Origin: a virus
Taxonomy: Duplodnaviria > Caudoviricetes
DNA: 52,761 bases
Direction: 5' to 3' (one strand)
Virus record (IMG/VR): IMGVR_UViG_3300036782_000035
Span: 1 to 52,761 of that record
Positions 1 through 52,761 of this stretch are shown in pieces; position 1 is the first letter of the stretch, and every line of letters starts with the position of its first letter. A model generated the notes under the pieces. That model was not told where the DNA came from. It did no database searches and was given only the letters and a program-made list of their open reading frames with translations. The position numbers and the translations under genes are program-made.

Positions 1-746
1 CGCAGTACGCGATCGCCATCAGCGGCACGTGGGGTTACGGCGCGGACGCCGAACCGGCCGGAGCGCTCGCGGCATCTGTTAACACAACAGACGCGTCAGT
101 GACGGTCACAGACGGATCCAAGGCCGGACCTGGTGACCTCGTGATCCTGGGCTACGGCCGGGGTGATGCCCCGTTCCCGTCGTCGGCGCCGCACGCCGGG
201 GCGATCGCCCCTTACGTCGGCGAGCGGGTCCTGATCACCGACGTGACCGCCGTGGCAACTGGCCTCACCCAGTCGGGCGGCGGGGTGACGACCGCGCAGG
301 ACGACGACCAGGCGCTGACGTGGACCGGCACGGGTGCGCTCAACCCGGGCGAGGTGATCACCCTCGACAGCGAGGATCTGCTGGTTGAGAAGGTGATCGG
401 CAGCGTGGCGACGGTGCGGCGGGCATTCAACGGCTCAACGCTCGCCAGCCACAGCGCGGCCACGATCTACGCGTGGCGTCAATGGGCGGTGCTCCGCGCG
501 CAGCTCGGCACCACGGCGGTAACGGCCAGCTCGGGTGACGCGGTGGTGCGGCACCGGGTGCCGTCGATCATCCGCGGGCTGGCGATCGCCGAAGTGGAGA
601 ACACGCTGCTGCAAGAGGGCAGCGGTTACGCGCGGACGGCTGGCACGGGGGAGAGCGCGATGCCCGCGCCGGGCTCGGGGCTGGCCGACAAGTGGGCGGA
701 AGCCAGGACACGGCACGGCCGCAAGGTTCGGCAGAGGACGATCTGA
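1..746 (+). CDS. Head-to-tail adaptor, C-terminal part (5' part at 52449-52761)
   Basis: Frame open from nt 3 (QYAIAISGTWGYG...). The GxWGY motif and position upstream of tail completion genes fit an adaptor. Confidence 0.7.
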   Translation, partial: QYAIAISGTWGYGADAEPAGALAASVNTTDASVTVTDGSKAGPGDLVILGYGRGDAPFPSSAPHAGAIAPYVGERVLITDVTAVATGLTQSGGGVTTAQDDDQALTWTGTGALNPGEVITLDSEDLLVEKVIGSVATVRRAFNGSTLASHSAATIYAWRQWAVLRAQLGTTAVTASSGDAVVRHRVPSIIRGLAIAEVENTLLQEGSGYARTAGTGESAMPAPGSGLADKWAEARTRHGRKVRQRTI

Positions 747-1009
747 TGGCTGCTCGTTACTACGTCCATGTGTCTCAGGAGCTGCTTGACGCCGAGCCTC
801 CGCCCCCGTGGGAAGGCGCCGGGCTGCACCTCGTCGAGGTGGGCGGCTTCACTGAGCCTGGCTCCCGATGGTGCCTATTCGCCGATGACAACGCGCCGGA
901 AGAGCTGAACGGCAAGAAGGTTGAGCTAGCGCTGACGCGCGGGCCCGTGCACGAGGAAGACCCGTTCACCGATGCCGTTTGGGTCAGCGAACGGCGGGTG
1001 ATCGAGTGA
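746..1009 (+). CDS. Hypothetical protein, paralog of 40548-40787
   Basis: ATG overlaps the upstream TGA; MAARYYVHVSQELLD...WCLFADDNAPEELNGKKVEL. Confidence 0.7.
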   Translation: MAARYYVHVSQELLDAEPPPPWEGAGLHLVEVGGFTEPGSRWCLFADDNAPEELNGKKVELALTRGPVHEEDPFTDAVWVSERRVIE

Positions 1010-1419
1010 CCGGCACGCTGAAGGTCCGCGTCGACTGCCGCGTATCCGGGCCGCTGGAGAACGGCGAGGCGGAGAAGGCCGCGCAGGACTGGGCGACGAA
1101 CACCACGCAGGCGATCGCCGACGAGGGCGTCGCGATGCTCCGCGCCTTCCCGATGGACAAGACCGGCCGCGCCCGCGGCGGCTTCCAGAACGCGCTCAAG
1201 ACCAAGCGGGTGTCACCCACCCTCGTCCGGATCCCCGGCCCGCAGCAGCGCGGTGTCGCCTGGGCGCCGTGGCTTGAGGGCACCTCCGACCGCAACAAGT
1301 CGGCGAAGTTCAAGGGCTACAAGCTGTTCAGCAAGACGCGGCTCGCGCTCAGCAAGAAGGCGCAGGAGATCGCGCAAGAGCAGCTGGAGAAGGTACTGCC
1401 CCGGATGGGCGGTGACTGA
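1006..1419 (+). CDS. Neck/tail completion protein (HK97 gp10-like)
   Basis: GTGA overlap; basic protein with KTGR and WAPWLEGT motifs; synteny. Confidence 0.6.
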   Translation: MTGTLKVRVDCRVSGPLENGEAEKAAQDWATNTTQAIADEGVAMLRAFPMDKTGRARGGFQNALKTKRVSPTLVRIPGPQQRGVAWAPWLEGTSDRNKSAKFKGYKLFSKTRLALSKKAQEIAQEQLEKVLPRMGGD

Positions 1420-1889
1420 TGGACTTCGACCAGGCCGCGATCAATACCCAGTTCGCGCGGATCGTGAGCCCCTGCAAGCAGATCGGCGCGTTCCGCTCCA
1501 ACGTCATCCAGCACGAGCCGAAGGCAGCGCCCACGTCGCTCCCGGCGCTGGCGCTGTGGTGGTCGGGCATCGGCCCCGCCCGCGGCTTCTCCGGCCTTGC
1601 GGCCACGTCCGTGCGGATCCAGTACTCCGGCCGGATCTACGTGAACTTCAAGAGCCGCGACGAGGAAGACATCGACCCGCAGCTGATGTCCCTCACGTCG
1701 CAGGTGATCGGCGCGTTCAGCAGCGCGTTCACCCTCGGCGGCGACGTCGCGTTCATCGACCTGCTCGGCGGCTACGGCGAGCCGCTGTCCGCCACGCCGG
1801 CCTACATCGCGCAGGACGGCCAGGAGTTCAGAGTGGCCGAGCTAGTAATTCCCCTGGTCGTGGATGACGTCTGGAAGCAGGTGGCCTAG
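1419..1889 (+). CDS. Tail terminator-like protein
   Basis: HEPKAAP and FTLGG..DLLG motifs; position before tail tube genes. Confidence 0.65.
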   Translation: MDFDQAAINTQFARIVSPCKQIGAFRSNVIQHEPKAAPTSLPALALWWSGIGPARGFSGLAATSVRIQYSGRIYVNFKSRDEEDIDPQLMSLTSQVIGAFSSAFTLGGDVAFIDLLGGYGEPLSATPAYIAQDGQEFRVAELVIPLVVDDVWKQVA

Positions 1890-1892
1890 GAG

Positions 1893-2837
1893 ATGGCAAA
1901 GCAGAGCGGGCTCGGGGCGCGCCTACTCCTGGGCGGCTACGACCTTTCGGGGGACATCAGCGCGGCGGACACGATCGGCGGGACGGTCGCGCTGCTCGAC
2001 GTCACCGACATCACCCAGTCGGCGCACTCCCGCATCGGCGGCCTGCGTGACGGGTCGATGTCGTTCACCAGCTTCTGGAACTTCGCGAACAGCGTCCCGG
2101 TGCTGGACTCGCTTCCGCGGACGGACGTGGTCGCGTCGTTCTTCGCCCCGCCGCTCGCCATGGGCACCGCGCCGACCGTGGCGTGCGTGAACGCGAAGCA
2201 GGTCAACTACGACCCGGCCAGGGCAAACGACGGCGCGCTGACGATGAAGACGGAGTGCCAGGGGCAGGGCTACGGGCTTGAGTGGTGCATGCCGCTGACG
2301 GCCGGGCTGCGCACGGACACGACGGCGACGAACGGCCCGGACCTCGACTGCGGCGCCGCGTTCACTACCCCGTCGGTTCCGGCGTCCGGCACCGCGGCGG
2401 CCAACACGTCGCCGCTGCCGGCCACGGTGGTCGTCACCGGCGGCACGGTCAGCAACGTGGTGGTCAACGGGGTGAGCGTCGGCGCCGGCGACGGCACCTA
2501 CACCGTCCCCGCGGGGCAGGGCATCACGCTGACCTACTCGGCCGCGCCGACGTGGGCGTGGACGCTGCAGACGGCGTGGGGCGCTCAGGGCTACCTCCAG
2601 GTGACCGGGTTCACCGGCACGTCGGTCACGGTCACGGTTCAGCACAGCGCCGACAACAGCACGTGGGCGGACCTGATCGCCTTCACCGCGGTCACTGCGG
2701 CGCCGGCCGCGCAGCGCGTCGCGGTCAGCAACACGACCACCGTGGACCGCTACCTCCGGGTGATCACGGCGGGCACCTTCAGCAACGCGGTGCTCGCCGT
2801 GGCCATGGCCCGCAACCCGGTGAGCGTGAGCTTCTGA
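1893..2837 (+). CDS. Major tail protein-like structural protein with extra beta-rich domains
   Basis: MAKQSGLG N-terminus, DVTDI...GLRDG tube-like segment, AGGAG SD. Confidence 0.65.
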   Translation: MAKQSGLGARLLLGGYDLSGDISAADTIGGTVALLDVTDITQSAHSRIGGLRDGSMSFTSFWNFANSVPVLDSLPRTDVVASFFAPPLAMGTAPTVACVNAKQVNYDPARANDGALTMKTECQGQGYGLEWCMPLTAGLRTDTTATNGPDLDCGAAFTTPSVPASGTAAANTSPLPATVVVTGGTVSNVVVNGVSVGAGDGTYTVPAGQGITLTYSAAPTWAWTLQTAWGAQGYLQVTGFTGTSVTVTVQHSADNSTWADLIAFTAVTAAPAAQRVAVSNTTTVDRYLRVITAGTFSNAVLAVAMARNPVSVSF

Positions 2838-3262
2838 TGGGCGCCAGGACCCTGGTCGGCGCGGCCTACCCGGCGGCCACCCGTGACTACCTGATCAAGC
2901 TGCCGCGTGACACGAGCATCGTCGCCGCCTGCGAGGACGTGGGCTGCGACCAGCAGGCGCGCGGCTGGGAAACGGTCTGCGACCTCGCCGACCCGATGGG
3001 CGTGAAGGTCGCGATGCTGATCCGCTCCGGCCAGACCGGGCGCACCTACCGGGAGCTGCCCGCGCTGCCCGGATCCCAGACGGCGGTGTTCCGCTTCGAG
3101 TCCGGCCAGCGGTGCTTCACCGAGCACCGCACCCGCCCCGCCCGCTTCCTCGTCGACCCCGGCACCGGCGGCCCGCTGATCAGGCGGACGCGGCTCGCTG
3201 ACTGGGGCGAGGACCTGATGGACCACGCCGGCAACCTGCAAGACCAGCTCAGGAAGGGATGA
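2837..3262 (+). CDS. Hypothetical tail-region protein
   Basis: TGATG coupling; CEDVGC...GWET...GQRCF..H motif. Confidence 0.65.
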   Translation: MGARTLVGAAYPAATRDYLIKLPRDTSIVAACEDVGCDQQARGWETVCDLADPMGVKVAMLIRSGQTGRTYRELPALPGSQTAVFRFESGQRCFTEHRTRPARFLVDPGTGGPLIRRTRLADWGEDLMDHAGNLQDQLRKG

Positions 3263-3265
3263 CCC

Positions 3266-3685
3266 ATGGCCAAGACCAGCGGACTCGGGGCAGCGGTGGT
3301 GGTGGACGACGCCAGCGGCTCCCCGCAGACCATCACCAACGACGTGACCGACTTCTCGCTCGCGACCCCGCGGGCGCTCCAGGACACGACCGGCGTGGAC
3401 AAGTACGCGCACGAGCGGCTGCTGCTGCTCGCCGACGGCACCGTCCAGCTGAAGGGCGTCTTCAACGCGGCGGCGAACATGTCGCACGCGGTGCTGTCCT
3501 CGGTGCCGTCCACGTCGGTGACGCGCACGGTGCTGCTCACCCCGACCGCGAGCACCACGCCGAACCTGTCGATGGAGATGCTGATCAGCTCCTACGACGT
3601 CGCCCGGGCCAACGGCGGCGAGCTTACGTGGAGTTCCGACGCGTCGCTGGAGAACGGGGCCGCGCCCACCTGGACTAACTCGTAA
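3266..3685 (+). CDS. Major tail (tube) protein
   Basis: MAKTSGLG...QDTTGVDK.A.ERLLLLAD; immediately precedes the tail chaperone. Confidence 0.7.
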   Translation: MAKTSGLGAAVVVDDASGSPQTITNDVTDFSLATPRALQDTTGVDKYAHERLLLLADGTVQLKGVFNAAANMSHAVLSSVPSTSVTRTVLLTPTASTTPNLSMEMLISSYDVARANGGELTWSSDASLENGAAPTWTNS

Positions 3686-4125
3686 TGGGCTTCGAGGCAC
3701 CGGGCACCGGCAACAAGCTCGACTTCACCGGCACGAAGTACGAGGGCCTCGAGGTCACGGTCGACAGCGCGCCGCTCGGCCTGCTGACGGGGGTCATGGA
3801 GGACTACACGGTCCTGACCGCCGAGCAGGTCGACCTCGCGGCGGCGATGCCGGTGGTGACGAAGCTGCTCGACAACTTCGCCGCGGTGCTCGAGGACTGG
3901 AACGTGGAGAAGCACGGCAAGCCGGTGCCGCCCACGATCGAGGGCCTGCGGACGCTTGACCTCCAGTTCGTCATGGCGGTCATCGGCGCGTGGCTGACCG
4001 GGACCGCGCAGGCACCCGACCCTTTGCCGGGGAACTCCGGGTCTGGCATGACCTCGCCGGAGGAACTCGCAGCGATGGCAGCCGCGTCGTCAAGCCTGCC
4101 GAGCTCGGAACCGCAGAACTTGTAA
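3685..4125 (+). CDS. Tail assembly chaperone (gpG-like)
   Basis: Between tail tube and tape measure; contains a slippery site. Confidence 0.75.
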   Translation: MGFEAPGTGNKLDFTGTKYEGLEVTVDSAPLGLLTGVMEDYTVLTAEQVDLAAAMPVVTKLLDNFAAVLEDWNVEKHGKPVPPTIEGLRTLDLQFVMAVIGAWLTGTAQAPDPLPGNSGSGMTSPEELAAMAAASSSLPSSEPQNL

Positions 4126-4250
4126 TCGCCCTGTGCGACCGCTGGCACAAGACGCCGCCGGAGATCCTCGCCCTGCCGGGGTGGGTGCTGCGGATGCTCG
4201 ACGTCTACCAGCTCGGCCACCGTGACGAGGACCCGGAGGGAGGTGAATAG
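4020..4250 (+). CDS. -1 frameshift extension of tail assembly chaperone (gpGT-like)
   Basis: C CCT TTG (X XXY YYZ) at 4020-4026 in the correct phase; the -1 frame is open to TAG 4250 (...LCDRWHKTPPEIL...). Confidence 0.7.
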   Translation, partial: PFAGELRVWHDLAGGTRSDGSRVVKPAELGTAELVIALCDRWHKTPPEILALPGWVLRMLDVYQLGHRDEDPEGGE

Positions 4251-4252
4251 AG

Positions 4253-7200
4253 ATCGCCGACAATTACGTCTCGCTGTCCATCAAGGCGACCGACGGGGCG
4301 AAGCCCGACCTGACCGCACTCAAGGCGCAGCTCGACGAGCTGGGCCGGCAGGTGAGCGAGGCGAAGGTCGACGTCGGCGACGACGAGGCGGTCCTCAAGC
4401 TCAAGGACATCAACGCGAAGCTGGCGGCGGTCAACGGGACGGTCAGCAACCCGAAGGTGACCGTCGCCGGGGCTGCCCGCGCAGAGTCCCAGCTTGCCGC
4501 GCTGGCCGTTGCGATGAGGGAACTGCAGGATCTTCCCGCGACGCGGGCCGCCGCATCGCAGGCCGCCTCCGACAAGGAGGCCGCGGCAGCGGAGGCCGCG
4601 GCGCAGCGGGAGGTTGCGGCGGCGCAGTCCGCGGCGGACAAGGAGGCGGCGGCCGCCGACCGCGCGGCGGCGAGTGAGGCGCGGGCGGCAGAGCAGGCCG
4701 CGGCGGCGAAGGAGCGGGCGGAGGCGAAGGCTACCAGCGACGCCGAGCGCGCCGCGGCGCAGCAGGCAAGGGACGCCGCGGCCGCGGCCAAGCTGGCAGG
4801 CCAGAATGCCGGCGACAGCTTCGGGAAGGGCTTCGTCGACTACGTCAAGCCGCCGCTGTCGCTGCCGGCGCTGATCACGGGCGGGGTGCTGACCGGCCTG
4901 GCGGCGCTGCCGGCGCTGACGGCCGGGCTGGGCGCGGCGGCTGGCATCGGGCTGGGCGCGGCGTTCCTGGTGTCGACGAACGCGAGCGTGAAGAACGCGG
5001 GCACGTCGCTGGTGACCACGCTGAAGGGCGTGATGACGCAGGCGACGAAGCCGCTGATCGCCCCGCTGGAGGACGCGTTCAAGCAGCTCGGCTCGTTCAT
5101 GCAGCAGATCGGCCCGCAGATCGGGAGCGTGTTCCAGGCGATCGCGCCGATGATCCAGCCGCTGGTGTACGGGCTCGAGGGCCTCGTCGGCGGCATCCTG
5201 CCCGGGTTCATCTCGCTGATGAGGGCGGCGCAGCCCGCGGTTCAGGCGCTCGCGGGGATCCTCGGCGGCCTGGGCGACGACCTGGGAGCCATGTTCTCCG
5301 CGTTCGCCCCGGCGGTTAAGGCGTCGGCTCAGGTGCTGACGCTGCTGGGTGACCTGCTGGACGGGCTGCTGCCCGTGATCGGGCAGCTGGGCGCTTCGCT
5401 GGCGGGCACGCTGGCGCCGGTGCTGTCGGCGTTCGGCGGCGCGATCAAGGCGATCATGCCGGGGCTGATCCTGGTGGGTAAGGTCATCGGCTCGCTGGCG
5501 GGGGCGATCCTGACGTCGCTGTCGGGGGCCCTGCAGGCGGTGGCGGCGATCGTGAAGGCGGCGGCACCGGGGTTCACGGCGCTGGCGGGGGCGCTGGCGC
5601 AGGTGTTCAGCGCGATGGAGAACACGGGGGCGTTCGGGGCGCTGGAGGACGCGATCGAGTCGGTCGCGGGGCCGCTGGGGCAGCTGGTGAACGGGGTGCT
5701 GAAGGCGGCTGCGCCGATCATCTCGCAGCTGGCGGGGCTGGCGACGGGGCTGGGGGCGTCGCTGTCGGGGGCGCTGGCGGGCGCGGTGGTGGCGATCCTG
5801 CCGCCGCTGGAGAAGCTGGCGACGATGGTGCTGACCACGCTGGCGAAGGTGCTGACGGCGCTGGTGGGCCCGGCGGAGGACTTCTTCGGGGCGATGACCG
5901 TGGCGTTGTCTGACGGGCTGGTCGACGTGGTGGACGCGCTGATCAAGCTGGCGACGCAGGCGCTGGGGCCGCTGCTGAAGGTGCTGCCGACGCTGGCGGG
6001 GCTGATCGGGAAGTTCTTCGAGTCGTTCGCGAGTGACAGCTTCTCAAGCTCCATTAACAAGCTGGTGCAGGCGCTGATCAAGGTCGTCACGGCGGCGTGG
6101 CAGCCGATGCTGGCGCTGCTGCCGGCGCTGGTGCCGCTGGTGGTGGCGCTGCTGTCGGTCTTCACGCCGGTGGTCGCTACGGCGGTCGCGGACATCGCGA
6201 CGGCGCTGGCGGCGATCGTGAGCGCGATCCCGCCGGGTGTCGTCGAGGCGCTGGCCCTCGGGTTCCTCGCGGTCGTGGGAGCGATCAGGGCGTGGGCGGT
6301 CGCGCAGGCGATCCTGAACATCGACCTGATGGCGAACCCGATCGGGCTGCTGGTCGCGGCGATCGCCGCGCTGGTGATCGGGATCGTGGAGCTGGTCAAG
6401 CACTGGCATGACGTGGCGGCGGCGTTCGACGTGGCGCGGCACGCGATCGCGACGGCGGGCCACGACATCGCCGGGGCGTTCGACGCTGTGCGGCACGCGG
6501 TGGCGACGGTGGGCCGTGACATCGTCGCGGGGCTGACCGTCGCGGCGAACTGGATCGCCTCGCACTGGAAGGTGATCCTGGAGTGGCTGGTGGACCCGAT
6601 CGGCATGGCGGTCCACGAGATCCTCACCCACACCCACCAGATAGCGCAGGCGTTCGACGCGATGCGCCACGATGTGGCCGCGGTCCTGGCCGGGGCACGT
6701 CATGACATCAGCGCGGCGTTCGACGACGTGCGCCACGACATCGCGTCGATTCTCGCCGGGATCCGCCACGACATAGCGGCCGACTGGGACAACATCCGCC
6801 ATGACATCGCGGCGGTGGTCGACGCGGTACCGGGTGACGTGGTGAAGGCGTTCGACACGGTGCGCCATGACCTGGCGACGCTGGCGGACGCGATCCGCCA
6901 TGACCTGGCCACGGCCTGGGACAACGTGCGCCACGACCTGGCCAGCGCCTGGGACGCGATCGTGGCGTTCTTCGAGGCGCTGCCCGGCAGGGTGCTGTCG
7001 TTCCTGGCCGCGCTGCCGGGCGACATGCTGACGGCCGGCAAGAACATCATCGACGGGCTGATTCACGGGATCGTGTCGGCGGCGGCGGATATCCCGTCGA
7101 TCATGGCGGGCCTGGCGTCGGACGTGGCGAGCTACTTCACCGACCCTTTGAAGATCTTCTCGCCGTCGCGGGTGTTCATGGAGCACGGCGAGAACATCGT

Positions 7201-7459
7201 GCAGGGCGCGATCAACGGCATCCAGCAGACCGCCCCGAAGCTGCGCTCGACGGTGGCGCAGCTGGGGACGCAGGTCGCGCAGGCGGGGCTCGGCAAGGCG
7301 ACCGCGACGGCGGCGGCAGGCGCGGCCGGGGGCGCAAACGCCTCTCAGCTTCACCTGCAGCTGAGCGACAACGGCGACATGTTCATGCGGGCCATCCGCC
7401 AGGCGATCCGGGTCCGGGGCGGGAACGTGCAGCTTGCCCTAGGTACGGGGCCGGGCTGA
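4253..7459 (+). CDS. Tape measure protein (probable ATC start at 4253; first GTG at 4352)
   Basis: Over 1000 aa, Ala/Leu/Gly-rich, ANPIG motif, ~11-aa (F/W)DxxRHD repeats, C-terminal SPSRVF. Confidence 0.92.
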   Translation: MADNYVSLSIKATDGAKPDLTALKAQLDELGRQVSEAKVDVGDDEAVLKLKDINAKLAAVNGTVSNPKVTVAGAARAESQLAALAVAMRELQDLPATRAAASQAASDKEAAAAEAAAQREVAAAQSAADKEAAAADRAAASEARAAEQAAAAKERAEAKATSDAERAAAQQARDAAAAAKLAGQNAGDSFGKGFVDYVKPPLSLPALITGGVLTGLAALPALTAGLGAAAGIGLGAAFLVSTNASVKNAGTSLVTTLKGVMTQATKPLIAPLEDAFKQLGSFMQQIGPQIGSVFQAIAPMIQPLVYGLEGLVGGILPGFISLMRAAQPAVQALAGILGGLGDDLGAMFSAFAPAVKASAQVLTLLGDLLDGLLPVIGQLGASLAGTLAPVLSAFGGAIKAIMPGLILVGKVIGSLAGAILTSLSGALQAVAAIVKAAAPGFTALAGALAQVFSAMENTGAFGALEDAIESVAGPLGQLVNGVLKAAAPIISQLAGLATGLGASLSGALAGAVVAILPPLEKLATMVLTTLAKVLTALVGPAEDFFGAMTVALSDGLVDVVDALIKLATQALGPLLKVLPTLAGLIGKFFESFASDSFSSSINKLVQALIKVVTAAWQPMLALLPALVPLVVALLSVFTPVVATAVADIATALAAIVSAIPPGVVEALALGFLAVVGAIRAWAVAQAILNIDLMANPIGLLVAAIAALVIGIVELVKHWHDVAAAFDVARHAIATAGHDIAGAFDAVRHAVATVGRDIVAGLTVAANWIASHWKVILEWLVDPIGMAVHEILTHTHQIAQAFDAMRHDVAAVLAGARHDISAAFDDVRHDIASILAGIRHDIAADWDNIRHDIAAVVDAVPGDVVKAFDTVRHDLATLADAIRHDLATAWDNVRHDLASAWDAIVAFFEALPGRVLSFLAALPGDMLTAGKNIIDGLIHGIVSAAADIPSIMAGLASDVASYFTDPLKIFSPSRVFMEHGENIVQGAINGIQQTAPKLRSTVAQLGTQVAQAGLGKATATAAAGAAGGANASQLHLQLSDNGDMFMRAIRQAIRVRGGNVQLALGTGPG

Positions 7460-7479
7460 TCAAGGGAAAGGGAAACGGG

Positions 7480-7659
7480 ATGCAGGAACTGACAGTCAAG
7501 GTGACGGCTACGGGCGTGCACCAGAAGGCGCTGTCGGCGTGCCATGGCGCGCCGCTTGACCGGGTGACACCCGGCGTGGACGAGTTCACCTGCCGCGAGT
7601 GCGGCGAGCCGACTGAGCGCGTCTACGGTGCGCCGACGGTGGTGGAAGCTCATGGCTGA
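7480..7659 (+). CDS. Small Cys-containing protein (59 aa)
   Basis: Read by hand: MQELTVKV...CHGAP...CRECGEP; purine-rich SD; overlaps the next start. Confidence 0.55.
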   Translation: MQELTVKVTATGVHQKALSACHGAPLDRVTPGVDEFTCRECGEPTERVYGAPTVVEAHG

Positions 7660-8026
7660 CGGGCTGAGCACGACGAACGCGGACCTGGCGCTGACTGCGG
7701 CGGTGGGGACGAACGCGGCTTACGCGCAGCTGCACACGGGCCCTCCGGGGTCGGCTGGCACGACCAACGTGGCGAGCGTAACCACGCGCCCGGCGGTGAC
7801 GTGGGGGTCGGCGTCGGCGGGAAGCATCGCGGCGAACGGGACGCTGCCGTCGTGGACGTCGTGGGCGGGGACGAACGGGCAGGTGATCACCGACCTGTCG
7901 TTCTGGTCGCTGTCGTCTTCGGGCACGTTCGGGCTGTCGATGGCGCTGGCCAGCTCGGTCACGATGGACACCGGGGACTCGCTGACGATGACGGCGATCT
8001 CGGTCAGCATCACCCCGGCCTCGTAG
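7652..8026 (+). CDS. Minor tail protein
   Basis: MADGLS...YAQLHTGPPG motif typical of small tail-fibre-associated proteins. Confidence 0.65.
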   Translation: MADGLSTTNADLALTAAVGTNAAYAQLHTGPPGSAGTTNVASVTTRPAVTWGSASAGSIAANGTLPSWTSWAGTNGQVITDLSFWSLSSSGTFGLSMALASSVTMDTGDSLTMTAISVSITPAS

Positions 8027-8062
8027 TCACCATTCCGATCGCTTCATTCCGGGGAAGGTGAC

Positions 8063-9769
8063 ATGACGGGTACCGAGTGGCAGAGCTACGGGACGGCCAC
8101 GTCCCTGGCGAGCGGTGACACGCTGCTCGCGAGGGTCGTGGCCGCGACGCCGCCGTCGGCCGGGACGGTGGAGCAGGTCACCTCGGCCAACGCGGCGGCG
8201 TCGTTCGCCGCGCTCCAGGGCTGGTACTGCCCCGGGCTGGCCGGGGCGACCGGCAGCAACACGTCCGGCGACACGACGGTCATCCAGGCCATGCTCAACG
8301 CCATGCCGGCGGGGTCCGTGATCCTGTTCGACAAGCTCTACACGGTTAACGCCGTGATCGAGTTCCCGGGCGGCCTCACCTACCTGGGCATCAACCAGGC
8401 CACCGGGCTGCGGATGGCGGACAGCGCGAACCTTAACGCGCTGGCCGCGCCGGTCGGCTGGGCGGGGAACACCGCGACCGAGGCCAGCCAGCCCGTCACC
8501 ATCCGGGACATGGCGTTCTTCGGGCCGCCGAGCGTCCCGCAGGCCAGCGGCGACGGCCACCTCCTGGTCATGAACAACTTCTGGAGCTACGTCGAGGACT
8601 GCCAGTTCGGCTACAACACCGGCGCGGGCATCCGCTTCGACGCGTGCACGGCGAACGGCACGCAGATCATCAGCGGCGGCGGCGCCGTGCAGAACCGGGT
8701 CCGCGACTGCCAGTTCTACCAGTGCGCCGGCGGCTCCGTCGCCTCCAACGACCCGTCAGGGGCGTTCACCGACGGGTTCATAGTCGACTCGATCTTCGAG
8801 GGCGCGGCCGGGGCGAACCCGGCGATCGGGCTGGCAACCCTCGCCGGGTGGAAGATCGACGGGAACCACTTTTTCGGTTTCGACGACTCCGTTATCGCAG
8901 GCCGCCCTTATGAAACGCGGGTGGTGAACAACTACTTCGAGGCGTGGGGCGACGACGCGACGGCCGACTACTACAGCGCCATCGACTTCGGGTCGGGGTT
9001 CGTCGCCGACGAGGGCGCCGGGACCGTCATCTCGGGCAACACGTTCAACGCCGGGGACGCGGGCAACGCGGGGTCCACGCTCATCGCCGTCGCGTTCGCG
9101 GCGGCCTCCGGCCAGCAGGGCACCGTCGCGATCACGGGCAACCAGTTCAGCGGGCCGACCGGCACCGTCACCGGCACCTTCTACGGCATCACGCTGAACG
9201 GCCAGTCCTCGACGTCGACTGTCGTCGCGACGGTGAGCGGCAACAGCTACAGCGGGACGTGGAACGGCGCGGAGCTCCTGCTGAGCAACGAGGACTCCAG
9301 CGCGACCACCAACTTCCAGGTCACCGGCGACCTCAACGCCCAGCGCGTCGCACTGCCCGCTACCTTCAGCAGCGGCGCCGGCACCAGCGCGCAGAACGTC
9401 ACCGGCATGGCCGCGGTGCTGACGCCGGGCACCTACCTGCTGAAGGGCCGCTTCTGGTACACCGCCCACGGCACCACCGGCTCAACCCAGACGTTCGCGT
9501 TCACCTTCGGCGGCACCGCGTCGTCCGCCCAGGTGACCTGGCAGTTCAAGACGGCGGCCTATACCGCCCCGGTGTCCGGGACGACGGTCACCACCAGCTC
9601 GGGCCTCTCGCCGACGCTGACGACCACTACCTACCCGCTCGACTTCGAGGCGCGCATCGCCGTGTCGGCGGCCGGGACGCTTCAGCTCACCGTCACGAGC
9701 ACGACAGGCGGCGACGAGGTATCCGTCCTCGCCGGGTCGAACCTGTCCGTTCAGCCCGTAGCCGCGTAA
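8063..9769 (+). CDS. Tail spike with right-handed beta-helix (pectin lyase-like) repeats
   Basis: GDTTVIQAMLN start; repeated IxGNxF / VxDCQF strands. Confidence 0.7.
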   Translation: MTGTEWQSYGTATSLASGDTLLARVVAATPPSAGTVEQVTSANAAASFAALQGWYCPGLAGATGSNTSGDTTVIQAMLNAMPAGSVILFDKLYTVNAVIEFPGGLTYLGINQATGLRMADSANLNALAAPVGWAGNTATEASQPVTIRDMAFFGPPSVPQASGDGHLLVMNNFWSYVEDCQFGYNTGAGIRFDACTANGTQIISGGGAVQNRVRDCQFYQCAGGSVASNDPSGAFTDGFIVDSIFEGAAGANPAIGLATLAGWKIDGNHFFGFDDSVIAGRPYETRVVNNYFEAWGDDATADYYSAIDFGSGFVADEGAGTVISGNTFNAGDAGNAGSTLIAVAFAAASGQQGTVAITGNQFSGPTGTVTGTFYGITLNGQSSTSTVVATVSGNSYSGTWNGAELLLSNEDSSATTNFQVTGDLNAQRVALPATFSSGAGTSAQNVTGMAAVLTPGTYLLKGRFWYTAHGTTGSTQTFAFTFGGTASSAQVTWQFKTAAYTAPVSGTTVTTSSGLSPTLTTTTYPLDFEARIAVSAAGTLQLTVTSTTGGDEVSVLAGSNLSVQPVAA

Positions 9770-9776
9770 GCCGCCC

Positions 9777-12700
9777 ATGACGATCGCCGGCGACCAGACC
9801 GCCACCGGGCAGGCCCCGGCCACCACGACCACGGTCACCCTGACCTGGGGGACGAACCCCACGGCCGGGGCCAAGGCGATCGTCGTAGTCATGGGATCGG
9901 CGACCGTGACCAGCGTGGTCGACAACGGGACCACGCCGAAGACGTTCACGGCCGACGTATCTGTCACCGCGTCGGGCGCGAACAGGTACGTCTACCGGGC
10001 CGACGGCATCACCCTGCCTGCCTCCGGTTCCTACCACGTCACCATCACGGCGGCGTCCGGCCTGTACGTGGCCCAGGGCCGCACCTACACGGGGGTCGCG
10101 ACGGGCGGCCCGGCGACGAGCAACAGCGCCACCGGCACCAGCACGTCCGTCAGCAGCGGGAGCGTCACGCCGTCCGTCACCGGGTCGCTGGTCATCGGCG
10201 GGATGATCGACGACAGCAGCCTTGACCCTGAGACGATCACGCTCACCACCAGCGGCGCGACGAACCTCTACACCAACACCAACGGCAACAACTTCTGCGG
10301 CGGCGTCGCCGACCACATCGTCTCCGGCACGAGCGCGCAGACGCTGGCCTGGACGCTCGGGGACTCGGCCGACTGGGCGGGCATCGCCGCCGTCTACAGC
10401 CCGGCATCGGGCACTCCGCACACGGACACCGCCTCGCTGGCCGTCACCCCGTCGACTACGGCCACCAGGCAGCACGGCGCGAAGGACTCGGCGGCGCTCA
10501 CGGTCGCCCCTTCCGAGTCGGCGACGCCCTCGCACGGCCATGCCGCCTCCGCCTCGCTGGCCGTCACGCCGGCCTTGTCGGCGTCGGCAAGCGGCGGGGT
10601 GCCGGGCCTGACCGACAGCCCGGTAACCAGCTCTACCGGGGCCGCGACCTCCGGCGTGTTCACCACGGCCAACGCGTTCTCACCGGGCGCGGGCACGATG
10701 GTCCTGGTCCGCGTCGAGAACATGTTCACCGCGTCGCCCGGCTCGGCGGCCACGTTCACCTGCCAGGACAGCCACGGCACCAGCTACGCCAGCGCGCTGC
10801 AGGCGCAGAACAGCTTCGACGTCGCCGGGGCGGCGATCTTCTGGCACGTCTACAGTTCCGCCCCCGGGTCGACGACCCTCACGATCACCAGCTCGGTCAC
10901 CGGCACGGCGCTTGAGCTGCTCGTCTCCCCGACGCTGATCACCGGGCAGGCCAGCTCGCCGATCGGGCCGAACACGCTCAGCACCGACCCATCGGGGTCG
11001 ACGACGTCGCTCACCGGGTCGCTGACCACGACCGTGGCCGGGTCGCGCGTCTACCTCGCGGGCGGCGTGGGCTCCGGGTCGGCGATGACGGCCGCCTCGA
11101 ATACGGCCACCACGGCGACCTACAACGGGTACAACAACGCCGCGACCGGCATCAGCACGTCGGCCACCGCAACGCCCGGAGCGACCACCTTCGGATGGAC
11201 CTGCAGCCCGGCCAGCACCTTCGGCGGCAACCTCATCGGCGTCGAGGTACTGCCCGCGACGACGACCCCGCACACCGCAACCGCATCGCTGACGGTCACG
11301 CCCTCGACGTCGGCGGCGCGCTCCCATGGCGCGAAAGACTCCGCCTCGCTCACGGTAACGCCCGCCATGGCGGCGGCCAGCGCCGGCAACTGGCCGTCCA
11401 ACGCCATCCTCGACACCACCGGCAGCCCGATCCTGGACACGGCCGGCGGGTTCATCGAGGACACCAGCGGCGGCGACACCGCGAGCGCATCGCTCACGGT
11501 GACGCCCACGGCGACCGCGACCGCCGAACGCGGCCACTCGGCGTCGGCGTCGCTGACCGTTACCCCGGTGACCGCCGCGTCCGGGGACCACCCGCGCACC
11601 GCGACCGCATCGCTGACGGTAACGCCAGCCACGACGGCCGCCGGCGGGCATCCCCGCACCGCGTCGGCGTCCCTCACGGTCACCCCGGCCGGGACGGCGA
11701 CGCCAGCCCACGGGCACGCGGCAGCGGCCTCGCTCGCGGTGATGCCGGCCACGCTGGCGGAGGCCGGGAACAGCGCGTCGCTGACCGTCGCCCCGGTTCT
11801 GTCCGCGACAGCGGCCCACGGGCACGCCGCCTCCGCCGCGCTCGCGGTTACCCCGGTCACGACGGCGACCCGGCAGCACGCGGCCACGGCGCAGGCCGCG
11901 CTCACCGTCACGCCTGCCGGCTCGGCGAACGGCGAGAGCGGCCAGGGCCGCACGGCCACCGCCAGCCTCACCGTCACCCCGGCGACGACGGCGCACGCCG
12001 CCCACGGCCACGCCGCCAGCGCCGCGCTCACGGTCACCCCTGCTGGCTCGGCGACCTCGACCGCCGCCGTTCACCACACCGCCACGGCGTCGCTCACCGT
12101 CACGCCGTCGACCACCGCCAAGTCCCCGGCGCCGTTCCCCGGCTCGCCCCTTGACCTTGAGTGCTCGCTCAACCTGGCAGGCACCTGGACGGACGTCACC
12201 ACGTACGCCTACCAGCGGGCAGGCGACTCGCCCCCGATCACGATCACGCGCGGTCGTCCGGATGAGTCCAGCCAGGCCAACCCTTCCACCTGCGCATGGG
12301 AATGGAACAACAGGGACGGCCGGTTCAGCCCGCGCAACCCGCTCTCGCCGTACTACGGGCTGCTCGGCCGCAACACGCCGGTCAGGTGGTCGGTGCCCGC
12401 CGCCGCCTCCTACCTGCGACTGGAGGGCGCCGTCGGCGCGTACGCGTCCTGCCCGGAGAACGCGCGCCTCGACGTCACCGGGTCGATCGAGGTCCGCGTG
12501 GGGCTCAGGCTGACCGACTGGAACGCGTGCGACCTCGTCAGCAAGTACGACGGCACCACGGGCAGCAGCTGGATCATCAACACGCAGGATGACGGGACGC
12601 TGGTGTTCTGGTGGCGGGACAGCTCCGGGACGCTGCGGGGGGCGGTCTCAACTGTCCCGGTCCCGTTCACCGCCGGCGACTTCGCGCTCCGCTTCACCCT

Positions 12701-14924
12701 CAACGCCTCCAACGGCACCGTCACCTTCTACGTCAGTGACGGCATCGACGGCACGTGGACGCAGCTCGGCAGCGCGGTCAGCCCCACCGGCGGCGCATCC
12801 ACCTCGGTGTACTCCGGCAGCGGCACCAGCGTGCCGCTCACCGCGGGCTGGTCAGCCAACAACCCCGCCTGGCAGATGCTCGGCCGGGTCAACGGGTTCC
12901 GCGTCTACAACGGCATCGGCGGCACGGTGGTGGCCGACGCGGCGTTCGGCTCGCAGCCGAACGGGACGACGTCATGGACGGACACCGCGGGGAACGCGTG
13001 GTCGGTCAGCGGCGGCGCGGAGGTCAGCGGCCGCGACTACCGCTTCCACGGCGAGATGTCGAGCCAGCCGCCCAAGTGGGACGTCACCGGCAACGACATG
13101 AGCGTGATGGCGCAGGCAGGCGGCCCGCTCCGCAGGCTCAGCCAGGGCACCAACAACGCGATGAGCGCGATGAAGCGCGCCATCCTCCTGCAGACGGGCA
13201 CGTCCGCGCCGGTCGCGTACTGGCCGATGGAGGACAACGCGGGCGCCACCGTCTTCGGCAGCGCGACCGGCGGCCCGCCGATCACCTTCGACGCGTCGCC
13301 CGCCCCGTCACTCGCCGCCGACTCCAGCTTCATCGCCAGCGCCCCGCTGCCCACGCTCGGCGGGTCCAGGCTCCAGGCCCCGGTGCCCGGCTACACCGGC
13401 ACCGGCGCATGGGCGGTCAGCTTCCTGCTGAAGCTCAGCCCGCCCGCCGCCGACGCGGTCCTGCTCCGCGTCGTAACCCCCGGCGCGGCCTGCGGCGTCA
13501 TCTACATCAAGAGCGACACCAGCGGCGACCTCGGCATGACCGGTTACGCCGAGGACGGCAGCACGGCGTTCGACACGGCGTACTACAACTTCTCCGCCTC
13601 CGGCAACCCGCTGATGGTCTTCCTGATCGCGCAGCAGGCCGGCGGCAGCACCCAGTACAGCCTGTTCGCCGTCGCCCCCGGCGCAGACTCAGGCGGCGTC
13701 GTCACCGAGACAGCCAGCGGCGGCGCGGGCACCGTCGTCCTCATCCAGCCCGACGTGACCGGCGCTTTCACGGACACCGCCTTCGGCCACCTCCAGGTTC
13801 AGTCCCTCGCGGCGAACGGCTTCGAGCTCGGCGCGCCATTGAACGCGTGGAACGGGGAGCTGGCCGCCGTCCGGTACGCGCGCCTCGCCGCCGAGAACGG
13901 GTACGCCTGCCGCATCCTCGGCCCGCCGTCCGGCAGCGCGCAGATGGGCCCGCAAGGGCAGGCGACGCTCAGCGCCCTCTTGCAGGAGTGCGAGGCGGCC
14001 GACCTCGGCCAGCAGTTCGAGCCGCGGCAGGTGCTCGCCCTCGGCTACCGGACGCTCGCCAGCATGTGCGACCAGTCCCCGGCGCTGACGCTCGACTACA
14101 CCGCGGCCGAGCTCGGCGGCGTCGCCGCCGGCGGCGGCGACAGCGGACTCGATCCCACTTACGATGACCAGTTGTCAAAAAATGACTGGACGGTCACCCG
14201 CGGGGCGGCGTCCGGCAGCCAGGGCGCGACCGTGCAGGTCACCCTCGACGACGGCAGCGCCATGAGCGTAGGCGACCCGCCGGACGGCATCGGCGACTAC
14301 GCCAACACCCAGACCGTCAACGTCGAGTACGACGACCAGCTGCAGGACGTAGGCGGCTGGATGGTGCGGCAGGGCACGATTGACGACCTGCGGTGGCCGG
14401 TGATCCCGCTCAACCTCGCCCGCGGCGAGATGGCCGCGCTCCGCCAGGACGCCGCCGACCTTGAGCTAGGCGACATGCTCCAGATTGACGACGCGCCGGA
14501 CCTGGTGATCTACGACCCGGTCAAGCAGGTTGTCCTCGGCAGCAAGGAATCGCTCGGCGGATTCCACTACACGATGGAATTCAACGCGGTCCCGGAGGTC
14601 GCCTACGAGACGGTGATCCTGGATGACCCGGACTACGGGCGCGTCGACACCGACGGGTCGCAGCTCGCCTCGGCCGTGAGCTCAAACGCGACGACGCTGA
14701 GCGTGAGCACGACCGGGCCGTCCGGCATCATCTGGACGCCGCTGGCCGCCGACTGGCCGTTCGACATCAACGTCGGCGGCGAGCGGATGACGGTCACCGC
14801 GGTCAGCGGCACGAGCTCGCCTCAGTCGTTCACCGTTACGCGCAGCGTCAACGGGGTTGTCAAGGCGCAGGCCGCGGGCGCTGACGTCCGCCTGTGGTTC
14901 GCCCCGGTCCTGGCGCTGGCATGA
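9777..14924 (+). CDS. Large minor tail protein (1715 aa): ASLTVTP repeat region plus LamG-like and baseplate domains
   Basis: Repeats in the N-terminal half; ITITRGRPDE...NNRDGRFSPRNP, AYWPMED and C-terminal VTRSVNGVVK motifs of actinophage tail proteins. Confidence 0.8.
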   Translation: MTIAGDQTATGQAPATTTTVTLTWGTNPTAGAKAIVVVMGSATVTSVVDNGTTPKTFTADVSVTASGANRYVYRADGITLPASGSYHVTITAASGLYVAQGRTYTGVATGGPATSNSATGTSTSVSSGSVTPSVTGSLVIGGMIDDSSLDPETITLTTSGATNLYTNTNGNNFCGGVADHIVSGTSAQTLAWTLGDSADWAGIAAVYSPASGTPHTDTASLAVTPSTTATRQHGAKDSAALTVAPSESATPSHGHAASASLAVTPALSASASGGVPGLTDSPVTSSTGAATSGVFTTANAFSPGAGTMVLVRVENMFTASPGSAATFTCQDSHGTSYASALQAQNSFDVAGAAIFWHVYSSAPGSTTLTITSSVTGTALELLVSPTLITGQASSPIGPNTLSTDPSGSTTSLTGSLTTTVAGSRVYLAGGVGSGSAMTAASNTATTATYNGYNNAATGISTSATATPGATTFGWTCSPASTFGGNLIGVEVLPATTTPHTATASLTVTPSTSAARSHGAKDSASLTVTPAMAAASAGNWPSNAILDTTGSPILDTAGGFIEDTSGGDTASASLTVTPTATATAERGHSASASLTVTPVTAASGDHPRTATASLTVTPATTAAGGHPRTASASLTVTPAGTATPAHGHAAAASLAVMPATLAEAGNSASLTVAPVLSATAAHGHAASAALAVTPVTTATRQHAATAQAALTVTPAGSANGESGQGRTATASLTVTPATTAHAAHGHAASAALTVTPAGSATSTAAVHHTATASLTVTPSTTAKSPAPFPGSPLDLECSLNLAGTWTDVTTYAYQRAGDSPPITITRGRPDESSQANPSTCAWEWNNRDGRFSPRNPLSPYYGLLGRNTPVRWSVPAAASYLRLEGAVGAYASCPENARLDVTGSIEVRVGLRLTDWNACDLVSKYDGTTGSSWIINTQDDGTLVFWWRDSSGTLRGAVSTVPVPFTAGDFALRFTLNASNGTVTFYVSDGIDGTWTQLGSAVSPTGGASTSVYSGSGTSVPLTAGWSANNPAWQMLGRVNGFRVYNGIGGTVVADAAFGSQPNGTTSWTDTAGNAWSVSGGAEVSGRDYRFHGEMSSQPPKWDVTGNDMSVMAQAGGPLRRLSQGTNNAMSAMKRAILLQTGTSAPVAYWPMEDNAGATVFGSATGGPPITFDASPAPSLAADSSFIASAPLPTLGGSRLQAPVPGYTGTGAWAVSFLLKLSPPAADAVLLRVVTPGAACGVIYIKSDTSGDLGMTGYAEDGSTAFDTAYYNFSASGNPLMVFLIAQQAGGSTQYSLFAVAPGADSGGVVTETASGGAGTVVLIQPDVTGAFTDTAFGHLQVQSLAANGFELGAPLNAWNGELAAVRYARLAAENGYACRILGPPSGSAQMGPQGQATLSALLQECEAADLGQQFEPRQVLALGYRTLASMCDQSPALTLDYTAAELGGVAAGGGDSGLDPTYDDQLSKNDWTVTRGAASGSQGATVQVTLDDGSAMSVGDPPDGIGDYANTQTVNVEYDDQLQDVGGWMVRQGTIDDLRWPVIPLNLARGEMAALRQDAADLELGDMLQIDDAPDLVIYDPVKQVVLGSKESLGGFHYTMEFNAVPEVAYETVILDDPDYGRVDTDGSQLASAVSSNATTLSVSTTGPSGIIWTPLAADWPFDINVGGERMTVTAVSGTSSPQSFTVTRSVNGVVKAQAAGADVRLWFAPVLALA

Positions 14925-14934
14925 GGAGGCAACG

Positions 14935-15435
14935 ATGACCGCAGCTGGCCAGGTCTACGCGGGCAGCAGGGAAACAGCGGCGATGCTGCAGGGCGTCGCG
15001 CCGCTGTCGGCGTACAAGGCAACCAACCAGCCGGGATCAGGCAGCACCCTGGCCAACGACAGCGCCCTGGTTATCCCGCTGCAGGCGAACGCCGTCTACG
15101 ACTTCGAGCTGATCCTCGGCTACTTCGGCGGCACCCAGGGCAGCAGCGACATCAAGCTCGGCTGGTCACTCCCGTCCGGCGCGTCGATGGGCTACACGGT
15201 CTACGGCAACACCACTGGCGGGAACCCCACGGACGCGCCCTGGTACACCGCCTCGTCTACCCCAGCGCTGGGCACCAACGGCACGGGTACCAACATCGGC
15301 GCGATCCTGTCCGGCACCGTCAGCGTCGGCGCCAATGCAGGGAACATGCAGCTGCAGTGGGCCAGGAACGCCGGCAGCGGCACGGCCCCCACAGTCCTGG
15401 CCGGATCGATTCTCCTGGCCTGGCAAGTGCAGTAA
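14935..15435 (+). CDS. Minor tail protein (paralog A)
   Basis: GAGGAGG SD; GDIKLGW..PSGASM..LQWA motifs. Confidence 0.7.
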   Translation: MTAAGQVYAGSRETAAMLQGVAPLSAYKATNQPGSGSTLANDSALVIPLQANAVYDFELILGYFGGTQGSSDIKLGWSLPSGASMGYTVYGNTTGGNPTDAPWYTASSTPALGTNGTGTNIGAILSGTVSVGANAGNMQLQWARNAGSGTAPTVLAGSILLAWQVQ

Positions 15436-15455
15436 CTCAACGAAAGGAAGACGAG

Positions 15456-15767
15456 ATGGTTCTCACGGTGGGCGACCAAATTTACATTGTCGAGGGATCT
15501 GGCTCTGACAGCGAAACCTATGCATTCCTGGTGCTTCCGATGGAGAACGCAACGAATATCCGGTCCCCTGATCTCGCGAGTTACAACCAGGACAACGGGG
15601 GCGTGAATTCGCTCCTGGACGGGGAATACACGCGAGCCTCCTTCCTTGTGGCGCTCAAGGGACTCTTTGACGACCAGACCTACGGCACGGGCGACCAGGC
15701 CATCACGATCACGAGCCCGAAGGTCTACGAGGTCACCCAGACGCAGACGGACATCACTCCTTCGTGA
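15456..15767 (+). CDS. Hypothetical acidic protein, lower GC
   Basis: AAAGGAAG SD; sits between two paralogous tail genes. Confidence 0.6.
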   Translation: MVLTVGDQIYIVEGSGSDSETYAFLVLPMENATNIRSPDLASYNQDNGGVNSLLDGEYTRASFLVALKGLFDDQTYGTGDQAITITSPKVYEVTQTQTDITPS

Positions 15768-15796
15768 AAACCCTGCGCCTCGGCATACCCCTGATT

Positions 15797-15829
15797 GCCC
15801 GGCGCGCGCTCCGCGAGCGCGCGCCGGGC
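15797..15829 (+). other. Perfect 15-bp-stem hairpin
   Basis: GCCCGGCGCGCGCTC-CGC-GAGCGCGCGCCGGGC; no U-tract. Confidence 0.7.
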
Positions 15830-15861
15830 GGCAGGCCGTTCCCTGGCGCACGGGAGGTCCA

Positions 15862-16356
15862 GTGACTGCCCCCGCGAAGTTCTACAAGGGCGGCCGGCCG
15901 ACCGGTGCGGCGGTGCGCGGCATCGCGCCCATCGCCGCGTACAAGACGCTCGCTGAGTCGGTGGTGTCCAACAACACCACGCTCCAGGCCGACGACGCGC
16001 TGCTGCTGCAACTCAACGCCGGAGCCGTCTACCTGTTCAAGCTCAAAGTCGGCTACACCGCCGCCAACGGCACCGGCGACATCCACTTCGGCTGGTCGGT
16101 CCCGTCCGGCGCGTCGATGGGCTACGCCGCCTACGGCGACACCGGCGGGGCTGCCAGCGACGCACCCTGGTACACCACGGCGCAGACCCCCGTCTTCAGC
16201 GGCAACGGCACAACCCCGTGCGGCGCGATCATGAAGGGCACCTGCGTGACCGGCGAGGCCGGCGCCCTGCAGCTGATGTGGTGCCAGCACACCAGCAGCA
16301 CGACCGCGACGACCGTGCTGTCCGGGTCGGACCTCCTTGCCTGGCAGGTCGCATGA
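15862..16356 (+). CDS. Minor tail protein (paralog B)
   Basis: GGAGG SD; collinear similarity to 14935-15435. Confidence 0.7.
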   Translation: MTAPAKFYKGGRPTGAAVRGIAPIAAYKTLAESVVSNNTTLQADDALLLQLNAGAVYLFKLKVGYTAANGTGDIHFGWSVPSGASMGYAAYGDTGGAASDAPWYTTAQTPVFSGNGTTPCGAIMKGTCVTGEAGALQLMWCQHTSSTTATTVLSGSDLLAWQVA

Positions 16357-16649
16357 GCGCGTGGCTGCTGGTGCCGCTGGCGTTCCTCGCGATGGCCGCG
16401 CAGGACATCCTCTGCGTGGTCATGGTGCGGGCCGAGGGAACCGGGCGGGCACACCGGGCGGCGGCGTGCGACACGCTGCAGGACGCCTGCGGGCTGGCGT
16501 CGCTCGGCGCGGTCGGCGGCTCCCTGTTCGTCGGCGGTGACCTGCTGCTGTCCGGTGCGGTCGTCGCGGCGCGGCTGGCAGGCGACTACGCCGGCACGTA
16601 CGCCGGAGTGCGGGCCGGCGTGTGGCTCGACGGGAGGGGAACGCGGTGA
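16353..16649 (+). CDS. Membrane protein (lysis region)
   Basis: ATGA overlap; hydrophobic segments. Confidence 0.55.
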   Translation: MSAWLLVPLAFLAMAAQDILCVVMVRAEGTGRAHRAAACDTLQDACGLASLGAVGGSLFVGGDLLLSGAVVAARLAGDYAGTYAGVRAGVWLDGRGTR

Positions 16650-17026
16650 CGTGGCTGAAGCGCGCGGCGAAGTGGGCACCGGTTATCGCCCTGGCTCTGC
16701 TCGTCGTCTTCTGGCGGTACGGCGTTCAGCGCTGGCTCACGGTCCACACCGGCAGCAGCAACATGCCGGGGACGCCGCCGAACTACAACTTCTTCTCCGG
16801 CAGCGGCTCGATCCTGCTGCCCTGGATCGGCCAGGGGCTGATCGTCGGGCTGCTGTTCTGGTGGCACAACCAATGCGGCGTCCACGGCTGCTACTGGTAC
16901 GCCCAGCGGACCACGGCCGCAGGTGACCGGGCATGCCGCCGGCACCACCCGAACCAGCGGCCCACCGTCGAGGACATCCACGCGGCGCACCACGCCGCAC
17001 GGCAAACAGAGAGCGAGGATCGGTGA
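16646..17026 (+). CDS. Membrane protein with C-terminal Cys/His cluster
   Basis: GTGA overlap; two TM-like segments; YNFFSGSGS and CGVHGC...CRRHHP. Confidence 0.65.
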   Translation: MTWLKRAAKWAPVIALALLVVFWRYGVQRWLTVHTGSSNMPGTPPNYNFFSGSGSILLPWIGQGLIVGLLFWWHNQCGVHGCYWYAQRTTAAGDRACRRHHPNQRPTVEDIHAAHHAARQTESEDR

Positions 17027-17031
17027 TCTTG

Positions 17032-17544
17032 CTACGAAGCCACGTAGTCGGGGAAATTCAGGCGCGCATAGGCGCCGAACAGTTCTTTCGCCGCAGCGTC
17101 GTAGGCTTTCGCGGCGCCCAGTTCATCGGCGAAGGTTCCCAGGTGGTGCAGCTTTCCCTGGAATGTGATGCGGGCGCGCCACGCATTGCCCCTCGTCGTG
17201 CGGCCAACACCCTTGTACTGCGACGCGTGGCCGACTCCTGGACGCCGGTTGGCTCCGTTCTGGCTGGCGGTCGCGGGCCGCAGGTTCGACCGCTGATTGT
17301 TCAGCCCGTCGCCGTCCCAGTGGTCAACCCTCGGCCAGCCTGTGAGCAGCGTATGCATCAGCACCCTTGGCTTCCTGCCGGGACCGCCAGGGAGATAGCC
17401 GGTCGCATACGGGCCTTCCGTCCACCGCGAGAAGGTGAACGCCTTGGCCATCCAGTGATAGGGGATCACCAGGTCGTAGTCGGCGTCATCAACCAGCACA
17501 GGCCGACCGAGCGCATGCTTGCCGTGCAAAGGTACGGTCTTCAT
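17032..17544 (-). CDS. HNH endonuclease with AP2 DNA-binding domain
   Basis: MH...VDHWDGDGLNNQRSNLR (HNH); SQYKGV...WRARI...HLGTF...AAKAYD..A..LFG.YARLNF (AP2). Confidence 0.9.
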   Translation of the reverse strand: MKTVPLHGKHALGRPVLVDDADYDLVIPYHWMAKAFTFSRWTEGPYATGYLPGGPGRKPRVLMHTLLTGWPRVDHWDGDGLNNQRSNLRPATASQNGANRRPGVGHASQYKGVGRTTRGNAWRARITFQGKLHHLGTFADELGAAKAYDAAAKELFGAYARLNFPDYVAS

Positions 17545-17655
17545 GTCGGACCTTCCGAGAGGGTTAAAGGTTCGGCCGTGCCCCGGCCTGTTACCGCAGG
17601 TGCGGGGCTTTGTTGTACCAATTTTACGCATTCGCGTGCTAGGAAAGGGCGTTAG

Positions 17656-18051
17656 TTGAAATGGCGGCCGACAACATCATGGGCGGCGTGGTGGCAGGCG
17701 ATCGCGTTCCCGGTCATGCGGGATATCTGCTGCCTGGGAACGGGCCTGTACATGCTCATCGGGCAGGCGCAGTCAGCAGACCCGTCCAGCCTGCTCATCA
17801 CCGCCGGGCTGATCCTCGTCGCCCCGATCGCGGCCATCCACGGGTACCAGGTGCTTACCGGCCCGTCCTCCACGCCGCATACCGAGCTGCCGTCCTCGGA
17901 GCGTGCGCTGCCGCCGTCGTCCTCGCGGCCATCATCTGGGGAGGGTGGCTCGGGTGAACAAGCTCCGTTACGCCTTCGTCGCGCTGGTTGCCTTGTCGCT
18001 GGTCATAGGCGGCCTCTCGGTCCTGTTCTCGGTCAGCTACTACCACCGTGA
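17656..18051 (+). CDS. Membrane protein (holin-like candidate)
   Basis: TTG start after AGGAAAGG; two hydrophobic segments; C-terminal extent uncertain. Confidence 0.5.
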   Translation: MKWRPTTSWAAWWQAIAFPVMRDICCLGTGLYMLIGQAQSADPSSLLITAGLILVAPIAAIHGYQVLTGPSSTPHTELPSSERALPPSSSRPSSGEGGSGEQAPLRLRRAGCLVAGHRRPLGPVLGQLLPP

Positions 18052-18274
18052 GCAGGCATCGCAGCAGCACCAGGCGGCCCAGCAGCAGGCCGCGCAGAAG
18101 CAGCAGGGCGAGCTGCTCGAGCACCGGCTGTGCACCACCCTCAGCCGCCTCGCCGCGCTTAAGCCGCCGGCGGGGAACGCCGGGGCGAACCCGGCGAGGG
18201 GCTTCGACCAGCAGCAGCAGGCCGTGCTCGCCGAGCTCGGCCCGGACGTCGGCTGCCCCGCCAGTCACCACTAG
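17954..18274 (+). CDS. Single-TM membrane protein
   Basis: N-terminal TM, Gln-rich coil, two Cys. Confidence 0.6.
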   Translation: MNKLRYAFVALVALSLVIGGLSVLFSVSYYHREQASQQHQAAQQQAAQKQQGELLEHRLCTTLSRLAALKPPAGNAGANPARGFDQQQQAVLAELGPDVGCPASHH

Positions 18275-18283
18275 GAGGAACCC

Positions 18284-18436
18284 GTGAATGACAAGCAGTT
18301 CGCCGCCGTAGTGCTCTTCATCGTCGCCGCGATCCTGGCGGCGGTGGCCGCGTGCGTGCCGCCGGCGTACCAGCGGCTGCTCGGCCTGGCGGTGGCCGCC
18401 GCCGCACTGGGCGCGGCGGTTCAGGTATCGGCGTGA
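18284..18436 (+). CDS. Small 2-TM protein (holin candidate, 50 aa)
   Basis: AGGAGG SD; VNDKQFAAVVLFIVAAILAAVAAC...LLGLAVAAAALGAAV. Confidence 0.55.
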   Translation: MNDKQFAAVVLFIVAAILAAVAACVPPAYQRLLGLAVAAAALGAAVQVSA

Positions 18437-18579
18437 GGCCGCCCTGCGCCGTGTGCGGCTGCCCGCACGAGAGCCACAAGCACAATCACCGCGGGACGTA
18501 CTGCGGGCGTCCTGACGGCTGCGACCGCTACCAGCCCCGCCGGACCCGGCGGTGGCAGATCTGGAGGAGGACAGCATGA
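18433..18579 (+). CDS. Small Cys/His-rich protein
   Basis: Overlaps coupled at both ends; CAVCGCPHESH.H...YC...C. Confidence 0.5.
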   Translation: MRPPCAVCGCPHESHKHNHRGTYCGRPDGCDRYQPRRTRRWQIWRRTA

Positions 18580-19343
18580 CCATCGCGATGCCTGACAGCA
18601 TCGTCCCGGCGAACATGCCGCACGGTTACGACGCCTACCTTGCCTACGTTGACGGCGAGCGCAGCAGGGACGCGGACGCGGTGAAACAAAGTTTCGCCGG
18701 CGCGCACATCCTGACGCTGACCGTGCTCGGCGGCGGTGCCGTGGCCGACGGGTGCGACATGGAGCCGGGCGATCTCTCGCCTGCCAGCGCTGCGGACTGG
18801 CTTCACCAGCGGATCCAGGCGGGCCAGTGGCGGCCGGTGCTGTACGCCTCGCGGGACAACGTGCCGGCGGTCATCTCCGGGCTTGCCGCGCTCGGCGTGA
18901 ACCGGGCTCAGGTGCGCCTCCTGACCGCGCACTACGGCGAGGGCCAGCATGTCTGCTCGCCGACAGCGTGCGGGTGGATGCTCACCGCCGACGGGACGCA
19001 GTGGACCGACAGCTACCCGGGTGCCGGCGGATCCGCGATCGACATGTCAGCGCTGAACGACGGCTTCTTCGGAGCGCCCCCGTCGGCACCACCCGCACCC
19101 GCAAGCGACTGGACGGAGAACATCATGCAGCAGCTCCCCACCCTCACCACGGGCGCGACCGGCACCCACGTGCGCACCGCGCAGTTCCAGCTCAGGGAGA
19201 AGGGGCGGACCGAGGTGACGGTCGACGGCTCGTTCGGCCCGGTGACCGCTGCCGCTGTCAGCGCGGTGCAGGCTGACCGGCACCTGACGGAGGACGGGAC
19301 GGTCGGGCCGCAGACGTGGCCCGTGCTGCTCGGCGTCGAGTGA
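18576..19343 (+). CDS. Endolysin: GH25-like catalytic domain plus peptidoglycan-binding domain
   Basis: DxExG and P.LY.S motifs; C-terminal VDGSFGPVT...DGTVGPQTW (PG_binding_1). Confidence 0.8.
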   Translation: MTIAMPDSIVPANMPHGYDAYLAYVDGERSRDADAVKQSFAGAHILTLTVLGGGAVADGCDMEPGDLSPASAADWLHQRIQAGQWRPVLYASRDNVPAVISGLAALGVNRAQVRLLTAHYGEGQHVCSPTACGWMLTADGTQWTDSYPGAGGSAIDMSALNDGFFGAPPSAPPAPASDWTENIMQQLPTLTTGATGTHVRTAQFQLREKGRTEVTVDGSFGPVTAAAVSAVQADRHLTEDGTVGPQTWPVLLGVE

Positions 19344-19630
19344 CCCGTCTCGGGCCCCTGCTCGACTTCGCCCAGCTGGGGCAGGGGTGGGGGTTCATCC
19401 TCGGCAGCGTGCTCGGCGGGGCGGCGGGCACGCAGTTCGGCCGCTGGTCGGTGTACGTGTTCATGCGCAACCCGCTGGGGTGGCTCGTGCGGCAGTTCCG
19501 GTTGCTGCTCGCGGAGATCGGCCGGCTGTATGCCGCGAACGCGGACGTGATCGACCGGTCTAGCGCGTCCGCATCAGGACGGCCATCATCCGCAGGTCGG
19601 CGGCCGCCCGCTCACGCTCGATCTCGGTGA
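19340..19630 (+). CDS. Membrane protein
   Basis: GTGA overlap with endolysin; hydrophobic N-terminus. Confidence 0.45.
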   Translation: MTRLGPLLDFAQLGQGWGFILGSVLGGAAGTQFGRWSVYVFMRNPLGWLVRQFRLLLAEIGRLYAANADVIDRSSASASGRPSSAGRRPPAHARSR

Positions 19631-19721
19631 GGTCTTCCCATCGCAGCAGCCGGCCGACTAGCTCGGGTGGCAGCGCTGGCCGCGCCACGTCGAGCAGGGC
19701 AGCGCAGCATGACGGGTCCAA
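19560..19721 (-). CDS. Hypothetical protein (53 aa)
   Basis: TTG start with GGAGG SD, read by hand. Confidence 0.45.
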   Translation of the reverse strand: MDPSCCAALLDVARPALPPELVGRLLRWEDLTEIERERAAADLRMMAVLMRTR

Positions 19722-19759
19722 CGGTCCTCCGGGGGCGGGTGGCGAGTGCCGCGACCAGG

Positions 19760-19903
19760 TTATCGGCCAGCCAGCCGCCTCGCACGCCGCGCCTCCAGCA
19801 TGGCCAGCCTCTCACGCACCTCCGCAGGCGGCAGCGCGACCATCCGCGCGTTCAGCCACGTCACGCCCACCAGGTACGCCAGCTCGGCGTGCAGCCGCTT
19901 CAC
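19760..19903 (-). CDS. Hypothetical protein (47 aa)
   Basis: GTGA overlap with upstream gene, read by hand. Confidence 0.45.
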   Translation of the reverse strand: MKRLHAELAYLVGVTWLNARMVALPPAEVRERLAMLEARRARRLAGR

Positions 19904-20115
19904 AGCGCGTCCGGGTCTTCGCCGCGCTCACGGAGCGCTTCCATGACCTGGTCGTGCGCCCGGCGGCTGAGTTCCCGGGCACACTCCTCGTAGCCCAGCA
20001 CGGCCTGTGCCCACAGGACGGTCCCCACCGGGTGCTCCCGCCGCGCCGCCAGGTGCCGCGCCATTCTCCGCAGCACCTGCTCGTCCGGCAGCGCGGTCAG
20101 GTCATCCCCGGCCAA
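19900..20115 (-). CDS. Hypothetical protein
   Basis: ORF in the coupled leftward operon. Confidence 0.55.
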   Translation of the reverse strand: MAGDDLTALPDEQVLRRMARHLAARREHPVGTVLWAQAVLGYEECARELSRRAHDQVMEALRERGEDPDAL

Positions 20116-20368
20116 AGCGGGCCTCCAGGTAATCCATCAGGAAGCCGAGGTGATCCCGCGACACGGTCACCGGCGTCCCGTCGATGCGCGGGTCCTTGTC
20201 GGCCTCCAGCCACGTCGCGGTCGGCCGCGTCACCCCGGCCTGCCCCGGCATCAGGATGCTGACCTGCCGGTGGCGCGCCAGGAACGCCACCATCCGCGCC
20301 ACGTGGTCCGGGGCGTGGTCGACGCCCGGCACCACCGGCAGGTTGTCATTCGGCCACGGCCCCATCAC
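20102..20368 (-). CDS. Hypothetical protein
   Basis: ORF in the coupled leftward operon. Confidence 0.6.
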   Translation of the reverse strand: MMGPWPNDNLPVVPGVDHAPDHVARMVAFLARHRQVSILMPGQAGVTRPTATWLEADKDPRIDGTPVTVSRDHLGFLMDYLEARFGRG

Positions 20369-20583
20369 TGCCCGCCCAGGAGCGCATGGAGGATGCCGAC
20401 CATGGCCAGGTCTCCGACTGAGCGCTTTGCGTTCGACTGAAGCACGCCGTCCAGCACGTAGGCCAGCCGCTCAGCTTCCTGTCGGTGCTCTTCGCTGGTG
20501 AAGTAGTCCTCCCTGGGTGCGCTTCGCACCCGGCGCGGCCAGGCCGGCAGGCGGCCGAGTGTCTTACTGCCGATCAGCGCCAT
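20365..20583 (-). CDS. Hypothetical protein
   Basis: TGATG coupling; MALIGSKTLG... Confidence 0.55.
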   Translation of the reverse strand: MALIGSKTLGRLPAWPRRVRSAPREDYFTSEEHRQEAERLAYVLDGVLQSNAKRSVGDLAMVGILHALLGGQ

Positions 20584-20723
20584 CAGGAGTGCTCCCTGAT
20601 CCACTCGGCCAGGTCCTCGACGGGGTTGCCGTTCTGGTCGACCGGGCCGTCATAGCCGCTCTCGCGGAGCGCGGTGAACTTGGCCTGCGCCTCGGTGTCG
20701 GGGCCTTCTCCGAACCACTTCAT
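20583..20723 (-). CDS. Small protein (46 aa) of the transfer module
   Basis: Read by hand: MKWFGEGP...KFTALRESGYDGPVDQNG; ATGA overlap. Confidence 0.55.
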   Translation of the reverse strand: MKWFGEGPDTEAQAKFTALRESGYDGPVDQNGNPVEDLAEWIREHS

Positions 20724-20869
20724 GACCTGTCCTCTTCCTCGTCGTCGACGAAGATGACAGCGCCCGGGCCGTCCTGGTCGCTGGTGTCGACGCTGATGGG
20801 GCCGGTGAAGGTGCCGGAGAAGATGACTCCCCCGCCCTCGACGTGGTTGACGATGTTGTGGTTTGGCAT
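20720..20869 (-). CDS. Small acidic protein (49 aa)
   Basis: Read by hand: MPNHNIVNHVEGGGVIFSG...; GAAGGAA SD. Confidence 0.5.
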   Translation of the reverse strand: MPNHNIVNHVEGGGVIFSGTFTGPISVDTSDQDGPGAVIFVDDEEEDRS

Positions 20870-20870
20870 T

Positions 20871-21260
20871 TCATTCCTTCCTGGTGGTGCCGAGCACCCG
20901 GAGCGCCTCTAGCAGGCGGGGGTCGGCGGACTTAGCGCCTGCCTCGGGCAGGTGCAGGTGGTAGTGGTTCACGACGGCCTGCGGCTGAGCGGCCGGCACC
21001 TGCGGCCTGGGCTCGCGGATTACCTCCGCCTGCACCGTGAACGAGGGCCTGTGAGCGGCCATGCTGCGGCGGATCATGACCACCAGCCCGGCGATAATCG
21101 CGAGCAGGACGACGCCGACGCCGATCAGGATCCAGAAGATCGCGGCGATGATCGCGACCACGGCCATGACCACCGCGACGACGGCCGCGCCGCCGAGCAC
21201 TGACCCGATCCCGAAGCCGGTCACCTTGAAGGTGCCGGAGCCCTCCCATTGGCCGATCAC
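20871..21260 (-). CDS. Membrane protein (spread-protein-like)
   Basis: Long hydrophobic stretch; C-terminal VVNHYHLHL; GTGA overlap. Confidence 0.65.
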   Translation of the reverse strand: MIGQWEGSGTFKVTGFGIGSVLGGAAVVAVVMAVVAIIAAIFWILIGVGVVLLAIIAGLVVMIRRSMAAHRPSFTVQAEVIREPRPQVPAAQPQAVVNHYHLHLPEAGAKSADPRLLEALRVLGTTRKE

Positions 21261-21463
21261 CGCTCGTCCCGCGTCTTCCACGCGCGCTCCGCGATCAGCA
21301 CCCGGCCACGGTGGACGAGCCGGGCGCCGCGGCGGAACCTGCGGCCGGTCCCCTTGCACTTGGCGCACAGGCCGCGGGGGCACGGGCACGCACGCGTCGG
21401 CGAGACGAGCACGAACACCACCCACCCGATGGCCAGGACGAGGATTACCAGGACATGGCCCAT
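21257..21463 (-). CDS. Small membrane protein with CxxCxGxG zinc motif
   Basis: N-terminal TM then CPC...CAKCKGTGRR; GGAGG SD. Confidence 0.65.
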   Translation of the reverse strand: MGHVLVILVLAIGWVVFVLVSPTRACPCPRGLCAKCKGTGRRFRRGARLVHRGRVLIAERAWKTRDER

Positions 21464-21473
21464 GACGGCCTCC

Positions 21474-21890
21474 CTACTTGTGAGCCCGCGGGCAGTCGGC
21501 GATGCCGCGGTCGTGTCCCAGCTCCCAGCCGCGGGCGAAGCCTTCCTCGTCGCCGAGCTGGCGCCCGGCCTTGTACGCCACGCACAGCGACCGCTTGCAC
21601 GCGTCGTCGGAGCACTCGGTGTAGTCGTGCTTCGGCTTCGCCTTGCGCGCCCTCTCGCGCGCCTCCTTCTCCGCCTGCTTCTTCCGCCCGGTGAAGTCGG
21701 ACTTCGGCGCGCAGTGGTGGGTTAGCGCCCCGCCCGCGGTGTAGCGCTTCTTGCACTTCGGGCACTTCCCGAACGCCAGCCGCGGCTTGAGCGTCATCGG
21801 CCGCCGGCTGTTCGACACGCACACGTGCCGCAGGCCGGACGGCTTCCCGCACCGCCCGCACACCACGTTTAGTTGCGGGCGCCAGCCCAT
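21474..21890 (-). CDS. Cys-rich basic protein
   Basis: CGRC..HVC, CPKC..HHC and HDY..C...C...C motifs. Confidence 0.65.
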   Translation of the reverse strand: MGWRPQLNVVCGRCGKPSGLRHVCVSNSRRPMTLKPRLAFGKCPKCKKRYTAGGALTHHCAPKSDFTGRKKQAEKEARERARKAKPKHDYTECSDDACKRSLCVAYKAGRQLGDEEGFARGWELGHDRGIADCPRAHK

Positions 21891-21978
21891 CAGCTCGCTC
21901 TCCCATGGCCCGTGAAACTGGCCGCGCGCCCGCTGCGACCGCGAACAGCGGAACATCGCAGGTCAGAGAGCGTGAGGC

Positions 21979-22043
21979 GTGTCGCGCAGTGTCGCGGGGA
22001 TCGGTGTTTCCGCTGGTCATCGCGTGTCGCGCTAGCGCGACAC
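21979..22043. repeat. clt-like locus: GTGTCGCG 8-bp repeats
   Basis: Copies at 21979, 21989 and 22024, inverted copy at 22036 (20-bp palindrome 22024-22043), directly 3' of the TraB-like gene. Confidence 0.6.
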
Positions 22044-22058
22044 ATTTCAGGGTCTCCA

Positions 22059-24110
22059 CTACAGCCCTCCCGCCCGCAGGTGCTCCTGAACGGCGGAGCG
22101 CTCGCATCCCGAGCGGGGCTTGCTGCCAGGCTCACGGACCGACTTGACGGGGATCGCGAGGGCGCGGAGCTGGCTCAGCACCGCGTCGCGGGTGATGCCC
22201 TCGTAAGCCTCGCCGAACGTGCCGGAGAGCCGGTCGGCGATCGTCTCGCCCCACAGCTTCTCGTCGTCGCCGAACACCTCGAGGACGTCACGCGCGAACG
22301 ACCGGGCCTCCACGGCGAAGTCCTCGCCCGCGGCGTAGCCGGTGACCCGGTGCGCCCGCTCGCGCATGAGCCGGGCGCGGGCGAAGATCAGCCGGGACAG
22401 CGGCCCGTCGATGTACTGGGCGCGCATGATGCGCGGGCGCAGGCCCTCGCCGCCGAAGTACAGGACGCCCTTGGCGTCGAACCCGAACATGGTTGCCCGG
22501 ATACCGGCCTTGTACTGGGACGTCCCGAGCACCATGTCGTTCTCAACCTGGCCGGTGACGTACAGGCACATCCGCAGGACCGCGTTCGCGCGGATGCCCG
22601 GCGGGATCGACTTCGCGTCCGGCCGCTGCGTGGCCAGGATGATCAGCATCCCCAGCGCCGGGCCGCGCTTGGCCAGGTCGGTGCAGATCAGCTCGAACTC
22701 CTCGCCGTAGGCGGGGTGCTCGAATGCGACCTGGCACTCGTCGACCGCGATCACGATCGGCTGCAGGCCAAGGCTCCGGTCGTTCGCCAGCTCGTCGGTG
22801 ATCTTGTTCTCGGGGCAGCGCAGCGGGTCGGCTTCGGCGATGTCGCGGATGATCTTGGTCCGGCGGCGCATCTCCCTGCGCAGTGCGCGGAAGTCTGCGA
22901 TCATCGCCGCCATGTCCTCGGGCTCGTCGCCGACCCCGTAGGCGTGCGCCACGGGCCGCGCCGGGGCGAGGTCGCCGGTTCCCTTCAGGTCGTAGGCGTG
23001 GATCTCCGAGCGCACGTCAAGGGCGGCGATCAGCAGCAGCAGCCGCAGCAGGAACGTCTTCCCCATCCGGGGAACCGCCCCGATGATGATCGAGACGAAC
23101 ATCAGCGTGACCGTGACGGCCTTGCCGCGCGGGTCGTAGCCGAACAGCGTCGGCTTGAACATGTTGACCGTGCCGCGCCTGGCCAGCGGCCACGCGGGCT
23201 GGTCGGCCTTCGTCATGTCCTCGTCGGCGACGTACAGGTCAAGCGCTCCGGGGTGCCGCTTGTGGTCCGTCTCGGGCCACACGCAGCCGAGCGGGCGACG
23301 CAGGCCCGACGCGGCTTCCTCGCGCTTCTCGCTGACCGCCCCGGCCGTCACGCCGATCGGCAGGTCGCCCCGCCACAGCCAGCCAGCGCCGTCCCGCATG
23401 GGCCCGTCAAGGGTCACGATCGCGTTGCCCGGGTTCTCACGGATCGCCTTGTTCATCTCGGCGATGCCGAGCACGCCGAGCATGTTGACGATCAGCTCAG
23501 TGGTCAGCCGCTCGACGGCGACCGGGACAACGGAGCTGGTGACGATCGGCTTGTCCTCCGGCCGGCCAATCCACGCCAGCACCGGCCCGGCGACCAGGCC
23601 AACCGGGATCCACAGCAGCGCAGAGACGGAGGTCAGCAGCGCAGCGCCGACGGCCAGGGCGACGACCTCGCCGAGCAGGATCAGGCCGCGGACGAGGCGG
23701 ACCTTCCGCGCCTCCTTGTGCAGCGCCAGCCACTTAGCCGTGTCGCCGTCGGCGATGGCGCGGTGGCGCAGCAGCGTCTGCTCGCTGACCCACCACCACC
23801 CGAGCTGGGTGAACACGATACGGGCCACGCCGACGCCAGCCCACATGACCGTGAGCGCGACACGCTGCGGCAGGCGGACGCCGTGATAAAGCGAGTGATG
23901 CCTGGCCCGCTTGTACTGCCAGCCTGCGGCCTTGCGGCGGCCCTCGCGGGTGCGCAGGTGCTCAGGGATGACCGGCTTCCACTCGGATGGCTCGCCGCGT
24001 TCGGGCTTCGCCGGGGGCGCAGGCGCTGCGGTGCCGGGGAACGGTACGACCTCGCCGGTTACGGCGTCGTCTTCCTCGTCGCCGGGCTCGTCGTCGTACG
24101 GCCGCGTCAC
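22059..24110 (-). CDS. FtsK/SpoIIIE-family conjugative DNA translocase (TraB-like)
   Basis: N-terminal TM segments; Walker A GAVPRMGKT, DLKG, Walker B IAVDECQ, LATQRP; C-terminal winged-helix-sized domain. Confidence 0.88.
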   Translation of the reverse strand: MTRPYDDEPGDEEDDAVTGEVVPFPGTAAPAPPAKPERGEPSEWKPVIPEHLRTREGRRKAAGWQYKRARHHSLYHGVRLPQRVALTVMWAGVGVARIVFTQLGWWWVSEQTLLRHRAIADGDTAKWLALHKEARKVRLVRGLILLGEVVALAVGAALLTSVSALLWIPVGLVAGPVLAWIGRPEDKPIVTSSVVPVAVERLTTELIVNMLGVLGIAEMNKAIRENPGNAIVTLDGPMRDGAGWLWRGDLPIGVTAGAVSEKREEAASGLRRPLGCVWPETDHKRHPGALDLYVADEDMTKADQPAWPLARRGTVNMFKPTLFGYDPRGKAVTVTLMFVSIIIGAVPRMGKTFLLRLLLLIAALDVRSEIHAYDLKGTGDLAPARPVAHAYGVGDEPEDMAAMIADFRALRREMRRRTKIIRDIAEADPLRCPENKITDELANDRSLGLQPIVIAVDECQVAFEHPAYGEEFELICTDLAKRGPALGMLIILATQRPDAKSIPPGIRANAVLRMCLYVTGQVENDMVLGTSQYKAGIRATMFGFDAKGVLYFGGEGLRPRIMRAQYIDGPLSRLIFARARLMRERAHRVTGYAAGEDFAVEARSFARDVLEVFGDDEKLWGETIADRLSGTFGEAYEGITRDAVLSQLRALAIPVKSVREPGSKPRSGCERSAVQEHLRAGGL

Positions 24111-24295
24111 CATGCGAACCGCCTCCTGCACGGCTGCAGGCCCCACCCGCACTCCGCCACGATGGTGGCGATGGCGAGGGTGAGCGCCGCGACCGTCACC
24201 GCGACCACCGCGACGGCGAGCAGCGTCAGCAGGTGCACGCCGAGGATGGCGGCGAGCGCCAGGGCAACGGCGGCGAGGATCTTGGGCGCGGTCAT
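24107..24295 (-). CDS. Small membrane protein
   Basis: Almost entirely hydrophobic; coupled at both ends. Confidence 0.6.
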   Translation of the reverse strand: MTAPKILAAVALALAAILGVHLLTLLAVAVVAVTVAALTLAIATIVAECGWGLQPCRRRFAW

Positions 24296-24951
24296 GCCGG
24301 CACCTCTTCGCGCTCGTCCGCGGTCTCTTCGGGGGCCTCGCTCAGCGCGGCCTTGACCAGCTGGCCGATGGTGTCGTGGTGCATGCCGAACGCCCGGCCG
24401 AGATCCCGGTAAGACGGCCTCGCACCGAGGCAGTCACGCAGGTGCAGGTACGCGTCGACAACCCGGTCCTCGGTGGCTTCCGCCAGCCCGTGACCGCAGC
24501 CGACAGTGACGACCCTGGCGGCCGTGGCGCCGGGGGAGGCGACGCCACGGCCGCGCCTTACGAGCCCCGCGAGGGACTCAAGCGCGAGGGTGAACGCCAG
24601 CGCTGGCCAGCCGGAGACCAGCCGGCCGCCCATGCCGTGGTGCGACCCGGCCGCAACGTTCATTGCCAAGGTCACGACGATGCCGACGCCGAGCGACACC
24701 ATCGTCAGGACCGGCCTGCCTGCCCCGCCGCGGGACGCTGAGATCAGGTCGGCGGACGCTCCGAGGATGACGAGGTCCGCCAGTGCGGGCACGAGGTACG
24801 CGACCGGCGCGGTCGCTCCTGCGGCCTCGACGACGGTCAGCGCGTGGAAGTACGAGGCGATGCCTGCGATGAGGGAGACGCCCGCCAAGGCCAGCCAGCC
24901 GACGACACGAGGGGCGCTAGCGGTGCGGGACGGGGTATCTGTAGAGTCCAC
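24292..24951 (-). CDS. DUF2637 (SpdA-like) membrane protein with C-terminal HTH-like segment
   Basis: IASYFH...P..D...TLAMNV...VSGWPALA pattern, four TM segments; PSYRDLGRAFG tail. Confidence 0.75.
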   Translation of the reverse strand: MDSTDTPSRTASAPRVVGWLALAGVSLIAGIASYFHALTVVEAAGATAPVAYLVPALADLVILGASADLISASRGGAGRPVLTMVSLGVGIVVTLAMNVAAGSHHGMGGRLVSGWPALAFTLALESLAGLVRRGRGVASPGATAARVVTVGCGHGLAEATEDRVVDAYLHLRDCLGARPSYRDLGRAFGMHHDTIGQLVKAALSEAPEETADEREEVPA

Positions 24952-25030
24952 GTGGGCCTCTTCCTGGTTCGTTCAGGAGGGGTCAAGGGCCATCTGGTGG
25001 ACTGCAATCCGCCAGGTGGCCCGCCATCGT

Positions 25031-25095
25031 TTGATGACGTTGTCAAGTGCCACCATACGCCGCAGATCGCTGCGGTGCATAGCGGTGCGCCGCTA
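25031..25095. promoter_or_regulatory. Divergent promoter/operator region of the transfer module
   Basis: Tandem palindromes CCGCAG-N4-CTGCGG (25060-75) and TAGCGG-N4-CCGCTA (25080-95); leftward TATGGT -10 candidate (25052-57). Confidence 0.45.
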
Positions 25096-25138
25096 CGGGT
25101 ATATTCGCGCTGCTCAGAGGGGTGGCAGAGTGCTCCGC

Positions 25139-25468
25139 ATGGCAGCAATCGGGTACGAGTGGCAGCGCGTCGCGGCCGCCGTCGAGGCGCAGATCGCCGA
25201 CGGCACCCTGCCACCTGGCGCCATGCTCCGCGGTGAGCGCGCCATGGCCGAGGAACACGGGGTCGCCATCAGCACCGTCCGCCGCGCCCTTAAGGATCTC
25301 CGCGACCGCGGGCTCGTCGTCACCCTGCCAGCTAAGGGCACCTTCGTAGCCGGCAGCGGCTTACCGGGATGCATCAGGATGCGTCCTGTCCCGTCCCGAT
25401 CACGCGTGATGCACCCGCGTAGCGTCCAGCCGTGGACGACGACGAGCCCCCGCGCCGCGTGCGCCTGA
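25139..25468 (+). CDS. GntR-family winged-HTH regulator (Kor-like) 1
   Basis: I.DG.L.PG..L..ER.MA..HGV...TVRRAL..L...GLV......GTFV. Confidence 0.85.
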   Translation: MAAIGYEWQRVAAAVEAQIADGTLPPGAMLRGERAMAEEHGVAISTVRRALKDLRDRGLVVTLPAKGTFVAGSGLPGCIRMRPVPSRSRVMHPRSVQPWTTTSPRAACA

Positions 25469-25707
25469 GCAACACCGAGTACGCCTACGTCCAGGTCGCC
25501 GACGACCTTGAGCGCCGCGTCCGCGCCGGAGAGTTCCCCTACGAGGGCAAGCTGCCTGGCCGCCAGGACCTCGCCGCGGAGTACGGCGTCGGCGAGATGA
25601 CCGTCCGCCACGCGCTGCGGGTCCTCGCCGATAGGGGCATGGTGCGGCTGATGCCGAGCCGTGGGACGATCGTCACGTGGGCAGGGCACACAGAGGGCAC
25701 ACCGTAA
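25432..25707 (+). CDS. GntR-family winged-HTH regulator 2
   Basis: YVQVADDL..R...GE......LP....LA.EYGV...TVRHAL..L...G; TAGCGT 6 nt before GTG suggests a leaderless transcript. Confidence 0.85.
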   Translation: MDDDEPPRRVRLSNTEYAYVQVADDLERRVRAGEFPYEGKLPGRQDLAAEYGVGEMTVRHALRVLADRGMVRLMPSRGTIVTWAGHTEGTP

Positions 25708-25898
25708 CGTCTACGAAACCCCCGGAAACTACACGAAGATTTACGAAGGTAACAGGTAGAAGGCCGTGAATCGAACACGCGAGCCTGTGACCTGCAGCGC
25801 GGAAAAGGCCCGCTACAGTCATGCCGAGACTGTAACACCCGCCCGCCTACCAGCATTTACCGGGCACTTTCCCCCGCAGAGGGCACGTCCGGGGCACA
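25683..25898. other. attP: core TACAGTC-ATGCCGA-GACTGTA (25814-25834) flanked by GGGCAC arm-type repeats
   Basis: 7-bp inverted repeats around a 7-bp overlap at the integrase 3' end; GGGCAC repeats on both sides. Confidence 0.65.
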
Positions 25899-27233
25899 CG
25901 GGGCCGGCCGGAGGAACGCGTCGACCGCCGCGCGGGCGTCGCCGTCGTCACCTCCCGGCATGAAGTGCGCGTAGGTGTCGACCACCGTCTTAACCGAGTC
26001 GCCGATGAACTCCGCCACCCGCACGACGTCCGTCCCGGCGCGCAGCTGCGTGCTGACGAAGGTGTGGCGCAGAGCGTGGCAGCCGTCCTCCCGCTCCCGC
26101 CCGTCCTCCGGCGTGATCCCCGCCCGCCGCCGCGCCCGCCGCCACGTGTTGTCCAGCGAGTGGCGCCCCGCGGGCAGGCCCCGCGCCGTCGTCACGATCA
26201 GCCGCGCCGTCACCGGCTTCCCGTGGCGGCCGCCGCGCCCGGCGTCGGCCGGGTCATGCCACGGCAGCGTCACCTCGACGGCGGGGAACTCGTCCAGGTG
26301 CCGCTGGAGCCGCAGCTTCAGCTCCGGCGACAGCGGCGCGCTGTGCGGCTTGCGGTTCTTCAGCGGCGCGAAGGAGAACTCCCCGCCGGCGTACCGCAGC
26401 TGCCGCACCACCCTCACCCGCGGGTCGTCCCGCGTGAGCCAGTCGACGTCGCCGGTGCCGAGCGCGAGCATCTCGCCCTGGCGCAGGCCCGCCCCGGTGC
26501 CGATGTCGACGAGCACGCGCCACCGCGCGGGCAGCTCGGCGCGCATCGCGTCCGCCTGCGCTGCCGTCCAGGCGCGCGCCCTGCTCGGGCCGATCTGCGG
26601 CCAGGTGACGGACTGCGCCTGGGTCGGGTCGCGGTGCACGACGTTGTCGTCGATCGCCACCCGGAAGCAGTAGGACACGTCCCCCATGACGTGGCGGGCG
26701 CGGATCGGCGACAGCGGGATGGCCGCGGCCCACGCGGCGACGAGGCTCGGCTGCGCGGCGAGCAGCGCCATCGGGTGCTGGCCGATCGAGGGGGCGTCCA
26801 TCGGCGTCCTGCCGCTGCCGGGCTCGCCCTCGTAGACGTGGAGCCGCAGCCGCCCTTCGAGGTCGGCGGCGGTCTGGGGGTTGGGGATCCGCCTGCCCTG
26901 GCGGAGCTTCTCGGCGAACTGCCGCAGGGTGACCTTCCCGGCGTTGGGGTCGGTGTAGGTGCGGGTGACGATCTTGCCCTGCGTGAGCGCGTCGAACGCG
27001 GAGGCGTGCCTCTCCGGGTCGGGTTCCTCGCCGCGGGCGGGGTCGCGGAGCGCGAAGTTGCGCTTGCGGCGCTTGCGGGCGGGGGCCGCGGGGTCTTCCC
27101 ACTGGACCTGCCAGCGCCTGGCCTGGCCGTGGACGGCACTCGGGTAGAGGCGGTTGCGGCCCTTGCCGCACGCGCACGGCTGCAGCTGCTCGCCCTCGCG
27201 GGGCGTCACGTGCCAGCGGTCGTAGACGGCCAT
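25857..27233 (-). CDS. int: Tyrosine integrase
   Basis: GLRQGE (R), K, HALRH, terminal TYAH; N-terminal H G..RWQV.W arm-binding region. Confidence 0.92.
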   Translation of the reverse strand: MAVYDRWHVTPREGEQLQPCACGKGRNRLYPSAVHGQARRWQVQWEDPAAPARKRRKRNFALRDPARGEEPDPERHASAFDALTQGKIVTRTYTDPNAGKVTLRQFAEKLRQGRRIPNPQTAADLEGRLRLHVYEGEPGSGRTPMDAPSIGQHPMALLAAQPSLVAAWAAAIPLSPIRARHVMGDVSYCFRVAIDDNVVHRDPTQAQSVTWPQIGPSRARAWTAAQADAMRAELPARWRVLVDIGTGAGLRQGEMLALGTGDVDWLTRDDPRVRVVRQLRYAGGEFSFAPLKNRKPHSAPLSPELKLRLQRHLDEFPAVEVTLPWHDPADAGRGGRHGKPVTARLIVTTARGLPAGRHSLDNTWRRARRRAGITPEDGREREDGCHALRHTFVSTQLRAGTDVVRVAEFIGDSVKTVVDTYAHFMPGGDDGDARAAVDAFLRPAPCAPDVPSAGESAR

Positions 27234-27496
27234 CAGCGGTACTTCGTGGTAACGCGGACCTTCCGGCGGAACATCGGCCAGACCAGCAGCCAGGCGCCGC
27301 AGGTGAGGATGGTCATCGTCCAGTGGAAGGCGTTGCTGCCCGTCTGGACGGTGACGGTCTTGCGCTCGACGGGCGGCGGCTGGGGCGGGTAGTAGTCCTG
27401 TGGCCGCGCGCCCCACTGCGGCTGCTGCTGCGGGTAAGGCGCGACGGGTCCGTTCTCGTACTGCCTGCCGCGCTGTCTCGGGTCGTACTGGGTCAT
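27233..27496 (-). CDS. Small Pro/Gln-rich membrane protein co-transcribed with int
   Basis: GGAAGGAG SD; HW..TILTCGAWLLVW motif; TGATG coupling to int. Confidence 0.7.
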   Translation of the reverse strand: MTQYDPRQRGRQYENGPVAPYPQQQPQWGARPQDYYPPQPPPVERKTVTVQTGSNAFHWTMTILTCGAWLLVWPMFRRKVRVTTKYR

Positions 27497-27520
27497 GCTG
27501 CGCTCCTTCCTTCGCGCTGT

Positions 27521-27546
27521 GCTGGATGCATCCTGATGCATCCAGC
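27521..27546. repeat. Near-palindromic GGATGCATC motif; second copy at 25367-25386
   Basis: GCTGGATGCATCCTGATGCATCCAGC; reverse complement matches 25367-25386 at 19/20. Confidence 0.7.
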
Positions 27547-27671
27547 GTCCTGTGGAATCCCACGGGAAACACTTGCAAACATGCTGTAACTACGAGTAGT
27601 TTATCGAACTCGTAAGAAACTTATTAAATTTCTGTGAAGAAACGTTAATCACCCAGGGGTGGGGGAGCAGC

Positions 27672-27971
27672 GTGCAGGGGATCAAAGTGCGACGGTTCAG
27701 GCCGGTCACGCTTGTATCGACAATTGTCACAATTGCGGCGGCGTGCCTTTGGGACGTGGCCGCGATGTCAACGTGGGCGGAGGTAGGGCACCCTGCCATT
27801 GCCATCTCAGTGGGCGGCGCGACGTCGGCCACCGTCGTGGCGGCCCTGTGCTGGAAGGCGCGGTGGGACGAGAGGCGCGACCGGGACAAGGCGCTGCTCA
27901 TCAGGACGCTGACCGACGCCATTCCTGGCCGGCCTCTGGCGAAGACGCTCCCGTTTCGCCGCGCTCTTTAG
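27672..27971 (+). CDS. Membrane protein convergent on the repressor
   Basis: GGGGAG SD, two TM segments, preceded by an AT-rich tract. Confidence 0.5.
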   Translation: MQGIKVRRFRPVTLVSTIVTIAAACLWDVAAMSTWAEVGHPAIAISVGGATSATVVAALCWKARWDERRDRDKALLIRTLTDAIPGRPLAKTLPFRRAL

Positions 27972-28278
27972 CGAGCGTCCTTTCAATAGCCGCAATGACG
28001 GCCTGGCGCTCATCTTCCGTCAGGCCGTCCGTGGCCTCTATTTCCCTTAGCAAGCTCTTAGGAATTGCGGGCTCAGGTTCAGGCTCGGCGTCCAGGGGGA
28101 CGCCGAGCACTTCTTCGAGCGCGCCGAGGCGGTTGCGCGGCTTACGCCGGTCGTTCTCCCAGTCGCCGACGGCCCTTTTGGACGCGCCGACGAGCCTTGC
28201 TAGGTCTTCCTGGCTGAGCTGCGCCCGCTCTCGCGCGCGGCGAATGCGCGCGCCTAGCGATGGCGGGTTCCGGGCCAT
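27901..28278 (-). CDS. Immunity repressor (XRE/Cro-CI HTH)
   Basis: IRRARERAQLSQEDLARLVGASKRAVGDWEND; divergent from the early operon. Confidence 0.88.
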   Translation of the reverse strand: MARNPPSLGARIRRARERAQLSQEDLARLVGASKRAVGDWENDRRKPRNRLGALEEVLGVPLDAEPEPEPAIPKSLLREIEATDGLTEDERQAVIAAIERTLAKERGETGASSPEAGQEWRRSAS

Positions 28279-28284
28279 GGCCAC

Positions 28285-28313
28285 ATCATGACCGGCAAGT
28301 CGCGGCAAGTCAA
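28285..28313 (-). promoter_or_regulatory. Repressor promoter (leaderless)
   Basis: TTGACT-17-CATGAT, 6 nt before ATG 28278. Confidence 0.6.
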
Positions 28314-28368
28314 CGCAACTGTACGCTACATGTCTGGTTTACTCTTGCCACAACTCGCCTCTAGTTGC

Positions 28369-28425
28369 TTGACAGTGCCCCTCAACGTGCCCTAAGTTGC
28401 CAGTCACTAGCAAGAACTGGCAACT
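28369..28425 (+). promoter_or_regulatory. Early lytic promoter and operator
   Basis: TTGACA-18-TAAGTT; perfect inverted repeat AGTTGCCAGT-N11-ACTGGCAACT (28395-28425); further GCAAGT/GCAACT half-sites at 28295-28320. Confidence 0.65.
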
Positions 28426-28440
28426 ACAGGAGACGCCAAA

Positions 28441-28632
28441 TTGCTGACTTCAGCAGAGGCGCGGGAACGGATCGGCATAGGCCGGGCCAAGCTCGAAGCC
28501 CTGATCCGCGAGGGCGAGATCGAGGCAATCAAGACCGGCACCGCGCCGAACTCGCACTACCGCATCCCCGAGGAAGCGGTTGACGCCTACATCGAGCGCC
28601 ACAAGGTCGTGCCCGCACAGGTGGGGTCCTGA
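28441..28632 (+). CDS. Excisionase/Cro-like HTH_17 protein
   Basis: LTSAEA.E.IGIGR..L..LIREGEI.A......YRI.EEAV..YI. Confidence 0.8.
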   Translation: MLTSAEARERIGIGRAKLEALIREGEIEAIKTGTAPNSHYRIPEEAVDAYIERHKVVPAQVGS

Positions 28633-28856
28633 TGCCGCCGCGCGCCGCCGTCAAGCCGGGCGTCAGGCACCTGACGCCCGAGCAGCTCGCCGAGCGGCTG
28701 CAGGTTGAGCTCCACGTCCTCGTCGACTGGCGCAAGAAGAACCGCGGCCCCAACTACATCCGCCCGGAGTCCGACGGCGACAAGGCCAGCATCCGCTACC
28801 CGCTGGCCGAAGTCGAGGCGTGGGAGCAGCGCCAGCTCGTCCAGACCGGCACTTAG
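28632..28856 (+). CDS. Excisionase-like HTH protein
   Basis: LTPEQLAERLQV....L.DWR....GP.Y.......IRY....VEAW. Confidence 0.8.
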   Translation: MPPRAAVKPGVRHLTPEQLAERLQVELHVLVDWRKKNRGPNYIRPESDGDKASIRYPLAEVEAWEQRQLVQTGT

Positions 28857-28859
28857 CCA

Positions 28860-28889
28860 GGCAGCCCCCGCATGCACGCAGGGGCTGCC
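28860..28889 (+). terminator. Hairpin after the xis-like genes
   Basis: GGCAGCCCC...GGGGCTGCC stem; no U-tract. Confidence 0.35.
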
Positions 28890-28967
28890 ACGCATGGCAG
28901 GTCAGCGCCTGCCGCCCGGCCAAGGAGAACCACCGGGCAACTCAACGGTAACCCAAGGAGAGTCCAG

Positions 28968-29420
28968 ATGACCTTTCACATCCAGACGCAGGACATGTCG
29001 CTCGAAGGCGTCACCCACAGGTGGAGCCCCAGAAGTAGCGCGTGCCCGGCATACGGCACCCTCCAATTCGGCCCGACCGGGCGCAGCGTCATCGTGTTCC
29101 TGTCCACCCCTGCCGAGATCGACGAGGTGTTCGCCGAGCTGGTCGCGCTGCGCGCCGAGATGACCGGCGAGCCGGAGCCCGAGCCGCTCGCGGCATCCGG
29201 TCCCCCGCGGCACGTGACCGGCGCCATCGGCGACCATTCCTGCGCGGCTAAGGACCGCGGCTACATCTGCAACGCGCAGGCGGGGCATGACGGACCCGAG
29301 CACGTCGCCTACGGCACCGAAGGCCAGGAGTGCTACCGCTGGCCGGTCACCGTCGCCGAACGCGCCCGGAGGGGCGCGGCGAAGTCTGGCTTCGAGCCCG
29401 TTGCGAGCGTGACCGCATGA
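28968..29420 (+). CDS. Hypothetical protein
   Basis: AAGGAG SD; C...C..GH.G.EH motif. Confidence 0.6.
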   Translation: MTFHIQTQDMSLEGVTHRWSPRSSACPAYGTLQFGPTGRSVIVFLSTPAEIDEVFAELVALRAEMTGEPEPEPLAASGPPRHVTGAIGDHSCAAKDRGYICNAQAGHDGPEHVAYGTEGQECYRWPVTVAERARRGAAKSGFEPVASVTA

Positions 29421-29623
29421 CCGCCCCCGTGCTGCCGCCGGGCTGCCCCGCCGTGCTGACCTCCAGCGAGGTCGCGTCGCTGTACCGCGTTGACCCGTCC
29501 ACGGTCACCAAGTGGGCGAAGGAGAAGAGGGTCACGGCCGTCCGCCTGGGCGCCCGGGGCAACTACCGCTACCCGTCCGGCCAGTTCGCCGAGGCCCTTG
29601 CCGAAACCGGGTGGCCGCTGTGA
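29417..29623 (+). CDS. BldC-like MerR-type HTH protein
   Basis: LTSSEVASLYRVDPSTVTKWAKEKRVTAVRLGARGNYRY. Confidence 0.7.
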   Translation: MTAPVLPPGCPAVLTSSEVASLYRVDPSTVTKWAKEKRVTAVRLGARGNYRYPSGQFAEALAETGWPL

Positions 29624-29916
29624 TCGCCCCCGGAACCGTCACCACGGTCACCGTCACCGCCGATCACATCAAGCGGGGCAAGGCGTGCCAGAGCGCCGAG
29701 TGCCCCATCGCGCTGGCGATCATCGACCAGGGCGTCCCGCCGGGGCAGCACGTCGGGATCACCAGCGACACGGCGCGGATCTGGGAGAAGAGCAAGGTCA
29801 GGCTCCGCGCCCACCTGCCGCTGCGGGCACAGGCGTTCATCGACGACTTCGACGATCGCGGCCCCGGCGCGGTAGCGCCGTTCTTCTTCGAGCTGACCTG
29901 GGAGGCAGCATCATGA
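29620..29916 (+). CDS. Hypothetical protein
   Basis: Coupled ORF; VT..HI..G....CPIALA motif. Confidence 0.65.
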   Translation: MIAPGTVTTVTVTADHIKRGKACQSAECPIALAIIDQGVPPGQHVGITSDTARIWEKSKVRLRAHLPLRAQAFIDDFDDRGPGAVAPFFFELTWEAAS

Positions 29917-30527
29917 TCGCCTTGCTGCTGCCTCACACCGGCGGCCACGCCCCGCGCACCGCCGTCGACGCCGTGCTCGCGTCGGTGCCCGAGATCTTCC
30001 GCCGCGCGATTGCGGCCGTGCGGTGGAGGAAGGCCGCCCCTGCTGTGTGCGCAGGGGCGGCCACGACGCTGCTCACCCCGCCGGACGGGCAGGCCGTGCT
30101 CGGCGACAAGACGATCGCCCAGGTTCGCCGCGAGTACGACACCGGCCAGCTAGCCGCGATCCACCCCGCCGCCCACGGCCCGGAGCGGCCCACCGTCCTG
30201 GAGCGCCCCGACGGGCAGGTCGTCATCGACGAGCAGCACCACGTCCGGGTACGCCCCGTCAACGGCCGGCCGCTCGGCACGCAGCCGCGACGCCAGCCCG
30301 ACCCGGCGTTCCTGGAAGAGGAAGCAGCCGAGGCGGAGCGCTCCCTGTACGTCCGCTCGCAGATGCGCGGTGCCGTGGCCACCAGCGACCCGGCGGTGCT
30401 CCGCCAGGTGATCGCCGCGCTGAAGCGGCCCGAGCGCACGCCGACCGAGCCCGTGCCGGTGATGGGCGAGACGTGCGTCGCCAACGTGCTCGAAGCCGAG
30501 CGGCTGGCACAGGTGATGCGACCGTGA
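29913..30527 (+). CDS. Hypothetical protein
   Basis: Coupled ORF, GGAGG SD. Confidence 0.55.
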   Translation: MIALLLPHTGGHAPRTAVDAVLASVPEIFRRAIAAVRWRKAAPAVCAGAATTLLTPPDGQAVLGDKTIAQVRREYDTGQLAAIHPAAHGPERPTVLERPDGQVVIDEQHHVRVRPVNGRPLGTQPRRQPDPAFLEEEAAEAERSLYVRSQMRGAVATSDPAVLRQVIAALKRPERTPTEPVPVMGETCVANVLEAERLAQVMRP

Positions 30528-30799
30528 GCGCCGACCTCGGCAACCTGAACAAGTCGCTGCAGCTTCACTGCAAGGACTGCGGCTGGCGTCCGCCCGAAGA
30601 CGCCACCATGGAGGCCGTACAGCTCCACTGCCAGGTTGAGCACGACACCGACGAGGTGACGCTTGACCTGCTGGCCGTGTGCAGCTGCGGCGCTGCGATG
30701 GGGCACGTCCGGACCGCCCCGACCGGCGGCGGCTTCAAGGACTACGTGAAGTGCGGTGCCTGCGGTAACACGGGCTTCCTGAAGCGAGACGCCGAGTGA
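30524..30799 (+). CDS. Zinc-ribbon protein
   Basis: CKDC, CSCG and CGAC motifs. Confidence 0.6.
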   Translation: MSADLGNLNKSLQLHCKDCGWRPPEDATMEAVQLHCQVEHDTDEVTLDLLAVCSCGAAMGHVRTAPTGGGFKDYVKCGACGNTGFLKRDAE

Positions 30800-30908
30800 A
30801 CGGCTACACGGCGATCGTGGCGCTCGCCCTGATCGAGGCCACCGCCCGCACCTACCAGGTCTACGCGGCCCGCAAGACGACAGAGGCACGCGCGAAGGCG
30901 AGGCAGCA

Positions 30909-31160
30909 GTGAGCGCCGCCGACGCCCGCGAGCACCTGGAAGCCACCATGCGCCGCGCCATCGCGCACAACGCCAAGTGCACCACCAAGGGCAAGTGCGC
31001 CGGCTGCGAGAGCAACATCGACGACACCCTCATCGCCGCCGACGAGTACGCCCAGGCGTACGCCGCCGACTTCGCAGCCGCCGTGCTCGACGGCGCGACC
31101 CGTGACAAGTGCGCCGCCGAGCGCCGCGAGGTACTCGCCGACGCACTGAAGGGAAAGTGA
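30909..31160 (+). CDS. Hypothetical protein
   Basis: ORF in early operon. Confidence 0.55.
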   Translation: MSAADAREHLEATMRRAIAHNAKCTTKGKCAGCESNIDDTLIAADEYAQAYAADFAAAVLDGATRDKCAAERREVLADALKGK

Positions 31161-31600
31161 TGGGCACCGTGACCAGCGCGTCCGCCGTCCTCCTCACGGG
31201 CGCCTGGCACTCCTTCGAGGGCATCTGGTGGGACGCCTGCAAGGTCGTAGGCGCTGTCTCCATCGGCCTCGCCGTCCTGGCCGCCCTGTTCTTCGCCTGG
31301 GCGATCTGGGACGACAAGCGCGAGCGGACCGACGTCATCGTGTTCGGCGCCATGCCCGTGGCGTGCCCCTGCTGCGCCGGCAGGCCGTACGAGTCCGACG
31401 ACTGCACCTGCCGGGCCGAGTGCGGCGCGGCGTGGTGCCAGATGAACGACCCGGGAGCGCCGCTTCCCGTCCGCAAGCCGCCCGCGTTCGCCGAGAAGCG
31501 GCAGGCGCAGCCGCGGCACGGGTGCGACGACGACACGTTCGTTATCGACGGGCTCACCACCGGGCTCAATGAGCTGCTCAGGGGTGAGGGGCGTGGCTAG
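31157..31600 (+). CDS. Membrane protein with Cys-rich domain
   Basis: TM segment then CPCC...CTC..CG..WC. Confidence 0.55.
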   Translation: MMGTVTSASAVLLTGAWHSFEGIWWDACKVVGAVSIGLAVLAALFFAWAIWDDKRERTDVIVFGAMPVACPCCAGRPYESDDCTCRAECGAAWCQMNDPGAPLPVRKPPAFAEKRQAQPRHGCDDDTFVIDGLTTGLNELLRGEGRG

Positions 31601-32465
31601 GCCCGTCATCACAGAGCCGGGCCTGGTGCCGGACATGGACGAGGACTGGTACCACGGCGACCCCGTCACGGGAGGGAGTCTGTCGGTCAGCGGCGCGAAG
31701 CTGCTGCTGCCCCCGTCATGCCCCGCCAAGTTCGACTACGCCCGCAAGCACGGCGGCAAGCACACCAAGGCGATGGACGCCGGCACCAGGGCGCACGCGA
31801 TGGTCCTCGGCAAGGGCAGCGACCAGCTCAAGCTGCTCGACTACCCGAACTACAAGACCAAGAAGGCACAGGACGACCGCGACGCCGCGATAGCTGCGGG
31901 CAAGGTCCCGACGCTGCCCCACGAGCTCGCCGAGGCGCAGGCGATCGCCGACGCGGTCCGCGCCGACGAGATGGCCGGCGCCCTGTTCGCAGAGGGCGAC
32001 GCCGAAGTCAGCATGTTCTGGCACGACGAGCAGTGGGACATCTGGCTCCGCGGGCGCATGGACTGGCTCACCTACATCGACGGCATGCCGTGCATCGTCG
32101 ACCTCAAGAAGACCGCCGACGCATCGCCGCAGGAGTTCGCCCGCTCCGTCGACAAGTACCGCTACTACATGCAGGACCCCCACTACCGCGACGGCCTCGC
32201 CGCGTGCCTGAAGTGCGACCCCGACGAGATCGACTTCCTGTTCGTCTCCGTCGAGGACAGCGGTGACCACCTCGTCATGGTCCACCGCATCGACCTCGAG
32301 GCCGTCGCTCTCGGCCGCGAGTGCAACGCGATCGCCCGCGAGCACTACCGCGACTGCACGGCCGCCGGCATCTGGCCCAAGTGGTCCGAATCGATCAGCG
32401 ACCTTCCCCTGCCGCACTACGCGGCCACCCGCATCAGGAGAGAGATCAGTGACTACCACGACTGA
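31593..32465 (+). CDS. RecE-like (exonuclease VIII) PD-(D/E)XK exonuclease
   Basis: YH...LS.SG.K.LL..CPAKF, GT..H, E.S.FW, RGRMD, VDLK, Y.MQ..HY. Confidence 0.85.
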   Translation: MARPVITEPGLVPDMDEDWYHGDPVTGGSLSVSGAKLLLPPSCPAKFDYARKHGGKHTKAMDAGTRAHAMVLGKGSDQLKLLDYPNYKTKKAQDDRDAAIAAGKVPTLPHELAEAQAIADAVRADEMAGALFAEGDAEVSMFWHDEQWDIWLRGRMDWLTYIDGMPCIVDLKKTADASPQEFARSVDKYRYYMQDPHYRDGLAACLKCDPDEIDFLFVSVEDSGDHLVMVHRIDLEAVALGRECNAIAREHYRDCTAAGIWPKWSESISDLPLPHYAATRIRREISDYHD

Positions 32466-33546
32466 CGTCGCCGTCCGCAGCAGCAGCGCGCCCGCGCAGG
32501 CCGCGCCCGCGGCGCTCGCCATCCAGCCCGGGCAGACGACGTTCGACGACTACCAGAACGCCGCCCTCAACCAGCTCGGCCTCCGTGAGGCCGGCAACGG
32601 CGACCGCGCCGTGTTCCTCCACGTCTCCCAGCGCACCGGCCTGGACCCCTTCGCGAAGCAGATCTACATGATCGGCCGGCCGGAGAAGCAGCCCGACGGG
32701 TCATGGGGCAAGAAGTGGACGATCCAGACCGGCATCGACGGCTGGCGCGTCGTCCGCACCCGGGCCGAGCGCCTCGCCGGCGTCCGCGGCATCCTCGGCC
32801 GCTCCGTCTTCTATGACGCCGACGGCGGCGAGCACAAGGTCTGGGTCAGCGCCGGGCCGCCCGCCGCGTGCGAGATCACCTACACCGTCCGCGACGGCAA
32901 CGGAGACACCCCGTACACCTCCGTGCTGCGCTACGACGACTACGTCCAGGTCAAGGACGGCAAGCCGGTCGCCCAGTGGGCCAGCAAGCCGACTCACATG
33001 CTGGAGAAGTGCACCGAGGCGGACGTTTACCGCAAGGCGTTCCCGCAGGACTTCAGCGGCATCGTCCTCGAAGACGCCATGCCGCCCGCGAAGGACTGGG
33101 ACAGCATGACCGACGCCGAGCTCGACGCGGAGTACGAGAGGGTGACCCGGCGCCGGGGAGTCAGCGACGACCAGGTGCGCCAGCGCCGCCAGACCGTGGC
33201 CACGACAGTGGTCACCCCAGAGCCCTCGCCCGCGGGCACGGAGACCACCCCGGCTCCGTCGCCGTCCGCACCCCCAGCGGACGTGCCGCCCGCGGGCGAG
33301 GCCAAGTCCGCCGCCGAGTACCTGGCCGACAAGCTGGCCGGGCTCAACGTGCGCGACGAGGCCGGACAGGCGGCCAAGTGCGCGCTGATCCTCGGCCGCA
33401 CCCTGCGGCCCCTGGAAGACCTGTCCGCGGCCGACGCGACCGACGTCATGCGGTACCTCCGCAACTGCAAGACGGCCGCCGACCTCGACGCCCTGCTCGC
33501 CGAGCTGGCCATGCAAGGCGACCCGCGCGGAGAAGCCGGTGAGTAG
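32449..33546 (+). CDS. RecT/Bet-like single-strand annealing protein
   Basis: RTGLDPFAKQIY, IQTGIDGWR, W...P.HML.KC.E....RKAFP. Confidence 0.88.
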   Translation: MTTTTDVAVRSSSAPAQAAPAALAIQPGQTTFDDYQNAALNQLGLREAGNGDRAVFLHVSQRTGLDPFAKQIYMIGRPEKQPDGSWGKKWTIQTGIDGWRVVRTRAERLAGVRGILGRSVFYDADGGEHKVWVSAGPPAACEITYTVRDGNGDTPYTSVLRYDDYVQVKDGKPVAQWASKPTHMLEKCTEADVYRKAFPQDFSGIVLEDAMPPAKDWDSMTDAELDAEYERVTRRRGVSDDQVRQRRQTVATTVVTPEPSPAGTETTPAPSPSAPPADVPPAGEAKSAAEYLADKLAGLNVRDEAGQAAKCALILGRTLRPLEDLSAADATDVMRYLRNCKTAADLDALLAELAMQGDPRGEAGE

Positions 33547-33832
33547 CGGTTACACCGAGGTCGACCGCGGCCTGAGCGTGTCCAGCGTCTACTGGGAAGT
33601 CGGCACCCAGTCCGACGGCCTGGTCATCAACGTGGCCAACCACCTGGCGATCCTCGTCGGCAAGGAGCGCGACAAGTTCACCGAGGCCGTCGCCCGCGCG
33701 GTGACGCCGGGGCAGGTGACCCGTCGCGTCTACCCCTGCTGCGTGTGCTGCGACACCGACGAGGCCGCCCCGTGCGTGCCAGGCGGCCACCTGACCCGGT
33801 GCGAGAACGGCTGCGACGACAAGGCCAGCTAG
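33539..33832 (+). CDS. Hypothetical protein
   Basis: Coupled ORF, Cys-rich C-terminus. Confidence 0.5.
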   Translation: MSSGYTEVDRGLSVSSVYWEVGTQSDGLVINVANHLAILVGKERDKFTEAVARAVTPGQVTRRVYPCCVCCDTDEAAPCVPGGHLTRCENGCDDKAS

Positions 33833-33903
33833 CCCCCAAGCCCCTGCCCGCGCGGCCCCCGTCCACACCCGCGCGGGCAGGCTCAGACCGATCGGAGAGA
33901 CCC

Positions 33904-34212
33904 GTGGTGCGCAAGTACGTCCGCAAGGGGCGTCCGCAGTGGCGCGACAAGGACAAGCGAATGGCCCGCGCCGTTGCCCTCCGCGCCCAGGGGCTGAGCC
34001 TGCGGCAGATCGCCGAGAAGCTCGCGGTAAGCGCGCCGACCGCCATGCGCGACCTTCGGCGCCATGACGAGCTGGCGGCAGAGCAAGCGCAGGCGGTTCA
34101 GAACGTGTTTCAACTGCCCGTTACATCTCGCCCCGCTGGGGGCGACTTGAAACAGGCGAATGAAACAGATGCTGCAACACCCATCTCACTCGCCGAAAGA
34201 AGGAAGGCGTAA
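33904..34212 (+). CDS. HTH DNA-binding protein
   Basis: LRAQGLSLRQIAEKLAVSAPTAMRDL. Confidence 0.7.
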   Translation: MVRKYVRKGRPQWRDKDKRMARAVALRAQGLSLRQIAEKLAVSAPTAMRDLRRHDELAAEQAQAVQNVFQLPVTSRPAGGDLKQANETDAATPISLAERRKA

Positions 34213-34760
34213 TGGCGAAGAAGCTCGCCCCGCCGCAATGGCTCAAGGACGCGCTCGCCGCCCGGCGGGCAATGCGCGCAGCCGGGGACGCGTCCGCGTC
34301 CGAGATGCGCGAGCACCTCGCCGACGACATCCAGGCGCGGCACGACGCGGGCGACCCGTTCGGCCGCGCTGTCTGGCTCGACTGGATCGACAGGCTTGAC
34401 CGTGACGTGAGCAAGGCGCAGCACGACAAGGCCGACGAGGCGATGGCGTTCGAGCTGGCCGCCGGGTACCTCCAGCCCGACCTGTTTCCCGCAGAGGTGC
34501 TCGCCGAGCTCGGCCTGCCCGCCGAGCTGGACCTTGGCGGGTTCGGCAAGCGCGTCACGACGCCCGACGCCCGCCACGCCGACGTAGAGAAGTACCTCGG
34601 TGAGCTGAAGCGCAAGCGCAAGAGCTGGGACGAGAGCCTTGACGAGCGGATTGAGGCGGCAGAGCGGGCGCTGGCGATCCTCCCGGAGGACAACTCGCGG
34701 ACGCTGCGCGAGGTCGTCACCGACCCGGAGGACTACGGATTCGGCTCGGCTGCACTGTGA
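34212..34760 (+). CDS. Hypothetical protein
   Basis: TAATG coupling, SD. Confidence 0.65.
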   Translation: MAKKLAPPQWLKDALAARRAMRAAGDASASEMREHLADDIQARHDAGDPFGRAVWLDWIDRLDRDVSKAQHDKADEAMAFELAAGYLQPDLFPAEVLAELGLPAELDLGGFGKRVTTPDARHADVEKYLGELKRKRKSWDESLDERIEAAERALAILPEDNSRTLREVVTDPEDYGFGSAAL

Positions 34761-35047
34761 CCGAGGCGCAGTTCCAGGAAACCGTGATCGCCATGTGCAA
34801 GCTGCTCGGCGTCGCATGGTTTCACCCGTTCTTCTCGCGGCGCTCCGCTGCCGGGTGGCCCGATCTTGCCCTCTGCGGAGGTAAAGGGTTCCTGCTGCGT
34901 GAGCTGAAGACTGAGAAGGGGCGCCTCACTAAGGACCAGGAAGCATGGGGCGCACGCTTGTCCGGAGCCGGAATCTCGTGGGACGTATGGCGCCCTGCTG
35001 ATTTGCACAATGGCCGTATTCAACGCGAACTGGAAGGGATTCGGTAA
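34757..35047 (+). CDS. VRR-NUC nuclease
   Basis: GWPDL...RELKTEKGRLTKDQEAW...VWRPAD. Confidence 0.85.
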   Translation: MTEAQFQETVIAMCKLLGVAWFHPFFSRRSAAGWPDLALCGGKGFLLRELKTEKGRLTKDQEAWGARLSGAGISWDVWRPADLHNGRIQRELEGIR

Positions 35048-35529
35048 TGGCACGTAAGCGCATGCTGTCGCCGGAGTTCTTCTCCAGCGCGCCAGTCAAC
35101 AGGCTCCCGTTCACGGCGATGATCACCTTCGCCGGCATGTGGTGCTACCTCGATGACTTCGGTCGCGGCGAGGACGACACGGCGCTAGTTAAGGCCGCCG
35201 TGTGGCCGCGCAGGCGCTCTCAGACGGAGTCGAAAGTCGCGGCCGACCTCGACCTGATCGTGGCCGAAGACCTGCTCTGCCGGTACGCCGCCCCGGTTAT
35301 CCACAGTCAAGAACTGGTAAAGATACCGTCCCGTGACCACGCCGAACGACTTATCCACAGCCCGTCGTGGCGTGAGCACCAGAAGATCAGCCACCCGACG
35401 CCGAGCAAGTTCGCACCGTGCCCGATCCACGAGATCGAGGCGCACACGATCTACGTGCGGGAACGCGGCGGATTTCCGGAATCACTCACGAGTGGATCGC
35501 GACCGCCGCCCGAGCTGAGCTGGAACTGA
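35047..35529 (+). CDS. Replication initiator-like protein (N-terminal domain only)
   Basis: MAR.R.L.PEFF, GMW.Y.DD.GR, W.EHQKI.HP..SK motifs. Confidence 0.7.
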   Translation: MARKRMLSPEFFSSAPVNRLPFTAMITFAGMWCYLDDFGRGEDDTALVKAAVWPRRRSQTESKVAADLDLIVAEDLLCRYAAPVIHSQELVKIPSRDHAERLIHSPSWREHQKISHPTPSKFAPCPIHEIEAHTIYVRERGGFPESLTSGSRPPPELSWN

Positions 35530-35587
35530 TCGCGAACCGATCTGGACCGGCTCCGCCTCGCGCGGGCGTTGAAGACAGTTTAAGAAA

Positions 35588-35735
35588 GCAAGACGGCAAG
35601 ACGGCAAGACGGCAAGCTGCGCGGGCCGAGGAACGGTGCCCCCTGATGTATCCCCGTTAGATAAATCTCAATGGCTTTAACAGTTCCGTAGTACGCGAAT
35701 TCGCGAAATCCAATTTTCAGCGAAACGAGAAACCG
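35588..35735. repeat. Candidate replication origin: (GCAAGACG)x3+GCAAG plus AT-rich tract
   Basis: Tandem 8-mers at 35588-35616; AT-rich ~35650-35735; palindrome CGCGAATTCGCG 35694-35705. Confidence 0.55.
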
Positions 35736-35737
35736 CA

Positions 35738-36064
35738 ATGCCAGCCAGGTGCTTCGAATGCCAGGAGATCGGCCACATCGCCGCCGACTGCCCCGGGAAG
35801 CTCTACGCCGTCGAGCTGCACGACAAGAAGCCGCTGTGGTGCGGGCAATGTGACCGGGAGACGCGACTCGTCTACTTCGTCCGCGACGGCCGTGAGACCG
35901 CCCGCAGGTGCACCATGTGCCATCCCCGCAGCACCACGCTGCCAGCCACCTACAACAAGTGCCGGGAATGCGGGCACGCCGTCTACGCCTGGGACATCCG
36001 CAGCGAATGCGGAATGCACCAGCCAATCGGAAAGCAACTCGAAACGGCAGGAGCGAAGGAATGA
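35738..36064 (+). CDS. Multi-zinc-finger protein (CCHC knuckle)
   Basis: CFECQEIGHIAADC; WCGQC...CTMCHP; CRECG. Confidence 0.7.
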   Translation: MPARCFECQEIGHIAADCPGKLYAVELHDKKPLWCGQCDRETRLVYFVRDGRETARRCTMCHPRSTTLPATYNKCRECGHAVYAWDIRSECGMHQPIGKQLETAGAKE

Positions 36065-36429
36065 GCGAAACCAGTAGCGACCCGGAATGCGGGAAGTGCG
36101 CCGAGCCCGCCAAGGTCATCATCGTCACCGAGGCCAGCGGCAAGGAACGCCGCTACGCCGCCGACGTGTGGGACGTCCACGACACCCCCGGCGCGATCGA
36201 CATCGAGCGGACCGACCGGCCCAGCGACCCCGTAGCCCGCTACGCCCCTGGTGCGTGGCTGTCGGTTCGCGAGGAAGGCTCGGAGGCGGACAACGTGCCG
36301 ATGAAGGCGCTGAGCATCGCCCGCGCCGCGCTCAAGTCGATCGCGAGCTGCGGCGACGATGCCGCCGCCGACTACCTCATCGCCTGCGCCCGCCAGGCGC
36401 TCGAAGACATCACGGACCTGGACCTGTGA
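36061..36429 (+). CDS. Hypothetical protein
   Basis: ATGA coupling. Confidence 0.6.
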   Translation: MSETSSDPECGKCAEPAKVIIVTEASGKERRYAADVWDVHDTPGAIDIERTDRPSDPVARYAPGAWLSVREEGSEADNVPMKALSIARAALKSIASCGDDAAADYLIACARQALEDITDLDL

Positions 36430-36992
36430 CCGCCCCCGAGACGCCCGCCAGCGGCGTCACCAGCCCGCACGGCGTGACCGCGCCCGGCGAGACGGCGGCC
36501 GTGACGGTGGGGCAGGCGCAGGCCGACTGGTGGATCTGCGACGGCCCGCTGCCAGGCGCGCAGAAGTTCCTCGGCCCGTTCGCGACGCAGGAACTCGCGC
36601 TCAACGTCCGCACCTACGTCGAGAAGGCCACGAAGCGCTCCCTGTGGGTGGACGACGAAGCGCCAGCCGCGCCGCAGCCCGCGCCCGAGGTGATCGAGCG
36701 GATAGCCGCGTGGCTCTACGTTGAAGTCAGCGACTACGACGACTGGAGCCGCGCGACGGAGCGCAAGCGCGAGTACTACCTTGACCACGCCCGCGAGCTG
36801 GCCGCCATCCTCGCCGAGCACCCGCAGGAGCCGCAGCCCGCGCCCGAGCTGGCCGCCACCAAGCTCCGCGAGGGTGTCGAGCAGCTCGCCAAAGACGTCA
36901 CCGCGAGCGCCGACGCCACCGCACCGAGCAAGAAGTCCAGCATCGAGTACGAGGTCGCCATCCAGCTACGCAAGCTGCTGGAGACGCCGTGA
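36426..36992 (+). CDS. Modular hypothetical protein with PQPAPE linkers
   Basis: Coupled; 19-bp direct repeat inside. Confidence 0.6.
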   Translation: MTAPETPASGVTSPHGVTAPGETAAVTVGQAQADWWICDGPLPGAQKFLGPFATQELALNVRTYVEKATKRSLWVDDEAPAAPQPAPEVIERIAAWLYVEVSDYDDWSRATERKREYYLDHARELAAILAEHPQEPQPAPELAATKLREGVEQLAKDVTASADATAPSKKSSIEYEVAIQLRKLLETP

Positions 36993-37327
36993 CCGCCAAG
37001 ACGCCAGGCCAGCTCGCCTGCGAGACGTTCTGGGCGGCCGTGCGCCGCCTGCACGGCGGCGAGGACGCGGGCGATTGGCCCGGCAACGCCTGGGACTGGG
37101 CCAACGACAGGAACTCGCGCGAAGCCTGGCACGAAGCCGCCGCAGCCGTCGAAACCGAGCAGGTGCGCCTCGCCCACCAGGACCGCGACAGCCTCCGCGA
37201 GCGCATGCTCGACATCGCCACGGAGCTGGAGGGCGAGGCCGCGAGCCTTAACGCCACTGGCGTCACCAGGGGCAACCGCATCCGCCGCGACGCCGCCGCG
37301 AAGATCCGGAAGGGGCTCGACGCATGA
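36989..37327 (+). CDS. Hypothetical protein
   Basis: Coupled ORF. Confidence 0.6.
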   Translation: MTAKTPGQLACETFWAAVRRLHGGEDAGDWPGNAWDWANDRNSREAWHEAAAAVETEQVRLAHQDRDSLRERMLDIATELEGEAASLNATGVTRGNRIRRDAAAKIRKGLDA

Positions 37328-37517
37328 CCCGCATCCGCCGCGCTATCGCCGCCCTGCGGCGCCTGTTCCGCGAGCCTGACGAGCTGATCCTGGAGGACTG
37401 GTGACCTGCGACATGTGCGGCATCGCCATCACCAGCGGCACCCGCTGCGAGCAGTGCAAGAAGCTCGCCGAAGACCTGAAGTCAAGTCACCGAAACCATC
37501 ACCGAACAGGGGAAACA

Positions 37518-38417
37518 ATGAAACTCCGCACCACCGCCATGACGGCCGCCGCCGCCCTCGCGCTCACCGCAGGGGTCACCGGCTTCGCGACCGCGAGCGC
37601 GGCCACAGCGCCCGTCGCGAAGGTCGCCGGCCTGCACGTCACCACGGCCACCACAAGCGCCCTCACGGTCACCTGGGCGAAGCCAGCCGACCCGAACGCG
37701 AAGGTCCGCGTCCAGGTCTACGACGCCGACACCCTCGCCGACAGCTACGACACCGCCTACAAGGGCGGCGTCACCGGCACCACGGTCACCGCGACGGGGC
37801 TCGCCGCGGGCACCGCCTACGTGCTGCGCGCCGACGAGTACGACGGCACCGCCAACAGCGGCTGGACAGCGCCCGTGACGGTTTACACCGCCGCGCAGGG
37901 CAGCACGGGCACGGCCGGCCCCGCCGGGCCGGCAGGTCCCGCAGGACCGCAGGGACCGGCAGGGACGCCCGTCCTGTACGAGTCCACGGGCTTCTCCGCT
38001 CCCGGCCTGGCCATCGACATGGCACCCGGCCCGGACGGGACCGCCGGGTCCGGCGGCTGGGGCTGGGACAGCGCGGCGAACAAGGCGGTCACCAGCCTGA
38101 CCACGGGCACGGCGGCGCCGTTCACGGTCACCGTCGTCCAGGCGGGCACCGAGGCCGCTGACGGGTCGCTGACGCTCACCTACGACCCGTACGACTTCAA
38201 GCTCACCGCGACCCCGGCTGACGGCACGTGCGCGGTCATCCCGCAGACGCAGCAGGAGACCTGCTCGTTCACTGACCTGGCGCACTCGGCGGTGTCGAAG
38301 GCGTTCACGTTCACGGCGGAGCACGCCGACCCGGATGCCGTGATCGGCGTCACCGCGCTGGCCGGCGGGCTCGAAGCGGCCGCGTCGTTCCCCGTGGCGA
38401 TCACGGCGGCATCGTGA
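37518..38417 (+). CDS. Secreted protein: signal peptide, fibronectin type III-like domain, short collagen-like repeat
   Basis: MKLRTT...ASAA signal; LTVTW...TGLAAGTAY (Fn3); GPAGPAGPAGPQGPAG. Confidence 0.7.
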   Translation: MKLRTTAMTAAAALALTAGVTGFATASAATAPVAKVAGLHVTTATTSALTVTWAKPADPNAKVRVQVYDADTLADSYDTAYKGGVTGTTVTATGLAAGTAYVLRADEYDGTANSGWTAPVTVYTAAQGSTGTAGPAGPAGPAGPQGPAGTPVLYESTGFSAPGLAIDMAPGPDGTAGSGGWGWDSAANKAVTSLTTGTAAPFTVTVVQAGTEAADGSLTLTYDPYDFKLTATPADGTCAVIPQTQQETCSFTDLAHSAVSKAFTFTAEHADPDAVIGVTALAGGLEAAASFPVAITAAS

Positions 38418-38605
38418 GCGAGATCGCCAAGGTGTCCGTAACGATCACGGCTGACGGTCAGATCACCGACATCACGGTCGGCGCCCGCAGCATCGCCGCC
38501 GCGATCCCGCGTGGCAACGCCAGCCTCACCCTGGGCGACGGGGGATCGTTTCTCAGCATCGCCCTCGTCCCTGACGAGATCATCGTGAAGGGCAAGAGCG
38601 AGTGA
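38414..38605 (+). CDS. Hypothetical protein
   Basis: Coupled ORF. Confidence 0.5.
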   Translation: MSEIAKVSVTITADGQITDITVGARSIAAAIPRGNASLTLGDGGSFLSIALVPDEIIVKGKSE

Positions 38606-38928
38606 CCGCCGTCCTGGGCAAGCGGGACGACTGGGCTGCGCTGCTCACCCGCTGGCACCGTGACCTGGGCGACAACTTCGCGGCGGTGCTGCCGCGCGTG
38701 CTCGACGACCTGGAGGCGGTCGACCGGGCGCACGCGGACGATCCCGGACGGAACCGGACGCCCTCGGACGCTGAGCTGACCGCGTGGATCGAGGCTCACC
38801 CGGCCGAGTTCGCGGCGTGGGCGGCCAGGCAGGCGCGCATCAAAGGCGCGCCACCGCCATTCGACACGCCGACCAGGCAGCCGACAACGCGCAGGCGGGC
38901 CGCGCCCAAGGGCGGCGGTGCGACGTGA
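38602..38928 (+). CDS. Hypothetical protein
   Basis: Coupled ORF. Confidence 0.55.
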   Translation: MTAVLGKRDDWAALLTRWHRDLGDNFAAVLPRVLDDLEAVDRAHADDPGRNRTPSDAELTAWIEAHPAEFAAWAARQARIKGAPPPFDTPTRQPTTRRRAAPKGGGAT

Positions 38929-39140
38929 TGATCGCGGCGGTGATCCTCGCCGGACTGGCAGTCTGCCTCGCCCTCGTCTCGGTCGCCTACACGCGGGCGA
39001 CCGCCCGCATGCAGCGCGCCGCCAGTCTGTACGCGGCCGGGCGCACGCAGGAGGGCGACGCCGAGATGAAGCGCGGCCGTGAGCTGATGCGCCGCGTTGA
39101 CCTGCTCGTCGGCGCGCTCGCACGAAAGGACAGCGACTGA
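38925..39140 (+). CDS. Small membrane protein
   Basis: N-terminal TM segment; coupled. Confidence 0.5.
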   Translation: MMIAAVILAGLAVCLALVSVAYTRATARMQRAASLYAAGRTQEGDAEMKRGRELMRRVDLLVGALARKDSD

Positions 39141-39619
39141 TGGGCGAGATGCGCAATTTCGAGGCCGAGGCACTTGCAGCCGTCGAGCGCCTGCGCCACC
39201 CGTTCCACCACGATGACCGATCGCATCTCGCGGAGCACGTAGCCGCCGCGAGAGCCACCCAGACCCCGGCACCAGTGCCGGTTAACCTAGCCGTGACGCC
39301 CGTCGCGGCTGCAACCCCCGCAGGAGGAACCATGTCATTCATCACCGACGCCGAAGCCTTCATCGCCCGCGCCAAGGTCATCGGCGAAGACGTCCTCGCC
39401 GACGTCGAGGCCATCAAGGCCAACCCGGAGACCGCGAGCATCCTCAAGAGCGCCGCCGGGCTCGCCAGGATCGCCGACATCCCTGCCGGCCTCATCGGCA
39501 GCGTCGGCGCGGGCCTCGCCGGGCTGTACGACGCCTACACCACCCCGGCCGCGACCTCGCCCGCCGACCCGGCAGCGCCCGCGCAGCCTGTCGACCCGGC
39601 GCTCGCGCCGGCCCAGTAG
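39140..39619 (+). CDS. Hypothetical protein (alternative start 39332 with AGGAGG SD)
   Basis: ORF followed by a terminator-like hairpin. Confidence 0.55.
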   Translation: MGEMRNFEAEALAAVERLRHPFHHDDRSHLAEHVAAARATQTPAPVPVNLAVTPVAAATPAGGTMSFITDAEAFIARAKVIGEDVLADVEAIKANPETASILKSAAGLARIADIPAGLIGSVGAGLAGLYDAYTTPAATSPADPAAPAQPVDPALAPAQ

Positions 39620-39626
39620 CAGAAAC

Positions 39627-39661
39627 AGCCGGGGCGGCGGATGTGACCGCCGCCCCGGCTT
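39627..39661 (+). terminator. Intrinsic terminator-like hairpin
   Basis: 14-bp perfect stem AGCCGGGGCGGCGG-ATGTGA-CCGCCGCCCCGGCT just after a stop codon. Confidence 0.6.
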
Positions 39662-39688
39662 ACCCGTTGCGAAAGGAAGGATACGACG

Positions 39689-39916
39689 GTGAGCACGACA
39701 CGTGAGCCCGTTGCAGGACAGCGCATTCGAGGAACGCACCCGTACGTTTTCCGCTCCGGCGAGTGGGCCGAGCTGGTCGGCACCATGGACGACCCGGAGA
39801 CCGATCGCCGGTCCTACGCGGTCAAGTTCGATGATGGCGCTGTCGACTGGTGGCCGGTCAGCGACGAGGCCGCCGGGTACGAGTTCGCCGAGCCGCAACA
39901 CCGAGAGGACCGCTGA
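39689..39916 (+). CDS. Hypothetical protein
   Basis: AAAGGAAGG SD; IRGTHPY.FRSGEWA motif. Confidence 0.65.
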   Translation: MSTTREPVAGQRIRGTHPYVFRSGEWAELVGTMDDPETDRRSYAVKFDDGAVDWWPVSDEAAGYEFAEPQHREDR

Positions 39917-40137
39917 TGGCACGCGAACCGCAGCGACGCGAGCAGCCCGGGCCCCTGGACGCCACCCTCGTGCCCGTGCAGCGGGCGCTGATCGCGCGGG
40001 CGAAGGCGCTCGAAGAGCAGGCAGGCGACCGGCGCTCGGCACAGGCAGCCGGCCTCTCCACCTTGGAAGACCCCGTGGTCCTGGATCGCATCGCCGCCGA
40101 GTTCCGCACACTCGCTGGAGAACTGGGCCACTGGTGA
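39916..40137 (+). CDS. Hypothetical protein
   Basis: TGATG coupling. Confidence 0.5.
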   Translation: MAREPQRREQPGPLDATLVPVQRALIARAKALEEQAGDRRSAQAAGLSTLEDPVVLDRIAAEFRTLAGELGHW

Positions 40138-40298
40138 GCATGGACAAGCCGACCCGCGAGGAACTGATCGAGGTAGCGACCGGCCTGCACGACGTGACCG
40201 GCTGTTCCTGCGACCGCCGCTACCTGATGTCCTGTCCGAACATGGCCAACGCCGTCTTGCAGGCGGGCAAGGTGATCCGAGAGCGACCAGCACCGTGA
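40134..40298 (+). CDS. Small Cys-containing protein
   Basis: Coupled ORF. Confidence 0.45.
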   Translation: MSMDKPTREELIEVATGLHDVTGCSCDRRYLMSCPNMANAVLQAGKVIRERPAP

Positions 40299-40531
40299 GC
40301 GACGCCGACGAGGACGCCGCGGTCCTCGCCCGCGAACGCGAAGCCCACATGGCGCTCCTGCGCGCGATCCCGGGCGAGCGCGCCAGGCTCGCCGAGCGCG
40401 AGCAGGCCGCCGTGCACTACGCGCGGCTGCTCGGGATCGGGTGGGACGAGGTTGGATCGGCGCTCGGGATGGGCGCGGGCGAGGCGCTTGAGCGGTACGG
40501 CGAGCCGCCGGCGGACGCAGAGCCGTTCTGA
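40295..40531 (+). CDS. Small HTH-like protein
   Basis: AR.LG.GWDEVGSALGM...A.ERYG. Confidence 0.6.
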   Translation: MSDADEDAAVLAREREAHMALLRAIPGERARLAEREQAAVHYARLLGIGWDEVGSALGMGAGEALERYGEPPADAEPF

Positions 40532-40547
40532 GGAAGGCAGGGGAACG

Positions 40548-40787
40548 ATGAGCGCACGCTACTGGGTCCTGGTCACCCATGAACTCATGGACAGCGACCC
40601 GCGATGGCCGGACGGCCTGCGACCCGTCAGGCAAGCCGAAAACGGCCCCGGACCATCGGCGGACGCCGCATGGTGGCTCTTCGAGGACGACGGCGCACCC
40701 GCAACGCTCGAAGGCAAGCGGGTTGAGCTCACCTTCACCCGCAGCGGCGACAAGGCCATGATCGGCAGCCGAAACCCGGCGATCTGA
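40548..40787 (+). CDS. Hypothetical protein, paralog of 746-1009
   Basis: MSARYWVLVTHELMD...WWLFEDDGAPATLEGKRVEL. Confidence 0.7.
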   Translation: MSARYWVLVTHELMDSDPRWPDGLRPVRQAENGPGPSADAAWWLFEDDGAPATLEGKRVELTFTRSGDKAMIGSRNPAI

Positions 40788-40794
40788 GGCTGTC

Positions 40795-41214
40795 GTGGGC
40801 TGGGAAAAAACGGCCGCCGACCGGAAAGCCGACGCCGCCTTCTACTCGGACCCGGTCTACAAGCGCCACCGGGAAATCGCCAAGCGCCGCGCAGCCGGAC
40901 GCTGCGAGGAATGCGGCCACCGGCACCCGACCCAGTGTGACCACGTCATACCGCGGATCAAGGGCGGCACCCACGCGCTGGACAACCTGCGGATGCTGTG
41001 CGCGGGAGACGGAACGTGCAAGTGCCACGAGAGGAAAACCGCAGGTGAGGGCGGCGGATGGCGCAAGACCGGCGACAGCCGCGTGCCGAGAGACCCGCAG
41101 CCGCGGCCCCGAACGAAGTGGTTACTACTCAGGGTGATAGCCGGCAATGACGAGCGAGCCGCGAAGCAAACACAACAGAACATCGGCCGACAACTATGTA
41201 TAACTATGCAGTGA
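40795..41214 (+). CDS. HNH endonuclease (terminase-associated type)
   Basis: CEECG...DHVIP...GG.H.LDNLR.LC...CH..KT. Confidence 0.85.
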   Translation: MGWEKTAADRKADAAFYSDPVYKRHREIAKRRAAGRCEECGHRHPTQCDHVIPRIKGGTHALDNLRMLCAGDGTCKCHERKTAGEGGGWRKTGDSRVPRDPQPRPRTKWLLLRVIAGNDERAAKQTQQNIGRQLCITMQ

Positions 41215-41451
41215 CCAGGGTCGATGTGATGCACGCCGATGTGACGGCGCGCAACGCGCAAGTCCAGCGGGCTCCGCGCACAGAGCCCTGCCTGCCCCTA
41301 AATCCCCCTCCCCACCCCTGTGGAAAACCTGATTTTGTCACGTTGCGTTACATAGATCATCGCCCATGTATGTTTATGCATTGATGGTTGTCAAATTTGA
41401 CGATTGCCGATGTTGGTTCGCGTGTGTGCATTGACCTGCGTGGATGTTGCG

Positions 41452-42927
41452 CTACGCGACGATCATGCGGACGCCGGGGCGCTTCGGCGGCGGGATGGTG
41501 AGCGCGATCTTCACCGCGCCGGCGCCCGCGTAGGCCGCGTCAACGTGTCCCTCGCCCTTGCGGACGAAGCGCCAGCCGTCGCCTGAGTTGAGCTTCCGCG
41601 ACGCGCTGACGTGCGCGTTCAGCAGCGGGTCATCGGGATGGATGACACGCGATCCCTTGACGAGCACGGAGAACTCCTGGCATCCCTCGGTGACCCGGCT
41701 GCCGGTGATCGCGCCGTCCTCGGGCAGGTCGCCCGGCTCGCGCTTGCCGCCCGGGCGCCTGTTGTACTTCATGCCGAGGGCGCGCAGGGTGGTCGCGCCG
41801 CCCGCTGCGGGCCCGCTCGAGTACCAGCCGAACGCCGCGGGCCTGATCTTGGCGAGCAGGCCGGGCAGCTCGGCGAGCGCCCTGTTGATGTCGTCCCATG
41901 CCTCGGCTACCTCGACGCGGGCGCGGCCGTCGTCGAGGCGCGCTGCGACGGCCAGCGTGGCGTGCTTGCCGTCTGGCGCGGCGTCGAAGCAGGCGCCGAT
42001 GCGGTCGCGGTGGCCGTCGAGGGTTCCGGCGAGGTCGGCGCACCCTTCCCAGCGCGCGAGGTCGATTGCGCCGTCGAGCGCGTCGACCTTCTGACATAGC
42101 ACCTCGGTGCGGAACACCTCAGGTGTCTCGGTAGCGCACGCGGTGCGGATGGCTGACTCGGAGACGGTGTAACCGAGGCCGGGGTTGGCCTGCCGCCAGG
42201 CGCGGGTGTCGTCGAGCTCGCAGCCGTCCTCGCCGGACCACTCGAAGAGGCCGACGGACTCGTCGCGGCCGGACAAGGCTGAGTCGCGGAGCTGGTTGAG
42301 CACGGTGCTGGTGTCGTCGCCCGCGTTCGACAGGCAGATGGTGAGCGGATTCGGCCTGGCCATGGTCGTGTAGTAGAGCGCTGACCAGGCTTTACGGTCC
42401 CGGTGAGTCCTGAGTTCATCCATGATCAGGCCATCGACGCTAAATCCGCGGCCTGCGTCGGGTGTGGCACTCCTGACCATGTACTCGGCGCCGTTCTTCA
42501 GCCCGAACGCCTCCTGGCCGTTGACGTGCCGGTGGTAGCTCAGGCGCCGGGCGAGCGACGGCGTGTCCTCGATCATGCGGAGGGTGAGTTTCCACTGGTT
42601 GGACGCCTGGGCGAGGTCTTGAGCGGTGCCGAGGATCAGCCGGCAGTCGTCGTCGAAGAGCATCCGCCACAGGGTGATCATCCGCATCAGATGTGATTTC
42701 CCGGATTGCCGGGCCACCATGATCAGGACGATGCGGAAGCGGTAAGTACCGTCGGCGTTGACCTCCATGGCGTGCTTGACGGCCCACTGCTGCCAGGGAA
42801 GGAGCGGCTCGCCGATCGCTTCGGCGAAGTCGATGACGTCGTAGCCGTAGCTGGTGCGCCGCGAGAGCGGCCGGAGCGGTTCGGGGTGCAGGCGCGCTTC
42901 GGTGATGCCGCGCAGCTGCTTAGGCAC
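41452..42927 (-). CDS. terL: Terminase large subunit
   Basis: LLPWQ, Walker A VARQSGKS, GRG.S..LIMDE, SNAG, W.QANP, F.TE.LC, C-terminal HVDA. Confidence 0.92.
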   Translation of the reverse strand: MPKQLRGITEARLHPEPLRPLSRRTSYGYDVIDFAEAIGEPLLPWQQWAVKHAMEVNADGTYRFRIVLIMVARQSGKSHLMRMITLWRMLFDDDCRLILGTAQDLAQASNQWKLTLRMIEDTPSLARRLSYHRHVNGQEAFGLKNGAEYMVRSATPDAGRGFSVDGLIMDELRTHRDRKAWSALYYTTMARPNPLTICLSNAGDDTSTVLNQLRDSALSGRDESVGLFEWSGEDGCELDDTRAWRQANPGLGYTVSESAIRTACATETPEVFRTEVLCQKVDALDGAIDLARWEGCADLAGTLDGHRDRIGACFDAAPDGKHATLAVAARLDDGRARVEVAEAWDDINRALAELPGLLAKIRPAAFGWYSSGPAAGGATTLRALGMKYNRRPGGKREPGDLPEDGAITGSRVTEGCQEFSVLVKGSRVIHPDDPLLNAHVSASRKLNSGDGWRFVRKGEGHVDAAYAGAGAVKIALTIPPPKRPGVRMIVA

Positions 42928-43252
42928 CGCGGCGTCTTGGCTTGAGCTGGTCCAGGGCGTCCACCGCCTGTTCGGCCGGGCCGCCCTTCTTCCCGGTGAT
43001 GACGGCCCTGGCCGCGGGTGACCCGCCGAGCGATTCGAGGACCTGGCGGAGCTCGGGCATGCAGTCGCGGACGGCGTGCCGCCGGTCTTTGGGGTCTGCC
43101 TCGTCGATGGTGCGGGCGAGGACGAGCGCGGCCTTGGCCATGCCGCTGTCCCTGCCGCCGCCGTTGTCGGGGCCGAGGTCGATGCCGAGGCTCATGACGG
43201 TGGCGTAGACGGCCGGGTACAGCAGCTCGCTTGCGTCCCGCAGCAGCGTCAT
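42920..43252 (-). CDS. terS: Terminase small subunit
   Basis: Upstream of and overlapping terL; LARTID...L..LG.SP.AR pattern. Confidence 0.75.
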   Translation of the reverse strand: MTLLRDASELLYPAVYATVMSLGIDLGPDNGGGRDSGMAKAALVLARTIDEADPKDRRHAVRDCMPELRQVLESLGGSPAARAVITGKKGGPAEQAVDALDQLKPRRRGA

Positions 43253-43427
43253 TTGGTGGTCCTCTACATTCCTGTGACCTGTTTGCACAAGAGTGTCGCG
43301 CCTTCTCTTGTGGTTTTCCTCCAATCGGATGTTAACCTGTGCGTGTCACGAGGGCCGGGAGCGGTGAAAACGCCTTTCCGGCCTTTCGTGACGCCCGCTT
43401 CCGGCTCTCCCGTCAGGGGAGGGCGTC

Positions 43428-43676
43428 TTGGCTGCTTCTGCCGTTCCGCAGGGCGTGTCTGGCCGTTCTTTCATCGGCAAGGTGGCCGCTGTTTTCGCGG
43501 CGCGGGCTGCGGCGAGGCGTAAGCCGTCCAGGGTGGCGGGCTTCATCGCTGATCACACGGGGACGCTCGCGGCGCTGGGGTTCGCGGACACGGCGTGCTG
43601 GCACTGGGGCACGGGCGCGGGGCTGATCGGTACCGCGGCGTGCATCCTGGTCGCTGAGTTCAAGGTCCGTGGCTGA
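43428..43676 (+). CDS. Small membrane protein preceding portal
   Basis: GGAGG SD, TTG start, hydrophobic C-terminus. Confidence 0.55.
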   Translation: MAASAVPQGVSGRSFIGKVAAVFAARAAARRKPSRVAGFIADHTGTLAALGFADTACWHWGTGAGLIGTAACILVAEFKVRG

Positions 43677-43929
43677 CGTGACCGCCGACGAGCTCCTGAA
43701 GAGGGCTGCGGCCTGCCGGGACTGCGGCAAGGAGCACGAGTACCGCCAAGTCGAGACGTCCCGGGGAAGCTGGGCGGCCGGCGACGGCCACGCTTACCGC
43801 CCGGTAGTCGATATCGGCATCGTCGCGAAGCTCCGCTACCTCGCGACCGGCAGCTACGTGGATCCCTGGCTGCTGCCCAAGCAAACAATGGCGTCCAAGA
43901 TCGCCTCAGCGATCGGGCTGAGCACCTGA
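43669..43929 (+). CDS. Hypothetical protein
   Basis: Coupled ORF. Confidence 0.5.
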   Translation: MADVTADELLKRAAACRDCGKEHEYRQVETSRGSWAAGDGHAYRPVVDIGIVAKLRYLATGSYVDPWLLPKQTMASKIASAIGLST

Positions 43930-45371
43930 TGGGCTCGCTGCTGGGCCAGTTGATGAACGCGAAGGCGTCGCAGTCCGCCGGCTCGCCGGTGCCGATGGGC
44001 GGCGGCATGGTGGGCATGCCGGGCAGCTCGTCCGGGAGCAATATCGACCTGACGCTGATCCGCTCGTACCGGATGAACGGGACCGTCTACTCGAACGTGT
44101 CGCTGATGGCGCGGTCGGTCGCCAAGCAGCAGTGGAACCTGTACCGGCAGGCGCCGCCGTCGGCCCGGTTCACGACCAGCGACCGCGGCAGCGACCAGCG
44201 CAAGCAGGTCCAGGTGCACGCGGCCCTGAACGTGCTCAACTCCCCGGCCAGCATCACGGTGCCGACGCCGCGCGGGCCTAAGCGGATCCAGGTGTGGAGC
44301 CGCTCGCAGCTGTTTTACGTGTCGCAGATCTGGATGAAGACGTGCGGCAAGTCGTACTGGATCGTCGACACGGCCGAGGACGCCTCGCCGATCCCCTTGG
44401 GGCTGTGGCCGGTGCGCCCGGACCGCATCATCCCGGTTCCCGACCGGAACCGCTACCTGGCGGGGTACCTGTACCGCTCGCCGGACGGCCAGGAGATGAT
44501 CCCGCTGCGGCCGGACGAGGTGATCGTCAACCGCTACGCGGACCCTGAGGACCCTTACGGCGGCTGCGGGCCGATTCAGGCGGTGCTGGCCGATATCCAG
44601 GCGGCTGATTACGCGGCTGAGTGGAATAAGAACTACTTCGTCAATTCGGCTGAGCCGGGCGGCATTATCCAGCTTGACACGACGCTCAATGACGAGGAAT
44701 TCGACCAGTTCACCAGCCGCTGGCGGGAAACTCACCGGGGCGTGGCGAGGGCGCACCGCATCGCGGTGCTTGAGGCCGGGGCGACGTGGGTTGCGAACAA
44801 CCACAGTGCCCGTGACATGGACTTTGTCAACCTGCGGAATTCCTCGCGTGACATTATCCGCGAGGCACTGGCAATGCACAAGGTAATGACCGGGGTAACA
44901 GAAGATGTCAACAGGGCCAATGCGCAGACCGGGGAAGAGGTTTTCTCTTCCTGGACGGTCGCGCCGGACCTTGAGCAGTGGCGAGACGACGTAATCAACA
45001 CGCAGTTCCTTCCGCTGTTCGGTGATACCGCGCAGGGCGTGGAATTCGACTTCGCGTACCCCACGCCGGCGAACCGCGAGCAGGACAACGCCGAATTGAC
45101 GACGAAGACGGCGGCGTACTCGGTGCTGGTGGACGCGGGGGTTGACCCGGATGACGCGGCGCAGGTGGTCGGGCTGCCGCCGATGAAGATGGCCGAGGTC
45201 GCGACCCAGTCGCCGGCTCTGCCGCCCGGCTGGGTGCCGGAGCTCGCGCCCGGTGCCGCGCCCGCTCCTGATGCGGCCGCTGTCGCGTCGGCCGAGGCGA
45301 TCCTGCGCGCCGCGGCGGCACGGGATCCGCGGGCGATGGCCATTTACAACCAGCTGGCGGGCGCATCATGA
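43929..45371 (+). CDS. Portal protein (HK97 family)
   Basis: LWPVRPDR, YF.N.A.PGGI, VLE.G, DMDF motifs. Confidence 0.92.
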   Translation: MGSLLGQLMNAKASQSAGSPVPMGGGMVGMPGSSSGSNIDLTLIRSYRMNGTVYSNVSLMARSVAKQQWNLYRQAPPSARFTTSDRGSDQRKQVQVHAALNVLNSPASITVPTPRGPKRIQVWSRSQLFYVSQIWMKTCGKSYWIVDTAEDASPIPLGLWPVRPDRIIPVPDRNRYLAGYLYRSPDGQEMIPLRPDEVIVNRYADPEDPYGGCGPIQAVLADIQAADYAAEWNKNYFVNSAEPGGIIQLDTTLNDEEFDQFTSRWRETHRGVARAHRIAVLEAGATWVANNHSARDMDFVNLRNSSRDIIREALAMHKVMTGVTEDVNRANAQTGEEVFSSWTVAPDLEQWRDDVINTQFLPLFGDTAQGVEFDFAYPTPANREQDNAELTTKTAAYSVLVDAGVDPDDAAQVVGLPPMKMAEVATQSPALPPGWVPELAPGAAPAPDAAAVASAEAILRAAAARDPRAMAIYNQLAGAS

Positions 45372-45481
45372 CAAACTGCCTGCTCAGAAGCGCTATTTCG
45401 GTAGAATGTACGCCATATGGAACCCCCGCGACGGGTGCAACCGCCCGGGGGTCGTGGTCAACCTGTAGAAGGCAGGTCAAC

Positions 45482-46039
45482 ATGACTGACGGTACCCGTG
45501 TGCCCTCCGCCGCGCCATCTGGGATGGCTTGCGCCAAGCCGACGAAGATGTTCCCGGAGGGGCGCACCGGAACGAGGAACGGCTACGCGGCGCACCAAAA
45601 GGCCGGGGACGAGCCATGCCGGCCCTGCACCGACGCGCACTCGGCGCTCTCGATTACCCGGCGTCGCGCGCTGCCGCCAGAGGAGCTGGACCGGTACCGC
45701 AAGGGGAATGCGGAGGCGTCAAGCAAGCGGCGCCGCAAAGACCCGGAAAAGATGCGCGCCCAGAAGCACCGCTACATGTCCGCGAACCTGGCCATCATCC
45801 GCGAGGCCAAGTCGGCGCCGTGCACGGACTGCGGGATTGCCTACGCCTACTACGTGATGCAGTTCGACCACCTGGACGCCGCGACCAAGGAATTCAACAT
45901 TGGCGTGATCGGTCCGACCGCTAGCCGCGAACGGCTAATCGCTGAAATCGCTAAGTGCGAGGTGGTCTGCGCTAACTGCCACGCCGAACGCACTCACCAG
46001 CGCGTCCTTCAGCGGCGAAAGGCCAGGGAGGCATCTTGA
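45482..46039 (+). CDS. HNH endonuclease inserted between portal and protease (in-frame upstream ATG at 45368)
   Basis: PCTDCG...MQFDHLD...K.FNI...EIAKCEVVCANCHAERT. Confidence 0.8.
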   Translation: MTDGTRVPSAAPSGMACAKPTKMFPEGRTGTRNGYAAHQKAGDEPCRPCTDAHSALSITRRRALPPEELDRYRKGNAEASSKRRRKDPEKMRAQKHRYMSANLAIIREAKSAPCTDCGIAYAYYVMQFDHLDAATKEFNIGVIGPTASRERLIAEIAKCEVVCANCHAERTHQRVLQRRKAREAS

Positions 46040-47499
46040 CTGGATACCCGTTCAGGGCCCGCATCCGCGCCGAGGGCACCTCTACCCGCGTCGACCTCAT
46101 GGATGACATAGGAGAGGACCCGTGGTTCGGCGGGGGCATCTCTGCGGCGGCGTTCACTGACAGCCTGTCCGGGCTGCGCGGGCCGCTCGACGTGCACATC
46201 AGCAGCCAGGGCGGCATGGTCGACCAGGGGCTCGCAATCTACAACGCGCTGGCCTCCTACAAGGGCCCAGTGACGACCTACAACGACGGGATCGCGGCCT
46301 CGATCGCGTCGGTGATCATGCAGGCGGGCTCGAAGCGGGTGGCGAGTCCAGTGTCGGTCATGATGCTGCACGACGCCTGGGGTGACCCGGGGCCCGGCAA
46401 CGCGGCCGACATGGAGGCGATGCGCGCGGCTCTGGACAAGAACTCCGACGTCATCGCGCGGGCTTACGCCGACCGGGCTGGCGGGACGGTCGCGTCATGG
46501 CGCGAGGTCATGCAGAACACGGCCTGGTACGACGCGGACGACGCGCTCAAGGCTGGGCTGATCGACGAGATCGCGGGCGGGTCGAAGCTCCCGGGCACCG
46601 TGGACCTTGACGCACTGGCCGCAGCGAAGGCCCCGACGAGGATCATGGCCGCGCTGCGCGCCGCGGCGGATGACGGCTCAGGCGACGGCGACGGCACCGG
46701 CCAGTCGTGCAAGACGTGCGGCGGCAAGGGGCGCCTGCCGCACCCTGGCACCGGCAAGAACGGGATGACCTGCCCTGGCTGCGGCGGCAGCGGCACTTAC
46801 GACCCGGCTGCGGCGCCGGACGGCGACGGCGACCCGGACGAGGGCATGGAGCTCGGCGACCGCGGCCCGGCGGTGCACGCCAAGGCGGGCGACGAGCAGC
46901 TCGGCAGCGGCTGGGTCAAGGGCGCTGACGGCAAGGTCCGGTTCGACCCGGACGGCGACGGCGACGACGACAGCACGCCTGAGGGCGATACCGACCACGA
47001 CTACTTCGACGCGGACGGCAAGCAGATCAAGCCGATCCCGCCCCGCCCGCCCGCGGCGAAGGACGAGGGCCCGGACCTGTGGGCGGTCTACCGGATGGCA
47101 GTGCGGGACGCCGGCAAGGTCGACAACAGCCCGTGGGACTCGAGCAAGGCGTGGTCGGCGGGCGCTGCATCCGATGACCCCGCTGCGTTCTACGCGGGGA
47201 TCTGCGCGGGCGAGAAGGCGGGCGACAAGTCAACGCAGGCCGCGTGGGCGCTGCCGTACAGGTACGCGCCCGGTGACCCGCCGAACGAGAAGGGCGTTGA
47301 GGCCGCTCTCGCGGCACTGAACGGCGCCCGCGGCGGCGTGCAGGGGCTCACCAATGAGGCCGAGGCGAAGAAGACGCTGCAGGCGGCGATGAAGCAGGTC
47401 AACCCGGACTGGGAGCCGGAAGACAGCACCACAGCGAGCATCTCCGCGGCTGACGCCCTGGAGCGGTACCGAGCGGCTCTGAAGGGAGCGCAAACGTGA
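46036..47499 (+). CDS. ClpP-type capsid maturation protease with C-terminal extension
   Basis: ISSQGG, DGIAASIAS (Ser), MMLHDA (His), WY....A...GLID. Confidence 0.88.
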   Translation: MTGYPFRARIRAEGTSTRVDLMDDIGEDPWFGGGISAAAFTDSLSGLRGPLDVHISSQGGMVDQGLAIYNALASYKGPVTTYNDGIAASIASVIMQAGSKRVASPVSVMMLHDAWGDPGPGNAADMEAMRAALDKNSDVIARAYADRAGGTVASWREVMQNTAWYDADDALKAGLIDEIAGGSKLPGTVDLDALAAAKAPTRIMAALRAAADDGSGDGDGTGQSCKTCGGKGRLPHPGTGKNGMTCPGCGGSGTYDPAAAPDGDGDPDEGMELGDRGPAVHAKAGDEQLGSGWVKGADGKVRFDPDGDGDDDSTPEGDTDHDYFDADGKQIKPIPPRPPAAKDEGPDLWAVYRMAVRDAGKVDNSPWDSSKAWSAGAASDDPAAFYAGICAGEKAGDKSTQAAWALPYRYAPGDPPNEKGVEAALAALNGARGGVQGLTNEAEAKKTLQAAMKQVNPDWEPEDSTTASISAADALERYRAALKGAQT

Positions 47500-48998
47500 A
47501 GGGACAGGTAGCGATCCCCGAAAGCTCCGAAGAGCTTGAGGAACTGCTGCACGACGACGGGCGGATGGGCGAGGTTGCCGGCAGCCCCGAGCTGCTGGCC
47601 GAGTTCACCCAGAAGTACCAGGGTGCGTGGAAGGCGAAGAACGCGCTGGCGATCCGCGAGATGGCGGAGAAGCAGCAGGTGGACTACCAGGACTTCATGC
47701 GCGAGCAGGCCGACAAGCACGGCGCCCGCGCACCGGAGGGCTACCAGCCCGGCGCGCCCGCGGCGTTCGGCGGGTCGAAGCGCTCGCGGGCGCTGGCGAA
47801 GTCGCGGCTGCGGAACGCGGCGGCGCAGTTCGAGAGGCACCACCTGTTCAGCCCCACCGCGATCGGCGGGGGCCTGGAGGACGCCGAGTACGCCGACAAC
47901 CTGCGGCAGTTCATCTGGGCGACGCTGAAGGGCGAGGCGGTCGCGGCGCAGAACGGCGACTCCGAGCTCGCCGGGAAGCTGCTGTCGCTCAAGGGGCAGC
48001 TGGCCAAGCAGCTGGAGATCCGCAACGCGGGCATGAGCGAGCGGATCCCGTCCGAGGGCGGCTTTTTGGTTCCGGAGACGCTGCGGTCGGAGATCTACGC
48101 GCTGATGCTGGAGGAGTCGGTGATCAGCGACCAGGCGACCACGATTCCCATGGACAGCCTGCGGGTTCCGCTGCCGACGATCGACGACACTTCGCACGCC
48201 TCGAGCGTGTTCGGCGGGGTGGCGGGCGCGTGGACGGCTGAGGGCGCGGCGATGTCGACGTCGTCGCCGACGTTCTCCCGCCTCGTGCTGATCGCCAACA
48301 AGCTGACCGCTTACACCGAGATTCCGAACGAGCTGCTGCAGGACAGCGTGTCGGCGATGGACGTGTGGTTCAACACGTTCTTCCCGCAGGCGCTCGCGTT
48401 CTTCCGTGACCTGGCGTTTATCACGGGGGACGGCGTCAACCAGCCCCTGGGGCTCGCCAACGCTCCCGGCGCGGTGAAGGTGACGGGTACCAGCTCCCAC
48501 CACATCAGGTTCGCGAACGTGGTGTCGATGTTCTCGCGGATGTGGCCGGGCTCGCTGAAGAACGCCGTGTGGCTGGCCGCGCCGGACACGCTGCCGGAGC
48601 TGGCGCAGATGGCGGTGTCCGAGGACGGCTCCGGCGGTACCACGGTTGCGCCGCCGGTGTTCCTGCCGGGCATGTCGGCGCTGAACGCGCCGGGTGAGTA
48701 CGACGGCCGCTCGTTCACGCTGATGGGCCGGCCGGGGATCGTGTCGGAGAAGGTCCCGGCGCTGGCCGGGTCGGTTCCGGGCTCGCTGATGTTCGTGGAC
48801 CTGTCCAAGTACCTCGTCGGCGACCGGCAGGCCATGCAGGTCGCATCTTCGGCCGAGTACAAGTTCGCCAACGACATGGTCGCCTACCGGGTGATCGAAA
48901 GGCTGGATGGGCGGCCTTGGGTGCAGTCGCAGATCACCCCGGCGAACGGGTCGGCCAACACCCTCTCGCCGTACGTCCTTCTCGACACCACGAGCTGA
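47496..48998 (+). CDS. Major capsid protein (HK97 fold) with N-terminal scaffold/delta region
   Basis: GGFLVPE, W.AEG, KL.A...I.NELL.DS, AFI.G.G..QP.G, R..ER.DG. Confidence 0.92.
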   Translation: MKGQVAIPESSEELEELLHDDGRMGEVAGSPELLAEFTQKYQGAWKAKNALAIREMAEKQQVDYQDFMREQADKHGARAPEGYQPGAPAAFGGSKRSRALAKSRLRNAAAQFERHHLFSPTAIGGGLEDAEYADNLRQFIWATLKGEAVAAQNGDSELAGKLLSLKGQLAKQLEIRNAGMSERIPSEGGFLVPETLRSEIYALMLEESVISDQATTIPMDSLRVPLPTIDDTSHASSVFGGVAGAWTAEGAAMSTSSPTFSRLVLIANKLTAYTEIPNELLQDSVSAMDVWFNTFFPQALAFFRDLAFITGDGVNQPLGLANAPGAVKVTGTSSHHIRFANVVSMFSRMWPGSLKNAVWLAAPDTLPELAQMAVSEDGSGGTTVAPPVFLPGMSALNAPGEYDGRSFTLMGRPGIVSEKVPALAGSVPGSLMFVDLSKYLVGDRQAMQVASSAEYKFANDMVAYRVIERLDGRPWVQSQITPANGSANTLSPYVLLDTTS

Positions 48999-49010
48999 CG
49001 AAAGGAAGCC

Positions 49011-49346
49011 ATGTCGGTCTACTCGCAGTTCCTGACTCCAGTTGACGCGGTCACTGTTAATCACACCACGTTGACGGAAGTCGGCTCCGTGGTCGATTTC
49101 GGTGTCGTCTACAGCGGCTTCACCGCCTTTGCATCCATAGACCCTTCTAGCGCAGACGACGCCACCGTCGTCGTGGACACCTCAATCGATGACGTGACCT
49201 GGCTTTCCGCGCCGAGCGCGGACGTCGGCGTTGGCGACATGGCAGTCGTGGCAGTTCCGGCCGGCCGGTACGTGCGCGTCAAGAGTTCCGTTTCTAGCGA
49301 GGGTCAATCATCCATCCTGACTGTTCAGGTCGCGGTCGAGGGCTGA
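49011..49346 (+). CDS. Hypothetical beta-rich protein, lower GC (decoration-like?)
   Basis: AAAGGAAG SD; GRYVRV motif; between the capsid paralogs. Confidence 0.55.
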   Translation: MSVYSQFLTPVDAVTVNHTTLTEVGSVVDFGVVYSGFTAFASIDPSSADDATVVVDTSIDDVTWLSAPSADVGVGDMAVVAVPAGRYVRVKSSVSSEGQSSILTVQVAVEG

Positions 49347-50482
49347 TGGACTTCCGGGACTCGCCGCACTACAGGGCGGACGCGCCGGGCGCGCGGCTGG
49401 ATGACCAGCCGTGGGCCCGGTCGTGGCCTGCCTTTTTGTCGGCCGTGTTCGACTCGCGGGACGGCTCGGCCCGGCAGTTCATCAGGAACGCGTGGACGGA
49501 AAGAATCCCGAGCGAGGGCGGCTTTTTGGTTCCGGAGTCCCTTAGGGCCTCCGTCATGGCGTACGTCACTCCGGCTGTCGTCAGGCCCCGGGCGCTGGTG
49601 CTGCCGATGGGCACTTTGCGCATGGGCATCCCCGTGCTGGACAGCTCGTCGCAGGCGGGCGGCGCGCAGTCCCTGGGCGGAATGACGTTTTCCTTCGTGC
49701 AGGACGGCGCGGCGATCCCGAGCAGCACGCCGGGCCTGGCGCGGGTGATGCTGGAGGCGCAGAAGCTTGCGGCGCTGGCAGCGATCCCGAACGAGCTGGA
49801 CTCGGACGCGGCGGGCGCGCTGGGTGACCTGTTCTCTCGGGTGGTGGCGCTGGGCTACTCCTGGTACGAGGATGACGCGTTCATCGGCGGCAACGGGGCC
49901 GGGCAGCCGCAGGGGGTGCTGAACGCCCCGTGCGCGGTCACGGTGACCCGGGCGGCCTCCGGGCTGCCGGCGGCGGCGGACCTGGCGAACATGATCAGCG
50001 CGTTCCACCCGGCGTCGCTGGCGGCGGGGTACGCGCCAGAGGTGAACGGCGTGGGCTGGCTGGTGTCGCAGTCGGTGATCACCGGCATCTTGCAGCAGTA
50101 CCTCGTTCCCGGCGGGGGCACGGCGACGAGCGGCGCGCCCGCGTCGCTCCCGGCGTGGCTGAGCCTGGGCGACGGGCGCCTGACCGCCCCGGCCATTCTC
50201 GGGCTGCCCGCGCTCATCTCCGACCACTCGCCCGCGGCGGGCTCGGCCGGCGATATCGCGCTGGTCGACTTCCGGCACTACGCGATCGGCGACCGGATGG
50301 AGCTGACGGTGGACAGGTCGGCGGCCGGCTCCGGGTTCGCCTCCGACGTGACGAACTACAGGTTCAGGGCCCGGGTTGACGGCCGGTACACGGTCATGGG
50401 CCCGATTACTCCCGAGATCGGCGCGGGAGACGACAACGCCGACCTGGTCAGCCCGGTCGTCATTCTCGGCGCGGCTTCTTAG
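49346..50482 (+). CDS. Second major-capsid-family protein
   Basis: ERIPSEGGFLVPE, KLAA...IPNEL..D, AFIGG.G.GQPQG, R.RVDG. Confidence 0.85.
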   Translation: MDFRDSPHYRADAPGARLDDQPWARSWPAFLSAVFDSRDGSARQFIRNAWTERIPSEGGFLVPESLRASVMAYVTPAVVRPRALVLPMGTLRMGIPVLDSSSQAGGAQSLGGMTFSFVQDGAAIPSSTPGLARVMLEAQKLAALAAIPNELDSDAAGALGDLFSRVVALGYSWYEDDAFIGGNGAGQPQGVLNAPCAVTVTRAASGLPAAADLANMISAFHPASLAAGYAPEVNGVGWLVSQSVITGILQQYLVPGGGTATSGAPASLPAWLSLGDGRLTAPAILGLPALISDHSPAAGSAGDIALVDFRHYAIGDRMELTVDRSAAGSGFASDVTNYRFRARVDGRYTVMGPITPEIGAGDDNADLVSPVVILGAAS

Positions 50483-50494
50483 GAGGAAAAGGAA

Positions 50495-51007
50495 ATGGCT
50501 GGTATCGAGCGGCTGGGACTGGACTTCGACGTCTCCCAGGGCTGGACCCCGCAGGACTTCCACACGGCCGGGATCACCGGCGCGTGGGTGTCGCTGAAGG
50601 CGGCGGAGGGCGTGCTGTTCGTCGTGCAGTTCAAGGCGGGCACGTCCGGTGACAACGCCACCTTGACGCTGCAGCAGGCGAAGACCGCGGCGGGCGGGTC
50701 CGCGGCGAACCTGGCGGTGATCGACCACTACTGGCTGAAGGCGAACGCGACGCCGACGAACGACCTGACCGGGGCCGAGGTGTGGACCGCGGTGACGCAG
50801 GCGGCGGCGGCGACGGTGACGGCGACGGCGGCTGATTACCAGCTGCTGGCGATCCCGGTGCTGGCGGAGAACCTTTCGGCCGGGTTCGCGTACGTGAACC
50901 TGTCGGCCGGGAGCACGGCGGCGGCGCAGATCGGGTCCTCGCTGGCGATCGTGCAGGGGCTGGCGGTGCAGCGGCTCCCGTCGAACCTGGCTGCGCTGGA
51001 CAGCTGA
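50495..51007 (+). CDS. Capsid decoration/head accessory protein
   Basis: AGGAGG SD; WVSLK, TLTLQQA and GF.YV motifs; follows the capsid genes. Confidence 0.55.
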   Translation: MAGIERLGLDFDVSQGWTPQDFHTAGITGAWVSLKAAEGVLFVVQFKAGTSGDNATLTLQQAKTAAGGSAANLAVIDHYWLKANATPTNDLTGAEVWTAVTQAAAATVTATAADYQLLAIPVLAENLSAGFAYVNLSAGSTAAAQIGSSLAIVQGLAVQRLPSNLAALDS

Positions 51008-51009
51008 CC

Positions 51010-51333
51010 GTGCGGCGGTGCGCGGCGTGCGGGGCGCAGGCGGCGCCTGGTGCGCCGCGCTGCCCGGAGTGCCCATCAACGGAGTTCACGGAAGCGGAGG
51101 CGGACGAGGTGCTGAAGATCAACCGGCTGGGCGTCGTGTCCGACTCGGCTGCCGTGCAGGCTCCTGCCGTTGCCGGGGTGGCCGTGCCTGCGGCACCGGA
51201 GGCGACGCCGGCCGAGGCTGCCGCTTCCCCGGCTGCCGAAGCGCCCGCGCCCGAGACGGCGCCCGCGCCCGTTGCCCCGCCGCCGGTTCGCACGCCGCCG
51301 CGGCGCCCGCCTAGGACGGCTGACGATGGCTAG
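51010..51333 (+). CDS. Zinc ribbon plus Pro/Ala-rich protein
   Basis: CAAC...CPEC followed by a low-complexity tail. Confidence 0.55.
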   Translation: MRRCAACGAQAAPGAPRCPECPSTEFTEAEADEVLKINRLGVVSDSAAVQAPAVAGVAVPAAPEATPAEAAASPAAEAPAPETAPAPVAPPPVRTPPRRPPRTADDG

Positions 51334-51583
51334 CCAGGCGAACGGCTGGTGGGGGCTGCACAGCGTCTTCGAGGAGAGCCGGCAGGAGTTCGACGCCTAC
51401 TGGAGCCGTCCGCCGGTGGACTGCCCGATCTGCGGTCAGCCACTGGTGAACGCGCCGAGCACGAGTTCAGGTTCGGGGGTTGAGCTGTACTGCAATTACG
51501 CCGGCGATCACTCGTTCCGGTACCCGCGTGACTTCTCGCCTGCCGTCCGGTTCGACTCGGGCGGGCAGGTGAGCCCGCTGTGA
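51326..51583 (+). CDS. Small zinc-binding head-region protein
   Basis: PPVDCPICGQPL...YC...H.FRYPRD. Confidence 0.65.
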   Translation: MASQANGWWGLHSVFEESRQEFDAYWSRPPVDCPICGQPLVNAPSTSSGSGVELYCNYAGDHSFRYPRDFSPAVRFDSGGQVSPL

Positions 51584-52452
51584 GCGCGAAGCCGGTTACC
51601 CCGACGAAGCCCGCCAAGCCCGCGGCCGCGAAGACGACCGTCAAGAAGGCGAAGACGAGCAGTAAGGCGGCCAAGACGAAGAGCAGCAAGGCGTCGCCGC
51701 CGTTGTCGGCGAAGGCGAAGGCGGCTGCGCACGTCGCGCACGTGAAGCATGAGCAGCACCTGGCGCATGAGGCGCACCTGAAGGCTGAGGGGAAGGTGGT
51801 GGCGCTCGCTATCGGTGACGCGCTGCCGGTGTGCGCGTTCGAGGCTGTGGCCGCGTCGCTACGCTTGCTCGGCGCGCGGGTGCACGGTGACGATGTCGGC
51901 GAGCTGTGGCACCTGCTGGGCGAGCCGGAGGCGGCGCCGGTTGGCGAGGCGCTAGCTGCTGCTGCCCTGTTCGGACTGGCCGGGTACCGGCCAGTCGCTA
52001 CTGCCGGAGATGACCTCGGCAGCCTCGCCTGGCATGAGGGCGACCCCTCCGAACTGGACTTTGGGCACGTCAACGGGCGTCATGAGTCGAACGACGGTGG
52101 TCTTCAGTGCCATCGCCAGTCCGGTGATTTCGTCCGCTTGGACAGAGCGTGCTTCCCGTTCGACCTTGCTCATGGTCTGCGGGTACCAGTCATCGAAGCC
52201 GAGCCAGCGCATGCGCTCGCAAGTCTCTTGCTGGGAGATGTTGAGGCGAGCGCGGGCGGCCCTGATGTTCGCAGCGAGAACACTCGAATAGTTCGTCATG
52301 AACTAGAACGTAGCACAGGGCACCTGATCCTAAGCGTGGACGTTCCCGGCCCGCACGCGGTGCTGGCGACCGCTGACGGCTGGTGGTCGTGGGGCGAGCT
52401 GTACGACCCGTGGCCGTGCCGCGTCAGCGACGCGTGGGCGGTGAGCTGGTGA
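51580..52452 (+). CDS. Lys/Ala-rich, His-repeat protein with possible Cys-His peptidase-like domain; hosts an antisense gene
   Basis: Coupled at both ends (GTGA); VCAFEA...GPHAVL...WWSWG. Confidence 0.65.
   Translation: MSAKPVTPTKPAKPAAAKTTVKKAKTSSKAAKTKSSKASPPLSAKAKAAAHVAHVKHEQHLAHEAHLKAEGKVVALAIGDALPVCAFEAVAASLRLLGARVHGDDVGELWHLLGEPEAAPVGEALAAAALFGLAGYRPVATAGDDLGSLAWHEGDPSELDFGHVNGRHESNDGGLQCHRQSGDFVRLDRACFPFDLAHGLRVPVIEAEPAHALASLLLGDVEASAGGPDVRSENTRIVRHELERSTGHLILSVDVPGPHAVLATADGWWSWGELYDPWPCRVSDAWAVSW
51952..52299 (-). CDS. XRE-family HTH protein nested antisense
   Basis: LAANIRAARARLNISQQE..ERM..LG...W..QT.SKVE...R.V...E...LA.AL; TGcTACGTT 7 nt before ATG. Confidence 0.8.
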   Translation of the reverse strand: MTNYSSVLAANIRAARARLNISQQETCERMRWLGFDDWYPQTMSKVEREARSVQADEITGLAMALKTTVVRLMTPVDVPKVQFGGVALMPGEAAEVISGSSDWPVPGQSEQGSSS

Positions 52453-52761
52453 CGATCTTCCGACCCGCCTTGTGCAACCGCTACGAGCCGATGCGCGCCC
52501 TGGACTTCCCGCCGGGCATCGACATCGTGAGCGCCGTCGACCGCGCCCTGACCGATGTGGCCGAAAATGTCGAGGGCCACCTTCACCGCGTGTTCTTCCC
52601 GTCCGATGACACCCGTTACTGGGACTGGCCGTCCCAGGGCAACAGCGGCGGCGGCCAGCTCGCGGACCCCTGGCGCCTGTGGTTCGACGAGAACGACATC
52701 GTGTGCATGACCAGCCTGATAGCCGGGGGCGTCACGCTCGGCCTGGATCAGGTGTTCCTGC
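52449..52761 (+). CDS. Head-to-tail adaptor, N-terminal part (runs off window end)
   Basis: GTG overlaps upstream TGA; HRVFFP...TRYWDWP...PWRLWFD. Confidence 0.7.
   Translation, partial: MTIFRPALCNRYEPMRALDFPPGIDIVSAVDRALTDVAENVEGHLHRVFFPSDDTRYWDWPSQGNSGGGQLADPWRLWFDENDIVCMTSLIAGGVTLGLDQVFL

What the first reader, a model, noticed from the sequence alone, without database searches (positions are those of the whole stretch)
19560..25707. Tailed temperate phage carrying a TraB-type conjugative transfer module fused to its attP/integrase
Seen: a coupled leftward operon of DUF2637/SpdA-like protein, small membrane protein, intact FtsK-family translocase (GAVPRMGKT, VDECQ, ATQRP) and further small membrane/zinc proteins. 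It has divergent GntR regulators and sits between the endolysin and attP. No separate Rep, integrase or element ends are visible. Known: Tra + Spd + GntR Kor is the double-stranded DNA transfer unit of Streptomyces plasmids and AICEs; plasmid-phage hybrids such as pZL12 are a precedent. Inference: this integrative prophage may have a second, capsid-free route, in which the excised circle is pumped between hyphae.
Basis: partly seen in the sequence, partly recalled or inferred. Interest (0 to 1): 0.92.

Follow-up and report, generated by a model that had tools for sequence, protein, structure and literature searches.

The report
Temperate actinophage with TraB transfer module
A complete integrating tailed phage of a filamentous soil actinomycete carries the plasmid-type DNA pump, its likely docking repeats, membrane partners and repressors as a conserved part of its genome, so it may also move between hyphae without virus particles, which is untested.

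Summary
The window is a whole, circularly closed 52.8-kb siphophage genome. Between the endolysin and the only integrase lies a leftward operon: DUF2637-type membrane protein, 62-aa membrane protein, 697-aa FtsK-family pump, then zinc-ribbon and small membrane proteins. Two tandem short GntR genes are divergent from it.

The pump groups with pSVH1/pSG5 TraB. It lies apart from chromosomal FtsK, EccC and the FtsK-like proteins of lytic phages. Its model is an FtsK motor with a winged-helix tail. Directly 3' of it are four copies of CGCGACAC. This is where pSVH1 has its clt, and the repeats co-vary within loci across relatives.

The module is not a chimera or a nested element. It sits at the same place in related phages (G001, G005, L122, six metagenome contigs) and in Pseudonocardia "plasmid" pPaSha2, which is a phage genome.

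Capsid-free transfer remains an inference. attP was not located. The plasmid-phage pZL12 is a published precedent. This scan has noted similar hybrids on other DNA (75 notes, at least 67 genomes). I class it as a new variant of a known kind.

The parts
18552..19343 (+). Endolysin with a C-terminal peptidoglycan-binding domain. It is the last late gene and the left boundary of the module.
   Evidence: Pfam PG_binding_1 1.6e-11. Several PHROG endolysin families match.
19560..20869 (-). Distal part of the leftward operon. It holds six small ORFs (19560-19721, 19760-19903, 19900-20115, 20102-20368, 20583-20723, 20720-20869) with no family assignment.
   Evidence: High-GC3 ORFs. Three of the six (19560, 20102, 20583) have 51-64% homologues at the same place in phage G001. 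No Pfam or PHROG hits.
20871..21425 (-). Membrane protein (Spd-like by position only). Its start is uncertain because it overlaps the next ORF.
   Evidence: Hydrophobic segment at residues 68-125. Weak Phage_holin_3_6 match at 1.5e-4, below the cut-off.
21257..21463 (-). 68-aa protein with one TM segment and a CxC...CxxC motif.
   Evidence: GC3 of 0.93 and the translation.
21474..21956 (-). Cys-rich zinc-ribbon protein conserved directly downstream of the translocase. The likely true start is MGWRPQLN, near 21890.
   Evidence: Translation. Homologues at 38-68% identity sit in the same position in L003, L004, L011, L065, L120-L122 and L139.
21979..22043 (.). clt-like array of four copies of CGCGACAC. 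A perfect 20-bp palindrome with a CTAG centre is followed by two direct copies. A CTGACCTGCG motif shared with pSVH1 and pSG5 follows.
   Evidence: 4 of the window's 7 exact copies lie within 65 bp, against 9.46 expected genome-wide by chance. pSVH1 positive control. The sites co-vary within loci.
22059..24152 (-). TraB-like FtsK-family dsDNA translocase of 697 aa. It has N-terminal helices with a hydrophobic hairpin (150-196), an alpha/beta motor and a C-terminal winged-helix-like domain (619-694).
   Evidence: Motifs. PHROG 1358 at 5.5e-22. pSVH1 TraB at 7e-26. Tree. AF2 pLDDT of 91.2. Foldseek hit to FtsK motor at 6e-14.
24107..24295 (-). 62-aa membrane protein that overlaps both neighbouring genes.
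   Evidence: Hydrophobic over residues 1-53. 66% homologue in G001.
24292..24951 (-). DUF2637-type polytopic membrane protein with a C-terminal HTH-like tail. It is the first gene of the operon.
   Evidence: DUF2637 E=0.018 for this protein. Close homologues pass the cut-off. 71-84% homologues occur in related phages.
24952..25138 (.). Divergent control region between the tra operon and the GntR genes.
   Evidence: 187-bp non-coding gap. It holds no copy of the clt 8-mer. No sigma-70 consensus was found.
25139..25468 (+). GntR-type winged-helix regulator 1 (109 aa, no effector domain).
   Evidence: Pfam GntR 3.9e-14.
25432..25707 (+). GntR-type winged-helix regulator 2 (91 aa, no effector domain).
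   Evidence: Pfam GntR 2.5e-16. 46-50% homologues occur in G001, L141 and L142.
25857..27578 (-). Tyrosine integrase, the only recombinase in the genome. The likely start is MAVYDRW at 27233. It forms the right boundary.
   Evidence: Pfam Phage_integrase 3.9e-9 and PHROG 1 at 1.3e-21. It is the single PF00589 match in the record.
27901..28308 (-). XRE-type repressor candidate (immunity region).
   Evidence: Pfam HTH_31 4.3e-11 and HTH_3 7.4e-11.

Best explanation
The window is the complete circular genome of a temperate siphovirus of a mycelial actinomycete. The best TraB hits are Streptosporangiaceae MAGs, so the host assignment is an inference.

Between its lysis genes and its integrase and immunity region it carries a pSVH1-type double-stranded-DNA transfer module. 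The module is a native, conserved part of the phage lineage. Two short GntR (TraR/Kor-like) repressors are divergent from an operon with this order: DUF2637 membrane protein, 62-aa membrane protein, TraB-like hexameric pump, an array of four 8-bp repeats (candidate clt), then zinc-ribbon and small membrane proteins.

Inferred mechanism:
1. The phage genome is a free circle after injection and before integration, or after excision.
2. The operon is derepressed.
3. TraB sits in the membrane at septa or hyphal contacts.
4. Its C-terminal winged helix binds the CGCGACAC repeats in cis.
5. The motor pumps the phage circle into the neighbouring compartment or hypha.
6. There Int integrates the circle, or lytic growth starts.

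This would give the phage a capsid-free route inside and between mycelia.

Shown here: gene content, homology, fold, repeat architecture and its concerted evolution, conservation of position, and circular closure. Inferred: DNA binding, regulation and any transfer.
For: **Phage identity and closure**
- TerL, portal, protease, two MCPs, tape measure and endolysin are present. RecT and an exonuclease are also present.
- A 377-aa frame crosses the end/start junction. It aligns as a single HSP to one gene of G001.

**TraB identity**
- Walker A, Walker B and TQRP motifs are present.
- tblastn finds pSVH1 at 1e-14. The pairwise E-value is 7e-26.
- In a 42-row tree, a branch at 98/94* joins the window, its homologues, G001, G005, pPaSha2 and pSVH1/pSG5 TraB. 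Chromosomal FtsK, EccC and 3 lytic-phage FtsK-like proteins fall outside.
- The AF2 model has pLDDT 91.2. The best PDB folds are FtsK motors at 6e-14, followed by the conjugation coupling protein TcpA.
- The C-terminus folds as H-E-H-H-H-E-E-H.

**clt**
- Four copies of CGCGACAC lie within 65 bp 3' of the gene.
- The same scan recovers GACCCGGA x5 at the known pSVH1 clt.
- 52 of 81 homologue loci have an exact 8-mer at least 3 times in the 170 bp after the stop codon.
- In 10 aligned loci, the four sites are 0.82 identical within a locus and 0.67-0.69 between loci. None of 5000 permutations reached this value.
- The motif is absent from the GntR/tra promoter gap.

**Native to the phage**
- The same order and place occur in G001 (DTR, 100% complete, MCP 87% identical) and in G005.
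- They also occur in L122, in 6 of 6 sufficiently long metagenome loci and in pPaSha2.
- Composition is even across the block and no flanking repeats bound it.
Against: - No experiment, RNA data or raw reads bear on function.
- Pfam PF01580 does not hit the protein even at E<=10.
- NCBIfam plasmid_TraB scores 13 bits against a cut-off of 800, so the protein lies outside the curated TraB equivalog.
- No SpdB2 homologue is present.
- Both GntR proteins lack the effector domain of TraR/KorA.
- G001 has nearly the same repeat (CGCGGCAC) beside a pump that is only 29% identical. The repeats could therefore be read by another conserved protein.
- The palindrome could also serve as a terminator or an operator.
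- attP, and hence the form of the DNA at the time of transfer, is unknown.
- The tree contains long branches.
Confidence: 0.6

Rival explanations
1. The module works only inside one mycelium and serves lysogenisation or lytic spread. TraB and its partners move phage DNA across cross-walls, so that all compartments and chromosome copies become lysogenised or infected. There is no mating-type transfer to other mycelia.
For: In pSVH1, TraB and the Spd proteins direct intramycelial spreading. [quoted passage not shown] The module sits beside the integrase and immunity genes.
Against: In pSVH1, traB is the one gene needed for intermycelial transfer (same paper, abstract). Nothing in the sequence separates the two uses. 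No SpdB2 homologue was found.
Confidence: 0.2
2. The block is cargo captured from an AICE. It gives the phage no transfer ability. It is either a neutral remnant, or it acts for the host, for example by mobilising chromosomal DNA or excluding other elements.
For: The closest TraB homologues (57-78% identity) lie in MAG chromosomes that have no phrog_9 terminase anywhere (0 of 5 genomes). NUDIX, GntR and integrase genes lie nearby, as in AICEs. The window has no Rep. There are weak PADLOC matches to FtsK-like ATPases of defence systems: mad8 at 1.1e-6 and SspH at 1.4e-4.
Against: All ORFs are intact and their motifs are invariant. The module keeps its place in phages whose MCPs are only 53-87% identical. 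The cis repeats are kept and co-vary. Composition matches the rest of the genome. The PADLOC hits cover only the generic P-loop region.
Confidence: 0.12
3. The repeats are an operator or terminator rather than a clt. The FtsK-like protein has a phage-internal role, such as segregating phage DNA into spores or helping replication or packaging.
For: The first two copies form a perfect palindrome of the kind dimeric regulators bind. The window and G001 share almost the same 8-mer although their pumps are 29% identical. FtsK-like genes in lytic Streptomyces phages have been linked loosely to replication (PMC11536984, passage).
Against: The two further direct copies change together with the palindrome arms, which a terminator does not explain. 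The array lies exactly where pSVH1 has its clt and is followed by the same CTGACCTGCG motif. The protein is not in the clade of lytic-phage FtsK-like proteins.
Confidence: 0.07
4. Assembly chimera: a phage contig wrongly joined to an AICE.
For: The record comes from a soil metagenome. The only full holder, run X1, may be the source sample.
Against: The same order occurs in independent records: G001, G005, L122, L139, L141-L145 and the isolate-derived pPaSha2. Contigs of X1 tile 17000-28961 with no differences at even depth. One 3226-bp piece bridges 23081-26306 and one piece spans 18190-19631.
Confidence: 0.01

Closest known systems
tra-spd region of Streptomyces venezuelae plasmid pSVH1 (TraR, SpdB3-Spd79-SpdB2, Orf108, TraB, clt, Spd198...), and pSG5
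   Same: A GntR regulator is divergent from an operon of small membrane proteins ending in an FtsK-like pump. An array of 8-bp repeats lies directly 3' of the pump, followed by CTGACCTGCG and more small genes. The pumps are homologous at 7e-26 and share a clade.
   Different: Identity is only 27% over the motor. Pfam PF01580 hits pSVH1 TraB at 5.4e-12 but not the window's protein. A DUF2637 protein stands in place of SpdB2. There are two short GntR proteins without effector domains. The repeat sequence differs. The carrier is a 52.8-kb tailed phage, not a 12.6-kb rolling-circle plasmid.
[quoted passage not shown]
   Same: It has a tyrosine integrase, a GntR, a DUF2637 protein and an FtsK-like Tra that is 46% identical. 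The repeats lie after the tra gene.
   Different: AICEs are defined by Int + Rep + Tra (PMC3218068, passages). The window has no Prim-Pol or RepAM. Instead it carries a full virion, lysis and RecET set.
Streptomyces plasmid-phage pZL12 / phiZL12 (Zhong et al. 2010, J Bacteriol 192:3747)
   Same: It is a genome that makes tailed virions and also has a conjugal transfer locus. [quoted passage not shown] It encodes phage particle proteins (PMC4487206, passages).
   Different: pZL12 is a 90-kb autonomous theta-type plasmid prophage with ParAB. The window is an integrase-bearing 52.8-kb phage with no plasmid maintenance genes found. The pZL12 paper itself is not held, and its Tra was not compared with the window's protein.
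SpdB2 homologues on phages phiC31 and VWB
   Same: They are plasmid spread-type genes carried on temperate actinophages. [quoted passage not shown]
   Different: Those phages are reported to carry only an Spd homologue, not TraB plus clt plus a regulator. The window has no SpdB2 homologue.
FtsK-like DNA translocases of lytic Streptomyces phages (Gilgamesh gp10, Wofford gp108) and Bacillus phage 1 ORF40
   Same: They are FtsK-family P-loop motors encoded by phages.
   Different: They fall with chromosomal FtsK, outside the TraB-like clade. Against the phage collection, G005's pump matched them only weakly (E>=1e-7, at most 43% coverage), while the window's own pump and G001's found no match. 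They have no DUF2637, GntR or repeat context.
pPaSha2 (CP052773.1), a 41.9-kb circular 'plasmid' of Pseudonocardia alni Shahu
   Same: It has the same architecture: holin, then leftward FtsK (40% identical) and DUF2637, then integrase, HTH regulator, Bet, terminase, portal, protease and MCP.
   Different: It belongs to a different phage lineage (TerL 28% identical) and a different host order. No clear repeat array lies after its pump. It is not described as a phage in the strain's paper (0 mentions of pPaSha).

Membership tests
TraB-type dsDNA conjugative translocase with clt (Streptomyces plasmids/AICEs) | FtsK/SpoIIIE-type motor with Walker A and Walker B | tested here: met
   GAVPRMGKT, VDECQ and ATQRP are present. 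A profile search hits FtsK in the PDB at 2.5e-5. Foldseek hits FtsK motors at 6e-14 with TM 0.63-0.66.
TraB-type dsDNA conjugative translocase with clt (Streptomyces plasmids/AICEs) | Closer to characterised TraB than to chromosomal FtsK or EccC | tested here: met
   pSVH1 TraB matches at 7e-26. A clade at 98/94* contains pSVH1/pSG5 and excludes FtsK, EccC and lytic-phage proteins. Long branches were noted. Two rows (L107, L111) were left out.
TraB-type dsDNA conjugative translocase with clt (Streptomyces plasmids/AICEs) | N-terminal membrane association | tested here: met
   There is a hydrophobic stretch at 150-196 (Kyte-Doolittle 2.19) within long helices at 69-196. This is a prediction only.
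TraB-type dsDNA conjugative translocase with clt (Streptomyces plasmids/AICEs) | C-terminal winged-helix domain that reads the clt repeats | tested here: inconclusive
   The model has H-E-H-H-H-E-E-H at 619-694 with pLDDT mostly above 90. No fold search of the domain alone was possible and no binding test was done.
TraB-type dsDNA conjugative translocase with clt (Streptomyces plasmids/AICEs) | cis-acting clt: repeated 8-mers next to traB | tested here: met
   Four copies of CGCGACAC lie within 65 bp. The pSVH1 control recovers its known repeats. 52 of 81 loci have such arrays. The sites evolve in concert. Function as a clt was not tested.
TraB-type dsDNA conjugative translocase with clt (Streptomyces plasmids/AICEs) | Divergent GntR-type Kor/TraR regulator | tested here: met
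   Two GntR winged-helix genes are present. Both lack the C-terminal effector domain found in TraR (759-bp gene in pSVH1).
TraB-type dsDNA conjugative translocase with clt (Streptomyces plasmids/AICEs) | SpdB2-type spread protein | tested here: not met
   P0002 against pSVH1 SpdB2 gives only a 22-residue match at E=0.027. A DUF2637 protein occupies that position instead.
NCBIfam NF041214 plasmid_TraB / Pfam PF01580 | Score above the curated cut-off | tested here: not met
   NF041214 scores 13 bits against a cut-off of 800. PF01580 gives no hit at E<=10.
AICE | Int + Rep + Tra within one small element bounded by att repeats | tested here: not met
   Int and Tra are present. No Prim-Pol was found. 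DUF3631 was not found, but its control was silent. No flanking repeats bound the block. The element is a 52.8-kb phage.
Tailed temperate phage (Caudoviricetes) | Terminase, portal, protease, HK97-type capsid, tape measure and lysin, plus integrase and repressor | tested here: met
   PHROG matches are TerL 4e-71, portal 6e-62, protease 8e-56, MCP 6e-44 and TMP 5e-36. Integrase and endolysin are found. An XRE repressor is present.
DUF2637 (PF10935) | Score above the gathering cut-off | tested here: inconclusive
   P0002 scores 15.4 bits against a cut-off of 22.8. Its 77%-identical homologue P0124 scores 27.1 bits.

The most novel reading that the evidence does not exclude
Integrating tailed phages of mycelial actinomycetes may routinely carry a 'movement module' of TraB plus clt. 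This would let the naked phage genome cross hyphal walls, much as plant viruses use movement proteins. The pump-plus-repeat unit behaves as a swappable specificity cassette. The adjacent DUF2637 gene stays 71-84% identical while the pump is only 28-33% identical among related phages. The reverse is seen in L122, where the pump is 73% identical and no DUF2637 match was found. This pattern suggests selection for distinct, non-cross-reacting transfer specificities between co-resident phages and AICEs.
Probability: 0.35. Interest if true: 0.85.

Novelty: new variant of a known kind. Interest (0 to 1): 0.6.

Why it matters
If the module works, virion production is not this phage's only way to spread. 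Host range, receptor-based resistance and particle counts would then understate how such phages move through soil mycelia. Lysogeny could sweep a multinucleate colony from a single infection.

The finding also blurs the line between AICEs and prophages. The pump clade found here is invisible to Pfam PF01580, the model used to define AICE Tra proteins (PMC3218068). Surveys of conjugative elements and of prophages may therefore both miss or mis-trim these elements.

A tractable test bed exists. Pseudonocardia alni Shahu carries pPaSha2, and published conjugation and deletion tools are available for the strain (PMC8928166).

Tried and rejected
- **Nucleotide searches.** Megablast of the module and of the head region against 50,697 phage records found nothing.
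- **attP and attB.** ARAGORN found no tRNA in the window. Rfam found nothing. Searching 25690-25870 and 27200-28000 in 5 Streptosporangiaceae-type genomes gave only chance-level short matches. attP therefore remains unplaced.
- **Promoter and terminator scan of 19200-26000.** It returned 0 promoters and 1 terminator-like site inside traB, which is no more than the shuffled controls give.
- **Counting repeats with one mismatch allowed.** This did not separate the clt regions from control windows in this GC-rich DNA. I rely on the exact-match counts instead.
- **First AF2 model.** The 18-row alignment gave a poor model (pLDDT 50), which I discarded in favour of the 115-row model.
- **Head-gene census.** Only 3 of 87 loci have terminase, portal or capsid genes within 10 kb of the pump. 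In the window's layout these genes lie more than 10 kb away, so this is a lower bound only.
- **Records cut short.** G002, G003 and G004 end before the module region and say nothing about its presence.
- **Defence reading.** Only generic ATPase matches were found.
- **Expression.** No RNA holder was listed for the stretch. Only contigs, not raw reads, could be laid.
- **Literature.** Searches found no paper describing TraB in an integrating tailed phage. The library lacks most subscription journals. The pZL12 paper is not held. Supplementary files were not consulted.

Full report
**What the window is**

The held genome is the window itself: one 52,761-base virus record. IMG/VR classes it as linear, and CheckV estimates it at 100% complete. 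It encodes the following.

- Large terminase (41452-42927, minus strand).
- Portal, prohead protease and two HK97-type capsid genes.
- A 1035-aa tape measure and a 1715-aa tail protein.
- An endolysin with a peptidoglycan-binding domain.
- A RecT-type annealing protein with an exonuclease.
- A tyrosine integrase and an XRE repressor.

When the two ends are joined, a 377-aa frame runs across the joint. That frame aligns as one HSP (64% identity, 384 columns) to a single 390-aa frame of the related phage G001. The record is therefore a closed circle cut inside a gene, with phage genes on both sides of the region in question. GC content is 65-76% throughout and shows no step at the module.

**The observation**

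Gene calls based on third-position GC give a tightly packed leftward gene set from 24951 down to 19560.

- A 219-aa polytopic membrane protein (P0002).
- A 62-aa membrane protein.
- A 697-aa FtsK-family protein (P0001) with IIIGAVPRMGKTF, IAVDECQ and LATQRPD.
- After a gap, a Cys-rich zinc-ribbon protein, a 68-aa TM+CxxC protein, a further membrane protein and six small ORFs.

On the other strand are two tandem short GntR winged-helix genes, at 25139-25468 and 25432-25707.

Six-frame family searches of the whole record found one Phage_integrase match, no resolvase-type recombinase and no Prim-Pol. DUF3631 was also absent, but that control rang nowhere. No exact direct repeats bound the block. 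I could not place attP.

**Is the pump TraB-like?**

Curated models are unhelpful here.

- Pfam PF01580 does not hit P0001 even at E<=10.
- NCBIfam plasmid_TraB scores 13 bits against a cut-off of 800.
- PHROG 1358 (FtsK/SpoIIIE-like) scores 5.5e-22.

Direct comparison is clearer.

- tblastn against 72,556 plasmids found 43 records. These include pSVH1 (1e-14) and pSG5 (4e-13), whose TraB proteins are the experimentally studied ones (PMC4447253).
- The pairwise E-value against pSVH1 TraB is 7e-26 over 352 residues.
- A maximum-likelihood tree was built from 42 rows and 315 motor-domain columns. Two badly extracted rows were left out.
- A branch with support 98/94 joins the window's protein, its homologues, the pumps of phages G001 and G005, pPaSha2 and other plasmids with pSVH1/pSG5 TraB.
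- On the other side are a Streptomyces chromosomal FtsK, an EccC-like protein, and the FtsK-like proteins of phages Gilgamesh, Wofford and Bacillus phage 1. Several rows have long branches, so finer placements are unsafe.

With a 115-row alignment of representatives the AlphaFold2 model reaches pLDDT 91.2. Its best solved-structure matches are FtsK motor domains (6e-14, TM 0.63-0.66), then the conjugation coupling protein TcpA, then EssC/EccC. The N-terminus has long helices with a hydrophobic hairpin at 150-196. The C-terminus (619-694) has the helix-strand pattern of a winged helix.

**A clt-like array**

A scan for clustered 8-mers picked out the gap just 3' of the pump gene. GTGTCGCG-CTAG-CGCGACAC is a perfect 20-bp palindrome. 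It is followed 27 bp later by CGCGACAC-TG-CGCGACAC.

The window holds 7 exact copies, against 9.46 expected by chance genome-wide. Four of them lie within these 65 bp. None lies in the GntR/tra promoter gap.

As a positive control, the same script recovers five copies of GACCCGGA in the 230 bp after pSVH1 traB, which is the published clt position. Only 2 of 104 control windows in pSVH1 reached 4 or 5 copies. In pSVH1, pSG5 and the window the repeats are followed by the same CTGACCTGCG motif.

Among 81 homologue loci, 52 have an exact 8-mer at least three times in the 170 bp after the stop codon, and 29 have two copies.

I aligned ten loci of the window's subclade. The four sites are in register but the 8-mer differs between loci: CGCGACAC, CGGAACAC, CGCGGCAC, CTCAACAC and others. 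Sites within a locus are 0.82 identical. Sites in different loci are 0.67-0.69 identical. None of 5000 label permutations reached the observed value.

A terminator hairpin would explain the palindrome but not the matching direct copies. Concerted change of all copies is what a sequence-specific binding protein predicts. Which protein binds is not shown. G001 has almost the same 8-mer beside a pump only 29% identical. I found it independently and added the comparisons.

**Native part or insertion?**

Using the capsid protein I found related IMG/VR phages.

- **G001** (53,085 bp, direct terminal repeats, 100% complete; MCP 87%, portal 67%, TerL 61% identical) has the same order at the same place. 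It carries small leftward genes (51-64% identical), an FtsK-like pump (29%), the 62-aa protein (66%), the DUF2637 protein (71%), a GntR (46%), an integrase (46%) and a Xis-like HTH (42%).
- **G005** (a fragment, MCP 53% identical) has the DUF2637 protein (77%) and a pump (29%) next to the endolysin and tail genes.
- **G002, G003 and G004** end before this region and are uninformative.
- **L122** (pump 73% identical) shows HTH genes, GntR, pump, zinc-ribbon, then endolysin and tail genes.
- **Metagenome loci.** Eight loci were found with P0002. Two are under 2 kb and were not examined. All six others place the DUF2637 gene next to window-type endolysin and tail genes (L139, L143, L145) or integrase, GntR or HTH genes (L141, L142, L144).
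- **pPaSha2**, a 41.9-kb circular 'plasmid' of the isolate Pseudonocardia alni Shahu, is annotated with terminase, portal, HK97 protease, capsid, holin, Bet and integrase. Its leftward DUF2637 and FtsK (40% identical) genes lie between the holin and the integrase. The strain's paper does not mention it.
- **Three Streptomyces genome loci** (L041, L057, L062) have a pump homologue 2-4 kb upstream of terminase, portal, protease and capsid genes.

Contigs of run X1 tile 17000-28961 without differences at even depth. They leave two gaps of 73 and 80 bp. Single pieces span 18190-19631 and 23081-26306. X1 may be the source sample, so this is weak support. Taken with the independent records, a chimera is excluded for practical purposes.

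**Relation to AICEs**

The closest pump homologues (57-81% identical) come from Streptosporangiaceae-type MAGs and soil metagenomes. Five such genomes contain no phrog_9 terminase at all (0 of 5). Their loci carry NUDIX, GntR and integrase genes, as AICEs do.

The closest plasmid is an excised AICE-like circle with integrase, Prim-Pol, FtsK, DUF2637, GntR and NUDIX.

The pump family is large. A full scan of 1.84 billion cluster representatives found 2404 with E<=0.001 and 525 with E<=1e-30.

Phages and AICEs thus share one pool of pump genes. Within the phage group, the DUF2637 gene and the pump are reshuffled independently.

**What is already known**

- AICE reviews treat integration and replication modules as phage-derived and conjugation modules as plasmid-derived (PMC2440964, passages).
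- Thoma et al. [quoted passage not shown] The paper itself is not held.
- FtsK-like genes are listed for some lytic Streptomyces phages without a transfer role.
- Among 50,697 phage records, none has a full-length relative of the window's, G001's or G005's pump. The best matches have E=1e-7 and cover the motor only.
- My searches found no description of a TraB-clt module in an integrating tailed phage.
- This scan has noted such hybrids on other DNA: 75 notes in at least 67 genomes hold the search words.

**Verdict**

The structure is real, is native to the phage, and matches the TraB-clt system in every feature I could test except a SpdB2 homologue and the curated family cut-offs. That it moves the phage genome without capsids is a reasonable but untested inference. 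I rate the whole reading at about 0.6. Because of pZL12 and the recurrence, it is a new variant of a known kind rather than a new kind.

Noticed in passing
window 22059-24152; locus L026 genome (G006): Pfam PF01580 does not detect this TraB-like clade. It gives no hit on P0001 at E<=10. A whole-genome PF01580 search of the Streptomyces genome holding homologue L026 returned FtsK and EccC-like genes but not that homologue. Surveys that define AICE Tra proteins by PF01580 would miss it.
   Followed up: partly
L119 (CP052773.1, 1-41938): pPaSha2 is deposited as a plasmid of Pseudonocardia alni Shahu. Its own annotation is that of a complete tailed-phage genome: terminase, portal, HK97 protease, capsid, holin, Bet and integrase.
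   Followed up: partly
L041 9908-20267; L057 4529-15503; L062 9950-21720: In three Streptomyces genomes a TraB-like gene lies 2-4 kb upstream of terminase, portal, protease and capsid genes. This is a second layout of phage-plus-TraB elements.
   Followed up: partly
G001 (L099 2987-5125), G005 (L100 749-2869), L139, L142, L143 versus window 22059-24951: The DUF2637 gene is 71-84% identical among related phages while the adjoining pump is only 28-33% identical. In G001 the first 17 residues of the pump are still nearly identical. This looks like cassette-style replacement of the pump body.
   Followed up: partly
window 47496-48998 and 49346-50482: Two HK97-type major capsid genes lie in tandem, both matching phrog_10. 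Both are kept in G001, G002 and G005.
   Followed up: no
window 41452-43324: The large terminase and the gene upstream of it lie on the minus strand, divergent from the portal gene. The same inversion is seen in G001 and G002.
   Followed up: no
window 17032-17631 (-): An HNH endonuclease with an AP2 domain lies antisense within the late region.
   Followed up: no
window 37401-38417 (+): A 338-aa protein with a fibronectin type III domain lies in the early region.
   Followed up: no
G003 (L134 1-1483): The IMG/VR 'provirus' record of a related phage ends 733 bp beyond its endolysin. Automatic provirus trimming may cut off plasmid-like modules of this kind.
   Followed up: no
window 27233-27541 (-): A 102-aa proline/glutamine-rich protein with a C-terminal hydrophobic segment ends where the integrase's likely start codon lies, which suggests translational coupling.
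   Followed up: no

Follow-up and report, generated by a model that had tools for sequence, protein, structure and literature searches.

A probable XRE-type regulator gene nested antisense in the linker of a late-operon gene of a temperate actinophage

Whether one DNA stretch encodes two proteins, one on each strand, is the question raised by the end of the window analyzed here, which is the whole 52.8-kb contig (52,761 nucleotides) of a temperate actinophage from soil. The original prediction placed a complete XRE regulator gene antisense inside an uninterrupted late gene. Such an arrangement is rare, with precedent, and the comparisons described below indicate that the stretch very probably encodes two proteins. 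Judged from the sequence, the minus-strand ORF is a real XRE-type gene inside an uninterrupted and genuine late gene. The features of the locus are as follows:

51330-51583, plus strand, upstream late gene encoding a CxxC-containing small protein, with a homologue in a related phage contig (L024)
51580-52452, plus strand, host late-operon ORF, GTG start, 290 aa, of an unnamed family with two conserved domains
51580-51993, plus strand, host N-terminal part with a Lys/Ala-rich tail, a His-rich helix (aa 42-69), and the N-domain (aa 79-138)
51952-52299, minus strand, XRE-family helix-turn-helix (HTH) gene, ATG start, 115 aa
51974-51996, perfect inverted repeat (10-bp arms, 3-nt loop) where the host N-domain meets the cassette
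51994-52320, cassette comprising XRE codons 1-102 and a 21-bp leaderless-type promoter
52289-52305, perfect palindrome TAGTTC-N5-GAACTA centered on the XRE start codon, a candidate operator
52307-52315, minus strand, extended -10 element TGCTACGTT, 7 nt upstream of the XRE ATG
52321-52452, plus strand, host C-domain (aa 248-290), LILxVDxPGPH(259)AVLAT..GWWSWG..AWAVSW, with invariant columns in alignments
52449-52761, plus strand, start of the next late gene, which continues at window positions 1-746

The plus-strand ORF had been described as coupled at both ends, and GTGA overlaps were found at both. Its GTG (51580) overlaps the TGA of the upstream gene (51581-83), and its TGA (52450-52) overlaps the GTG of the next late gene (52449). 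The N-termini of homologues agree with both starts: the host family begins with M/V-[ST]-A-K, and the next gene begins with VTIFRP in the window versus MAVTRP in its L024 homologue. The next late gene is split between the two ends of the window because the contig is circularly permuted; a 380-aa gene of L024, which is a single ORF, matched the window's end and the window's start alike. The phage GenBank collection contained no match by blastn (51300-52761) or by tblastn (both proteins). The 290-aa protein was present in the protein database and the nested XRE protein was absent from it; only the plus-strand ORF had been called.

The host protein belongs to a family with at least 153 homologues at E ≤ 0.01. 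Both domains were present in all 61 aligned members, Cys85 (codon 51832-51834, in the N-domain) and His259 were invariant in 61/61, and the window protein carries the family residue at each of the 16 columns invariant among these members. The expectation of plausible protein halves on both sides of the middle thus held, as conserved domains flank the linker in the homologues. In the AF2 model, pLDDT was 74-93 for aa 81-140, a helix (aa 85-96) starts at Cys85, and strands were predicted at aa 261-270. For the conserved C-domain, pLDDT was 39-50 with no confident fold, which counts against a dual function of the stretch; the same is true of the Foldseek search of PDB with this model, in which the best match (E 9) was meaningless.

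The invariant Cys opens a helix and the invariant His lies in a later beta region, a papain-like Cys-His arrangement. The host protein had no sequence match in Pfam, PHROG, or PDB, and the search across the 61 family members returned nothing consistent from Pfam and no PDB sequence at E ≤ 1; with the Foldseek result, no match in sequence or fold to a known peptidase family was found. A possible peptidase kinship is hinted at only by Atlas feature scores of 0.88-0.89 (under the 0.9 level) for clusters with partial IpaJ_protease or Peptidase_C39 annotation. For an intein or a self-splicing intron, no Pfam match was found in the plus-strand ORF and no Rfam match at E ≤ 1 in 51000-52761.

Linkers between the two domains were parsed for 81 of the 120 listed homologues. 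They are variable in length (13-118 aa, median 41 aa) and sequence, and the 75 linkers of at least 20 aa fell into 43 sequence clusters. The linker of the window was unrelated to those of its closest flank relatives (P0004, P0005, and P0002). Among 23 viral loci, 10 were parsed (linkers of 19-75 aa), 12 were unparsable by motif, and one was without a motif-bearing ORF. AF2 gave pLDDT below 50 for aa 143-227, and the host linker is predicted to be disordered. A lower-GC middle of the ORF, pointed out earlier, was confirmed, with a GC content of 0.60-0.63 at 52075-52374 against 0.69-0.74 beside it. In the plus frame, GC3 fell to 0.50-0.73 across 51940-52330 from 0.83-0.97 in the host N-terminal part and rose to 0.90-0.97 in the C-domain, and the flank values (0.83-0.97) match those of confident genes of the same phage. 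The GC3 drop was rejected as a sign of antisense coding, as all 10 parsed relatives examined show it in their linkers without a cassette; these linkers are much shorter than that of the window.

For the nested XRE protein, 603 relatives were found at E ≤ 1e-3, of which 131 reached E ≤ 1e-10; the relatives are mostly HTH_31/HTH_3 proteins. The nested protein matched the profile of its family at E 2.5e-42 and keeps 10 of the 10 family-invariant residues. Among 40 aligned relatives, HTH_31 was detected in 34 (best E 1.5e-8) and HTH_3 in 24 at E ≤ 0.01, and over positions 3-75 the family profile matched PDB 2ewt_A (E 3.6e-4), a 'putative DNA-binding protein'. When the protein alone was compared with HTH_31 (PF13560) and HTH_3 (PF01381) at the Pfam gathering cutoff, it fell short (HTH_31, 19.3 bits versus 27, E 0.0015), and the HTH assignment therefore rests on the family of the gene. 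AF2 with a 2-sequence alignment gave four helices at a poor mean pLDDT of 46. Selection was compared per strand, a check proposed with the original prediction. Against the L024 copy, dN/dS was 0.30 in the XRE frame and 1.40 in the late-strand frame, and the differences numbered 23, 21, and 49 at the first, second, and third XRE codon positions, demonstrating purifying selection on the minus strand only. The claim of an XRE HTH on the minus strand was thus upheld as to a genuine gene by the family and dN/dS, and was qualified by the gene's own Pfam match being below the cutoff.

The extended -10 claimed at 7 nt before the ATG was located at 52307-52315 and is kept in L024 as TGCTAGATT with the same spacing. 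TGNTANNNT occurs at only five sites in the genome (both strands, 105,522 positions), one of which precedes the XRE gene, and five of the six XRE family members examined have a NANNNT hexamer 6-7 nt before the start. The 7-nt spacing would give a leaderless transcript. A sigma-70 two-hexamer scan found 0 sites at the XRE promoter, with no -35, and no terminator was found for the XRE gene beyond one weak match versus 0.5 expected. The palindrome at the start codon is the sole exact copy in the genome. Neither this palindrome nor the inverted repeat at 51974-51996 is kept in L024; no conserved operator was found between the window and L024, which counts against a dual function.

On the plus strand, the cassette reads as the complete host linker (aa 139-247). 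The last 12 codons and the stop of the XRE gene are the antisense of the end of the host N-domain, with the XRE stop TAG opposite the CTA of Leu125 and the TGG of its Trp103 opposite the CCA of Pro138. Among sequencing runs, one DNA run, possibly of the source sample, was listed as carrying the stretch, and no RNA run was. A 4391-base contig, obtained with another assembly program from a run possibly of the source sample, spanned both junctions with 0 differences. A scan of genome contigs with 10 closer sequences yielded three loci. In L024, DNA homology (71% over window 51951-52278) extends from the -10 element as far as the XRE stop, where it ends, and the cassette sits between the 380-aa gene and the following late gene. 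The host family was undetectable in L024 (family HMM, six frames, best E 0.54 on another ORF). The resemblance of the antisense tails had suggested that the L024 cassette retains a remnant of the host N-domain; this was not supported, as the family HMM found nothing. These comparisons establish the boundaries of the cassette, its independence of the host gene, and its second site in a relative.

P0003, a diverged relative, shows the same nesting with both flanks conserved. Its identity to the window was 42/60 in the N-domain, 35/43 in the C-domain, 51/109 in the linker, and 24/78 in the tail, and 21 of the 21 conserved XRE positions were codable on its antisense. The mother gene thus appears to be intact and under selection outside the overlap. 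In the linker, P0003 (51/109) is just as close to the window as the non-nested L024 copy is on the late strand (0.47), and by this measure the late-strand reading of the linker is without constraint of its own.

The nested gene shares its XRE-type HTH family with the CI/XRE immunity repressors of actinobacterial prophages and integrative elements; it differs from them in its distance from the phage's own switch (25.8-28.9 kb), which has another XRE protein:

25857-27578, minus strand, integrase (PHROG match)
27901-28308, minus strand, canonical XRE repressor candidate of the phage (HTH_31, E 4.3e-11), adjoining the integrase
28584-28856, plus strand, HTH_17 gene (HTH_17, E 5.4e-6), divergent from the 27901-28308 gene

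This repressor candidate lies outside the family of the nested XRE protein (E 0.11), and the genome contains no second member of that family. The nested gene lies in the late operon, and the position of a CI-like repressor is taken by the 27901-28308 gene. The four free-standing XRE homologues examined were all divergent from a small opposite-strand gene, which was HTH_17 or HTH_3 in three (L025, L026, and L029) and was without a Pfam match in L028. Beyond the partner, replication-type genes (Prim-Pol, Toprim, and DUF3631) were found in the same three loci, and an integrase lies downstream of the XRE gene in L026. Given that the free-standing relatives sit at the immunity-repressor position in other prophages and integrative elements, and that this phage already encodes a canonical repressor elsewhere, the nested copy is most likely extra and captured.

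The reading that we prefer, with a probability of about 60% for the explanation as a whole, is that an antisense cassette replaced the host linker, that both genes are functional, and that the XRE gene is an extra captured repressor. A cassette of about 330 bp, in which a leaderless-type extended -10 promoter precedes a repressor-like gene of the XRE family, would have taken the place of the linker of an accessory late-operon gene, a linker that is naturally hypervariable and disordered, and would lie there in antisense orientation. The codon-aligned antisense of a GC-rich gene often lacks stop codons, and both junctions happen to fall in frame, so that ribosomes on the late mRNA could read from the Cys-bearing N-domain to the His-bearing C-domain. 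We infer that these ribosomes cross the 109 passenger residues and that the coupling to the next gene is kept, leaving both genes functional. Expression of the XRE protein would depend on its own promoter and would most plausibly take place in the lysogen, with late transcription off; the protein may act on foreign or secondary targets, for example in immunity against a heterotypic phage.

The weight of the open late-strand frame depends on how often such frames arise by chance. The two frames had been described as lying in the codon-aligned register that is often left open, and this was the case. When 6564 windows of 116 codons were taken from the phage's own genes, the codon-aligned antisense frame was open by chance in 4540 of them, and an open plus frame is expected at 51-69% from the phage codon usage. 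From the third-base usage of the cassettes themselves, the stop-free chance was 0.17 for the window and 0.16 for L024. A stop-free late-strand frame is thus likely to arise by chance at 16-69%, so the open frame alone proves little.

This bears on the possibility that the insertion inactivated a dispensable late gene, with the frame open by chance and only the XRE gene functioning, which we consider unlikely, albeit worth serious weight. The stop-free chance (0.17-0.69) multiplied by 1/3 for the register gives about 0.06-0.23, and a dead host gene would be tolerated, given that at least one related phage does without the gene: its family is absent from the contig L024. The dN/dS of 1.40 for the late-strand linker and the poor AF2 model of the C-domain are also consistent with inactivation. 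A dead gene is difficult to reconcile with family residues at 16/16 invariant columns, the flank GC3 of confident phage genes, and the intact GTGA coupling at both ends. P0003 is nested too, and its two domains are far better kept than its tail or linker, which a pseudogene would not show.

Selection could also keep the late-strand frame stop-free for the passage of ribosomes and not for the protein that it spells. Coupling would then be preserved, and polarity of the Rho type avoided, at any late-operon site that the cassette enters. The codons whose antisense is a stop (TTA, CTA, and TCA) number zero in the window and L024 copies and 1-3 in seven of the eight free-standing homologues, of which only one has a stop-free late-strand frame. 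The third-base usage predicts a stop-free frame at just 0.17 and 0.16, and in L024 the 136-aa antisense ORF (107-517) extends over the stop codon of the late gene upstream of it and the start codon of the one downstream. We nevertheless rate such a bridge as distinctly improbable: the copies are only two or three, related and non-independent, and the phage-wide expectation of an open frame is 0.51-0.69. The L028 family member is likewise reversed among opposite-strand genes, yet has three antisense stops. The related suggestion that the cassette is adapted to a backwards life in late operons, with TTA, CTA, and TCA purged from the XRE gene by selection, is put forward as speculative and probably incorrect.

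The original prediction had further proposed an in-frame cargo slot holding various antisense genes in different phages, for which conserved flanks with a variable, frame-preserving middle would be support. The homologue alignment revealed such a middle, and the hypervariable linkers (75 in 43 clusters, unrelated even among the closest relatives) and a few other long linkers of 102-116 aa (e.g., P0006 and P0067), known as protein, would suit a slot; different antisense genes were not seen in it. The XRE type was found in only 2 of the 81 parsed linkers (window and P0003), the median linker of 41 aa is too short for a gene, the parsed viral loci reach only 75 aa, and the L024 cassette lies outside the host gene altogether. 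A search restricted to the linker (aa 139-247) returned only the window's own protein, a blank that is weak because even P0003 was missed. A general slot is thus very unlikely in our judgment. That the minus-strand ORF is not a gene but a frame left open by chance in GC-rich DNA, as the commonly open register, the sub-threshold Pfam score, and the GC3 drop in relatives without any antisense gene could suggest, is refuted as far as sequence evidence can by the 603 relatives (131 at E ≤ 1e-10), the family-profile match, the minus-strand dN/dS of 0.30, and the conserved promoter element, and has almost no probability left.

The nearest precedent for the preferred reading, in which both genes are functional, is the ShiLan-type 'hidden HNH endonuclease' insertion in actinophage DNA methylase genes (PMC11855218, PMC9957025). 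That insertion is described as leaving the host frame free of stops and as predicted to form a loop that does not harm the host protein; its hidden gene is described as an out-of-frame homing endonuclease, with the element thought to home (PMC11855218). The window resembles it in having a stop-free actinophage insertion that hides a real gene in another reading and is neither an intein nor an intron. It differs in that its cargo is antisense and codon-aligned, is an HTH regulator rather than a homing endonuclease, and has its own promoter-like element and no evident means of homing. In a term search of the ShiLan report, the words antisense, opposite strand, and reverse complement were all absent (PMC11855218). 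Antisense embedded genes of bacteria are described as ORFs that lie wholly inside an opposite-strand gene and are under purifying selection, the embedded gene being novel and the mother gene old (PMC7457138, PMC8850804). In the window, the embedded XRE gene is old, with its 603 relatives, and the overlapped part of the mother gene would be the newcomer, a passenger reading of acquired DNA.

Morons are lysogen-expressed phage genes with their own promoter, inserted between genes in late operons. Like a moron, the nested gene is a small gene in a temperate late operon with a promoter-like element of its own, of differing GC content and at different positions in related phages. It differs from morons in that the window copy lies inside a reading frame and no terminator was found; the L024 copy is intergenic as morons are. 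Mobile DNA tolerated by in-frame translation or by cistron bridging is also represented by the Rickettsia palindromic elements, which insert inside ORFs in frame, and by the mycobacterial MIRUs, small ORFs of which overlap the flanking stop and start. The antisense ORF of L024 looks like such a bridge. These elements carry no gene of their own, unlike the cassette.

Gene callers forbid long antisense overlaps, and regulators hidden in this manner are therefore systematically missed; the example in the window is unusually clear-cut, each partner belonging to an independent family. Its embedded gene is old, and the overlapped host stretch appears to be new sequence that arose when acquired DNA was read backwards. 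If the purging of TTA, CTA, and TCA were true, the late mRNA would be fully translated, with the cassette bridging cistrons (L024) or serving as a linker (window and P0003), which would provide a transferable design rule for antisense morons and point to an overlooked class of codon-aligned antisense nesting in phages. The nesting indicates a route by which disordered linkers may absorb whole genes. If the nested regulator is a captured foreign repressor, it would provide the prophage with a compact immunity against another phage.

The original prediction had placed a complete XRE regulator gene antisense within an uninterrupted late gene, and the coordinates of both open reading frames were confirmed as follows.

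51580-52452, + strand, late-operon gene encoding 290 aa (host gene)
51952-52299, - strand, XRE gene encoding 115 aa (nested gene)

The two frames are codon-aligned, occupying the same codons on opposite strands, and the + ORF is coupled at both ends by a GTGA overlap, with the upstream stop and with the downstream start; the starts of the + ORF and of the next gene both agree with the N-termini of their homologues. The lower GC of the middle also held (0.60-0.63 across the - strand gene), and GC3 in the + frame dropped there from 0.83-0.97 to 0.50-0.73. No intron or intein signal was found in the + ORF and its region using Pfam and Rfam. As an independent check, a contig from a different assembler and a run that is possibly the source sample covered 51300-52745 with 0 differences. 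Judged from sequence, the nested antisense pair is genuine; this part of the predicted interpretation stood, while the proposal of a general cargo slot did not.

The assembly is a single contig of 52,761 bases, all of which is covered by the window. The contig is circularly permuted, as the gene starting at 52449 runs on at 1-746, and one 380-aa gene of the related metagenome contig L024 matches both window ends. The phage is temperate and tailed and infects GC-rich soil bacteria, most likely of the phylum Actinomycetota, because one homologue is labelled Actinocrinis and two XRE homologues are found in Actinomycetota MAGs. The late genes identified were the portal, two major-head-like genes, the major tail protein, and a 1035-aa ORF between tail genes; further functions included the large terminase, an integrase, a RecE/RecT-like pair, an FtsK-like protein, and an endolysin. 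Hits to the major-head-protein family phrog_10 were obtained for two adjacent genes, 47496-48998 (E 6e-44) and 49346-50482 (E 3e-23), which could be capsid paralogues or, alternatively, a capsid gene next to a decoration or scaffold derivative. The large terminase gene (41452-42927, - strand) diverges from the portal gene (43929-45371, + strand) and lies on the strand opposite to the rest of the late operon.

The - ORF, by all appearances, is a real gene. A HMMER search of all 1.84 billion representatives retrieved 603 relatives at E<=1e-3 (131 of them at E<=1e-10), which are mostly 80-300 aa in length, 40-57% identical, and aligned to residues about 2-105. All ten invariant residues of a 40-sequence alignment are present in the window protein, and 34 and 24 of the 40 aligned relatives match HTH_31 and HTH_3 of Pfam, respectively. 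The predicted HTH match was only partly borne out by the protein alone, which scored 19.3 bits, below the Pfam cutoff of 27, whereas its relatives and the family profile do match HTH; the profile retrieved the solved DNA-binding domain 2ewt from the PDB (E 3.6e-4). The AF2 model, built from two sequences only, was uninformative. No other gene of the phage belongs to this family: the nested gene scores E 2.5e-42 with the family profile, and the next best hit 0.11.

The + ORF is likewise regarded as a real gene, with 153 homologues at E<=0.01, although no sequence relative of the family was found in Pfam, PHROG, or PDB. As predicted, alignment of homologues revealed conserved flanks around a middle of varying length: an N-domain (window aa 79-138, with invariant Cys85) and a C-domain (aa 248-290, with invariant His259 and GWWSWG) were present in each of the 61 aligned members, and the linker between them ranged over 13-118 aa (median 41) in the 81 of 120 listed proteins that were parsed by motifs. 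Clustering by sequence split the 75 linkers with 20 aa or more into 43 groups, and the listed homologues closest by their flanks (P0004, P0005, and P0002) have linkers unrelated to that of the window. AF2 with 61 sequences gave a confident N-domain (pLDDT 74-93), in which a helix begins at Cys85, a region below pLDDT 50 (aa 143-227), and an unresolved C-domain; Foldseek found no fold match for this model. The invariant Cys/His pair, together with sub-threshold Atlas hints, makes a putative Cys-His peptidase a reasonable guess. The N-terminus (51580-51790) consists of a Lys/Ala/Thr-rich tail followed by a His-rich helix (AF2 pLDDT about 90, aa 41-70), both family-wide, with the tail poorly conserved in sequence, which suggests possible nucleic-acid or metal binding.

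Ten parsed viral relatives (L001, L003, L004, L007, L010, L011, L015, L016, L017, and L019) have linker GC3 of 0.48-0.72 compared to 0.79-0.89 in the flanks; linker GC1 is 0.73-0.90 in nine of them, and the cassette is found in none. Different rules seem to govern linker evolution, with fast turnover by indels or recombination as one possibility. The long linker of homologue P0006 and the C-terminal extension of homologue P0022 share G-R-D-[SL]-N-P followed by ELPASP-(A)LILG, and P0006 carries the start of its C-domain (ALILG) twice, once on each side of this stretch. GRDSNP is the spelling of a reverse-complemented tRNA T-arm; a fragment of a tRNA or att site may have been inserted here, within the gene or next to it.

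The nearest XRE homologue, located on L024, shows 63% protein identity and, over window 51951-52278, 71% DNA identity. The DNA similarity spans the -10 element to the stop codon with none beyond; therefore, the shared unit is promoter plus gene. In the window, positions 51994-52320 of this cassette are exactly codons 139-247 of the + ORF, so that the entire linker is cassette antisense, and the final 12 XRE codons and stop are antisense of the host N-domain. The XRE stop TAG lies opposite CTA of Leu125, nearly invariant in the + family, and the family-conserved XRE Trp103 (TGG) lies opposite CCA of Pro138. The late operon of L024 is ordered as a Zn-ribbon gene, a 131-aa gene, the 380-aa gene, the cassette (antisense), and a homologue of window 1006-1419, so that the cassette occupies the place of the small window gene 746-1009. 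No host-family gene was found on the L024 contig. The cassette has therefore changed places without the host gene, and its behaviour appears moron-like.

One homologue from another assembly, P0003 (293 aa), aligns through the window linker and represents a second nested case. It shares 42/60 N-domain, 35/43 C-domain, 51/109 linker, and 24/78 Lys-rich-tail residues with the window protein, and its antisense strand can encode all 21 conserved XRE positions, although the codon sets are permissive. The nesting has therefore outlasted considerable divergence while both domains were kept, which argues that the read-through protein would work. No further nested case was found among the 120 listed homologues or 23 viral loci, nor by a linker-restricted search, a weak one that missed P0003 itself. 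The arrangement is an event of one lineage, set in a hypervariable linker, and not a general slot for varied antisense genes.

The strand under selection was assessed by comparing XRE codons 1-104 between the window and L024. Differences at codon positions 1, 2, and 3 numbered 23, 21, and 49; per-strand dN/dS, the check proposed originally, was 0.30 in the XRE frame against 1.40 in the late-strand frame, and protein identity was 0.63 against 0.47. The window linker has no higher identity to that of P0003 than to the L024 copy, which is not nested. The late-strand reading of the cassette is, on this comparison, a passenger.

The chance of an open + frame was also estimated. With the codon usage of the phage (TTA, CTA, and TCA in 36 of 8289 codons), the XRE sequence is stop-free on the other strand with P 0.51, and the antisense was open in 4540 of 6564 116-codon windows of real genes. 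A-ending codons are commoner in the cassette (7/51 in the window and 10/60 in L024, other fourfold families), and its own usage gave stop-free probabilities of 0.17 (window copy) and 0.16 (L024 copy). Of eight free-standing homologues with DNA, seven have 1-3 TTA/CTA/TCA codons and one has none; copies without antisense stops were 2/2 in late operons (3/3 with P0003) versus 1/8 elsewhere. The absence of stops in the late-operon copies, which are related, is suggestive; against this pattern, a reversed family member in L028 does carry stops. That gene (2983-3363, three antisense stops) stands alone between opposite-strand genes near the terminase of a 105-kb viral contig. Overall, the open + frame is weakly supported as meaningful. 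Read antisense, the intergenic L024 copy forms an ORF of 136 aa (107-517, - strand of the locus). The GTG of this ORF overlaps the upstream late-gene stop, and its stop falls about 20 nt beyond the downstream late-gene ATG; the ORF may be a translational bridge.

The predicted extended -10 was present 7 nt 5' of the XRE ATG, as TGCTACGTT in the window and, at the same distance, as TGCTAGATT in L024. The motif TGNTANNNT has 5 sites on both genome strands against 11.2 in shuffles, so it is avoided, if anything. Besides the XRE promoter, the genome scan gave the following sites.

4728-4736, - strand
25746-25754, - strand, just 3' of the integrase gene
25829-25837, - strand, just 3' of the integrase gene
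43330-43338, + strand, between the divergent terminase and portal genes

These sites may mark the few extended -10 promoters of the phage. A NANNNT hexamer lies 6-7 nt 5' of the start in five of six XRE family members examined (per-position background 0.021), a spacing that would fit leaderless transcripts, which are common in Actinobacteria. A two-hexamer promoter scan found no site at the XRE promoter, and neither a terminator nor a conserved operator was found for the nested gene. Two perfect palindromes, neither of them conserved in L024, are located at the N-domain/cassette junction (51974-51996, 10-bp stem and 3-nt loop) and centred on the XRE start codon (52289-52305, TAGTTC-N5-GAACTA).

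The nearest published case found was the ShiLan element of actinophage methylase genes, the available text of which is without the words antisense, opposite strand, or reverse complement (PMC11855218). In the available accounts of bacterial antisense overlapping genes, the embedded gene is the novel partner (PMC7457138, PMC8850804). As far as these sources go, the window cargo differs in being antisense and codon-aligned, in belonging to an old regulator family with its own promoter, and in making up the whole host-protein linker. No prior description of an antisense regulator cassette as a host-protein linker was found in the literature searched, and one may exist elsewhere. The arrangement is a variation on already known gene nesting.

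All four free-standing XRE relatives examined are divergent from a small opposite-strand gene. In L025, L026, and L029, this gene encodes an HTH_17 or HTH_3 protein and genes for Prim-Pol, Toprim, or DUF3631 lie further out, and in L026 an integrase lies directly 3' of the XRE relative; in L028, the small gene has no Pfam match. The common layout is where an immunity repressor is classically found, a place that in the window phage is already held by an unrelated XRE protein within a conventional switch.

25857-27578, - strand, integrase
27901-28308, - strand, HTH_31 protein
28584-28856, + strand, HTH_17 protein, divergent from the HTH_31 gene

A small GntR-family HTH gene (25423-25707, + strand, E 2.7e-16) lies just 3' of the integrase gene on the opposite strand. 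As its relatives occupy the repressor place and that place is filled here, the nested gene may be read as an extra, captured repressor, which would plausibly be expressed in the lysogen.
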